NCBI GenBank assembly: GCA_002104905.1
Contig: MCFE01000535.1
Coordinates: 1-61,367, forward strand
Direction of reading: 5' to 3'
Origin: Basidiobolus meristosporus CBS 931.73
Lineage: Eukaryota > Fungi > Basidiobolomycota
DNA: 61,367 bases
Of this stretch, positions 1-61,367 are shown piece by piece; positions within the stretch are counted from its first letter, which is position 1, and each line of letters opens with the position of its first letter. Below the pieces are notes generated by a model, which was given only the letters and a program-made list of their open reading frames with translations, searched no databases and was not told the origin of the DNA. The position numbers were made by a program, and so were the translations under genes.

Positions 1-2338
1 ATCATGAATTTTCCCAATTGAGAAGCTGTTAAATTCTTTGGGTTCTCGGATTTGGATGCTAGACATGCGCAGCACGATTTGATATCCAGAACCTCCGCAG
101 AGCATAATCACATACGATGCATGGTGAATTTCAGAGTTGGCCATTAGTAATTAATATAATGATCCATGAGTTAGGCGAGCGCCTTGAGCTTACGTCTATA
201 AGATGAAATTGCACATCCCGCAATTCTTTTTTGCAGGAATTGTTTCTAACCCTGTACACATTGATCACAATTTGGGCTATTGCAGCTGCCTTATTGACCC
301 TTCGCATTTTACGATCTTTTTAGATGTGTCGAGCATTGTCTGGTACGTTAAATATTCAGAGATTCGTGCGAAGCATGCACCATAGCCTGAGCCACTGTCC
401 CGCAGCAATTCCATATTCGGCAACGAGGCAGTTATCGTGACCAGTTACCATCGTATTGGATGTTCTTCACGGCATTTCATTGGCAAAATATAGCGCGTAC
501 GAATCTGTCCGCGCAAATCCAAACAGTTTCCAGAGAAATCCCAGAGCTGTCCTAAACCTTGCATGAGCCACTCCATCACCAACTTTCAAACTGGGTAAAT
601 ACTGCTCATCTATATTAGTATGTACTAATTAATGATGCCGTTTGACAGTCACGGATCTGAGATTCGCGACCTTTCTAACCAATTGAGTCAAGTCGATGCT
701 TTTACTAAAAGGAGTGTACAAATCAGCAACCAAGCCCTCACTGAGAGCTGAGTCAGATGACGTGTCCCAGTAGACGGCCATTCATTTCTCTTAGACGTCA
801 TCAGTGGCCACATGCTTTAAAGCTAATTTCAATTTCGGTCTAGCAAGTCGGTAGGTGGATTGCCACGCTACCGAACGCTATTCCGCAGGTCATCTTGCCC
901 TTGACTCCCTGATGCTTCCACATTGCATGCCAACCGTGTCCCAAACATGAACATTCTGTAGGAGCATACAGTTGTTGGCAGTAAAGAGCTCAAAACCGAA
1001 CGAAAGATAGCCTTTGCTATGCAAGTAATACCAACTTGATTTGCACTAGAATCTTGGAAGGTTTGGAGACGATCCTAGTGGAGATGTCTCAAACTTGGAT
1101 GAGGAAGTAGACAAAGCGATTTTGTGGAACACAGAATGAGCCCTAAAATCTGCCATTAATCCATATATGCCGCATACAATCAACCAAGGCCCTTTCGAGT
1201 ACAAGTCAATACATTGTTTGGGAAGCTCCATGTCTCGCGTCTTCCTGGTATAAAGAAGTCCTATACTGAAACCTAGACCATGGATCCAGAGAGGCTTGGA
1301 TGGAATTGATCGATACTAGAGTTAGTATTGGATCATGGAATTTGGATCTTGCAGTGTGGATCTTTGAATGACAAGAGTGCTCAATGATACGCCGGCGTTG
1401 TGATATGTAATCGCTTACTATCTCCAAGACCAGGCAGTAACCAGATTTAGTTGGCTGATATCTGGTTCATATGATACTGTTTGTTCACATCCACTTCAAA
1501 TAGTCCCAACAGTCATCAATATTAACATTCTATCTCCAACGTACTGTAGGGAACACCGCTTCATGAGCACCCTCCGTTTAAGCATCCATGGCAAAATACT
1601 ATTTCAAATGGATATGGCCCGAATAATGCACATATTTGAATCGAACACTAATTCAATCCCGCATGCTAATGTAAAATTAATTGAATGATTATAAACTCGC
1701 CTTAATAGGGGTGAAACGTGCGTTCGAAGTGGAATCGTTTCATTGGGGTGACACCAATTTATTTGACTTCTTTTTAATTGAGTTTCTTATCTTCATTTGA
1801 TATATCGGTGAATTTCCGTTTCTAACTTGGCGTTGTGTACCCACAGTCATTTTACACGGGCCTTTTCTACTCCCATGTCAGCGTGATTCTTTCATATTTA
1901 TTCTTAACCCCCGATTATTTCTCGCCCAAAGCACTGCAAGCAGACCTTGTTTTCTTGTCACACTGCACACCTTTTTGGCGGTACAGCTTCCCCTTAATTT
2001 CTGAGCTATTACTTTTTATTATTAGTAGTCTAATCGTGCTGCTTTTCGGTGGACTCGTATTGTCCTTCAAGACCTTATCTCAGCTTTCACTCCTGTAGCA
2101 AATTACCAATAAATCACTTGTCAAGTCATTTCCCACTAATCCGTTAGCAGGTAAAGTGACATTCACTTAGTCAGGCTCCTTTTCAAAACTTTGTTTATTC
2201 TAACCTTCTCTGGAACTTCTGTAGTGTTGCACTTAAAGTAAGATAAGGTTAAGCACGAGAAGAAAAGAGACAAATTCAGTGTCCCCGGCGCAATCAACAA
2301 TCTCTACGACTGCCAATTGGCACATCACATTCGAAACT

Positions 2339-4414
2339 ATGAAAGTGATCAAGTATCACCTTGGAACTTATACTCATCGTAATCAGAAATTGCCCCTATG
2401 TCTCTATCATTTTATATCACAAGATTGCCCTGTCGAGCAGCTATTCACTTTTCACCTGAAGCTTCGTGACTTGGACCAGATCTTTTGCGATACGAACTCA
2501 GGCTACATATACAGTACGAAAGTATTGAATACTTGTACAGATAGCAGTTCTGATTGTGTTCTCACCGAAGACAATGGAGAAATCTATGTTGAAGCGCATC
2601 TGGTGAAGGAAATTGCTCGTCAGGTGGGGGAAAAAGTACTGATAGAGCTGTGCCAACTGGACGAATCGGCTATTCGATCCGACACCATTAGGAACGTGTT
2701 GAATCCTCTTCCCAACGTTGATCTAGAGGACGAACTTGAAATGATGGAAGCTGACCTACACGTGGTAGTTGGCTTGCATAGTGGTCATGGGGAGGTGCAA
2801 GTCAAGACGGAAGAACTCATTGACTCCAGTGGCTTTCACATTCCTCGCCTGTCCAAATCCCCACAACTAGATAAAACAGTTCGTAGAGTAAGGTCCCTTA
2901 ACAGAATGTCAATTGAGGAGGTTCTTGATCGACGTTCTGGGATCTTTGAAAGGCCTGGGTCTGGAAGGGCGCTACCATATACTATGGAAGCCATCTCCGA
3001 AGATTCATCACATCATCTAACGAACCACCGATTCCTTCATGAGTCTGAACCGCCCTCTTCTCACTCGCCTCCATCGAATACTACTACGCCTATTAGAATA
3101 CTGAATGAGGATTCTCTAGAACGCAAACGTAAACGGCCAATAACTCCTTTAAGCGCCAATGCTAAAAATCCACACATGGCTCCAATTACAACAGAGAGCA
3201 ACGGAAGGCCTCACCATGTTGTTGAGGATGTCACGGAGCACATTCGCGCACTCCATAAGCAACAGAAGCAGCAACAACACCTCCCCCAAACGCGCACACC
3301 ACTATTTGATTCTCATGCTGGGCAACATCATATATACCAGACGCAAACGGGCACTAACCATAGTATTTCTTCCAAAATTGCTGGGTTAAATCGTGGCAAA
3401 AACACTCGGAATCTAACCATTAGTACTCCTTCATATGAAGAATCCACCGTTGCACCCAAATCCGCCCCAATCCACCCAACTTATCAGCATTTAGGCGGCT
3501 CTGGCTACCGGGTTTATTCATCCCAAGGAGGTCAGGTGTATTCTACATTGAGCGGGCAGAGATTAATGCCATCGAACTCAACCATCCCTCCAAACACCGC
3601 CATCCCTTACGAAGCTTCTCTGTATAATCGCGGTTCCTCTTCATACCATCCTTCTAATTATATGGGAACCACGCCTACAGTGAAATCAAATGCCCCAGTA
3701 CCCGACCCATCTGTCAACGTTCCTCAGCCATCTGTTCCTCCACGCCCCGTGACTGCTCACCCATATAGCTCTCAAGCTATCCATTATTCAAGCAAGGCTT
3801 ATCCGCAGCGCTCATCACCTCCGAAATTTCTATCGCAACACGCGATACCCAGTAGCAATCCTTTGGGATCCAGGCAGCAATTCATGTCTCTATTTGAGTC
3901 CCTCTTTGATAACATCGACTCAACCAGGGGATTGAAGATTCAACTGGAGGAGCAGATACGAAAATCAACAACGCTATTACAGACACTACAGGCTTCTGGT
4001 CCAATGATCGAGGGGCTGGTTAGAAGCCATTTCAGAGACATGCAAGGGCAATTTATCGAGAAGTACGACACGACCATCGAAGATATAACGCAGCGCCTAG
4101 ATCGACTCGAAGAGCGCCAGCTTCAATTAGACCAACAATACGCTAAGTTCCAGAATCGAAGCGCATCTTCCGAAAGTGGGGAAGAAGCAGAGTCCAGACT
4201 GCTGCAATCCAATGGAGGACGTAAAGACCCATCAGAACTCCCAACACCCCCACTTATACTTAGCCATCCAAGATTAGATAGTGAGGGCCATCTTACTAGG
4301 GTGGTAAAAAGCCAAGGTGTTAGTGCGGACATGAAAACAAGGGATTACGAGGAGATGATCAAATGTCTGGTAGATCGGTTGGAGACTCTTGAGAGAAGAA
4401 TAGATCAGCATTAA
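2339..4414 (+). CDS. Intronless hypothetical protein (692 aa from the first ATG): predicted folded N-terminal ~130 aa, long S/P/H-rich disordered middle, C-terminal coiled coil
   Basis: Open ORF 2279-4414; the first ATG is at 2339 (MKVIKY...). The C-terminal segment QQFMSLFESLFDNIDSTRGLKIQLEEQIRKS...RLDRLEERQ is heptad-like. No family recognised with certainty. Confidence 0.8.
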   Translation: MKVIKYHLGTYTHRNQKLPLCLYHFISQDCPVEQLFTFHLKLRDLDQIFCDTNSGYIYSTKVLNTCTDSSSDCVLTEDNGEIYVEAHLVKEIARQVGEKVLIELCQLDESAIRSDTIRNVLNPLPNVDLEDELEMMEADLHVVVGLHSGHGEVQVKTEELIDSSGFHIPRLSKSPQLDKTVRRVRSLNRMSIEEVLDRRSGIFERPGSGRALPYTMEAISEDSSHHLTNHRFLHESEPPSSHSPPSNTTTPIRILNEDSLERKRKRPITPLSANAKNPHMAPITTESNGRPHHVVEDVTEHIRALHKQQKQQQHLPQTRTPLFDSHAGQHHIYQTQTGTNHSISSKIAGLNRGKNTRNLTISTPSYEESTVAPKSAPIHPTYQHLGGSGYRVYSSQGGQVYSTLSGQRLMPSNSTIPPNTAIPYEASLYNRGSSSYHPSNYMGTTPTVKSNAPVPDPSVNVPQPSVPPRPVTAHPYSSQAIHYSSKAYPQRSSPPKFLSQHAIPSSNPLGSRQQFMSLFESLFDNIDSTRGLKIQLEEQIRKSTTLLQTLQASGPMIEGLVRSHFRDMQGQFIEKYDTTIEDITQRLDRLEERQLQLDQQYAKFQNRSASSESGEEAESRLLQSNGGRKDPSELPTPPLILSHPRLDSEGHLTRVVKSQGVSADMKTRDYEEMIKCLVDRLETLERRIDQH

Positions 4415-6497
4415 TATTATCTAATGAGCTTCTTGGTCTATCGAACTCCACCGTTTTATTGTAAAGATTAGCTTATACTTTTGGTAGAATACAACCCTTT
4501 CCACTTTCACTGACTACTTCTTTACATATTTATTCAGCGTAAACCATAATGCACATCTGTATAAAGTTTTATTTCTCTGTATCAGGATACAAGCTTTATT
4601 GACAGGATATGTTCCTCTACACAATCCAATTCATACGTTTCCCAAACATGACTAATAAAAAGCATCAATCCAAGAGCTGTCAATATTGACGTGGTGCATG
4701 GTGGAGTAACAGTGGCTGAGCCAGTCCGAATTTTAATTGAGCGGTGCACTCAAGGTAAACAATAACCTTGGCCAATCGGAAGATGGGGTATCATTGGTAT
4801 TAGACTAGGACTACTGCTATTGGTTTGTTAGATTCCGTGCCGGGTGTAAGAAAACTGTATCAGAAGTGGCACTTGAATATCATCTGCTTGTTACAACTAT
4901 GTTCTTTTCGGTATCCAGGTTTCATTGCATCATTGAATGTCGATTTAGAGCCCCTTTTCAAAACTACACGTCCACGGTTACTCCGTATTCATTTCACTAT
5001 GATTAGCTGATAGCATTGCTGGAGATCAAGAAATATGTAAGCTATACATCAGACGTGCTTATTATTCTTCCTGAGATGTCGGCCTGACCCACAAACTATA
5101 GGGGAGGGGTCCATGCATAATGGGAGGTAAGAATAATGAATGTTGGATGTTGATCAGACCGCTACACCAAGATAAAGATTTTGGTTCCATAAGCCTCACC
5201 AGGCTGTGAAAACATGGCATTTAGCAAGTTGGGTGCGAAGCCAGATAATCGCTTTTGGTTAGTGATCTTTCCTGTGTACCCATCAACGGAACACGGGCCA
5301 ACCAGTCAATACCTGAGCGTCGATTTTTGGCTGGTGAAATGTTGGACAAGGTAATATCAGAACACTTACTATATTTTGTTCAGCAAGGGCGATGCTACGC
5401 TGAGACTGACTGCTGTAAAGAGTTCACTGTAGGTGCCCATAGGCCCAGGGATCGGATGATGTTGTCAGGCATGGTGCTGATAATCGTACATATGATGAGT
5501 CCAATGTACGATGGAATTCAAGGAGTGCAGTGTTCAATGAGATATTGCAGAGCACATCTGGATCTGCAGTTTCATGATGATATACACAATCGCCGCTGAG
5601 CACTTGTTATTGTTATCAAGCTCATTTTCCCCCGTAAATGTATATGTAGTATATCTTTTTTATTATATATCTCCACTAACAATTGAGAGAGGATTTCGAA
5701 ATTGCACCTGACCCCTTTCATGAGTGCTGTTCATCTTCATGTTGATGACACCCTCTCTTGGCTCAATTTGCACCAAATCTGTGCCCTAAGAAGCAGGGAC
5801 GGTCCCTGTGCTGGCATACCCATCACCAGCAAGTAAAGTGGGTCCATTAATACTGCCAAGTATCAACTAGTCAAGTCACAATGAAATGGCCTTTTGTTTC
5901 CCAATACATACCAAACATGAAACTCATAATCACAGAATCCCATTCATATTTGGCCTCTTGACTTACAACAATCTACAAAAGTATCCCAAACATTTTCTCT
6001 AGACCATAGGATCTCGGCGACACACTGCAATGTTCGGAGCATATAGAAATTTATTGAACGCGCACCCGAATCAAGGGTGATTGGCTCCTGCAGTGACCCC
6101 GATATATTTATAGAACAGCGTGGATATGGGTGTATCTATTTTTAGAAGACTTTACTCTGAATGGTGCTCATTTCTATATGACTGATTAAGGTTTTGTAAC
6201 TGATACTCACAATATCGGTAACATGAATTCCATATACCCTTCCAAATGTGGACTGCTATTATATTGCAAGCAAGTAACCGAGATTTTACGGGACTGGTTC
6301 CAGGGGCCTGCTGTTGTCATTGATTCAAAAGGAGTACCATGAAATGTATTCACAACAGGTCCATCAGTTTATGAACACACAGACACAATGCTCATACGAA
6401 GTTGATCCTTGCTTTACGTCAACTGTCTCATCTAGTCCGAAGATAAAAGAAAGTCGATGTACCCAGTATTCATTCATCAAGTATCCTTCTACACAAA

Positions 6498-7019
6498 ATG
6501 CATTACAGTAATTTAGCTATCTTGGTACTCTTTTATACCAGTTTCGGAGCCTTTGGTCAAAGTATAAGTTCCCAATCCACTGATATTCCTTCTTCCAGTC
6601 TGGCGTCACCGGAGTCCTCCGCCTCAAGCTTGAGTACTGCCTCCATACCTGCCTCATCAGTTACTCCATCTCCAAGTGGAACACCGTCGATCTCTACCTC
6701 GCAAAGTCCAAGTGCAATATCAAGCAGCGCACTAGCTACGTCCATCTCTATCACAGGAACAACCTCTGCCAGCCCGACAGTCTCTACTGGTTCCATCTCT
6801 TCCGCCGCTGGGTCCAGTTCAGGCATATCTAGTGTACCGTCTGTTATTTCTAGCGCAATCTCGATAGGCCCAGCGACGAACATTATTCCTAGTCGCAGCA
6901 GTACAGCACCATCCAGCAAGAGCAGCACTTCCATCCCATACAACGGCAGCTCCCAAACCGAGATCCAATCGGCGATGTTCGTATTAAGCGCGTTCGTTAT
7001 TCTGGCACAGTACTTCTAA
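6498..7019 (+). CDS. Small Ser/Thr-rich secreted, probably GPI-anchored cell-surface protein
   Basis: Hydrophobic N-terminal signal (MHYSNLAILVLFYTSFGAFG), Ser-dominated core, C-terminal N-G-S-S then a hydrophobic tail (MFVLSAFVILAQYF). Confidence 0.85.
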   Translation: MHYSNLAILVLFYTSFGAFGQSISSQSTDIPSSSLASPESSASSLSTASIPASSVTPSPSGTPSISTSQSPSAISSSALATSISITGTTSASPTVSTGSISSAAGSSSGISSVPSVISSAISIGPATNIIPSRSSTAPSSKSSTSIPYNGSSQTEIQSAMFVLSAFVILAQYF

Positions 7020-7706
7020 AAGGTGTGGCAGCTCTAAAATGAACGAGGGGGGTCGCCTTGCTTTTTAACACCGTTGGCGATAATGCAAAGTATCTATGAT
7101 TACATTGTATCGTTGTTATTATCCAAATAAATGAATTAACAAAAACGACCAAGCAAATATGTCCACTGTATACCAAGTATATTGAGTGCCTTTTACGTTC
7201 GGCTATTTCGGTTACAGTAAATCATAACACTGATCATGACGAAATGGGATTCAATTTTGGCATGCAATTGCACATGATTTCCCGCTGAATGCTAAGGGGT
7301 GTACTACGATTTGGTATGACAAGTCCGGGATGACTTCTCATAACCATATTACATTGGAATCATGGCAGATTTGTTTCCTGTGAATCGCTCTCATACAATA
7401 TACGACTAGTAGCGCCAGCAAACCTTTCCCGAAATATTTCTATCAAATTTTTGCTTCCACTAATACATTACCAATCGTTTGTCCTATCAAATTCGTTCCC
7501 AGCATGAGCTATGTGTGATTAACAGGATGACGTTTCCGAGGTCACTCTGATCGAACACTCATCAGTTACACCATCAATTATTGGATTTATGAAAACCAAA
7601 AAAGGGGTGTTTGTTCGGGATTACAGCATCAAGAAGGTCAGTAAATGCAAGAGTATCTATATATATATGTATAGCTTGTGTGCTTTGCCCTAAACACAAC
7701 AGCAAC

Positions 7707-8873
7707 ATGGTAGAGATTGCTCCTTTACAAGTTCCACTCAAACGTAGACGTCAGACATTCAGTGTGTTCTTGTGGGCCTCCTTTCTCCCCATATGTCTCT
7801 CGCTACTATCCATCTGCGTGATCGTCCCCCTGTTCTGGCCACTGCTAATCTTCTACCTCATTTGGGCTTACTTCGATACAGCGCCTAGAACGGGTGCAAG
7901 ACGAAGCGATTGGATTAGAAATTTGCGTTGCTGGCGTTGGTTCGTAAACTTTTTCCCAATTCGCGTCGTAAAGGAAGCAGACTTGGATCCGAAGCACAAT
8001 TATTTATTCGGTAATTTTCCCTTCGGCTCCGGACCGGAAGTAATCAATTGACAACCTTCGCGTTTTAGGCTACCACCCGCATGGTATTATCGCGGTAGGA
8101 GCCTGGGGAGCATTTGGCACAGAAGGTGCCCAAATATCGAAGATATTCCCGGGGTTAAATATCCGCCTGCTAACCTTGGATACCAACTTCAACGTCCCTT
8201 TTTATCGCGATCTATTGATGGCATTTGGATTGGCGTCAGTAGCCAAGGAATCATGTAACAACATTCTACAGAAGGGGCCAGGGAATTCCTGTATGATAGT
8301 GGTTGGCGGAGCGTCCGAGTCATTAACCTCCTTCCCTGGAACCTATGATCTTATTCTCAAGAAAAGATACGGTTTCGTTAAGGTTGCCATGAGAAACGGG
8401 TATGTACAAGGGTTGAATTTGGATCCATTGTTGAGAGATGCTTACCGGTAACGTGTGTAGTGCACGACTAGTTCCGGTGCTCTCCTTTGGCGAAACAGAC
8501 GTTTACGATCAAGTAGAAGCCAAGACCGGGACCTGGCTTAAAAAGATCCAACGCAAAATTCAGGAGATCTTTGGGTTTACCACGCCTATTGCAATTGGAC
8601 GCGGTATCTTCGTATACGACTTTGGGATACTTCCTCGACGTCGCCCCATACATGTTGTCGGTAGGTGTATGTATCGCCTTCTTCAGCTGAACATGATTTG
8701 TAACAAGTCTTCTAGTTGGTAAGCCTATCGAGGTAAAACGGATCGACAACCCTACGAATGAAGAGGCGGAGGTTTATCATCAGCAGTACATGAATAGTCT
8801 GAAAGAGATATTTGAGAAGTATAAAGATCAATACGCGTCTGATCGCAAGAGTGAGTTGAGGTTTGTCGAATAG
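7707..8873 (+). CDS. DGA1: Diacylglycerol O-acyltransferase 2 (DGAT2 family), 4 exons
   Basis: Motifs VPLKRRRQT, YHPHG, VVGGASESL, KKRYGFVK, LVPVLSFGE, PRRRPIHVVVGKPI. GT-AG introns at 8011-8068, 8400-8460 and 8661-8715 restore the frame; stop at 8871-8873. Confidence 0.95.
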
Positions 8874-9146
8874 CCCCAAGACTACACAGCTCAGCCGGCT
8901 TTCTGGGACCCCAGTCTTCTGACCAAAAGGAAGTGGTGGGCCTGCCCTCAACAATCCACATTGGTGGGCATCAGTAATAAAGCAACCCGTGGAGATCTTC
9001 TCAGATTAGGATACATTTGATTTCTAGTGGATATATTTATTACTATCATATGATAAAGGTAATACTATACAGGGAACGGTAGCAAATTCGTCGGAAACAA
9101 TGCTTGATGGATTGGGCTAGTTACCGTGCCATATTGTACACACAAT

Positions 9147-10530
9147 TCAATGGATGTTGAGCAACCACTTCATCCTCTCGTATGCGTAGAAAGATACTGC
9201 TACCAATGGCGTGACTTTCAGATAGCCAATGCTTAGTCCAACGAAGAATCCCCCCACCCCTTTGGACCGGTATATCTTGGTGACCACCTCCTTTACCGTT
9301 GTTCGATTGTTTTCGGGGTTCACCGCGCCACGCACCTGGAAATGGCGCCTTGTAACCTCGATCGGGTAGGAGACGGTCTGTGCCAATGCGCCCGCCACGC
9401 CACCGCTAACCAGCTGAGCCCAAGCCTTCAGACGGACTTTCTCGCCAGTCTCCTGGGTCTGTCGGTCTTTCGTCACCAGGGCATTTGGGAAGTGGCTCCG
9501 GAATAGCTTTTGCATCATCGAGTGCGTCCAAAAGGATACGCCCGCGTACGGAATCACCCCCACCACCGTCAGGCCAAACCCTGTGTACAGATTCGTCACT
9601 GGAAGTCTGATCCAGCTGGTGCTGGGAATCTTCTCGTGATACACCAATTTCAATGTATCTAAAAATCCAGGCATCCCACCATTTTTAGGGATCTCATATG
9701 CCATTCTCACCCTAATTAGATCCAATGGATAGGTGCATAATACAGAGGAGAGTCCTACGTGGATAATTGTTTAATCACCTGGGGAGTGCTCGCAACGAAT
9801 AGGCAATTATTAAACCAGGAACGAACCAGCAAGTGAACCGGCAACAAACTCCATTCTAGGTGTATCGTGACCGGAGTACACCAACACCTATCACGGGCCA
9901 AGTATGTTAACGATGTTGAAGGGGAGCAGTGTACGGGAGGGATATCCCGAGGTCGCAATTGCTACTTTGAATTCGGTCGGTACTTACATTTTTAAACTGT
10001 TCATACGCCACGAACTTGATGGCGGCGTACGGGAAGATTCGAAGCAGAGTTGCCAAATGACCTTGAAACAGACCCCGGATGCCAGTGGAGGCGAATATTT
10101 CCTTACCAGCTTTGAACACCCCAAGGTAGGTTCCTGTTGAAAAAGAAGTTTGGTTTAGACGAAAGTGACGAGGTGGTCCCGCTGCTGAGCTTATCTCAAC
10201 CTGAGTACTTCTCGAAATGTGGATTGCTGGATTGGAAAAGGATCTTTACACGGTCGAGGGGTGCAACAAGAGTTTTGGCTGAGGAAGAGCAGGTTAGTGT
10301 GCTATCCTGGTTCTACGACGTCTGCATCTACTTGATCGTTGATGAAACCACAAACCTGCACACCCTGCGACACCCCCAGCAACGAAGGTCTTGAGTACAT
10401 AGGACAAGCTCTTTGTTTCGGTCTTGGCCTTTCCTCTATTCTGTAGGCGTGCAGCTGAGGATAAGTTAGAAGGCAAATTCGACGAAGTACCAGAGGCCGG
10501 TATGGGAGTTTGAATTACAGTATTGGACAT
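9147..10530 (-). CDS. LEU5: Mitochondrial carrier, coenzyme A transporter (Leu5/SLC25A16 type), spliced
   Basis: AGGVAGCA|[69 protein letters not shown]: three carrier repeats closely matching yeast Leu5 as recalled. Confidence 0.9.
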
Positions 10531-11254
10531 AAAAAAGGGGAGCGAGCGGGAAGAGAGGTGGTCAAATTATCTTCTCGAAAGGTGGCTGTTTAAAGATGGA
10601 ATCCATGTACAAGAAGCGTTAGATTAAATATTCCTGTTGGCAAACATCCAGCGGCAAATTACCAGGTGATGACCTCCTGAATATCATTTGGGATCAATGC
10701 GATCATAGCGCCACCGTTGGGTAGCTTGGTAATCATGAAAATCTCCTCACCGGAACGGAATTTCCCCTGGGTGAAGCCCGTGATTACCTTCAAATACCGT
10801 GGCCACTTTATGGGTTTTCACGGTAATAAATCAATACTCGGTCGGAAGGTGCAGGGGGTATTTTTACACACCGCAGATGTGACTTTTCTCTTGGGGATCA
10901 CATGATCAGCACTTTGGTGTCAAGTGACCATGGGTCCAAATGCGCGTTTCCTAGACACTTGATTATGTTGATGGAAGAGGGGTGGGCCCGATTATATTCA
11001 GGATATAGATTCTTCCCATTGCGTTGCAATCGAACTAGGTGTGCTTTATTGACACTATCTTGTCCCTAGGCTACTGAATGGCCCACTCACCGTCCGCTCC
11101 CGCCTTGCATAGACAGTGATTTTGGGCGCGTTGGATGAAGCTTCAGAAAGATAACCCGTCATCATAGCTACGTAAGTAAGCTCTTGGCTAGGTGCTCGTC
11201 ATGGTTCATGGGACATCCAGGTGCAATGTGAAAGTACGATCCAATCATTCCCAG

Positions 11255-12490
11255 CTACATATCCACAATACCCAGGGTCTTTTTGGCTTTTTCATAAACA
11301 CCGAGGAATATGTATCCGCCAATGCTGATTGACATCACTCTAGGACCAATCCCACAGAACAGGCCACGTAGTCCCTCGTGAACGTATATATGTACTAGTG
11401 TTTGGTGGATTCCTGGATATCGATGACTCTAGATAACCTCAGGGTTAGTTTATCCTGATAGGTTGGTAGTGCCGCTGGAAAGCAGTCCATGCTTACCCTG
11501 ATAGCCAGCATTGTCCTTGTTTTCACAACGTCCAGAGGGGTGGTAAGGGCCCCTGCCAAACCACCAGACAATGAGCCACAAACCCCGGCTTCCCAAGGCT
11601 CCACGTTGCCGCCTTTGTGTCGACCCCAGCGTATCTATTGGAAAGCGTTAGAGTTTCGGGGACACCAAGATTCTCGAGCGTTGCATGGAGCCCGACCTTC
11701 AATTTTTCGTACAAAGGAAATTGAATACAGGTGAAGGGAATCTATATATGCACCACTCATCAATACACAGCTTCAACATAGCCATGGGCTGTAGCTACCT
11801 CACGGACTACGGTTGATAGGTATCCTCTATAGAATCCCAGGGCGCCATCGGCTTGGAGCAATGCCCTAACTGCGCTCCCGATACTGGGATACTGCTTGGT
11901 TTGCATTCTCTGCTTGATGACCTCGGTCGGCACCCGGACGAAGCAAGCACTCTGTAAAATTGCTTTCTCAATAAATACCAGGGGGTGGAGTCCAAGAAAC
12001 CAAAACTCACAATTTCACCACAAGAGGCCGCAGTCATGTGAACGACTGACGAGTCACCAGCATTGTACCCTGAGAGACTGGCTTTCAGTGCCTCGTAGGT
12101 GACAAAGAACACCCCAGCTAGAGAGGCGGCCGCCCAGAGTCAGCGTCAGCCAGATTCAAAGTGTTTCCTGCCAAGTGGAACTAACCTGCAGGGGCAGAGC
12201 CCAGAACTGCGGAGGATAGACCGGAGTAGACGCCCGAAAAGCCGCCAGATTTGGTGAATCCAAGGTTGGATTGGAGTCTAGTTTTAATGGTGTCCAGGGG
12301 GAAAAGGGCGGTGTCGATAACGGTTCCGGCCATTCCCCCAGCCTCCATGAGAGCGGCACAGCAAATTTAGCAACCATCGATGCACACTTCAGATAACTCG
12401 GGCACGATACCATACCAAAATAGACTGCCTCCAGCTCGGACCTCGATTCCGCCTAGTGTCTTTGCCAACCGAAAGTGACCCAGAATCCAT
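11255..12490 (-). CDS. SAM5: Mitochondrial S-adenosylmethionine carrier (Sam5/Pet8/SLC25A26 type), spliced
   Basis: [97 protein letters not shown] at 12490, stop at 11255-11257. Confidence 0.9.
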
Positions 12491-13466
12491 CGGAAGAGAC
12501 TCTGGGAGGGCGAATGACCAGGACGCGCTCGGCCATATCTAGGCTTTTATTGTGACGAGAGCTTGATTCAACCGATCCGTCGGAGTAGATAATCTGGGCA
12601 CCTATATGTTAATTCAGTTAAGACTGGTAGTGCAGTGGTGACAGCATTGTAATGGAAAGCCTGCCAATTGGTATATTCACCAGGTCAATTTGATGTAGAT
12701 TGAGTGATGTGAATGATCTGATAAGGACCGAGCACTCATTCGACATGAATGAGCCAGCTGACTACGGATTTAGATCAAGGATTCATGAGTGCTTTCGAAC
12801 TGCTCAAACTCAAAATCGATATCTAATCTCTCCTGCCAAAACAAGCCAAACCGGTGCAGCTAGCTCTGAAGCATTGGTTACCACATGCAACCACGGATGC
12901 TCCAATATGGCAGGTTCTTTTACAGAGTATATTTGGTCGGTGTCCATTGATTATCGCCAGCGCAGGGAAGTGGGCCTCAACCGCACATCACATGATCAGC
13001 GGATCCTGAATTATTGGACAAAGGATTCACATATCCAGGCAGTGGGCTGATTGTAGGGTAGCACGCGTACAGAACAAACCCATCCACAGTTGGCATAAAA
13101 GCCCTTGAAGTGTGCATCAATTCATCAACGTTGCATTGTTGACCCCAAGGTCACAAAAATAAGTCCAAACCCGGTCAACAAATTATGCCAGTTTCTACAA
13201 ATATCCCAGCGGACAACCGCCATAATCGCCATGAAAATTGTTTTTTTTTCTTATCCTTGAAAATCCGATGATGAAAAGATTTCGATAGACTCAGAATAGG
13301 ATACTGATTTGTTGGTCCATTGTGAGAATGACGATGGGCTATGGATATATATCAACAGAAACCAAGTGAGCTAAGTTGGTTAAGTGGGGCTCTTCAGCAA
13401 TTTGCCATATCCAGTATTTTTACGTGCTTCACGGCTCTTCCCACATTTATCGCTTGGAAATAGAAA

Positions 13467-16400
13467 ATGGACGTTGAGGAGGAAGACGAGAGAGTGCAGG
13501 TCCGACTTCGAGTTTTCTCTACCCATTCCCCGCTCCCAGCCCTATTTCAGCCTATACGGGGTACCTTGCAATCCGGCCTTACTGATGACTTTTTGACTTT
13601 CTTCGTTGTTTAGACTCTACTGTCAGATAGATCGGAGTGCAAGCGACGGCACAAATCGGATGCTCAGAACCCCGAAACCAAAACGACCCCGCTTACAAAG
13701 TAACACCATTCTGTCCAAAGTTCCTGGAGGCATGCGGCGCTAACTCAACTTGAATAGAAGCTTACTGAGCCACTTGACCACCAGAGGTCCGCCAAGAAGG
13801 CGAGGGATACCGATAGCAATCCCTTCAAACCCACCCCCTACTCCGGTATGCGGTGGTTTATTTGATTAACCAGGCTTCTTCCATGTCAGCATGTTGGAGG
13901 GAAGCGATATTGTGGTATCGGTTATTCTGACCACTTTCCCTCCTGTAGATTGCGGCCACTCCAGTCAAAAAGCGCAAAGTAGCCACTGAGAAAGAGCCCA
14001 TCAGCTCTGGCTCGACTCTAAAGCGACTCGACTCAAGTCTTGTGGATGGTATGGCGCCCTTTTCTTGATGCCCAGTACAATATTAGATATTCAGAGCTGC
14101 CTTCGTACCTGATAGATCCCCAAGACTCTATTCTTGTAATAAGCGACGAAGAAAGAGTCCAAGTTTCTCCTCTGGCCACCAAATCAAAGCAAACCGTCCA
14201 CCAAATGGTACATAGCCAGGACAACCACAACCATGAAAGTACCAAATTTGAACAACCCAACGAAGTTGCGATGCAAGCCGACAATGTTCAGTCACCAGAT
14301 GAAATGGACGTAGCAAAGGTGTGGACAAGTGAAACCACCCATGGGATTTTTCAGTTGTTAACGCATTTCTTTGAAGATGGTCACCCCAACGAAGAAGAGA
14401 ATTTCGACTTTATTTGAGGAAGCAGGTAAAGACTGAATGCAACCGGCTGGTTCGGCCGCGGCACTGACACGTTCTCCAAAAGCAGCACAAACCCCCTCGA
14501 AGCTGGTGGCCAAGAAAGCCTACATCATTGAAGTGCCTAGCAATAGACTTTCGAAATCTCCAGTGGAGAAGATCATGCAGGTTGTAGAGCAGCCCGAGCC
14601 CGAAGTGAGTAGAAGCGCAGGGTTAAGAGTGTTGTATGAGATGGCTGACGGCTGATTCGCTTGTTGCCTAGATCAAAGCTGAGCCGCAAGTGCCAACACC
14701 AACCTCCCCACAAACATCGCCCAACCAGGGAACCGCCAACGGCCACCTCACATTGCCGTTAAAATTCTTGAAGATCGGAACATTGGAGTGTGATGGCCGT
14801 GAGCAGGTGGTCGAAATAAGCTATCGTAGCCAAACCTTGAGCTTCCTAGTAGATCTGAAGGAGGTGTGCTCCATCAATATCCTGGATATCTTCAAGCTTG
14901 AGGTGGGCATGATTCGGAATCCTCTGTGCCCCCGATACCTACTAATATGCGTTGCATAGTACTATGATCAAAACCAGCCAGAGCTACTTCTTCTCAAAAC
15001 CACCCACGCTCTCGAAAACCCCGATCTCGACGATTCCTACAATCCAGGCAAGTGTCTTCAGCCTGTTGCTTCTCCAGACGATTGAGCTAACCAGGCGCCC
15101 TCTGTCCAGACTCGTACATAGACAAGAAAACCAGGATCCTGTGCTTCTTCGACTCTCATAGTCAATTCGCCCGGTTGCGCAGAAGTCTGGTTGTATGCGT
15201 GCGACCTGAATGTGAAATCTTCATTCAAAAGTATTCCTCACTTGCTTCTTCACATACCGTACCGCGCTTGTTGTAACGCAAGTCATTTTGTAGACGTGAG
15301 CAATGGGCCACATTTATCAAGGAAGTGTCTCTCGATCAGCCAAAGACCCTCACTTCCCCCTCGAAGCCCATAAGTAATTCCGTGAAGCCAACACCAGAGA
15401 CCTCTCACCCAGACCTCACGTGCAGCGAGGGGGGGCCCAGTTGCGCGCCCTCAAAAAGTCAAGACGCGAGGATCGAGGAATGCAACCAAGAGGACGCGTT
15501 GGTCGACGAGGAGAAAAAGGAGGAGATAGTGATGGCCTCTGATTCTGTCACGTAAGCACCGGTTCTCTTGGCATTCCTAAGGAACATGTCCATACCACTC
15601 ACACCGTTATTCAGAACCCCAAGAAGATCTACTCGCATCACGAACCGAGTTCAGAGCTCGCCGAAGCCTCTCTCCCAAGAGTATGGTACAGTGCTTCTAT
15701 GTTGTACGACAGCAGTGAATTAACGCGCCGGTTGCGTGGTTAGCTTGTTTGTTTATCCCTTTACCGGAGTGAACTCCATCACAATCACTGGGGATGACGT
15801 GTTCCGACTTTCGGAGGGAGAGTTCTTGAATGACAACTTGGTGGAATTCTATTTGAAGTAAGCGGTTTCCAGCCCCGTGCGCACCACTCAACAAGTTCCT
15901 CACCTTGCACCGCCTCCAGATACTTCCAGAACCAGCTCATAGAGTCGAACCCCACCCTGGCCGATCAAGTGCATTTCTTCAACCCGTTTTTCTACAAACG
16001 GCTCACCCAGAAGGACAAGTCCAAGTCAGTCCTCAGCCTGTATCTCGAGTGATGCTCAGTGTCCTAACTCTGTTTTAGCAAAGCGATGAACGTGTACGAC
16101 AAAGTCAAGAAGTGGACCTCGAAGATCAACCTGTTCAGCAAAAACTACATCTTTATCCCAATCAACGAGAAGTAAGATTGTTCTGCGCTGTGATGCTTCG
16201 GGTAGATGTCGTTACTGATCCTTCGACTTGCCAGCCTCCATTGGTATCTTGCTTTGGTCTCAAACCCCTATCTACTGCTACCCAGCGAGAACTCAGCAGA
16301 GAAGGACCAATCCAGCAAAACGCCGGAGAAGCGTCCTGGCAAATCCTGGGGGCCCAATTCAATGGAGGAGATCGGTGATCCGAATGTAGTGGAGGTGCTT

Positions 16401-17002
16401 GAGCTGGATGATGTTGCTAATGGCGAGAAGAGCGCCAGCAGCAGTAGAAAGTGGGAGAATGGCTCATCAAGGTTTGGCGGCGTAGCTTGCACTGAAGTTT
16501 CCTGACATTTCTAACACCCAGCTAGCCCATGGATCGTGATTTTTGATTCCTTGGGGGCCAGACATAACACGGTTTTCAAAACGCTGAACACGTACTTGAT
16601 CAACGAGGCTAAAGAGAAACTTAACACGGACATTCAGGGCAAGGCGGTTGGTGTGTATGCCAAGGTACGCTCGGGAGGCTGAACATGATGTATGCTGCTG
16701 AGGCTAACGATCCCCTAGGTTCCGTGCCAGACCAATTACTGTGATTGCGGTCTTTATATACTGCAGTATGTGGAGACCTTTTTGAAAAACCCCTCCAAAT
16801 ACCTGGATATTGTTGCGGTACGTTCACCTGGATCGAATCGTGTTGGCTGGTGATTAATGCTCTTTGATAGAACCGAGTTGATAACAAGTTGGCCTGGTTT
16901 AAAAAAGAGGACATCCAAGGGAAACGAGCTCAGATACGGACGATTATTGACGACCTGACGCGGGACTACACGACGCGGCACGATTCAACGACGAATGCAT
17001 GA
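13467..17002 (+). CDS. ULP2: Ulp2/SENP6-7-like SUMO protease (peptidase C48), many introns; 5' exons approximate
   Basis: Catalytic exons at 15750-17002: [62 protein letters not shown] (His), IFDSL (Asp), VPCQTNYCDCGLYILQYVETF (Gln/Cys). A long low-complexity N-terminal region is spread over short ORFs. Confidence 0.88.
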
Positions 17003-17986
17003 CGCCATTTGACCGCCCGCTGTTCTGGTCGAAGTGATAGAGTGATGAACACCATGTATGATATCGAAAGATTTCTTAAACATCCGAATGTACTATATAA
17101 TTTATGGGTGCGCCTAAACCGCCTCCAAGATCTCCCTGTCTGTGTTTCATGTGGCTTTTTTTGTTAGATATACATAAGTCTACAACCATTTTGATAAACG
17201 TCATTTCATGTGTTGCAGCTAAACCAGTGCAATGTCTGTGTGGTTCGATTTCCTTCTTGGGCAGGCTTGATTGAAGAAGTCTGGGTGTGGAGAGGTACAG
17301 GTGTTGGTACTGGTGATATTTCAGGTGCCATGGGAGGGATCAACAATATGCTCTGCGGTCGGCATGGCACAAGGCCGGATGGGTGCACCTGTAGCCGGCA
17401 ATAGTGGCAAAGAGGTGCTGCATTCTCATGAGCCAGCTCAACTGTGGCGTTTAGAGCGAGGATGGGTTGGGTAACTGGATTGATGCATTACTGATGAGCT
17501 GACAGGCTGCAGAGTTTGGCTTTGCGCTGTACTTGGATCCGTGTTCCCCGATACCCATCCATGATTGTTTGTGATACAGGTGATTCGACGGAGAGGTGGA
17601 GGTGGAGGTGGGGGTGGTACAATGAACTTGACAGCTCATCAGGCTAGACAAAAAACCCGGAATCATCCATGTGTGAGCTATACTTCGACTACGCCCACAG
17701 AGTCGTGGTATGCTGATTCCAGTCGATTCTCGTTTCACTCTTACCGGAACGAGAAAGGTGTTTTGCCTCTAGGATGACCTATCTTTTATCGGACATCTTG
17801 CTCCGCAATACAGCCTCATATGATGTAGAATAGATTTGGTATTTGGGTCAACACACCAGTAGGTGTAAGCATCGCAGCGGGATCATTGGGTCTCATCTTA
17901 CACTCATCACTCTCAGGATCACGTATAAAGTGAAGTGCACGAAGGGGGGGGGCGATCGTTGACGTTTAGTTTCAATTTGTATTAGC

Positions 17987-20321
17987 ATGAGCAGACAGGA
18001 TACTTACCAGGCCGCATTTTTGCAGTTCCATGGAGATACGGAGAGACGACTCCTTTCTACTGAAACTCCTTACCTGCTTATCCCTCTAGTCCAAGAAAAA
18101 GGCCCATTGATACGCCGATTGGATGTTTTTGACAACGAAGCGGAATACACCGATGCTGCTGCCCCAGCAGTGATCTCTTTCCAGCCTATGGAGCCAAACG
18201 ACCAGCCTCTCTCACGGCCAAAAGGCCAGCCACCAAGGAAAACCCCTGGCAAACCCAGTCTAGTGGAAAAGCAATGTAACAGAGCTTACAGATATTTGCC
18301 TTTGCGTACGCTACATAGGAGCAGCATCTTCGAAACCCAACGGCGTTTCGGTGCATTCGATGATATCCAGAAGATCCCCAATTACATCGAATGCGTGGAC
18401 GATGCCAACTTCGTATGGAGGCAGAGACCAGGTACGACCGATCTACATTCCGATCTTACCCGTAGTCCGGATGCTGGCTACCTAGTGCCCTGGCTTTTAA
18501 CCCATCTGAACGTCCGATCTAGGCAAGCGAAAGTTGCCGGGGGAATACCGGATTATGCAGAAATTCATGAGGCTCTATTTGTTGAATCAGAGCGAATTTC
18601 AAGAACTCGCTGTGTGGGAAGAAGGTGCGCTTCGTCTATGTAACTTTTCTACGAATCATCCACTAAGTAGTTAAGAAAAGAACCCAAGGAGAGTCCGGAC
18701 CGGGACATTCTGACGGTAGACCGCAGTAGGATTGTATATTCATGGCGCCTGATACTGAATTGATGTTGCATATGCGTCTAACAAAGCCATTCGGCCACTC
18801 GGATTATGAGTCGGACGCGGACACGCCTGTCGTCAAGAAGCCCAAATCAGATTCTTCCCAGAGGAGCACCCTCACACTGGCAGCAATCCAGGCGGCCATT
18901 CAAGGATGGCTGGATAAAGCCACCCTCACCTGGCAACAAAAACAGTAACGAGCCTCTGAATATTCCTATGTACACGATATCGCGTAACTCACCAGGCACC
19001 ATATACCGACAGACTCCCGAAGTTGGAGAAAAATAAGCTCAAGCTATTCAAAAATAGCTCCCGATCATTTGGTCGAGTGATTCATGAGCTCGAATATCAT
19101 GAGCTGGTTAGTCCTATTCTTAAAAGTGGGTTTTGGGTCAACATTCCTGATGAATTTCAAACTCCCATATTAGAGATTGAACAATCTAGTGAGCACCATC
19201 AGCAGATCTCGGCCCAAAGATCACGACCAGGTCACAAAGCAGTGCGGTTCCCTAACTGAGACCTTTAACAAAATAGTGGAGCTACATTGGACAAAGGCGC
19301 TTATTCATTCCGAGTCGTACCTACCGAAATTTTATGTGGAGATGGGAAGCGCTGGCAATATGGACCTTACAGTTAACGTGGCGCATGTCGAAAGTCATGA
19401 CGCTGAGAGCTTACTTGGTGACGCCAGCTCCCAACCGCTGGCAGCACACACTGCATCCACCCACACCAAATTCACTTCCAAAGACAAAGGGGAAATCACC
19501 CCACTGAAAAAACAAATCACAGACCATGCCCAGGCGCTCCTTAGCCCTCAACACATTCGAGGCCAGTCAAAGGTTGTTCAATCAATAGACCGTGGCTTTT
19601 CACACGTCTCAAAGTACTTCAAAGAAAGAGAATGCTCTAGTCCAGAAAAGTGCCATTTAAGCAAGGAGAAATTCATCGTGGATCACGAAACGGATGCTTG
19701 CATTAGTAATAGGGCTAGTCAGGATCGCAAGCTCAATGGTGAAATCGATTCCCATAGCTCAGTCAACCGTGAAAACTCGGGCGATAGGGAAACAGCCGGG
19801 CAGAACAAGGGATTGGATAGCCATGTACCACGATCGATGAAAGATCGCGATAGCTACGAGGGCTGTGCGTTGCCAGAGATCAAAACGGAACCCCTCAGCG
19901 GGTCAGCTAATGAAGTGCCGAAAAACGAAATCCACAGACCCTTGAAGCCAGTTATCACGGCAAAATCAAACATATTTGCTCCGATTTCGTATGCAGACTT
20001 GCAGAAGAAGCGTGAGTTGATATTCAAGCGAGCAAGGATCAGAGAGAACCATGCTATGAATTCCTGGCTGAAGACATCGGAGGAACAGTATTCGGATGAA
20101 ATCCTTTCGGGTGCTACTGGCGCAAGATATTCATTGGACAGGCATCCGAATGACCCTTCCTCGGATTTCTCAGTGGTAAAGGACAAAGAAGCAACAAAGG
20201 ATAGGAACCCCACTGGGCTCGATGTCGATTGTAATAAGCCTATGAGAAAAATTGTTCCAGATCCCTTTGGTTGTAGAAGGTAACGACATGTCACCTGAAG
20301 AATTTTTCCACTACTGGTATT

Positions 20322-20384
<63 letters not shown>

Positions 20385-23300
20385 GGCTAGTGTACAAACC
20401 AGAAAGACATAAAAATGTTGATGCTCTGTTTTCTTCCTGATGATCCCTACTACACGATAATTTACCGATGCTACATAGGTGATAATCAATCATGGTCATG
20501 GCAAGGACCAAGACGACATCCATATCAACTCCAAGTTGACCAAGGCTCTGAAGGAACATCAGGTTCTTTGCAAACAACGATTTCCTTGGGGTTGATCACT
20601 AACCTTTTCATCCATAGATTCGAGGGGTGCAATTTTTATGGAAGAATATTGTTCAAGTCAATCAGCATGGATGCGTGCTCTCCCAGGCCATGGGTTTAGG
20701 TATCCGGACAACTCTGACTGCAGTAACCAAATCAGCTCGTTAACTTTCTGATTAGGGAAAACGTTACAGGTTATTGTGTTTCTCCATACATTATTCCAAG
20801 AAGTCAAAAGTGGAAATGATCATATTCCAAGCAACCTTCATGTAAGTCACTTCAATGCCGTCTCTACTCGCGGACTAGCCACTCACGTGTATCTAGAACC
20901 TCAAAGTACTTATCCTCTGCCCGCCTACACTTATTGACAACTGGGAGGCCGAATTTGTGAAATGGCTGAAAGATGTAGACTCGCCTGACTGCAAGGCTAT
21001 CGAGTCGGTTCAAAAACTGCGTAAGCAAGCTAGATAGCTGGCTCAATTTTAGACGCCCCACTAACATGCCTGCCTATACACAGCAAGCCGATTAAAACAA
21101 AAACACGTCGCAATCAATGAATGGGCCAAAAATGGGGAGATCCTGATAATGAGCTACCAAAGCTATCGAGAGCTCGTTATTAATGACGAGAGGGATGTGT
21201 CGTCCACGAGGCCAGAGATGACCCGACAAATACTGACCTTGGTTCCTGATCTGGTCACAACTGACGAGGGCCACATATTGAAAAATGAGAATGTACCACT
21301 TTTCATCATGTCCTGTTGGTTAACATTAAATAATTCCGCAAACGGTGCACTAGACCAAAATCGCTGCTGCTATGAAGAAGATCCGGACCCAAAACCGAAT
21401 TTGCTTGACTGGCTACCCATTGCAAAATCGATTGGTAAACCTCTGACCATTTTGTGTGCTGAACTTTCCGCTAACAGGGTTGGTGTTGTCAGGAGGAGTA
21501 TTGGACAATGGTAACCTAGGGTCCACAAAAAAGTCGTCGAAGCAGTATTCATGTACATTCATTCGTGATCAAGATCAATTTTGTTGCTCAGAACTACCTA
21601 GGTTCACTCGTCGAGTTTCGGCATAAATTTGTACAACCGATCACCGAGGGCCTATTTCCGGAGAGCACATCAACCGAAAAACAGGTAATCAATCGTCAGC
21701 ACTCTCTCATTTGTGAGCAGTAATCCATAGGCTGTATAATTAAGCTAGCAGCGTCCAGACTTGCCGCATTGAGATGCCGTATCGGGCCCGCGGTCCAAAG
21801 GTCAATAATAGGACGATAGCCGAGCTATCTTAATTGTCAACTAACAACTTGTTGAACAGAGTGTCTACCTCGATTCTTGAGAAAGAATTACCAAAAAGAC
21901 ATCAAGTAGTCATAGTAGCGCGATTGACGGAACTTCAGATTAGTATGTACAAGGTATGACCGATGGTGTCTCAATGGGATCTGCGTGTAGGCACTTATAT
22001 TGTCCTAGAGCTTTCTAGCTTGGTGCACAAGTGGGTTGGCAACAATCCCCAGTATACTGGTCAAGACCCACATGCTTCTTAGGATATGCGATCATCCAGC
22101 CGTAGTCAAGGTTCGAGTTTACTTTTGAGTTTGCAGGGTGTCGAATCGACTGATGCTTCTTAGCAATTTGAATACGAGCTTGGAGTTGAAATGGAAAATC
22201 AGACCGGTAGCGCAGCCGATTTTGAGAATGTGACAGCGTAAATATACTTCAACAACTTTAGCTGACAGACACTACTAAGTTGTGCAAACGGTTGTAGAGA
22301 AGCAACAAGTCTTTCGAGGACTTGGACCGAGCTCTCCAAGTTTCTGGATCGCCCTGGTTAGCAAAACGGTCACCAAGTCCAAGCTTTGTTGCAGCAGAAC
22401 CTCATTTTGCATTGGACAACTAGATATCGAGAACATATGCCACTCGAACAAGATACGTATCTTGATGACCATTCTAACATTCAGCAAAAGGAACAGAGAC
22501 AAAGTGCTGGTGTTTTCAAGGAGCATCCCGATGCTAAGTAGGGCTTCACCTTCCCATTAGCCAGTGGCTCAGTCATGTAAATTCTTTTGGTTCAGATTTC
22601 ATTGAGAGCGCGATAGCCTCGAAGCCTGGACCGAAGATCAAGTATTTGAGATTGGACGGGAATGTGCCGCTACCAGTAAGACCAACACCAATCCTCGTGA
22701 GCGGAGACAATGCTTGGAAACTAACGCGAATTTCAAAGCAACGCCAACAGACCATCGATTCGTTCAACAGATTAGAAGAGTATGATGCTCTCTTGATTTC
22801 GAGTTGGGTAAGACGTGCGCCACATCACTATCTACAGCATTCATGCATTTATGCTACTGGGGAATGATTAGATTGGATCGGTTGGGATTAATTTAACCGC
22901 AGCAAATCGGGTAGTGATTTGTGATGTTGGTTGGAATCCAAGGTATGACTGCAGCCAGTGACAGATAGCACCTTCATGCTGATTTTGTGTCATTGAATAG
23001 TATTGACGAGCAAGCCATAGCTAGGGTAGGCTCTGGATTTTCTGGAGATCTTTATCGCCCGGGGCCTAACATTTACGTCCTAGGTGTATCGATATGGTCA
23101 AAAGAAGCAAGTTTATGTGTATCGTTTAATAACGGCAGATACCTTTGAGGAGTGTCTGTTCCGCTACAACATCCATAAGATTGCACTTTTTGCGTACGAA
23201 TTCTTATTCATCGTCTATTCAAACAACCTAGTACTTTACACGTTAAACCTCTAGTCGTGTGATCGACCATCGCAACCCCAAGAACCATTTCACGCGAAAG

Positions 23301-23654
23301 GAGATAAGCCATTTAATGCAAGAGCCACAAAACAACCAAAAGCCGTTTGTTCCCGAGCGACTCTACAGTGATGAAATCCTGAATCTATGCATAGGAAGGT
23401 AGGGTCCAACTGGAAGGTTATCTAAGCCTCCCTGCGGTCGCTGATGCCATTGTTCTTTCAAGAAATCCGCACACAATCGTCGACATACTGGATCCGAGTC
23501 AGTATATGGTGGAAGACAAGGAACAATCGCACAAGGGGGTATGTTTGCATCACTAGAAATGGAATGTTACGCTACTAAACGGCGTCTATATGTTGTCGGA
23601 TACATAGAAGATGGAGATTTGAGGTATAAGCCAGCTCCATCCCGGCCACCGTAG
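17987..23654 (+). CDS. SNF2-family ATPase of the ATRX/RAD54L2 (ARIP4) type, many introns
   Basis: Reconstructed exons give ALKEHQ|IRGVQFLW, GCVLSQAMGL|GKTLQVI (Walker A), LILCPPTLIDNWEAEFVKW, PDLVTTDEGHILKN (Walker B), RICLTGYPLQN, NYLGSLVEFRHKFVQPI, YLRLDG, GINLTAANRVVICDVGWNP, RVYRYGQKKQVYVYRL. Joining the 17987-20283 ORFs to it and the exact 3' end are inferred. Confidence 0.85.
20324..20381 (+). repeat. (CT)29 microsatellite inside an intron of the SNF2 gene
   Basis: Direct count of a perfect CT dinucleotide run, followed by GAAG (AG at 20384-20385). Confidence 0.98.
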
Positions 23655-24006
23655 GCCACTATATATGCGCAATCCAACGTAAAATGGTAAAATGGCAAAA
23701 TAAACTTGCTGCACACATGCAACATCTTTTGTATGGAATGTATTCTGCCTTATACTTCGCCATCCATATGCAAATTGGCACCCGTGGATACAACTCAGGC
23801 CAAGTAGACCTACCATGTTTTTGTTTTGCTATTATAGTATGAAGATGGCTTTATTCCTCCTCCTCTGCATAAGCTATCTGTGCAACTCGTCCTTGGTAGA
23901 ACGCTTGCGGAACTACGTCGTAGTTAATAATAACCCCTGTGGCATGTTTGTGTTCATGACTTGGCCGAATCCGGAAAGGTTCATATCAATGAACGACTAC
24001 CACCCG

Positions 24007-25329
24007 CTATTCCATACCTAACGCTTGCAATTCAGGAGAACAGTATTGATCATCATTCCACCAGTCATCGAAAGAAATATCGACATCTTCAGGGATGAGG
24101 ACCCGGTCCGTAACATGAACCACGCCGTTTCGTGAGATCAAGTCCGTGTACAAGATTCTAGATTCATGGTCGGCCCACAGGGTAGAGCTCTTGGAGTGTG
24201 GTCGCTTAACTTCGATTTGGATTCTTGCGCCAGAAAGCGAAGGCAGGCTCCTACTTCTGCAGACAACATATTTATTTTTCTTTATAGATTTTTCGAGCTC
24301 ACCGTGAGTAGGGACGTCGCTTACAGGCATACCACGCGAATAGTATTCAAGATGTCTGAAGCTGCTGCTGTAGGCCAATTTAGGGGACAAGTGGTGCTTG
24401 ATGATCTTTTCCAAATCCTTTCTTCCCTTCACCGAGAAAAGATATCTTAGATTTCTACAGCCTAGATTCCGAAATGCTAGATTGGTAGGTGCCAGAAATG
24501 TCAATCCCCGACTGGTCTCTAGGGTATGGTTTAAGCCCGTTTTCTGCAAAGCCAGATTGACTGCTGAGAATTTTTTCGGAAGACTGACCAATGTATCAGT
24601 GAGAACTAATGGCTCATTCAGTAGTCTTGAGATCACATGGACCACCCCATTCGACGCACGCAGGTCCGCCTCCTCAACTTCAGTCCCCTCATTCAACACT
24701 ATGAGGCCCCTGTCGTTTGAGATTTTGATCCGTTGATGTTTGCCGTGTAGCTCCGTTTCTTTGACAATAGTCTTGAGGACCCGCATATTCTTCATGTGTC
24801 TGGAGAGCACTTTGCCGGGGATTGTTTGGTACTTCAAGATCTGTGCTCAGAAGTAAAGATATGAGTAAGCTCGCATATGGGAGTGATGAGATGATTATCA
24901 GATTTGGTAACAGCGTGGGGCACTACAGCACCTTTCTAAGCTGAAAGAGTCTTCTCTCCTCATCATCGGCATCTCCGTCGCCATCTTCGTCGAGGAACTC
25001 AGCGATTGCATCGTTCGTGGGCGCAAAGAATGTAATCTAGGTAAAGCTGGTTAGAATTGGGCTGCATTGTGCAAAGTGGTAACATCATGTCTGACTTGCT
25101 CTCTGGGGTTCGTAAAATGCTCAGACAAACTACTCTCTGACGCAAGAATATCTAAAACTCGAGAGAATCTTTTATCTTTTTTCAGTAGATCGAAAATGGT
25201 GGGACTCCAACTATCCTCCTCTTGATACTTCTCCAGAGGCGCTGAAAGCACATGCTGTCTGTGCGCTGACTGGGCTATCACTGCCTGGGTGAGCAGCAGG
25301 CCCAAGGTACAATGAATAAGGTTTTTCAT
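24007..25329 (-). CDS. Secreted fasciclin (FAS1) domain protein, two FAS1 domains, spliced
   Basis: Signal peptide MKNLIHCTLGLLLTQAVIA; motifs ITFFAPTNDA, ASNGVVHVISRLL, TFLAPTNLAF, SRNGVVHVTDRVLIP. The 3' end could have one more intron. Confidence 0.88.
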
Positions 25330-25930
25330 CACTTCTGTTAGTCAAAGGGATTCTTGCTAAAGCTGAAGAGCTAAGGATCGAATGAGACAACACTCTCTTG
25401 AATATTGAAAACATGCCTACAACCGTCATTCAATTTGAAGTCACATGTGCTAAGCCACCTTGATTAACATAACAAAAGATTGGGAAATATCTCACCTTGA
25501 TTACGTCAATCCAATTATATATGATGTTTGGACTAGGAATCGACACACCCATAGAATGGCGGTATTTAATCGCTTGGTAACAGGACTAGTAGTAGTATCC
25601 AGGCAATGCTACCAAGCCACCAGACTCTTAAATCAAGCACCCATCCATACCGATTGTCAGTAAAATAAACAGGCCTTCTGTTCTTCGATGAAGTAGCTGT
25701 ATCTCCGATACCCGAACCCCAACTCACCCCCTCTGAACAAGCCATAATGTGACAACGGATAGACAACTCATGGCAACACATGGTGCCCTAGTCTAGAGGT
25801 GGGAGCAAATAACTAGCATTACAAAGACAGGAGACTGTGACATTATAAGTGATCTATCTGTATGTATTATTAATGAATAAGTGACGAGACTAGGATGATT
25901 CAAATTGGATAATGCGGCAGGTCCCCCTGG

Positions 25931-26629
25931 CTAGATGGAATCAGTATGGATCATGTTGAAGCCAAACAAGCGGACACGATGCATTGCTGGTAGCTTCCCA
26001 ACCAGATTGACAGTCAACGCAGTTATGTTAATTAAAAAGGTGGTCCCGTCGTAATGGGTATAATGGATACCCAGAAGGAAGCTAGATGCAAGAGAGGTGA
26101 GATTGGGCTTTTCAGCCTACAAGTGGGTCGCTTCGAACTTACAGGAGAATTGGCGCAGCAGTAAAATACTTCTTGGAGGGGGAGAATTGAGCCCCATTAT
26201 CCATCTGCTCCCATAGGGTAAGCTCATCATAAGCACCCTGATTAAACTCAAATGGGATTCCGATGATCCAATGAAATATAACAAAGCTAATCTGAAAGAA
26301 TGGACCGTTAGACGGGGCAAAAGCCACGAGTGAGTAGACTGTAATCCATACGATGTTGTAGGTGAGGTTGGTAAGTGTCCAACTCGCTTCTTTCGAGATC
26401 CCAGGAAATACACCAAAGAGCACCTTGAGGGCAACTATCAGGATTATATTGAACACCCATATCCCTTTTACATTGTGAGGCATGAGTTATGGCACGAACC
26501 TGGCGGCAACAAAAAGTCATGAACTTAGAAACCTTTATAGTTGACCCATGAGGAGTTCAGATTGGTTTGACAAGTGGTGTCAGTGTAGGCAGCATGGTTG
26601 GAGGATTTCTGGTGGGTAATCACAGGCAT
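25931..26629 (-). CDS. ORM1: ORMDL/Orm1 regulator of serine palmitoyltransferase, spliced (a further 5' exon is possible)
   Basis: NLNSSWVNYKG|IWVFNI, SWTLTNLTYN, FHWIIGIPFEFNQGAYDELTLWEQMD, KKYFTAAPILL|FLLGIHYTHYD, KLPAMHRVRLFGFN. Confidence 0.93.
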
Positions 26630-27108
26630 TAGCGAAGTTGACCGGTTGTTTCTATCTCGGAATGGCTCCTGATAAGAGACAGCAAAAGAACTAAACTATG
26701 TGAAGGGAGAGAATATTCGAAGCAACCAGCTCGGGAGTCAAGTCTGCAGTAGCTTTATATCCATCATTTCCGACCTCGACTGTAAGCGCTATTCGCACAA
26801 TAAGCTTATCTTGACAACCGAGTGGAAGTGACCAAAATGGATATTGAGCCATTATTACTTGCATACCAATTAGGCGTAGACCTCGAACGTTTGATGGCCA
26901 CATCGTTTCATTGTAGAACATTGATGAAATTTTGGTCGCCAAATGGTAACTCGCTATCATTCGCAGCAATAAATTTGTCGGGACTAGATTGGCCATCGTA
27001 TATTCGAGGATCCATTCCTGCAGACCAGAAATTATTGTGTATATTTGAGATGGTTTATTGAGAGCGCTCATGTGCGCTGTCAAGGTGGTAGACCAGCACT
27101 GTTATGGA

Positions 27109-27906
27109 TCACGTGCACACAATCTCGACTTCAAGTATTATTTGGATAGGTGGTGCAAGGTTAGCCAATCACGCCACTTCTTGGTTTTGGTAGCCCAGCC
27201 GTCCCGAACTTTTCCAAGGCGATACTGAACCACAGGCTCATCACAAACTACTGGCTGGTCTGCGACCTGGCTTCTCGAGAGCTCACGATCCCGATGGCCC
27301 TTTTTCAGGTCATCCAGCTCGCGTAGGAGCTTGGCAATCTAACTATCTTGCTCTTTCGTATCCTGATACCGTTAAGCCGAAGGATTGGTGCAACTCCAAT
27401 TCGGCACGAAACAGCTCGATGAAGCTTGCATAGATACGGTTGATGATAAGCGAAAGGAAAAGAGTAAAGCCGACGAGATACATATTCGGTGGGCTGTTAA
27501 ACCTCTTGGCGCGGATCTGAGAGCCAATGTGAGGATCGACCAGAAGGGTTTGGTTCGTTTCCTCAGCAGCACAAATCATTCTGTTCACTGAATCAACAAA
27601 CAACACAAACACAAACAAGCCTACGAAGTAGTGGACATGTTGATTACTTTATAGATTCCCGGAATCGTGGATTTTCAGTAGCATGCCTCGTTTCCAAGAC
27701 TTCGGGAAAGGATTCCACAATAAGAATGGCCAGGTCATGGGGCGAAGTGAATTCGGAGTGCAAAAACCCTGCTCTTACCATCATTATTTCCAAAATTGTC
27801 ATCTGAAAAGGAAGCTATAACAATCGATATGCGCGTGATGCTGGAAAATACTTTCTCTTATCTTTGCGACCACAGGGCGGAAGGTGGTTCTTTATTGCAA
27901 GGTCAT
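27109..27906 (-). pseudogene. Probable pseudogene of a Bap31/Yet-family ER membrane protein
   Basis: FVFVLFVDSVNR...NMYLVGFTLFLSLIINRIY is Bap29/31-like, followed by a coiled-coil exon (IAKLLRELDDLKK). There is an in-frame TAA at 27649-27651, a TAA at codon 5 (ATG ACC TTG CAA TAA), and the conserved FY[AS]QRN reads FNSPPN. Ends approximate. Confidence 0.6.
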
Positions 27907-28630
27907 GTCAGCTGATGTACGGCTTCGGATACCTCAAGAGCTCTGATGGCTGTAGCTAGTGGTATGTATAAAGTAGCTGAACGAAGCCAATATGTAAGAG
28001 GAATTGGATGTGGCGGGCTCAAGTTCGGAGGCCGAGTACTATGACGTCGTAAAGGAGAAATATTTGTATCACAGATGATCAAATTATACCAAATAAAGAC
28101 TAGTGGGATGGTCGCTGCTGTGTTGATACAAAATAGCCGAGCCATATTCTGTATCAACCTAAATAAGTGATATTAAGCTAACCAGATGCCCCAAAACAAG
28201 CAAAACATCCTGAAACTTCACAATCTAGAATACTACAGATCATTTATGGCAGAGGCCTTAGGATGATTGGTTAAGGTAAAGCGTCCCTTGAAAAGGACTC
28301 ACCCTCTTTTAGCTGAAATGTTGTTGGACTACCTGTCAACACGAGGCAGGGTTGGCAAGCTGAAAGCTAGTATCAAGCCTGTACGATGCACAACAGCGAC
28401 AACTCCTCGAAGATTCACTTTGGGATAAATATGAAGTTTATTGAGGACCGATGTTGAAGTTAAAGGTGATGAAATATGCCAAAAATGCCAAACTATTTAT
28501 ACTTGCTGACTTGACAACTTCACGGAGAATATGGAAAAAATAAATACAAAAAATTGAAGTGCGGCACCAGCCTTGAACAGTGCTAGCCAAGTTCCCAAAT
28601 ATCGGCAAGGAGAATGAAAAAACGTGCCCA

Positions 28631-30008
28631 TTATTGAGTAAGGTAGGGCAATTCGCCGCTACTGCTACCAATACTATAGCTATTACCGCCACTGCTGCTG
28701 CTGCTGTTGCTGTTGAGTTGTAATGATGGCAACTGGAATTTAGCAAGACGACAGATAATGTAAGCTTTATCGTAGCTATCAATCTTCATTACATGGGTTC
28801 CAAAAGCGCCTCCTATCCTCATGTGTACATTGAATAGCTCGTAGCCGCCGTCCTTTCGCCTGATGTGAATGGCCTCGGTAAAATCCTCCGACATAGACGC
28901 CGGACACTTGAGCTGCTCATAGCTTTGCTTCTGGATATCGCCCGTTGATAAAGAGCAACCGAACCCTTCTTTCAATGGTGCAGAGAGGAAGCCACCTTGA
29001 AACTGATTGATTCCATTGACAACATGGTCAATGATCTGCTCACGGAGATTCTTGACCCTCTCGGTGTCAGTAGTATGAACAATGCTGTAAAAGGATTGAT
29101 TGACTAAATCTTGAGATGTGTAACCTAAAAGTTCATGGTACTCCTCGGAGATCATGGCACAGTCCATCTTGAAATCTAACATCATAATAAAGTCACCCTC
29201 TTCAGATGAACGAGTAGTGGAACTGTCAAGAGAGTGCTTATCCTCCATTTGCTTAGCTGGCTCGTAAATGTTGTATTGCTTTGGCACCGACTTGTCAGAG
29301 CTGCTGAGAGTTTGGAATCGGGAATGGTTCGAAACATTCATACCAGGCTTTGGCGAGGAAGCATGGGTCTGGAGGGAGGGTTGGTTTGGAGGCGGTCCGT
29401 ACATGTCACCGCGCTGAGACGAGCCATGTCTATAAATCACCGGTTGCTTGTCGCTTGGAGCCGCAGGATTTGATTGAAACATGCAATTACGGACCTCAGA
29501 CTGAGCGTCAAAAGTGGTCGGAGTGAGGTGGATTATTTGGGAGTACTTGGAGTCATGTAGATACGACTCGGACTTCTTGTCCTTGATCTTGGGTCTGCCA
29601 CGTTTCTTGTGTTGGATGTCTACACAAGTATCCGTTTTACCCATGGCCAAACACCTTTTGCAAGGTCTGGAAACTATCAATTTATCAGTCAAGGGAAAAG
29701 GGGAAGGTGAACCAAGATTTTGCAAACGTACCATCACAAGCAAGGTGCGCCTTCTTGCAGTTTGCGCAGGCGCTGGGGACATGTGTTTTGTTGTTCTTTT
29801 TGGAGCTGCCACCCTTATTGGGTTCGGAAGAACTGCTTTCATCGGAGCTTGATTTTCTCGCCTTCGTACGAATTTTGTTCTCAGGGCAAGAACTACTTTC
29901 ATTCGAGCGCTTCAAAGGGTTTTCTGAAGACCAGGGAGACTCTCTTTGAGGTGGATTCGTTTCGGGTGCTGCATGTGAGCCAAAGAATTTGCCTTGCTCT
30001 CTCTCCAT
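28631..30008 (-). CDS. Zn(II)2Cys6 transcription factor with C-terminal PAS-like region (Rds2/Ert1/AcuK-AcuM-like)
   Basis: SACANCKKAHLACD|VSRPCKRCLAMGKTDTCVDIQHKKRGRP across intron 29674-29731; PAS-like ISEEYHELLGYTSQDLVNQSFYSIVHTTD. Confidence 0.88.
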
Positions 30009-30539
30009 TGTGCAGAGTATGTAGGGAAGCGAGTATAGGTACTGAGTATTAAAAGTAAAATTCTATGTTTTGCGAGCTCAGCTCTAGCCTAACTTAGTAT
30101 CACGGTCAAAGTAAAGGGAATCGGTGTATATTTGTATGAATGAGCGGAGAGGGCAGCCTCAACCGGTACCAATAAGAGCAATATAAGTAGATTTAAAATC
30201 GCAACAAGAAAAAGGATTGAAAAGAATGGAAAACCACAAACCTGTCACATGTGGATAAGTACCCTCTTATGCAACTGGCCACAACGAAATTATGGGGTAC
30301 CACCTACTGTTTAAGATAATTGCCAGAGCGCAGCCAATTATGAGCCACCTTGATGAAGCGCATCCTTGCGGGCCAATGGAAGCCAGAAAACAATCCCATC
30401 AGCGTAAGATCGATCTACGCTTGGAATGATTTCTGAGATTTTTCTATCGAAGAGCAAACTGGGAAATTCTCAATGAAACATCCCGATTATCCAATGGATT
30501 CCCATGTATCCGGAATGTACTTCCAATGTCCCAAACGAT

Positions 30540-31990
30540 CTAGTTTGACCAGAAGAGTACGCTGGCCATATCAACAATCTGCCGTCGGAAAATTGTGCAG
30601 ACTAATTTCGCCAAGTAGCACACAGAGATGACGAGGAAGCGAGACAGGGAATGAACCACGGATCATCTGGATAGACAATCAGAGCGGCCACATGCACCCC
30701 GTAGAGAAATTTCCCGATCTTTGACGACCTAAACATAAAGGGAAAGCCCGTTGCTGTGTTGGGAGTCCAACGACTGCTTATCACATGTAGAGGGCCCTGA
30801 GGCTCTGCAAGCAAGGAATTCTCCCATTGATGTAAGAGAACTAAACCAAGTTTGATCAAAGCTTACTCATGACTGATCGCTACCCTGGATTGGCCAAAGT
30901 AGTCTCAGTACTGACAAAACAGTCGATTGAGTTATTAGCCGAGCTGCATTTCCGCTGGATGAGAAACCCGGCCAATTGCCGCGGGCAGGCGATTTTGGGG
31001 GGTGGGTGAGGCCAAGAATACTCCAAGCGGCTTGGAGATTCGAAGGCTGCTTTTGGGCATTGCATTGCATTATTCCTGAACCCCAGCGGGATACAGCTGA
31101 TTTAATGAAGATGACTGATACGAATTCGCGCTAATAATCGGTCTTGTGATGGGCCAACCAGCAGCCCGTGGATTGAGTATTTCCCCTTTCTTGGTCAGAC
31201 GATCTAAATCTAGTAAAATCCTCCGAAACACCAAACCAATTACTACCACTGTGTTTCGTCCAGTTAGGAAATCAACCTGCAATGTGTCTCCAACCTTCGT
31301 ACTCAGTTGGAACAATCATCGGAACATCCGGCCTACACAATAGGGTCTTAGTATCCAGGTACTCCTTGATCTAGAATATTGCCCATTATCTTGATTAGAT
31401 CAGGTATCTACCGCCAACCCATGCGGCCAGGTGGCATGGATATAGGATATCGCTTGCACCATCCTTTCGACCGGGGTGGTGGCCGAATTCGTGGGATTTC
31501 ATGGACAGCCAACTGGCACTGCAATATGTCCATATGGGTAATTTCAGGCTAGGATTGCTGGGGATAGTGCCATCTCATGAAAGATGGCATGTACCTGATT
31601 TCGAGGGTTGCAGCCAGGTTTGGTTGATGGATGCAAATGCGTCCATTACGGAATGTGGGTAGCTAAAGGCAACCGTTAATCATGCCATTTGGGGACCGCT
31701 TGGCGATAAGTGTACCCATGGCTCTCACAGTTGATGATCTGGCGGTGCATCCAACTAATCATCGGTGCTGCCATGCTTGGACACATCATTACCGAGCGTC
31801 AACCTTCCGAGAATCGAGGCAATCATGGATGCCAGCGCGGAGGATGTTTCACTGGCCGGCTCAGCCATTGGTCTTCTCATCACGCGCCACCTTCATACAA
31901 AATAGAGTTCACCATCACGTCCGCTTCCAGTGCGCGCAGTGATTGGATACCCTGCTCCCACTCGGCGACTGGATTGGTAGACAATTGATG
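30540..31990 (-). other. Possible unidentified multi-exon gene (or pseudogene)
   Basis: Protein-like segments bounded by AG/GT can be chained (SWLSMKSHEFGHHPG..CHLAAW|IKEYLDTKTLLCRPDVPMIVPTEYEGWRHIA|DRLTKKGEILNPRAAGWPITRP), but no start, full model or family was found. Confidence 0.25.
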
Positions 31991-32079
31991 AATTCATGGA
32001 TGATTTCGACTCAGGGGAAGATGAAGAGCTTCACTAAGTTTCTGGCTACGAACCGTCCGAAATTTTCAGTCTCAAAGCC

Positions 32080-33586
32080 ATGTCGTCTGCTACGTCGGAT
32101 TCGCCTGAGAAAAAACTCCCAAACAGAAGCTCGGGCAGAATAAAAGCCAAGACCGGTGGCATCTCTTTGATGTCATTGGAGGAAGGTACGGCTGTTTTGT
32201 GTGTGTGACTGCTAGTTATGCTCTCCTAGCTGACGAAATGCGTTAGCCTATACCCCAAGAAAAACCAGAGAGAGAAAAAACGTAGAGCTTCATGAGCCTG
32301 GTCAAGAATCCCCCACCAAAAAGGCCATTCTTTATAAAGTCGGTTGCTTCATTGGTATCTAACGAAAGGCAAATTTCCTAACCATTTGGTCTTGTTGGCA
32401 AAAGGGCCCAGGAACCCCTTTGAAAGATATACCACGAGGTGGTTGTCGCGAGTTTCTCTTAAACTTCGGCTTGCCTTCTAATATCTGTTCTAGTTGCGTC
32501 CAAGATCCATTCGCGAAAAGGCAAAGACTACACTCTGTATGCTCTTCATAGGTTCCTATTCGGCAGAACCAGAAGGAAGCCGAACGTAAAGGAGGACCTA
32601 GGGCGTTTTAGGGGAATTACTTTTCAAAACCTGGCAAGTCGTATGCTAGTTTTTGGCCACTGGGTGTGCGTTATTAAACCTTGGGATGAAATGCAATTTC
32701 CAGGAAGAGGAGGACGTGTATTGGAACAAGTTAGAGAAGTGGACAGTCGAGACATGTAAGGATGTTTGTGATGTGCTCGACCTACCGTTCCCCAACAACA
32801 AGGTTACTCTCAATCATGTTTATCAACGCGTGGAGAAATATGGAATTAATAGATGGGCACTTGCATTTTGCTGATAGAACGATCTTCACAATTTTATTAT
32901 GGATTTCCTCAAAAGCCCTATGCCTCGAGAAGTAACTGACGTCCAGGTAAGAGTACATTCAGAAGTGTGAGTGCTCGAACAGTAACATTAATGCGTGAGG
33001 CAGGAGGAGTGCAGCATCCAGATATCCCCCTTCTCATACTTTGTCCGGGAGAAGCGCGGGGAGTTAATCAAGAATGATCCTGACAAGTCACTCGAAGATA
33101 TTCAAAAAGAACTTGTAGCGCTCTGGGATTCACTTCCTAACGAAGAGAAGACCATATATCAAACCCAAAACCCGAATGAGACACCTACCAAAAAGCGTAA
33201 ATATACCAAACGAGTCGACAAAAAGCCCACTACAGTGGCCGATCAGACTTCTCCAGCTAAGCGTGGTCGCAAACCCAGAAATACGTATGATTCGCCAGTT
33301 TCTAATCAGAAGAAGCGTAGACCAAAGACCAAGGAGATGGTAGACAGTGATGAAGAGGTGAATTCCCCCATTGGCTCCCTGTTACAGCGGTCGCTAACTT
33401 GAATATCATTTAAGGAGCAAAGCAAAACAATCCCGGCCGAACCAGTCAAGGGCGGTCATGATGAAGGTAATTAGAATGTGGCTTGCCTTCCGACCGAATG
33501 AGCGTCTAATGCATCAATTCCTAGTTGGGAAGCTGGAGGACAGCGCATTGGAGGGCGACGAGGGAGGTGCCTCGGATCACAAGTAG
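32080..33586 (+). CDS. DEK-like chromatin protein with an HMG-box and an AT-hook-like motif, many introns
   Basis: RERKNVE, KGPGTPLKDIPR|V, LYALHRFLFGR, DLGRFRG, KLEKWTVETCKDVCDVLDL, FIMDFLKSP resemble the DEK central/SAP region. ISPFSYFVREKRGELIKNDPDKSLEDIQKELVALWDSLPNEEKTIY is HMG-box-like; PAKRGRKPR is AT-hook-like. Confidence 0.75.
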
Positions 33587-34300
33587 TGGTTGAACCTAAT
33601 TCGGATGACTGCTTAGTCATCTTGCTTCCAATTTTGCATTCGATATTCATGTAAATCGCGCTTCAGTGTCAACCTGTTGATCACTCTAATCAAATTTTAC
33701 CAATCACTGGCGTACCTCTGCTTACCAATAAATTAATTTGCTCGGTGGCAATGTCCGCAGCTGGTTGGGAAGTGCTGCCCCGCTCAATCCAGATTGCGCT
33801 CCTAAGAGCAAGGGGGTTCTATCTCATCTGCGATCGGCCGATGATGCCAATGTGCGTTCAGCAGTGTACCATTTCGAGAACGTGCTGAAACCCAGCAAAT
33901 GCGGTGTGCCCATCAAGCCGCTGAAGTTGGGGAGGCACTGCCGCCTTGGAAGTGTGGGTAACCTCGATCCAGGCTGTGTTGTCTGGGTGTTATGGTTGTT
34001 CCACCTTGGCACCTGACAACTGGATTCGTAAGCTACAATGGCTCTACAGCATACGTGGTGCACATCTGAGTCGTATCGTCGCATATCCGCATCGTATTGG
34101 CCCACTCGACCCCGTCATGTTGAGGGGCGCATGACGGTTACTGACCGCGGGTTTGGCTGCCTACTCCAGGCTGCCCGCGGCTGACTTGGATGACGTCATG
34201 GTCAACGTTTGTGCAGTAGCCTACTGGTGAATCATAAATCTTATCACAGTTTAGGTGAGATGATTCCAAGATTCCTTCAAACCAGCATAGATTATTCACC

Positions 34301-35687
34301 ATGGCAAAGAGCCAGGAAACTTCCGACCACAGAACCACAGACGTGCTTCCCGAAGAGGCCGAGGTTAGCTCAACGAAATGGAGCCTGGCTTCCTGGGTTC
34401 CGAAGTTCCCCGCTCTCCCGAAGTATACCGGCTCCTTTTCCGTTGGCTGCGCTGATTTGACCTGGTCTTATTTGAAGGAAAGACAGCCGTTCGAGGAGGC
34501 GGAGGAGACAGCCACCGCTCAGGATAACATTCGACACATGATAACCAGGTTGTACTATCCAGCCGAGGTTACTGCAGCTGAAAGAACCGCTAAGTGGCTA
34601 CCCTCACCCAGCTCAGTTTACGCCCAAGGTTAGTTTTTGTTGGTCGCGCCAATCTTGATTTCCCTCCTTAGTAATGCTATCCCAAACAGGCTACGGGGAT
34701 TTCAAGAAGCTTCCCCGGTGGCTGTCCATCCCAGTGGTGGTTGGGATGCTCTCATTCACTTCCATACATGCCTTTATAGAAGCAAAGCTACCAGCTACAG
34801 GCCCTTTCACCAATCCAGCTAAAAAGCATCAATTTCCCGTTGTTATCTTCTCGCATGGCCTGGGGGGTTGTAGAACCACGTATTCGTCAATCTGTGGAGA
34901 AATCGCTTCCCACGGATTTGTCGTGTGCGCTATTGAGCATCGGGATGGCACGGCAAACGCCTCCGCACTTCCGGATACTGGGAAAGACACAGTCACATAC
35001 CGTTGGCCACCGGTGAATGACACAGATGCCGAATACCAGTTTCGTCGCGGACAGCTGCTCTTTCGAGTCTCCGAGGTTCAGCAAACCATCCAAATGTTAC
35101 AACGGCTGAACAACGGGGAAAACATCGAGGAGGGAAAGGCGCGCACAGAAAGTGAGTCCCAGTTCCAAAACAGACTCGATTTCAGTAATGTCGTCATGGC
35201 GGGCCATAGCTTTGGGGCTGCTACGACAGTGGAGACACTGCGAACAGAAAAATCTTTCTTCAGATGCGGGATTCTCCTTGATCCATGGGTTTTTGCCCTG
35301 GAGCATGAGTCTAGCAATTGGAGAGGTGGGCTTGTGCCTACACTGGACAAGCCGGTGTTAACCATCAACTCCGAAGGGTTTACGAATTGGAAAGAAAGCT
35401 TCGACATATTGCTTCCTTTCCTCAATGCGAACCGAGAGCGTTCACGGTCGCCGTTTCTCACCGTAAAGGAGTCCCGCCATATGAATCAGAGCGACTTTCC
35501 TATCCTCTTTCGGACGGTATATGGGCTTAAAGATAAGTTTAGTGGGAAAATTGATCCTGAAGTCGCGATCAATCTTAACAATCGCGCGATACTTCAGTTC
35601 TTACGGAATACTGTTGTAGAGTTCGGCCAGTTCCTCCCTAATGATGAGCAAATCCTTTCCAAGGAGCCAAGCCTAATTACCCATTAA
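34301..35687 (+). CDS. Platelet-activating factor acetylhydrolase family (PAF-AH_p_II) alpha/beta hydrolase
   Basis: LPKYTGSFSVG, FPVVIFSHGLGG.RTTYSSICGEIASHGFVVCAIEHRDGTA, GHSFGAAT nucleophile elbow, LDPW, HMNQSDF; single intron 34629-34689. Confidence 0.93.
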
Positions 35688-35870
35688 TTTCAAACTGTTT
35701 GTGGATAGATTTTTCATCTCTACAACAGCCCGACTAAAGTGATGTTTTCAACTGTCTATCCAACCACAAATTGCCTTGTTAAATATATGATCTTGGTGTA
35801 AGGTTTGTTGAAGTCCATGATTTACCACACCATGTGCCTTGGTATTATCTGGCACATAATTTTGTACTGT

Positions 35871-36660
35871 TGTAAATTTCGTAATTACACCTATATATCC
35901 CATTGACTTAGTCCCCTAGATCATAGTCTATAAATCCTAGAATATCTTGCCCAATTTCTTTTATGGGATTTACTTTGAGAATTTTTATATGTCCTGGGTA
36001 CCTGATATTTTGGTAATGTATTCCAAGTTATCCAAAGGCCCTCAAACTTTGCAACACCATATAGATGTATAATTAATACCTTTACATTCAATAAATAATC
36101 AAGTGAAAGCAACATCTTTTTATTGAGCTCCAAGCAGTTACTCTATCAAGTGTGCACTATATCTATTTCTAGAATCTCCCTTTTGCTGTGTAGTTGGATG
36201 GATCTACCTGTTGTAAATCTCATAATTACTCCTAAATGCTCACTTATACATAGTCTACAAACCTTAGAAATTTCTGCTTAAACTCCTTGTTGAGATTTGC
36301 TCCAAATATTCTCACCCAAATATATGGTATCAAGTGCATGAGAAATCTCTAAACTGTCCAAACAGCCCCACTTTGCACACATGCTCTGGGTGTTGTTAGA
36401 GTTTTGCACATAATTGAAGTGATTGGGAGAATAAGTAGATCAAGTGGCTTTCACTTAATGACTTATTGAATATAATGTTGTAAAAATTTGTAATTCCACC
36501 TAAATATTCACCTAACTTAGTCACTTAAATCCTTACCTTCAAATCCTAGAGAATACTGACCAAATTCCTTGTTGGGATTTACTTAGAATATTTACCCAGA
36601 ACATGAAAATTAGATAAGTTGTCCAAACAGCCCCAAACTTTGCACACCTGTTCTTGGGAC
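35871..36660. repeat. Three degenerate copies of a ~180-200 bp AT-rich unit
   Basis: Units start near 35871, 36211 and 36478, each running ttgtaaa..taattac/ccacctaaat..tagtc..aaatcctag..gggatttactt..gtccaaacagcccc..ctttgcacac. Confidence 0.6.
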
Positions 36661-36680
36661 CTTTCTTAACCTATTCTACG

Positions 36681-37436
36681 TGTTTGTTATGCCAAGATCA
36701 TGCAAACGTATAAATACTACTTTTACATTCAATAAATCATCACACAAAGATCACATAATCTACTTGTCCTGCCAAATCACTTCTAATATCTCCAAGACTC
36801 TTACAACAGGTTATGAGCCCCAAGCTGTCACTCTCTGCAATGTCTACTACTGCTATTACTGGAATTTCCTCCTCTGCTGAAAAGTTGGATGGATCTAACT
36901 ACCAAGTGTGGAAGGTGAAGATGAAGATGCTGCTACAAGAAAGAGGCCTGTGGGATATTGTCATGGGAGAAGAATGCCCTCCTAAAAGCATGCAAGAGGA
37001 AGCCCTAAAGTACCAGAAGAAAGAATAAAGTGCCTTTAACTGCATTTGCCTTAATGTTAAAGACAAATTGCTAATTCAATGCTCAAGAGCAAAAACTGCA
37101 AAGAATGCCTGGAAGGCATTAGAAGACACCTACCAGTCATGTTCAGCTACTAAGAAAATGTATCTGAGACAAAGATTCTTCACTACAAAGATGCTGCCAG
37201 GAGAAGAAATGAAAAATCCAATTAACAGAATTACCCTGCTGGTGGATGAGATGGAATCTGTGGGCATACCAACCACTGATGAGGATGTGATAGTTACCAT
37301 CCTAAATAGCCTGACAGACAGGTTTCAGGGCCTTGTATCAGCCCTAGAGTCCAGAACTGAAGATTTGACCATGAATTACTTTTATGAAAGGCTCCTGGAT
37401 GAAGAATTAAGAAAATCAAGCACCAATACCTTATGA
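36681..37436 (+). mobile_element. Ty1/copia LTR retrotransposon remnant (short LTR, PBS, gag with internal stop; no pol in window)
   Basis: TG..CA segment ending at 36808 with TATAAATA (36709) and AATAAA (36731); PBS GGTTATGAGCCC at 36809-36820; gag KLDGSNYQVWKVKMKMLLQERGLWDIV..AKNAWKALEDTY..RLLDEE with TAA at 37026-37028. LTR start approximate. Confidence 0.88.
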
Positions 37437-38813
37437 AAAGTTACTGTAATGATCCTGTCAAAAGGCTGTCACAAAGCAAAAGTCCCATGACTTAGAGGTA
37501 CTGATGCCATCAGGACACTGTCTAGAGACTGTTGAGAAATAATTGCACCCCAGATTTCACAATAAACTTAGTCAAAATTTTTTGTCACAACAATGTATAA
37601 GTTGCTTTTGATTGGTTCCCTGCCAGTTTGCCCACTTTCTGATCCCAGACACTCTATCACCTCCTACATTTGTGTGCATTGATTGGCTATTGCCTCTTTT
37701 TCACACTCCTTACTTCCTGACTTAACTGTTTCTCTTACTCTTCATGTGTACAAATTGATTTATTTCTGTTGAAACTCCAGTTGTACCTCAATTGCCAATT
37801 GTATTGACCTATACAAGTCCCTATACCCTACACTAACATTCAGTCCAACCTCACATTCAACAAGTAACTCCATTAAAATCCACCACTCAATAAGTGTTTC
37901 TGCTGTAACACTCTGGTTCCACAACTTTGGCAGGATCCCAACAGCTTTATGCCACTGTTCATTCACTAGTTCCCACACATCCTGGTCTTCAGCTGGTGCT
38001 GCAAGGTCTAGCACCTCCTCAACTGGTCTTTGCAATAAATCCTTACAATATTCAAGTGCATTTTCTTGAGCACTGCTCTTGAAGAAGTGCTGCAACCTCT
38101 TGGTGTGCCAATTAATGCTCCAAGATTCTACTGAAGGCATTGTGATAGTCTTCAAGTTCTTAATGTTGTGGCCTTGTCTGTCAGTGGGATCTCCATTTTG
38201 TCAACAATGGAGGATGTGGAGGCTGTGATAGATGAATAGCCATTTTCTGCCAACTCATCCACCTTGATGGAGTGTAGCTCAGCTGGCTGTACTTCCAACT
38301 CTTGTGAAAACAGCTGTTTTCTTGTTGGTAATTCTTCTTGGCTACAATGGGATTCAGTCTGTTCCTGGCTTGTGGCATTAATTGGCAAGAACTGCAGTTT
38401 TTTTTGCCTGCCTCCCTGTCTCAGGCTTGGGTAGACATTTTCCCCTTTACCATTTCCTTTATCACTGCCAGGCCTTTCACTGCTACTTTGTCTGAGTGCT
38501 TTTTGTAATGAACTACATTTTCACCTTGATAAATTCTGCACTGACACATCTGTTTTGGCCTGCTTGTCCTTTGCTGGCACTCTCCTGGCAACCTTATGTT
38601 TTGTTTCTGCTTATTTCAAGCTCTCAACCACAGTTGTGCCAGGCTCCTGTAAAAGCTGCTGGTTTATATCACTGCTAGGTCCTTAACTGCTACCTTGACT
38701 GAGTGCTACTTGAGTAGTACTGCACTTTCTCCTTGATAAATGTTGTGCTGGTGCATTTGTGTCTGCCTGCATGTCCCTAATTGGCACTCTTCCAGCTACT
38801 TGACATCTCTTTG

Positions 38814-39335
38814 TGTCATGATCACATGACAACCATGAACACCCATGCCAAGTTTCAGCTTCCTAGCTCAATTTCTAAGAGATTCCTTTTGGAACCTTCT
38901 ACCACCTTCCAGAAAGCTCCTGACCATTCCAAACCATTGTTACACAACAAAACATTCCATGGAAGCTTCCCATTGTATTTCTCATAGTCCAGTACCACAT
39001 ATGGAAATACCAGGTCACATGACTTAGTCACATGATCAGGTGACCCAATCCATTTCCCCATCCTGTCTCAGTGCCGTGTCATCTATGTTATTATCCCCAG
39101 CACCACTCCTGTGCCTCACCCCACAACCCCATATAATATTAGCCAATATCTCTTGGCATCAGTATAGCCAAAAAGTATATATAGTCCTATCCCCCCTTAA
39201 GTATTCCTCAGTCTGATAAACACAGGTCTTCAATAAACAGCCTTGCCTTGAATCCTGCCTTGCCTTGATGGTCCACACCAAAGTCCTTTCCTGCCATGCC
39301 TAGCTTTTCCTCCTGCCTTGTGTCTATTCATAACA
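38814..39335 (+). repeat. 5' LTR of gypsy copy 1
   Basis: TGTCATGATC...TTCATAACA; 8 mismatches against the 3' LTR by eye; TATATATA at 39176-39183. Confidence 0.97.
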
Positions 39336-39741
39336 GTTTTATTAGACTCTCCTGACTTACCTGTGGTTCCCTGCCTTCTGCCCAAAGTTTGAAGAACACT
39401 TGTAAAAGGAATACTCACCGTAAGTATCACCCACCATCTTTCCCTAGTCTTGCCCTATAAAGGCAAAGATACTTTATCTTTGTAAAACTATTGGTCAAAG
39501 CTGCATTTACTTTATTACCCTGCTGGTGGAGTTTACAGTTGTTACAGTATTGGAAGCTTTAGTACAATACTCTATCAAAGGACATTGAAACCAGTACCTT
39601 CTGAAGCAATGCTAACTTATTTAAGTTGGGGATTATGGCTCAATAGTTGTATTCTTGACATACTAGTGGCTTTACAAACCCACAACCTAGTTTAGTATAT
39701 TCCAGTATTCCTTGCAAGTTCATCCGCCTTCCTCTGCTACC

Positions 39742-40675
39742 ATGGCCAACCTAGAGCTGAACTTTGCCCAGCTCATGGCTGCCTTTACCCAACTGCAGCA
39801 AGACCATGCAGACCTCAGGAACACTCTTGCTCAGTTCCAGAACCAAAGTGTCCAGCAAACTAGTCATGTCCTTGTCTACCAAGAACCCAAGTATACTCCT
39901 GCTACCAAGTTCAATGGCTCTCAGAATGAATTCCGTTGCTTCATCAACATGGTGAGGAACAATCTTGCACTCCAGCCCAACTAGTACCCCACTGACCAGG
40001 CCAAAGTTGGCTTCATCTCCAACCTGCTTACTGGTACAGCTCTCAAGTGGTTCTCCCCCTTAGTGGAGCCCAACTCTCCCCTACTCAGAGACTACCAAGC
40101 CTTTCTCACTGAAATGGAGCTAACATTTGGTAACATTGACCAAGCCAGAACTGCTGCCAACAAGATCAAGACCCCCAAACAAGGGAACAAGCCAGCATCA
40201 GTCTATGCCTTGGAATTCCAACAACTCTCCAGTGACCTCAGCTCCTGGGGTCAAGCAGCCTTGATTAGCCAATTCCAAGATGGCCTCAATGATGAGGTTG
40301 GTGATCTGCTACTCACACTCCCAGATCCAGATACATTGGTTGAAGCTATGCACCAAGCAATCTGGTGTGATAACAGACTATTCCAGAAGAAGCAAAAGAA
40401 CCGTCAAAGACACATTCCTGTTGCAGTCCCAGCCCCTCCTGCTCCCCAAGTCACTCCAGAAGATCCTATGCAGATTGATAGTGCCAAATACAAAAAACTA
40501 TCAAAGAGTGAAAAGTCCAGATGTCAACAAGCCAACCTCTGTCTATACTGTGGCCAACCAGGTTCACTTTGCCAAGTCCTGCCCCTACAAGAAGTCCAGC
40601 TTCAAGCTGATGCGGTCCTCCAGTAACCAACCAGATTCAGATCTGTTGGGAAACTCCAATGTCCAGTTGCACTGA
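39742..40675 (+). pseudogene. gag of gypsy copy 1 (premature TAG at 39982-39984; +1 insertion in the zinc knuckle near 40563)
   Basis: MANLELNF..PATKFNGSQNEFRCF..KVGFISNLLTGTALKW..KQGNKPASVYALEF..PMQID..CLYCGQPG. Copy 2 reads CLYCGQPGHFAKSC without the insertion. Confidence 0.9.
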
Positions 40676-40692
40676 CAGGCTTGCAACTGGAC
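40648..40692 (+). promoter_or_regulatory. -1 programmed ribosomal frameshift signal at the gag-pol junction
   Basis: G GGA AAC slippery heptamer in the gag frame (40648-40654), 6-nt spacer, then a perfect 11-bp stem GTCCAGTTGCA/TGCAACTGGAC with a 10-nt loop. The -1 frame is open into pol. Confidence 0.85.
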
Positions 40693-43600
40693 CCACCCAT
40701 GAAAATTCAGCATATCCAAGAATCTTCCTTTGCCACAAAATCTATCCAGTCCTTGAGAATGCCTGTCAAAATCCAGATCCCTGACTCCAGTCCTGTCCCA
40801 GTCCTAGCCCTGATTGATTCCGGTGCTTCATCCTGTTTCATTGACCAAGCCTTTGTCCAGAAGCACTCTATTCCTGCTACCTTGAAATCCTGGCCAGTCC
40901 AAGTAGAAGTTATTGATGGAAGATCACTCTCCTCTGGTGCCATTACCCATGAAACATGCTTACTCCAGCTGTCCAGTACTACTCACCAAGAAATAATTGC
41001 CTTCAACATCATCACCTCACCACACTATCCTATTGTGCTTGGAAGCTCATGGCTGAGCTACCACAATTCAAGTATTGATTGGAAATCCAAGATGCTGTCA
41101 TTCACCAGATCCCACCAAGTCAACTCCATGAAATCTCCAGACCCTGATTGCCATGAAAAGACTATTGCCAACAGTTCAACAGCCCAAAATACCTTGCCAG
41201 CTGCAGGAGCCCCCTGAGCAACTATACCAGCCAAGTACCAAGAGTTTGCCCATGTCTTTGACAAGAAGAAAGCAGAACTCCTCCCTGACCATTGGCCTTA
41301 TGACTGCCCTATTGACCTTGAAGATGGAAAAGTCCCTCCATTTGGCCCAATATATAACCTCTCCTAGCTGGAGTTGAAAGAACTCCATGGTTATATTCAA
41401 GAAAACCTCCAGAAGGGTTTTATTCAGCACTCCAAATCACCTGCTGGAGCCCCAATCCTCTTGGTCAAGAAGAATGGCACCCTCAGAATGTGTGTGTGGA
41501 CTACCATGCTTTGAATAAGATCACAGTCAAGAACTGCTACCCCCTGCCCCTGATCAACACACTGTTGGATCAGCTATAAAGTCTTCACTAAGATAGACTT
41601 GAGGGGAGCTTACAATCTTGTCAGAATCAAGCCTGGTGATGAATGGAAAACTGCCTTTTGCATAAGATATGGTCACTTTGAGTACAAAGTAATGCCATTT
41701 GGCCTCACCAATGCCCCTGCTGTGTTTCAACACCTCATGAATGACATATTCCGTGAATACCTTGACCAGTTTGTGGTAATCTACCTTGACGATATTCTCA
41801 TATACTCCAAGAGTCAAGATGAACATGATGAACATGTCAAGAAAGTATTGAGAAAACTAGACTCTGCCAGTCTTTATGCCAAGCTAGAGTGTGAATTTGA
41901 CCAGAGACAAGTGGAATTTCTTGGTTACCTCATCAGCCCTGAGGGAACAAGAATGGACCCAAGGAAAGTTGACTCAGTCCAATCCTGGAAAACTCCAAGC
42001 TCAGTCAAGGAAGTACAATCCTTCCTGGGATTTGCCAACTTCAATTGCAGGTTCATAGCCAGTTACTTCAAGATAGTCACCCCTTTGACAAAGCTTACCC
42101 AGAAGAACACACCTTTTGCCTGGAATGAGGAGCAATCCACTTCATTCAACCAACTCAAGAAATCTTTCCTGAAGGCCCCCCTGCTTGCCCACCCTGACCT
42201 TGAGAAGCAATTCATAGTGGAGACTGATGCTTCTGATTTTGCCCTTGGTGCCATACTCTCCCAGTATGATGAAGACAACATGTTGCACCCCATTGCATTC
42301 TACTCTTGGAAGTTTTCCCCTGCAGAGATCAACTATGATATCTATGATAAGGAGTTGCTTGCCATCATTGTAGCCTTTGAGCAATGGAGACACTACCTGG
42401 ACGGTGCAAAACACAAAATCAAAGTCTTCTGTGACCATAAGAACCTTGAGTACTTTGCAACTTCCAAAGTACTAAATTGGAGACAAGCTAGATGGTCACT
42501 CTTCCTGTCCAGCTTTGACTTTACTATCACCTATAGACCTGGTGCAAAGCAAGGAAAGCCTGATGCCCTGTCCAGAAAAAAGGAATGAATATGCCCTGGA
42601 AGAGGGAGATGATGCCTGTTGGCAAATGGAATACCCATTGCTGAGCAAGAAACATTTTGAGATTCTTGCCACCTAGTCCTCAAGTCTTGTCACCCCTTCA
42701 TTCCTAGTAAGGATATCAGAATCCCAAGCCTCCAATACAACTTCCAGCACCATCAAGAAATATCTGGAATCCCCAGTTGGGCCCCCTCTCAAGTTCCCAA
42801 ACACCCAGAACCTGCATTTGGTAAACAACCTCATCTACCACAAGCAGCAGCTTTATGTCCCAGACCTTGTCACCCAGCTAGACATCATTAAGTCTTGGCA
42901 TGATTCAATGGCTGCAGGCCACTTTGGTACCGCCAAAACCTTGAATGCTATCAAAAGAGATTTCTGGTGGCATAGAATGATAACTCTTATCAAAGAATAC
43001 ATTCTGACTTGTGATATTTGCTACCAGGCAAAACCAGCCAGACACCAGCCCTATGGACTTCTTCAGCCCTTGCCTATCTCAGAACACCAATGGAGATCTA
43101 TATCTATGGACTTCATTACTGACCTCCCTGAGTCCTGTGGCTTCAATGCTATACTTGTAGTGGCTGACCAGCTGACCACAATGGCTCACTTTATCCCTTG
43201 CTGTAAGAACACTGATGCAAAAGAAACCGCTGAGTTAGTCCGCAAGAATATTTTCCACCTTCATGGTATCCCCAGTGATATTGTGTCACATAGAGGCCCC
43301 CAGTTTGTGTCCAAGTCTTGGAAACACTTCATCCAATACCTTGGTGTTCAAGTCAAGCTCTCTACTGCCTTCCATTCACAGTCTGATGGCCAGACTGAAA
43401 GAATCAACCAGATTTTAGAGCAATACCTCTGGTGCTATATCAATTACCAGCAAGACAATTGGGTTGATCTACTCCCTGTTGTTGAGTTTGCCTACAACCA
43501 CTCAAGCCATAGTGCGACCGGTTTTACATCATTCTATGCAAACTATGGATTCCACCCTCAGTTTGATATCCAGATTCCAACAAACCCAATGAGCCCACAT

Positions 43601-44188
43601 GCGGCTGAACATGCCCAAGCAATCCAGGACATCAGGAATACCCTCAAGGAAGAGCTATCCTTAACTCAGGAAAGCTACAAGAAATTTGCCAATCTAAAAT
43701 GGCATCCCAGCCCTGATCTTAATGAAGGAGATTCTGTATGGTTGCTCAGAAGAAACATCAGCACTGACCACCCTTGTGACAAATTGGATTTCAAGAAACT
43801 TGGTCCCTTCAAGATCAAGAAGAAGCTTAGCCTTATAGTATATCAGCTACAGTTACCAGCAAGTATGAAAATCCATGATACTCTCCATGTGTCCCTCCTG
43901 GAGCCATATTGCAGGAACACCTTGCCAAACTGGCAAGAAGCAATGCCCCAAGCCATCCAGGTTGACCAATATCAAGAATTTGAAGTTGAACAGATTCTAG
44001 ACTCCAAGTATATCCGGTCAAAGCTGTACTACTTAGTAGACTGGATTGGTTATGGTCCAAGTGACCAATCATGGGAACCAGCTACCCATCTCACTAATTG
44101 TCAAGAACTAGGTACCCAGTTCCACCAGCAAAATCCTGCAAAACCTGCCCCAAAAGGAAACAGAGCTTTGCCTGGAAGAGGAGAATAG
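40681..44188 (+). pseudogene. pol of gypsy copy 1 (PR-RT-RH-IN-chromodomain), disrupted
   Basis: ORF fragments 40681-41217, 41599-42588 and 42818-44188. Relative to copy 2: TCA>TGA near 41218, indels near 41470-41580, and an insertion near 42587. The polypurine tract GGAAGAGGAGAATAG (44174-44188) abuts the 3' LTR. Confidence 0.93.
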
Positions 44189-44710
44189 TGTCATGATCAC
44201 ATGACAACCATGAACACCCATGCCAAGTTTCAGCTTCCTAGCTCAATTTCTAAGAGATTCCTTCTGGAACATTCTACCACCTTCCAGAAAGCTCCTGACC
44301 ATTCCAAACCATTGTTACACAACAAAACATTCCATGGAAGCTTCCCATTGTATTTCTCATAGTCCAGTACCACATATGGAAATACCAGGTCACATGACTT
44401 AGTCACATCATCAGGTGACCCAATCCATTTCCCCATCCTGTCTCAGTGCTGTGTCATCTATGTTATTATCCCTAGCACCACTCCTGTGCCTCACCCCACA
44501 ACCCCATTTAATATTTGCCAATATCTCTTGGCATCAGTATAGCCAAAAAGTATATATAGTCCTATCCCCCCTTGAGTATTCCTCAGTCTGATAAACACAG
44601 GTCTTCAATAAACAGCCTTGCCTTGAATCCTGCCTTGCCTTGATGGTCCACACCAAAGTCCTTTCCTGCCATGCCTAGCTTTTCCTCCTGCCTTGTGTCT
44701 ATTCATAACA
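44189..44710 (+). repeat. 3' LTR of gypsy copy 1
   Basis: 522-bp direct repeat of 38814-39335, preceded by the PPT and followed by TSD CTTTG. Confidence 0.97.
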
Positions 44711-45849
44711 CTTTGACACTTGTCTGGAGCTTTTGACCCTGCTTGTAATGGGCTCTTGTGGAAGATGCTGGTTTTTAGCAATGGCACCTTTGTTCATCTG
44801 CCTTTGATAGTTTCTGCTATTCTTAAGATAATTTCTTAGCATACCAATGTGGGCCCAAAATCCATTTGCCTGGGTGAATCCAGGATAATGCTCATGGAAC
44901 AAGTCTAGTGCATTCTGCTTGGCCTTAAGTTCTTGATGGTCCCATGGTATGCTGGCCTTAAGGTGATGCCATGCTGGACTTCTGACAGCCTATTGAATAT
45001 TAGCCCACACTTCATTATTGCACTCAACAGCTTCATATATTTTCAATGTCTTGTAACTTTTAGGCCTTGGCATAAACACCACAGTGTCTCCCTCCCACAC
45101 TGTGATAGGTCTTTCTGTGGGCTTTATCTTTGGACACTGTTGTGGTGCTTCAAGAACTGTATTGTGTTCCTCTGCTGTAACATCAGGAAATGGCTCAAAT
45201 CATGGCTGTGAAATTGAGCCACTTGAGTTCCTTCCTTGCAGCAAAGTTACCACTTTCTCTACCTGGGATATTGATTGCTCTACATGTATTATTGGCACAT
45301 CCTGTTTCTGGACTATTTCCTGATTTCTCTGGGCCCTTACATCTATCCTATCAGCCACTGCACCTAATTGCTTCATTAATACTTTGGTATGAGCTGGCAC
45401 CATACTTGCTAATATGGGTGGTGGTGATGTTATGGCAGCTACTTGCTGGTCTTCAACTGAGGGTACTGAGTTTGCTACATTCTCATCTGCCTGAGCATAA
45501 CAGTCAGCTTGTGGCTCTGCAGAGGTTCTATATTGCCTACTTGACTGAGAGCCTGAGGAGTCTGCATTGTTACCTTCAGTGGGCACACTGTTAACATGGC
45601 CTTTTTTGGATTTAGCACTGCTTGAAGCACTGAGTGCCAAAGCAAGCTGTTGTCCAACCATTCTTCTGCTGCTGTCAGAGGAGGGGTTTGGTAGGGAACC
45701 AGATAACTTTGCTTTATTTTTTGGTGGAATATATATGAAAGTGAGTCAGACCAATGTGGAAATAGTGTTACATATACGTGTGTATGTGGTGCCACAACTT
45801 TGTTTATAATGCTTAATATGGTGGGTCATCATTGAATCTTACATTCAAG

Positions 45850-46122
45850 TAGGTGCAATATCTCAAATACAAGACTGTCTTAAATTCTCATGAGTATTGA
45901 CCAAAAAGTGATATAATAGCATACATTGTTGAAGGTCAAACTGTTTGCCCCATGGATAAGACTACTTTGATACAACACTGCAAGAGAAGAGAAAAAAGAC
46001 CATGTGGCTATTGTAGCAAGCCTCTCAGCCATGAAGTATGCAGACAGAATAGGAAGTATTACAAGGATCATGGCCAGTGTTTTGCCACCCAAGTCATATT
46101 TGACCATTCATCAGTCACTATT
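45850..46122 (+). pseudogene. Probable 5' fragment of the CACTA transposase, cut at the ATT target site
   Basis: Cys-rich ORF (VCPMDK..HCKRR..PCGYCSKP) ends at the PHIS TIR (46123). The matching ATT at 55521-55523 leads into recognisable Transposase_21 sequence. Confidence 0.45.
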
Positions 46123-46305
46123 AGACTTGTTCTGTTGGATAGTGCTACATAGTGCCAGCCTGTTTATGGTGCTGGATTGATCTGGCACTCTACGGCACTA
46201 TCTGGCACTATAATTTCTACCATGATGCCAGTGGTATGATACAGTTACTAGTAATTTTACTCAATCTTACTTATGTTGCTCAGAATAGTGCTTTCCTTGC
46301 TTTAT

Positions 46306-47190
46306 TTACTCTTCATAATGCTCCAGACACATTTCTCTCAGTGTATGTCTTCTTGTATGCACATACTGTGCATTAATAAGTATCTTAACTATTTTACCTA
46401 TTCTGCTGTTTTCACCTTTATATGACTTTCCTCTGTATTTACCTGCCAATATGCTGAATCTCTTCAGATATCCAAATGTGTGCTCTACCTTTACTCTGAA
46501 ATGATTAAATATCTCATTGTAGAGCTTCTGCTTCCTGCTAAGCACACCATTCCTTGGCTTCCTATAAGCTGTAATACATCCTAATCTCTGACAATCCTCT
46601 CCTGTATAGGCTAAGTCTGCCATACATTTCTCCCCTCTACTGAATTCAGGATGATTCTCTACCCAGAGTGCTTTGTCATGCCTACTTCCAGCAAATGGCC
46701 CACTAAACCAGATGATGTTACCCTCAATGTCAGACAGTGCTTGAAACTTCACACAGTGTGCCTTGTACTTGCCAGAATAAAAGTGCCTCTGCCCTCTAGA
46801 AGGTCTGTTAATCCTCACTGGGAAGGTATCCAAAATACTCCTGATATGGAACCTGTTGCTCAACACTCTGGGATATGGAAGTCTATTGCAGCTTCAGAAC
46901 CTAGTATTCCAAGCTTGCTCTAAGTCATTCATACCCTCTGCAAGGTGGTTCTCCATTGCTGTCAGCTGGGAATGAAAGCTTCTAGGACTTTTGTTGCCAT
47001 GGATGGTGGGATGAAACCTTGTAGGGCAATAGTTCTTGTAATAGCAGAGAAGCTTAACAAGGGATCTCCTTGAGTAGATTGGGGTTGATGGGCCACAGTA
47101 CTTGGAATAGATCTCCTCTAGTGTGTCAAAAGGAAATCCAGTGGTAGTGATGGGATTGATGAGAAAAGACCATTCAGATGAGTAAGTCAT
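46306..47190 (-). pseudogene. DDE_Tnp_4-like transposase of copy A, one nonsense codon (46894-46896)
   Basis: ILDTFPVRINRPS..FYSGKYKAHCVKFQA..SGPFAGSRHD..ADLAYTG..HFRVKVEHTFGYLKRF. The TGA corresponds to AGA in copies C and D. Confidence 0.9.
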
Positions 47191-47509
47191 ATGAAAATTG
47201 ATGGGTGATTGTATGGAGGCGGTTTGAATTGATTTGGCGCAATCTGCATTATTTATCTGATTTTTAACACATTATGGTTAAATCTCCATCAATTGCCATG
47301 TATCCCATCATTATGTTGCAAAAGTCATCCGCAAACAATGCCTTGGTACTTTTATTGATGCGTTAATCACAGGTCTAAAATCAAATAGGAAATCTGCGAT
47401 TGATGTGATCTGATCCGTGTCAACACAATCCAAGATGCATCATGCATAATATATGGAAAATTCAACAATCACTTTAGTTTTCATATATATTTCATATAAG
47501 ACCAGGTTG

Positions 47510-48869
47510 ATGCCAATATACTGCTGTATAAGTATCCAAATCCATTGCTATGGTCCCTATAAAAAGCCTCAACTCATCTTTGGTACAACCCAGACAAAAT
47601 CCATCCCCCAGCTCACAAGCGCGGTCTGGACTGGAGAAGTCTATGTCGGATCTGTTGAAATTCTTGCCAAATGATTTTAGTATGGCCCAAGTGTCTATGA
47701 TGAGCCTTCATACAGATATTTGGGCACTACTGATTAATCTAGCAGAACTAGATACCTCAGAGAGTTGACAAAGATGGAAAAATTTGAGTAGAAAGCTGTG
47801 GCATGAGTTCTACATCAAGATGCCAGCCAATGTATGTAAAAAGATATATAACAAGACAAGTATTGAAATCAAGAATGAGCTGAGAGTGAGGGGATTTGAC
47901 AAAGAAGCCACGCGGGAATAATTTTGCATGCAATTTGCACAGTACGGGCCGGACGCGTCCGTTTGTGCCTCAACTTTGGGAACCAAAGAGATTTTGAATG
48001 AGTTTTTGCCTCAAATGACTAATGTACTACGTGATATATTAGTAGAGCTAAGTGGCTTCCGAGAGCAATATACACAGGACTCATCCAGGCAACAGCTCCA
48101 AAGTATCAGACAGAGGGTAAGTGAATACCTTGAGGAATCAGATGGTGAGCTTCAGGAGGAAGAATACAGACCGCAGGCAACATTGTCCAGATCACACCAG
48201 CACGCCTTGCTGGATTCCCTACCATCTCTTGCAAACACAGCACGCCGGCACACGTCAGTCCAGACCACGCCAACACCCTTTACCAGAACGCACTGCGTTG
48301 AGTCAACGCATGCGCTTCAAAGCAAAACTACAAGAACTTGCCAAAGTGCTCATTTAGACATGAGTCCATTGGAGCGGACCAAGTCACGTCAACATGTGGC
48401 ATCACATTGAACTCAGCCAAGGGCCATCTTAATGTGTCAAGGCGCGCCTGCGCGTGCCGTTTTGCCTGACCATCAGCAAGTTACTTCTGGTGAACTGACT
48501 GATGATGACCAACATGAAGTGCCTCAACCACCGGAGCCCTTGGCAAGTAAAAGAATGCGTCAACGTGTGGCACTACAGGCTGGTTCAGTTGGTTCAGTTG
48601 GAGCAATTCAGCGTGGCCAAGCTGCAGCATTGCACTCATCAACTAGGAGGCAAAATACTGACTACAAATACACAAGTAGCCAAGATGATAGTCAGCCAGG
48701 AAGTAGCATAGGTGTGCAAAGTGAGTCACTACCAAATGCTTCAGTAGTAATCCCTGTGAGAAAAGAACCCAGGAGAAGATTATGCAATTGCTTTGAATCA
48801 CTCACATTTGTATTGATCCTGACAACCCTTTTTTTTTGCAATCCAAATCAAGCCATTGCAAATCAGTGA
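47510..48869 (+). pseudogene. Accessory (second) gene of the PHIS-type element, copy A; spliced, function unknown
   Basis: ORFs 47928-48410 and 48432-48869 with a coiled-coil-like segment (QQLQSIRQRVSEYLEESDGELQEEE). Homologous copies at ~53.5-54.8 kb (+) and ~49.9-51.0 kb (-). Confidence 0.6.
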
Positions 48870-49525
48870 TCATCAAATTTTTGATATAAGTAATATCAAG
48901 GTTGTCTCACATTTGAGACAGAACCCCTATAAATAAACACCCTGCATATATATATGTCATCTGTAATACCAGTGCAGCTATTGGATCTGTTTAGCACCTA
49001 CACAATTGCTTGCGTGCTAGCTATGACACCTTGTCCAATCACTAGGATCAGGGATTTACTTGCTCAATGGGCAAAATGGGATATTTGATGGCAAATCAGG
49101 TAGCTTTTTCAGTAGTCAATGAGCCAATTGAGGGCTGCCCGCTTCAAGATAGTTTTGGACCAATTAACCACTGAGATACCGTCCAATTGGAGTGAGGGTA
49201 ACCAAAATGGTAAGTATCAGTGTAGTTTATAGTGTGATACACATTTATTTCCATTTACATTAAAGAAACATATCCAAATACCGGATATTACCTGCCATTA
49301 TAGCGGTATCCAATTGCGCACATGATGCAAACATTACGAGTTGGCGCAATCATCCGTGCCAACCTCATTGTGTCAGATTGTGCCACAGTGTGCAAGATTG
49401 TCCCGCATAGTGCAAAATTGTCCAAGAACAATCCTGCCTTCTGGTAGCTATGATATTGCGCCCAATTGTTCTTTACGACCGCGGATTGCACCATGCGCCC
49501 TGGCATGGTACATTGGAACAAGTCT

Positions 49526-49905
49526 ATTTCAGAGTGAGGGTAGAGCACACATTTGGATATCTGAAGAGATTCAGCATATTAGCAGGTAAATACAGGGGAA
49601 AGTCATATAAAGGTGAAAACAGCAGAATAGGTAAAATAGTTAAGATACTTATTAATGCACAGTATGTGCATACAAGAAGACATACACTGAGAGAAATGTG
49701 TCTGGAGCATTATGAAGAGTAAATAAAGCAAGGAAAGCACTATTCTGAGCAACATAAGTAAGATTGAGTAAAATTACCAGTAACTGTATCATACCACTGG
49801 CATCATGGTAGAAATTGTAGTGCCAGATAGTGCCATAGAGTGCCAGATTAATCTGGCACCATAAACAGGCTAGTACTATGTGCCACTATCCAACAGAACA
49901 AGTCT
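49526..49905 (+). mobile_element. Fragment B: 3' end of the transposase plus terminal TIR, inverted relative to copy A
   Basis: Begins ATTTCAGAGTGAGG (FRVRVEH...HYEE*) right after copy A's TIR and ends GAACAAGTCT at 49905. Inverted repeat of 46123-~46500. Confidence 0.9.
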
Positions 49906-52281
49906 AATAGCAGTTCAATGCAATTGCATCATCTTCTCCTAGGCTTTTTTCTCACAGGGATTACTACTGGAGTATTTGGTAGTGATTCACTTTGCACACC
50001 TAAGCTACTTTCTTGTTGACTATCCTCATGGCTACTTGTGTCTTTGTAGTCAGTGTTTTGCCTACTAGTTGATGAGTGCAATGCTGCAGCTTGGCTGTAC
50101 TGAATTGCTCAGGATGATACAACTGAGCTGGCCTGCATTGCTACATGCTGACACATTCTTTTACTTGCCCAAGGCTCTGGTGGTGGAGGCACTTCATGTG
50201 GGTTATAATCTGTCAGTTAACCAGAAGAAACTTGCTGATGGTCAGGTTTAATGGCATGCGCAGACGCAATTTGATGTGCTGGCATGGCCCTTGGCTGAGT
50301 TTGATGTGGTGCTGCTTGTTGATGCAACTTGGCCCACGCCAATGAACTTGTGTCTTCTTGAGCAGTTTGGCAGGTTCTGGTGGTTTTGCTCTGAAGTGTG
50401 AGCGCTGACCCAATATGTGTTGAGTCAATGCAGTGCGCTCTTGTGAAGAGTGTTGGTGTAGTTTGGACTGAAGTGTGCTGGCATGCGAAGTTGCAAGGGA
50501 TGGTAAGGAATCCAGCAAGTTGTGCAGGCGCAATCTAGATGATGTTGCTTGTGGTCTGTATTCCTCCTCTTGAAGCTCACCTTCTGATTCCTCAAGGTAT
50601 TCACTTACCCTCTGTCTAATACTTTGCAACTGTTGCCTGGATGAGTCCTGTGTATATTGCTCTTGGAAGCCACTTAGCTATACTAATATATCACGTAATA
50701 CATTAGTTATTTGAGGCAAAAACTCATTCAAAATCTCTTTGGTTCCCAAAGTCAAGGCACAAACAGACACGTCCAGCCTGTACTGTGCAAATTGCATGCA
50801 AAATTGCTCCTGCGCAGCTTCCTCATCAAATCCCCTCACTCTCAGCTCATTCTTGATTTCAATACTGCCTTGTTACATATCTTCTTACATACATCCACTG
50901 ACATCTTGATGTAGAACTCATGCCACAGCTTTCAACTCAGGTTCTTCTATCTCTGTCAACTCCCCAAGGTATCTAGTTTTGCTAGATTAGTGAGTGCTTG
51001 TGAGCTGGGGGATGGGTTTTATCCGGGTTGAACTAAAGATTAGTTGAGACTTGGTATAGGGACCATGGTGAAGGATTTAGATACTTATACAGTGGTGTAT
51101 TGCATCAACCTGATACATGGCAATTCATGGAGATTTAATCATAAACCATGGAATATCAGATAAATAAAGTTGATTGTACCAAATTAACTCAAATCATCTC
51201 AGCCCAATCCTTTCCAATTTTAATATGACTTACTCATCTGAATGGTCTTTTCTCATCAATCCCATCACTACCACTGGATTTCCTTTTTACACACTAGAGG
51301 TGATCTATACCAAGTACTGTGGTTGATCTACCCCAATCTACTCAAGGAGATCCCTTGTTAAGATTCTCTGCTATTACAAGAACTATTGCCCTTCAAGGTT
51401 TCATCCAACCATCCATGTCAACAAAAGTCCTAGAAGCTTTCATTCTCAGCTGACAGCAATGGAGAACCACCTTGCAGAGGGTATGAATGACTTAGAGCAA
51501 GCTTGGAGTCCTAGGTTTAGAAGCTCCAATAGACTTCCATATCCCAGAGTGTTCAGCAACAGGTTCCATATAGGGAGTATTTTGGATACCTTCCCAGTCA
51601 AGATGAACAGGCCTTCTAGAAGACAGAGGCACTTTTATTCTGGCAAGTACAAGGCACACTGGATGAAGTTTCAAGCACTGTCTGACCTTGAGGGTAACAT
51701 CATCTGGTTTAGTGGGCCATTTGCTGGAAGTGGCATGACAAAGCACTCTGGGTAGAGAATCATCCTGAATTCAGTAGAGGGGAGAAATGTATGGCAGACT
51801 TAACTTATATAGGAGAGGATTGTCAGAAATTAGGATGTATTACAGCTTATAGGAAGCCAAGGAATGGTGTGCTTAGCAGGAAGCAGAAGCTCTACAATGA
51901 GATATTTAATCATTTCAGAGTGAGGGTAGAGCATGCATTTGGATATCTGAAGAGATTCAGCATATTGGCAGGTAAAAACAGAGGAAAGTCATATATAGGT
52001 GAAAACAGCAGAATAGGTAAAATAGTTAAGATATTTATTAATGCACAGTATGTTCATACAAGAAGACATCCTCTGAGAGAAATGTGTCTGGAACATTATG
52101 AAGAGTAAATAAGGCAAGGAAAGCACTACTCTGAGCAACATAAGTAAGATTGAGTAAAATTTCCAGTAACTATAACCTACCACTGGCATGATGGTAAAAA
52201 TTATAGTGCCAGATGGTGCCAGACCAATCCAGCACTATAAACAGGCTGGCACTATGTGACACTATCCAATGGAACAAGTCT
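49906..52281 (+). mobile_element. PHIS-type copy C, lacking its accessory-side end; transposase 51225-52108 with a stop and a 1-bp deletion
   Basis: Reverse-orientation homolog of copy A; ORF pieces 51459-51755 and 51791-52108; TIR ends at 52281. Confidence 0.9.
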
Positions 52282-55200
52282 AATGATTAAATATCTCATT
52301 GTAGAGCTTCTGCTTCCTGCTAAGCACACCATGCCTTGGCTTCCTATAAGCTGTAATACATCCTAATCTCTGACAATCCTCTCCTATATAGGCTAAGTCT
52401 GCCATACATTTCTCCCCTCTACTGAATTCAGGATGATTCTCTACCCAGAGTGCTTTGTCATGCCACTTCCAGCAAATGGCCCACTAAACCAGATGATGTT
52501 ACCCTCAATGTCAGACAGTGCTTGAAACTTCACACAGTGTGCCTTGTACTTGCCAGAATAAAAGTGCCTCTGCCCTCTAGAGGGTCTGTTAATCCTCACT
52601 GGGAAGGTATCCAAAATACTCCTGATATGGAACCTGTTGCTGAACACCCTGGGATATGGAAGTCTATTGGAGCTTCTAAACCTAGGACTCCAAGCTTGCT
52701 CTAAGTAATTCATACCCTCTGCAAGGCGGTTCTCCATTGCTGTCAGCTGAGAATGAAAGCTTCTAGAACTTTTGTTGCTATGGATGGTTGGATGAAACCT
52801 TGAAGGGCAATAGTTCTTGTAATAGCAGAGAAGCTTAACAAGGGATCTCCTTGAGTATATTGGGGTTGATGGTCCACAGTACTTGGAATAGATCTCCTAT
52901 AGTGTGCCAAGAGGAAATCCAATGGTAGTGATGGGATTGATGAGAAAAGACCATTCAGATGAATAAGTCATAATAAAATTGATGGATGATTGCATGGAGG
53001 TGGTTTGAATTGGTTCGGCGCAATCTGCGTTATTTATCTAATTTTTAATACATTATGGTTAAATTTCCATCAATTGCCATGTATCCCATCATTATGTTGC
53101 AAAAATCATCTGCAAACAATGCCTTGGTACTTTTATTGATGCTTTAATCATAGGTCTATAATCAAATAGGAATTCTGCAATTGATGTGATCTGATCCGTG
53201 TCAACGCAATCCAAGATTCATCATGCATTATAGATTTGTTCCATTGTGCCATTGATCATAGTGCCAGAGAGTGCTGTATATTTTGCTATTAATTTGATAT
53301 TTTAGGGTCATATGCATGGCAATTTTGATCCCAAATTGGCACTGTATGGCACCATCTGGCACTCTCTGGCATGATCAGGCACCTTCTGGCATGCTATGGC
53401 ACTATTGGGCACTATGATCAGCTGGAATGATGGAACAAGTCTAATATATGGAAAATTCAACAAACACATTAGTTTTCATATATATCCCATATAAGAGCAG
53501 GATGATGCCAATATACTACTGTATAAGTATCCAAATCCATTGCTATGGTCCCCATACCAAGCCTCAACTCATCTTTAGTACAACCCAGACAAAACACATA
53601 CCCCAGCTCACAAGCACAGTCCGGACCGGAAAAGTCCATGTTGGATCTGTTTGAGTTCTTGCCAAATATTTTTAGTATGGCCCAAGTGTCTATGATGAAC
53701 CTTCATACAGATATTTGGGCACTACTGAGTAATCTAGCAGTACTAGATACCTCAGAGAGTTGACAAAGATGGAAGAATTTGAGTAGAAAGCTGTGGCATG
53801 AGTTCTACATCAAGATGCCAGCCAATGTATGTAAATAGATATATAACAAGACAAGTATTGAAATCAAGAATGAGCTGAGAGTGAGGGGATTTGACAAAAG
53901 AAGCTGTGCGGGAACAATTTTGCGTGCAATTTGCACAGTACGGGCCGGACGCGTCTGTTTGAGCCTCAACTTTTGGAACCAAAGAGACTTTGAATGAGTT
54001 TTTGCCTCAAATGACTAATGTACTACGTGATATATTAGTAGAGCTAGGTGGCTTCCAAGAGCAATATACACAGAGCACATCCAGGCAACAGCTCCAAAGT
54101 ATCAGACAGAGGGTAAGTGAATACCTGGAGAAATCAGATGGTGAGCTTCAGGAGGAAGAATTCAGGCCACAAGGAACATCGTCCAGATTGCATCAGCTTG
54201 CCTTGCTGGATTCCGTACCATCTCTTGCAACCACAGCATGCCGGCGCACATCAGTCTAGACCATGCCAACACTCTTTACCAGAACGCCCTGCATCAAGTC
54301 AACGTGCGTGCTTCAGAGCAAACAACAAGAACCTGTCAAACTGCTCATTTAGACACAAATCCATTGGAGCGGACCAAGTTGCATCAACATGTGGCATCAC
54401 ATTGAACTCAGCCAAGGGCCATCTCAACGTGTCAAGGTGTGCCTGCACGTGCCGTTTTGCCTGACCATCAGCAAGTTACTTCTGGTGAACTGACTGATGA
54501 TGACCAACATGAAGTGCCACAACCACCGGAGCCCTTGACATGTAAAAGAATGTGTCAGCGCGTGGCACTACAGGCCAGTTCAGTTGGTTCAGCTGGAGCA
54601 ATTCAGCGCGGCCAAGCTGCAGCATTGCACTCATCAACAAGGAGGCAAAATACTGACTACAAATACACAAGTAGCCAAGATGATAGTCAGCCAGGAAGTA
54701 GTATAGGTATGCAAAGTGAGTCACTATCAAATTCTTCAGTAGTAATCCCTGTGAGAAAAAAACCCAGGAGAAGATGATGCAATTGCTTTGAATTGCTCAC
54801 CTTTGTAAGGATCCTAACAACCCTTTTTTTTTGCGATCCAAATCAAGCCATTGCAAATCAGTGATCATCAAATTTTTGATATAAGTAATATCAAGGTTGT
54901 CTCACATTTGAGACAGAACCCCTATAAATAAACACCCTGCATATATACATGTCATCTGTAATACCAGTGCAGCTATTGGATCTGTTTAGCACCTACATAA
55001 TTGCTTGCATGCTAGCTATGATACCTTGTCCAATCACTAGGATCAGAGATTTACTTGCTCAATGGGCAAAATGTGATATTTGATGGCAAATCAGGTAGCT
55101 TTTTCAGTAGTCAATGAGCCAATTGAGGGCTGCCAGCTTCAGGATACTTTTGGACCAATTAACCACTGAGACACCGTCCAATTGGAGTGAGGGTAACCAA

Positions 55201-55520
55201 AATGGTAAGTATCAGTGTAGTTCATAGTGTGATACGCATTTATTTCCATTTACATTAAAGAAACATATCCAAATACCGGATTTTACCTACTATAATAGCG
55301 GTATCCAATTGCACATGTGATGCAAACATTACAAGTGGGCCTAATCATTTGTGCCAACCTGATTGTGTCAGATTGTGTCATAGTGTGCAAGATCATCCCA
55401 CATGGTGCAAAGTTGTCTAAGAGTGATCCTGCCTACTGGTAGCTACTATATTGCGCCTGATTGTTCTTAAAGACCGTGGATTGCGCCGCATGCTCTGGCA
55501 CAGTACAATGGAACAAGTCT
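52282..55520 (-). mobile_element. PHIS-type copy D: 5' part of the transposase (52971-52282), accessory gene and terminal TIR
   Basis: The transposase stops at ...LYNEIFNH (AATCATT) against copy C's TIR; the element ends GAACAAGTCT at 55520, followed by ATT. Confidence 0.9.
53232..53442. mobile_element. 211-bp MITE sharing the PHIS-type TIRs, inserted in copy D
   Basis: AGATTTGTTCCATTG...TGGAACAAGTCT. It is absent at the equivalent site of copy A (catgcatAATatatgg, ~47445); flanks read TAT/AAT. Confidence 0.88.
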
Positions 55521-55523
55521 ATT

Positions 55524-56550
55524 GCAAAGCTATACAGTACCACACTCAGTAACAATCAAGCACAAACATATCCAATATATTTGATGGCAAACATAACAAA
55601 CAGCTAAGAAGCAAGGGCTACCTTGAAGGTATGTATGACCATGCCTTTGCCTTGGCACTAATGGATTCTCATTAAATAAGTACTCCACCAGCAAATCCTG
55701 CTGGCCACTGATTCTCACAAATCTGAATCTGCTACCCATCTTACAGTATCAGAGCAATAATCTGATGGTAGTCTCACTGGTATTTGGGCCCAAATCACTG
55801 TCCAACCTGGATAGCTACCTGTATCTATTGCTGGATGAATTTTGTATGCTTTCCAGCAGGATAACAGAAAATGGCCCTCATGTAAAAGCCCATATTGTTA
55901 TCTGCATTGGAGATACCCCAGCCATCAGCAAGATAGTAGGCTTTTCCTGACACAATGGAGAGTATTGCTGTCAAATGTGTGAGATCCAGGGGATTTACTC
56001 CATAACCCACACATATCATTAATACCCAAACACCCGCACTAAGAGAAACATCTTTCTGCAGAGAGAACCTACAGAAGTCAGCATGCAATTGCAGCAAAGT
56101 TGGCAAGCTATGAGCCATCAGTGGGAATATGGAATCAATTGAAATCAGAGATACTCAAGATAGAGGATATCTGTTGGAGCAAAGTTTTCCACTGAGAGCA
56201 ATGCATTTGCTTTTCAACAATATCCCTATACTGATGACCAAGTTGTACATGGGGCATTTCAAGCTAAATGAGCCCTTTGGGATACCAGAAAATTTGAAAG
56301 AATTGGTAAGATATTACAATGTATCTGCTACCCTAAATACTTCTCATAGGCCTCAATCAATATTTGTATGCATACGCAACAATACAAGTACAAAGACTGG
56401 ATGAACTGGATATATATTTATCCAAGTGGCGTTCTAAAGCCATTCCTACCAAGAGTACATTGGACGCATTGGAAGTCATATACCCTATGAAAAATAGTTT
56501 GGTCCTGCAGGTGGATCCAATCTGGATCAGCTGTCAAGATCCAGTTTAGA
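55524..56550 (+). pseudogene. CACTA/EnSpm (Transposase_21-type) transposase remnant
   Basis: NIFDGKHNKQLRSKG, NGF..SCWPLILTNLNLLP, GPKSLSNLDSYLYLLLDEF, GDTPAISKIVGFS*HNGEYCCQMC, SFPLRAMHLLFNN; several stops and frameshifts. Confidence 0.82.
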
Positions 56551-56871
56551 GACCGTCATAATACTAGCAGCTTAGAATTAGTGACCCTCCAAACAATCTT
56601 ATGACAGGATCAAGACAATGTTCTGCTAATTTTGCAACCAAATTAAGGGATAAAACCTGACAATATTTATCAGTGCTGTGAAAATATTTGCATGGTTTTG
56701 TTGCAGTCTTTTATTGCTGTATAACTATTTTAAGTTGATCCAGTTGGCCAGGACATCCAAGTGACTTATGTGGCAAGAAACTTGAAGGTATTTTGATGGT
56801 CTCACAGCAAGACTCTGATGGCATTATAATGGCAGTATGATGGCCTACAGCTGGTTCTGTATAATGCCAAC

Positions 56872-57400
56872 TGTTATGAATAGACACAAGGCAGGAGAGT
56901 AGAGCAAGGCAAGGCAGGACAAGGAAAGGACTTAGGTGTGGATCAACAAGGCAAGACAGATTTCCAAGGCAAGGCTGTTTATTCAAGACCTGTGTTTATC
57001 AGACTGAGGAATACTTAAGGGGGGATAGGACTATATATACTTTTTGGCTATATTGATGCCAAGAGATGTTAGCTAATACTAATGGGGTTGTGGGGTGAGG
57101 CACAGCAATGGTGCTGGGGATAATGACATAGATGACACGGTACTGAGACAGGATGGGGAAATGGATTGGGTCACCTGATCATGTGACTAAGTCATGTGAC
57201 CTGATATTTCCATATATGGTACTGGACTATAAAAAATACGATGGAAAGCTTCCATGGAATGTTCCATTGTGTAACAATGGTTTGGAATGGTCAGGAACTT
57301 TCTGGAAGGTGGTAGAAGGTTCCGGAAGGAATCTCTTAGAAATTGAGCTGGGAAGCTGAAACTTGGCATGGGTGTTCATGGTTGTCATGTGATCATGACA
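56872..57400 (-). repeat. 3' LTR of gypsy copy 2 (529 bp)
   Basis: Reverse complement of the copy 1 LTR (TGTTATGAAT...CATGACA), slightly longer in the GCAAG-repeat region; PPT at 57401-57415. Confidence 0.95.
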
Positions 57401-60400
57401 CTATTCTCCTCTTCCAGGCGGAGCTCTGTTTCCCTTTGGGGCAGGTTTTGCAGGATATTGTTGGTGGAACTGGGTAACTAGTTCTTGACAATTAGTGAGA
57501 TGTGTAGCTGGTTCCCATGTTTGGTCACTTGGGCCATAACCAATCCAGTCTACTAAGTAGTACAGCTTTGACCGGATATACTTGGAGTCTAGAATCTGTT
57601 TAACTTCAAATTCTTGATGTTGGTCAACCTGGATAGCTTGGGGCTTTGCTTCTTGCCGGTTTGGCAATGTGTTCCTACAATACGGCTCCAGGAGGGACAC
57701 ATGGAAAGTATCATGGATTTTCATACTTGCTGGTAACTGTAGCTGATATACTATAGGGCTAAGCTTCTTCTTGATCTTGAAGGGACCAAGTTTCTTGAAA
57801 TCCAACTTGTCACAAGGGCGGTTGGTGCTGATGTTTCTTCTGAGCAACCATACAGAATCTCCTTCATTAAGATCAGGGCTGGGATGCCGTTTTAGATTGG
57901 CAAATTTCTTGTAGCTTTCCTGAGCTAAGGATAGCTCTTCCTTGAGGGTGTTCTGGATGTCCTGGATTGCTTGGGCATGTTCAGCCGCATGTGGGCTCAT
58001 TGGGTTTGTTGGAATCTGGATATCAAACTGAGGGTGGAATCAATAGTTTGCATAGAATGGTGTAAAACCGGTTGCACTATGACTTGAGTTGTTGTAGGCA
58101 AACTCAGCAACAGGGAGTAGATCAACCCAATTGTCTTGCTGGTAATTGATATAGCACCGGAGGTATTGCTCCAGAATCTGGTTGATTCTTTCAGTCTGGC
58201 CATCAGACTGTGGATGGAAGGCAGTAGAGAGCTTGACTTGAACACCAAGGTATTGCATGAAGTGTTTCCAAAACTTGGACACAAACTGTGGGCCTCTATC
58301 TGACACATTATCACTGGGGATACCATGAAGGCGGAAAATATTCTTCAGGACTAAAGCAGCAGTTTCTTTTGCATCAGTGTTCTTACAGCAAGGGATGAAG
58401 TGAGCCATCTTGGTCAGCCGGTCAGCCACTACAAGTATAGCATTGAAGCCACATGACTCAGGGAGGTCAGTAATGAAATCCATAGATATAGATCTCCATT
58501 GGTGTTCTGGGATAGGCAGGGGTTGAAGAAGTCCATAGGGCTGGTGTCTGGCTGGTTTTGCACGGTTGCAAATATCACAAGTCAGAATGTACTCTTTGAT
58601 AAGAGTTATCATTCTAGGCCACCAGAAATCTCTTTTGATAGCATTCAAGGTTTTGGCAGTACCAAAGTGGCCTGCAGCCATTGAATCATGCCGAGACTTA
58701 ATGATGTCTAGCTGGGTGGCAAGGTCTGGGACATAAAGCTGCTGCTTGTGGTAGATGAGGTTGTTTACCAAATGCAGGTTCTGGATGTTTGGGAACTTGG
58801 GAGGGGGCCCAACTGGGGATTCCAGATATTTCTTGATGGTGCTGGAAGTCATATCAGAGGCTTGGGATTCTGATATCCTTACTAGGAATGAAGGGATGAC
58901 AAGACTTGAGGACTGGGTGGCAAGAATCTCAAAATGTTTCTTGCTCAGCAATGGGTGTTCCATTCGCCGACAGGCATCATCTCCCTCTTCCAGGGCATAT
59001 TCCTTTTTTCTGGACAGGGCATCAGGCTTTCCTTGCTTTGCACCAGGTCTATAGGTGATAGTAAAGTCAAAGCTGGACAGGAAGAGTGACCATCTGGCTT
59101 GTCTCCGGTTTAGTACTTTGGAAGTTGTAAAGTACTCAAGGTTCTTATGGTCACAGAAGACTTTGATTTTGTGTTTTGCACCGTCCAGGTAGTGTCTCCA
59201 TTGCTCAAAGGCTACAATGATGGCAAGCAACTCCTTATCATAGATATCATAGTTGATCTCTGCAGGGGAAAACTTCCGAGAGTAGAATGCAATGGGGTGC
59301 AACACATTGTCCTCATCATACTGGGAGAGTATGGCACCAAGGGCAAAATCAGAAGCATCAGTCTCCACTATGAATTGCTTCTCAAGGTCAGGGTGGGCAA
59401 GCAGGGGGGCCTTCAGGAAAGATTTCTTGAGTTGGTTGAATGAGCTGGATTGCTCCTCATTCCAGGCAAAAGGTGTGTTCTTCTGGGTAAGCTTTGTCAG
59501 AGGGGTGACTATCTTGGAGTAGTTGGCTATGAACCTGCGATAGAAGTTGGCAAATCCCAGGAAGGATTGTACTTCCTTGACTGAGCTTGGAGTTTTCCAG
59601 GACTGGACTGAGTCAACTTTCTCTGGGTCCATTCTTGTTCCCTCAGGGCTGATGAGGTAACCCAGAAATTCTACTTCTCTCTGGTCAAATTCACACTTCT
59701 CTAACTTGGCATAGAGACCGGCAGAGTCTAGTTTTCTCAATACTTTCTTGACATGTTCATCATGTTCATCTTGGCTCTTGGAGTATATGAGAATATCATC
59801 AAGGTAGATTACCACAAACTGGTCAAGGTATTCGCGGAATATGTCATTCATGAGGTGTTGAAACACAGCAGGGGCATTGGTGAGGCCAAATGGCATTACT
59901 TTGTACTCAAAGTGACCATATCTTGTGCGAAAGGCAGTTTTCCATTCATCACCAGGCTTGATTCTGACAAGATTGTAAGCTCCTCTCAAGTCTATCTTGG
60001 TGAAGACTTGGGCAGCAGATAGTTGATCCAACAGTGTGTTGATCAGGGGCAGGGGGTAGCGGTTCTTGACTGTGATCTTATTCAAAGCATGGTAGTCCAC
60101 ACACATTCTGAGGGTGCCATCCTTCTTCTTGACAAAGAGGATTGGGGCTCCAGCAGGTGATTTGGAGTGCTGAATAAAACCCTTCTGGAGGTTTTCTTGA
60201 ATATAACCATGGAGTTCTTTCAACTCCGGCTGGGAGAGGTTATATATTGGGCCAAATGGAGGGACTTTTCCATCTTCAAGGTCAATAGGGCAGTCATAAG
60301 GCCAATGGTCAGGGAGGAGTTCTGCATTCTTCTTGTCAAAGACATGGGCAAACTCTTGGTACTTGGCTGGTATAGTTGCTGAGGGGGCTCCTTCAGCTGG

Positions 60401-61367
60401 CAAGGTATCTTGGGCTGTTGAACTGTTGGCAACTGTCTTTTCACGGTTATCAGGGTCTGGAGATTTCATGGAGTTGACTTGGTGGGATCTGGTGAATGAC
60501 AGGATCTTGGATTTCCAATCAATACTTGGATTGTGGTAGCTCAGCCATGAGCTTCCAAGCACAATAGGATAGTGTGGTGAGTTGATGATGTTGAAGGCGA
60601 TTCTTTCTTGGTGGGCAGTACTGGATAGCTGGAGTAAGCATGTTTCATGGGTAACGGCACCAGAGGAGAGTGATCTTCCATCAATAACTTCTACTTGGAC
60701 TGGACAGGATTTCAAGGTAACAGGAATAGAGTGCTTCTGGACAAAGGCTTGGTCAATGAAACAGGATGAAGCACCGGAATCAATCAGGGCTAGGGCTGGG
60801 ACAGGACTGGAGTCAGGGATCTGGATTTTGACAGGCATTCTCAAGGACTGGATAGATTTTGTGGCAAAGGAAGATTCTTGGATATGCTGGATTTTCATGG
60901 GTGGGTCCAGTTGCAAGCCTGTCAGTGCAACTGGACATTGGAGTTTCCCGACAGATCTGGATCAGGTTGGTTGCTGGAGGACTGCATCAGCTTGAAGCTG
61001 GACTTCTTGTTGGGGCAGGACTTGGCAAAGTGACCTGGTTGGCCACAGTATAGACAGAGGTTGGCTTGTTGACGTCTGGACTTTTCACTCTTTGATAGTT
61101 TCCTGTATTTGGCACTATCAATCTGCATAGGATCTTCTGGAGTGACTTGGGGAGCAGGAGGAGCTGGGGTTGCAACAGGAATGTGTCTTTGACGATTCTT
61201 TTGCTTCTTCTGGAATAGTCTGTTATCACACCGGATTGCTTGGTGCATAGCTTCAACCAATGTATCTGGATCTGGGAGTGTGAGTAGCAGATCACAAACC
61301 TCATCATTAAGGCCATCTTGGAATTGGCTTATCAAGGCTGCTTGACCCAGGAGCTGAGGTCACTGGA
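56872..61367 (-). mobile_element. Ty3/gypsy chromovirus copy 2, running off the window end; nearly intact
   Basis: gag 3' part (60922 to the window end), pol 60916-57401 with a single in-frame TGA at 58040-58042, and the same frameshift signal at 60905-60949. Confidence 0.97.

Follow-up and report, generated by a model that had tools for sequence, protein, structure and literature searches.

Pangu elements are DNA transposons of the PIF/Harbinger (PHIS) superfamily, known from basidiomycetes, ascomycetes, animals and algae (Han et al. 2015, PMC4482050). They average 3,487 bp (~3.5 kb), duplicate a 5'-ANT-3' target site, end in terminal inverted repeats (TIRs) of 11-40 bp usually starting with AG or GG, and carry two ORFs, one encoding a DDE-only transposase and the other lacking any known motif; their transposase clade adjoins bacterial IS5 in the DDE-domain tree (PMC4482050). 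Inversions bounded by transposons have been described in other families. In Drosophila, an inverted segment lies between opposite-orientation copies of Galileo, and the proof of recombination came from target duplications exchanged between chimeric elements (PMC2775673). In maize, reversed-ends transposition of Ac/Ds produces inversions that break exactly at the ends of two elements, with loss of the inter-element fragment (PMC8225341). In rice, mPing, which belongs to the same superfamily as Pangu, undergoes aberrant transposition via linked element ends (PMC7584900).

Here we describe a rearranged transposon nest in Basidiobolus meristosporus CBS 931.73. The window analysed comprised positions 1-61,367 of contig MCFE01000535.1 and contains no Ns. 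Block 46120-55523 is made up of defective copies of a single Pangu-type DNA transposon family clustered within a repeat-rich island; the region around it is dense in repeats of 84-98% identity (self-BLAST). From left to right, the block consists of element A (+), fragment B (the inverted start of a second element, X), element C (-) and fragment D (+, carrying a miniature copy):

46118..46502, plus strand: left arm of the 385-bp inverted repeat (A's left end with ATT and 2 flank bases)
46120..46122, no strand: outer left target triplet ATT, matching 55521-55523
46123..49525, plus strand: element A, full-length Pangu-type transposon of 3,403 bp, ends AGACTTGTTC...GAACAAGTCT
46306..47190, minus strand: transposase gene of A (DDE_Tnp_4), colinear with the 294-aa relative P0001
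47928..48869, plus strand: second ORF of A, two open pieces in the same frame
49526..49905, minus strand: fragment B, X positions 380..1, inverted (self-BLAST, reading of the junctions)
49906..49908, no strand: AAT triplet separating X's left end from the interior of C
49909..52281, minus strand: element C, an older copy, positions 2373..1 (self-BLAST, alignment)
52282..55520, plus strand: fragment D, X from position 378 (AAT) to its right end (self-BLAST, reading of the junctions)
53232..53442, plus strand: miniature non-autonomous element of the same family, 211 bp, inside D, flanked by TAT/AAT
55521..55523, no strand: outer right target triplet ATT (reading of the junction)

The family fits the published Pangu group, a placement made from described features and not from phylogeny. 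The transposase reading frame at 46306-46866(-) matches PF13359 (DDE_Tnp_4; E 5.2e-25, profile positions 1-153 of 158), the IS5-type transposase that characterizes PIF/Harbinger (PHIS), and colinearity with P0001, which carries the same domains, gives a transposase length of ~294 aa. As in Pangu (PMC4482050), this IS5-like transposase has no other domain, and element A is ~3.4 kb long with two ORFs, the second (47928-48869) without a known domain and with neither a Pfam nor an Atlas match. All seven element ends (7/7) read AGACTTGTTC(Y)...(R)GAACAAGTCT, in keeping with the AG start and 11-40 bp TIRs of the group; the first 10 bases match perfectly between each element's two ends, and matching is imperfect further in. 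The 3-bp ANT target duplication is likewise present: AAT is duplicated at X378-380, the site of the miniature element is empty in A, and the outer pair reads ATT/ATT. Two features set the family apart from the published description (PMC4482050): only the ATT/AAT subset of targets was used at the sites seen, and TGGCAC units are arrayed at 10-bp spacing near both element ends (subterminally in A), as well as in the miniature derivative. In the window, the 11-mer end motif AGAYTTGTTCY was counted 8 times, with 0.24 occurrences expected. A word-based protein search returned one relative, 64% identical, on a 1.25-kb Logan contig, and an exact 30-mer scan of metagenome contigs found no further family copies.

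All three transposase genes in the block (3/3) are broken. That of A contains one in-frame TGA (46894-46896), and a stop at 48408-48410 separates the two open pieces of its second ORF. D (52282-55523) aligns colinearly to A (46500-49528) at 92-95% identity, whereas C (49909-52284) is an inverted family copy at 84-92% identity (window self-BLAST). C has accumulated 201 private substitutions, as compared with 58 in A and 72 in X; its last ~720 bp are missing, and internal deletions have removed a further 10, ~210 and ~110 bp. At position 2373 its interior abuts a family member's left end. Where C breaks, A and X have CAC instead of ANT at the homologous position, and an ATT follows 3 bp further on. 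The 211-bp miniature element is an addition to the earlier description of the block; its empty site, CAT-AAT-ATATGG, is found in A with the AAT at 47448-47450.

The junctions define the arrangement to the base. They read CACT-ATT/AGACTTGTTC at J1 (left flank to A), GAACAAGTCT/ATT-TCAGAG at J2 (A to B), GAACAAGTCT/AAT-AGCAGTTC at J3 (B to C), GAACAAGTCT/AAT-GATTAAAT at J4 (C to D) and GAACAAGTCT/ATT-GCAAAG at J5 (D to right flank), so that every target triplet seen at the block is ATT/AAT. Both A (46494-46509) and C retain the uninterrupted site CTCTGA-AAT-GATTAAAT. The same AAT terminates both B and D and runs through unbroken in A and C, which proves a target duplication of 3 bp. The alternative of GAC...GTC ends with a 2-bp TA duplication was ruled out, as the uninterrupted CTGA-AAT-GATT of A is reproduced only by a 3-bp AAT duplication.

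These junctions show B and D to be the two sides of one integration target and hence the halves of X, as the earlier note had proposed. Each keeps the same triplet beside a terminal inverted repeat (for B, the ATT at 49526-49528, shared with A's right end), a coincidence of coordinates expected by chance in ~1 of 3,400 cases. The possibility that B and D are unrelated fragments was ruled out: their breaks share one coordinate and overlap by 3 bp, and each abuts an element end. The AAT at which X is split lies within the transposase gene, where the catalytic-E motif VEH follows ~7 codons later; X itself is bounded by the outer ATT triplets. X was hit at this AAT (positions 378-380) by one integration event in which the attacking ends were A's right and C's left.

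Repeat search, self-BLAST and reading of the junctions bore out the rearranged nest of the earlier note base by base. B is inverted relative to D, and the inverted repeats given there as ~380 bp measure 385 bp (46118-46502 and 49526-49910) at 96.4% identity, with 14 mismatches and a longest perfect tract of 181 bp (repeat search and window self-BLAST). Flipping 46503-49525 in silico gave the predicted order, X-left, A(-), AAT, C(-), AAT, X-right, within the outer ATTs. The missing window-left end of C was confirmed, and three or more insertions of the family into its own copies (at position 380 of X, at position 2373 of C, and of the miniature element at ~1324) agree with the repeated self-insertion that had been claimed. 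An inversion is needed under any history; homologous recombination between the 380-bp arms is one candidate cause, since on sequence grounds that route and a transposase-made inversion predict exactly this sequence and cannot be separated. Two other arrangements were ruled out. Against a larger inversion, bounded by the two inverted chromoviruses that flank the block, stands the intact CTTTG duplication on both sides of the left one. A later simple insertion of A between the left flank and an already inverted B would make B's inner break a random hit on the J4 triplet.

The most likely history, to which we give a probability of about 0.48, is insertion of a C-A composite into X followed by recombination between the arms. 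The older copy C would first have received an insertion of A. Transposase would then have moved the composite C[1-2373]-ATT-A as one unit, using C's left and A's right ends, into the AAT of X in the orientation opposite to X. At this stage the 380-bp left ends of X and A would have lain 3 kb from each other as inverted repeats sharing a perfect tract of 181 bp, and homologous recombination between them would have flipped the intervening 3 kb, leaving A forward and X's left end (B) backward. Such a composite would leave C's last ~720 bp behind, and self-BLAST found no copy of them anywhere in the 61 kb, as expected. There is also precedent in the superfamily, in that mPing 'megatransposons' move via the distal ends of two linked elements (PMC7584900). 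Recombination is further favored by the fully regular nested structure that the in silico reversal of 46503-49525 restores, and the arms, in their length, identity and perfect tract, are adequate for ectopic recombination.

Several observations weigh against this history. The usual signature of recombination, swapped duplications, is unreadable because all target triplets are ATT/AAT. SNP phasing, which the earlier note had suggested for locating the crossover, was run with A, X and C only, too few copies, and revealed no switch point across positions 1-380 and beyond: variants private to one copy are interspersed with shared ones to either side of position 380. Nor is the 181-bp perfect tract significant in itself, given a divergence of only ~1% between A and X throughout the transposase coding region. 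In the nested ancestor, moreover, the inverted homology between A(-) and D(+) would have extended over ~3 kb, a much larger target than the 380-bp arms. Finally, since A and X have CAC at the position of C's break, insertion into C would need a C-specific 3-bp difference.

A possible, less probable alternative is that transposase itself made the inversion by reversed-ends (alternative) transposition at a Pangu element. Here A, a truncated C and X would once have stood head to tail in the same orientation, with A's right and C's left ends facing each other across a spacer. These two ends would have been cut and inserted together into the AAT of X (378-380), 2.7 kb away; with each element still tied to the chromosome by its other end, C and X[1-380] would be inverted, the spacer lost and the 3-bp target duplicated in inverted form. 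Both breakpoints indeed lie exactly at the ends of two elements, with one triplet present in inverted form (ATT 49526-28, AAT 52282-84). This signature, the same as in Ac/Ds inversions (PMC8225341), is found at J2 (A's right end against ATT-X377) and J4 (C's left end against AAT-X381); it is not exclusive, because composite insertion with recombination predicts the same feature. Undoing this event in silico gives an intact X in a regular array of A, spacer, C, ATT and X. The route accounts for the inverted 3-bp duplication and neither needs a crossover in the 380-bp arms nor leaves one to be seen, and aberrant transposition via linked ends has its superfamily precedent in mPing (PMC7584900). 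On the other hand, reversed-ends transposition is unreported for Pangu elements. It requires three tandem direct copies and an extra event removing C's right end, which could have been a previous event of this type that ended in a deletion, or a composite C[1-2373]-X transposition. The matching outer ATT pair would then merely reflect target preference, and the event count equals, or exceeds by one, that of the recombination route.

An in-place stepwise history is unlikely. C would have inserted into X at the AAT, A beside or into C, and C's right ~720 bp would have been lost separately, through direct-repeat recombination with A's right end or one-ended abortive excision, before recombination between the arms inverted the segment. 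The same final junctions result, and the divergence between A and X in their last ~230 bp (76-85% identity versus 95-99% just inside) could mark a recombinant right end in A; this divergence could equally be a subfamily difference in the non-coding ends, and the history needs at least five events, including either an insertion exactly into the flanking triplet or a deletion ending exactly at it. Least probable of all is an assembly artefact in which the assembler switched copies of an un-inverted nest within the 181-bp perfect tract: although such a mis-join would mimic a recombinational inversion exactly and the region is dense in similar repeats, 61 kb rich in repeats but free of Ns points to a long-read assembly, arms of just 380 bp at a distance of 3 kb are easily spanned by single reads, and the 14 differences between them lie on both sides of the perfect tract.

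Whichever process made it, the rearrangement is an old scar, not a switch. The suggestion that the segment may still flip found no support: the arms differ at 14/385 positions, no less than A and X diverge in the unique sequence next to them, and no copy in the block encodes an intact transposase. No recombinase gene for a programmed switch was found in or beside the block, only broken transposases and retroelement pol genes. With the two flanks joined, no convincing ORF spanning the block was found.

Compared with Galileo (PMC2775673), the locus likewise has opposite-orientation copies flanking the inverted segment, with arms long and similar enough to recombine; unlike there, exchanged target duplications cannot be read, all being ATT/AAT, and the inverted segment spans just 3 kb, entirely within a nest of transposons. 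With Ac/Ds in maize (PMC8225341) and mPing in rice (PMC7584900) it shares breakpoints that coincide exactly with the ends of two different elements, one target duplication divided in inverted form between the breakpoints and one fractured element, like fAc. Those cases, in contrast, were caught arising with known progenitors, and the present family belongs to a different group, with 3-bp instead of 8-bp duplications.

The locus is thus a clean but ordinary record of transposon nesting and one inversion, a new example of known processes. It offers a compact, base-exact example of a DNA transposon family building and then scrambling its own nests: a proven 3-bp duplication, a miniature derivative, an inversion and, probably, a composite ('megatransposon') move are all recorded within 9.4 kb. 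It also marks a limit on inference, because in a family that always duplicates the same triplet, recombinational and transposase-made inversions are indistinguishable from one sequence. Should other inversions in the genome prove to be bounded by element ends at non-homologous positions, they would extend alternative transposition to Pangu; otherwise the block is ordinary transposon archaeology, without evident effect on host genes. If reversed-ends transposition did occur here, it would give Pangu a role beyond passive homology, with two neighbors each lending one end to integration into a third copy, and would provide the first evidence of chromosomes being reshaped directly by the transposase of this IS5-like eukaryotic group, in the manner of Ac/Ds.

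The block at 46120–55523 holds three copies of one transposon family: A, a full-length element; X, a second element now split into B (its first 380 bp) and D (the remainder); and C, an older copy. Repeat search, self-BLAST, three-way alignment and direct reading of the junctions on the + strand established the order listed below, bearing out the coordinates and description in the earlier note. All element ends in the block read AGACTTGTTC / GAACAAGTCT, a motif with eight occurrences in the window against 0.24 expected. The inverted arms formed by the left end of A and by B (46118–46502 and 49526–49910) extend over 385 bp with 14 mismatches and include a perfect tract of 181 bp.

Features of the block and its surroundings, in + strand order
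24007–24837: fasciclin-domain protein, upstream of the repeat island
28631–29902: PAS-domain protein, upstream of the repeat island
34674–35687: PAF-acetylhydrolase-family hydrolase, upstream of the repeat island
38814–44711: left chromovirus, 527-bp LTRs, 98.3% identical
46120–46122: outer left triplet ATT, next to the left flank
46123–49525: A, full length, 3,403 bp, + strand
49526–49528: ATT, first three bases of B
49526–49905: B, X positions 380 to 1, inverted
49906–49908: AAT between B and C
49909–52281: C, positions 2373 to 1, inverted
52282–52284: AAT, first three bases of D
52282–55520: D, X position 378 to its right end, + strand
55521–55523: outer right triplet ATT, next to the right flank
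56869–61367: right chromovirus, inverted relative to the left copy, continuing past the window end

A minus-strand ORF at 46306–46866 matches DDE_Tnp_4 (5e-25) and, together with an upstream ORF (46894–47190), is colinear without gaps with P0001, a 294-aa relative found by word search (58–64% identity). A second ORF, on the strand opposite the transposase, has no Pfam or Atlas match. The element matches the Pangu group (Han et al. 2015; PMC4482050) in its 3-bp ANT duplication, AG-starting ends, length of ~3.4 kb and motif-less second ORF; of the five defining features, the four examined are all present, and the placement is by these features. In both subterminal regions, TGGCAC units recur every 10 bp, presumably as protein-binding sites.

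The sequence CTCTGA-AAT-GATTAAAT is uninterrupted in both A and C; since B ends in ...CTGA-AAT and D starts with AAT-GATT..., the triplet AAT has been duplicated. B and D are both sides of a single integration target. A 2-bp TA duplication was ruled out, as the uninterrupted site in A and C fixes the length at 3 bp. At the second junction from the left the right end of A meets ATT and X position 377, and at the fourth the left end of C meets AAT and X position 381; with one target common to both, a single integration-type event joined these ends of A and C to X. At the third junction, a left end is joined to the interior of C at position 2373. Because the halves of X face opposite ways, any history needs an inversion, which the earlier note had proposed; its suggested cause, recombination between the block's own ends, has to be shared with a transposase route that yields the same sequence.

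We favor recombination between the arms, with a probability of about 0.5; including a stepwise variant with a separate deletion raises this to somewhat better than even. A would have inserted into C, and the composite C(1–2373)-ATT-A would have moved as a unit through the left end of C and the right end of A, which would explain the missing 720 bp of C without a separate deletion. Such composite movement has a precedent in the mPing "megatransposons" of the same superfamily (PMC7584900). The composite would then have entered X, inverted, at AAT, after which recombination between the 380-bp left ends of A and X, lying in inverted orientation, would have flipped 46503–49525; when this flip is reversed in silico, a regular nest results. 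A less probable, tentative alternative is an inversion made by transposase acting on reversed ends, a model established for Ac/Ds (PMC8225341): with A, truncated C and X arranged head to tail, the ends of A and C that face each other would be cut and inserted jointly into the AAT of X, leaving C and X(1–380) inverted, the spacer discarded and the triplet duplicated in inverted orientation. Undoing these steps in silico restores an intact X. Recombination and the transposase route each take about four events, and exchanged target duplications on chimeric elements, the criterion normally used, cannot discriminate between them because every triplet is ATT or AAT. The SNP pattern over A, X and C does not separate them either: it displays no switch point, and three copies are too few to polarise variants. 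Misassembly is highly improbable.

The transposase of A carries a single private in-frame TGA at 46894–46896, where X and C have AGA and the relative has Arg. X and C both lack 1 bp at A position 561 (~46683 in A, ~52464 in D, ~51732 in C), a loss that puts them out of frame; they are otherwise 5–16% apart and, as neighbours, form an inverted repeat of 700 bp around a 367-bp spacer (51215–51914 / 52282–52981). The shared deletion could stem from a defective lineage that was mobilised and gave rise to both, or from gene conversion between the two neighbours. X is additionally split ~7 codons ahead of a conserved VEH motif. No copy in the block is able to make transposase, and any movement therefore relied on a source elsewhere. 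C is the oldest copy, with 201 private substitutions (A, 58; X, 72), three internal deletions and its last ~720 bp missing, for which self-BLAST found no matching sequence elsewhere in the window. Across the entire transposase coding region (positions 100–700) A and X are only ~1% divergent, against 5–9% elsewhere, and the 181-bp perfect tract was accordingly rejected as evidence of gene conversion. Their last ~230 bp (49290–49525 and 55285–55520) are 76–85% identical and the 400 bp just inside 95–99%, a contrast that could stem from recombination at the right end or from fast evolution of the subterminal sequence.

D also contains a miniature, MITE-like derivative of this family, 211 bp long (53232–53442), in which about eight TGGCAC units recur in 10-bp phase. 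Its flanking triplets are TAT/AAT, the left one being mutated, and its empty site is preserved in A as CAT-AAT-ATATGG (triplet at 47448–47450). Within 9.4 kb the family has thus inserted into its own members at least three times, in support of the self-nested reading.

The window is eukaryotic and in all likelihood fungal; it contains few long ORFs, along with retroelement pol genes and scattered intron-poor genes; the fasciclin, PAS and PAF-acetylhydrolase genes are host-like, each one long uninterrupted ORF. Two copies of one Ty3/gypsy chromovirus, whose integrase has a chromodomain and a Tf2-type SH3, lie on either side of the block in opposite orientation, 12 kb apart and 95% identical. 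They have not recombined across it, as the 5-bp duplication CTTTG of the left copy is intact at both sides. An isolated 13-base match to the transposon right end (ATGGAACAAGTCT) lies at 44894–44906, followed by AGT, an ANT triplet. Nothing else around it shows homology, and it may be a chance match or the remnant of an end from a family member that is very old or different.

Nothing supports the suggestion that the segment may still flip as an active switch: no recombinase gene is present in or beside the block, the arms are as diverged as neighbouring unique sequence, and the copies are old in comparison with the flanking LTR element, which shows an LTR divergence of 1.7%. Like any inverted repeat, the arms could in principle recombine ectopically on rare occasions. 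As a new family member, the element belongs to an already described group, and the rearrangement is one more case in a well-known class of inversions associated with transposons; the only reading with some novelty would be that a Pangu element carried out reversed-ends transposition, which we regard as possible at rather less than even odds.
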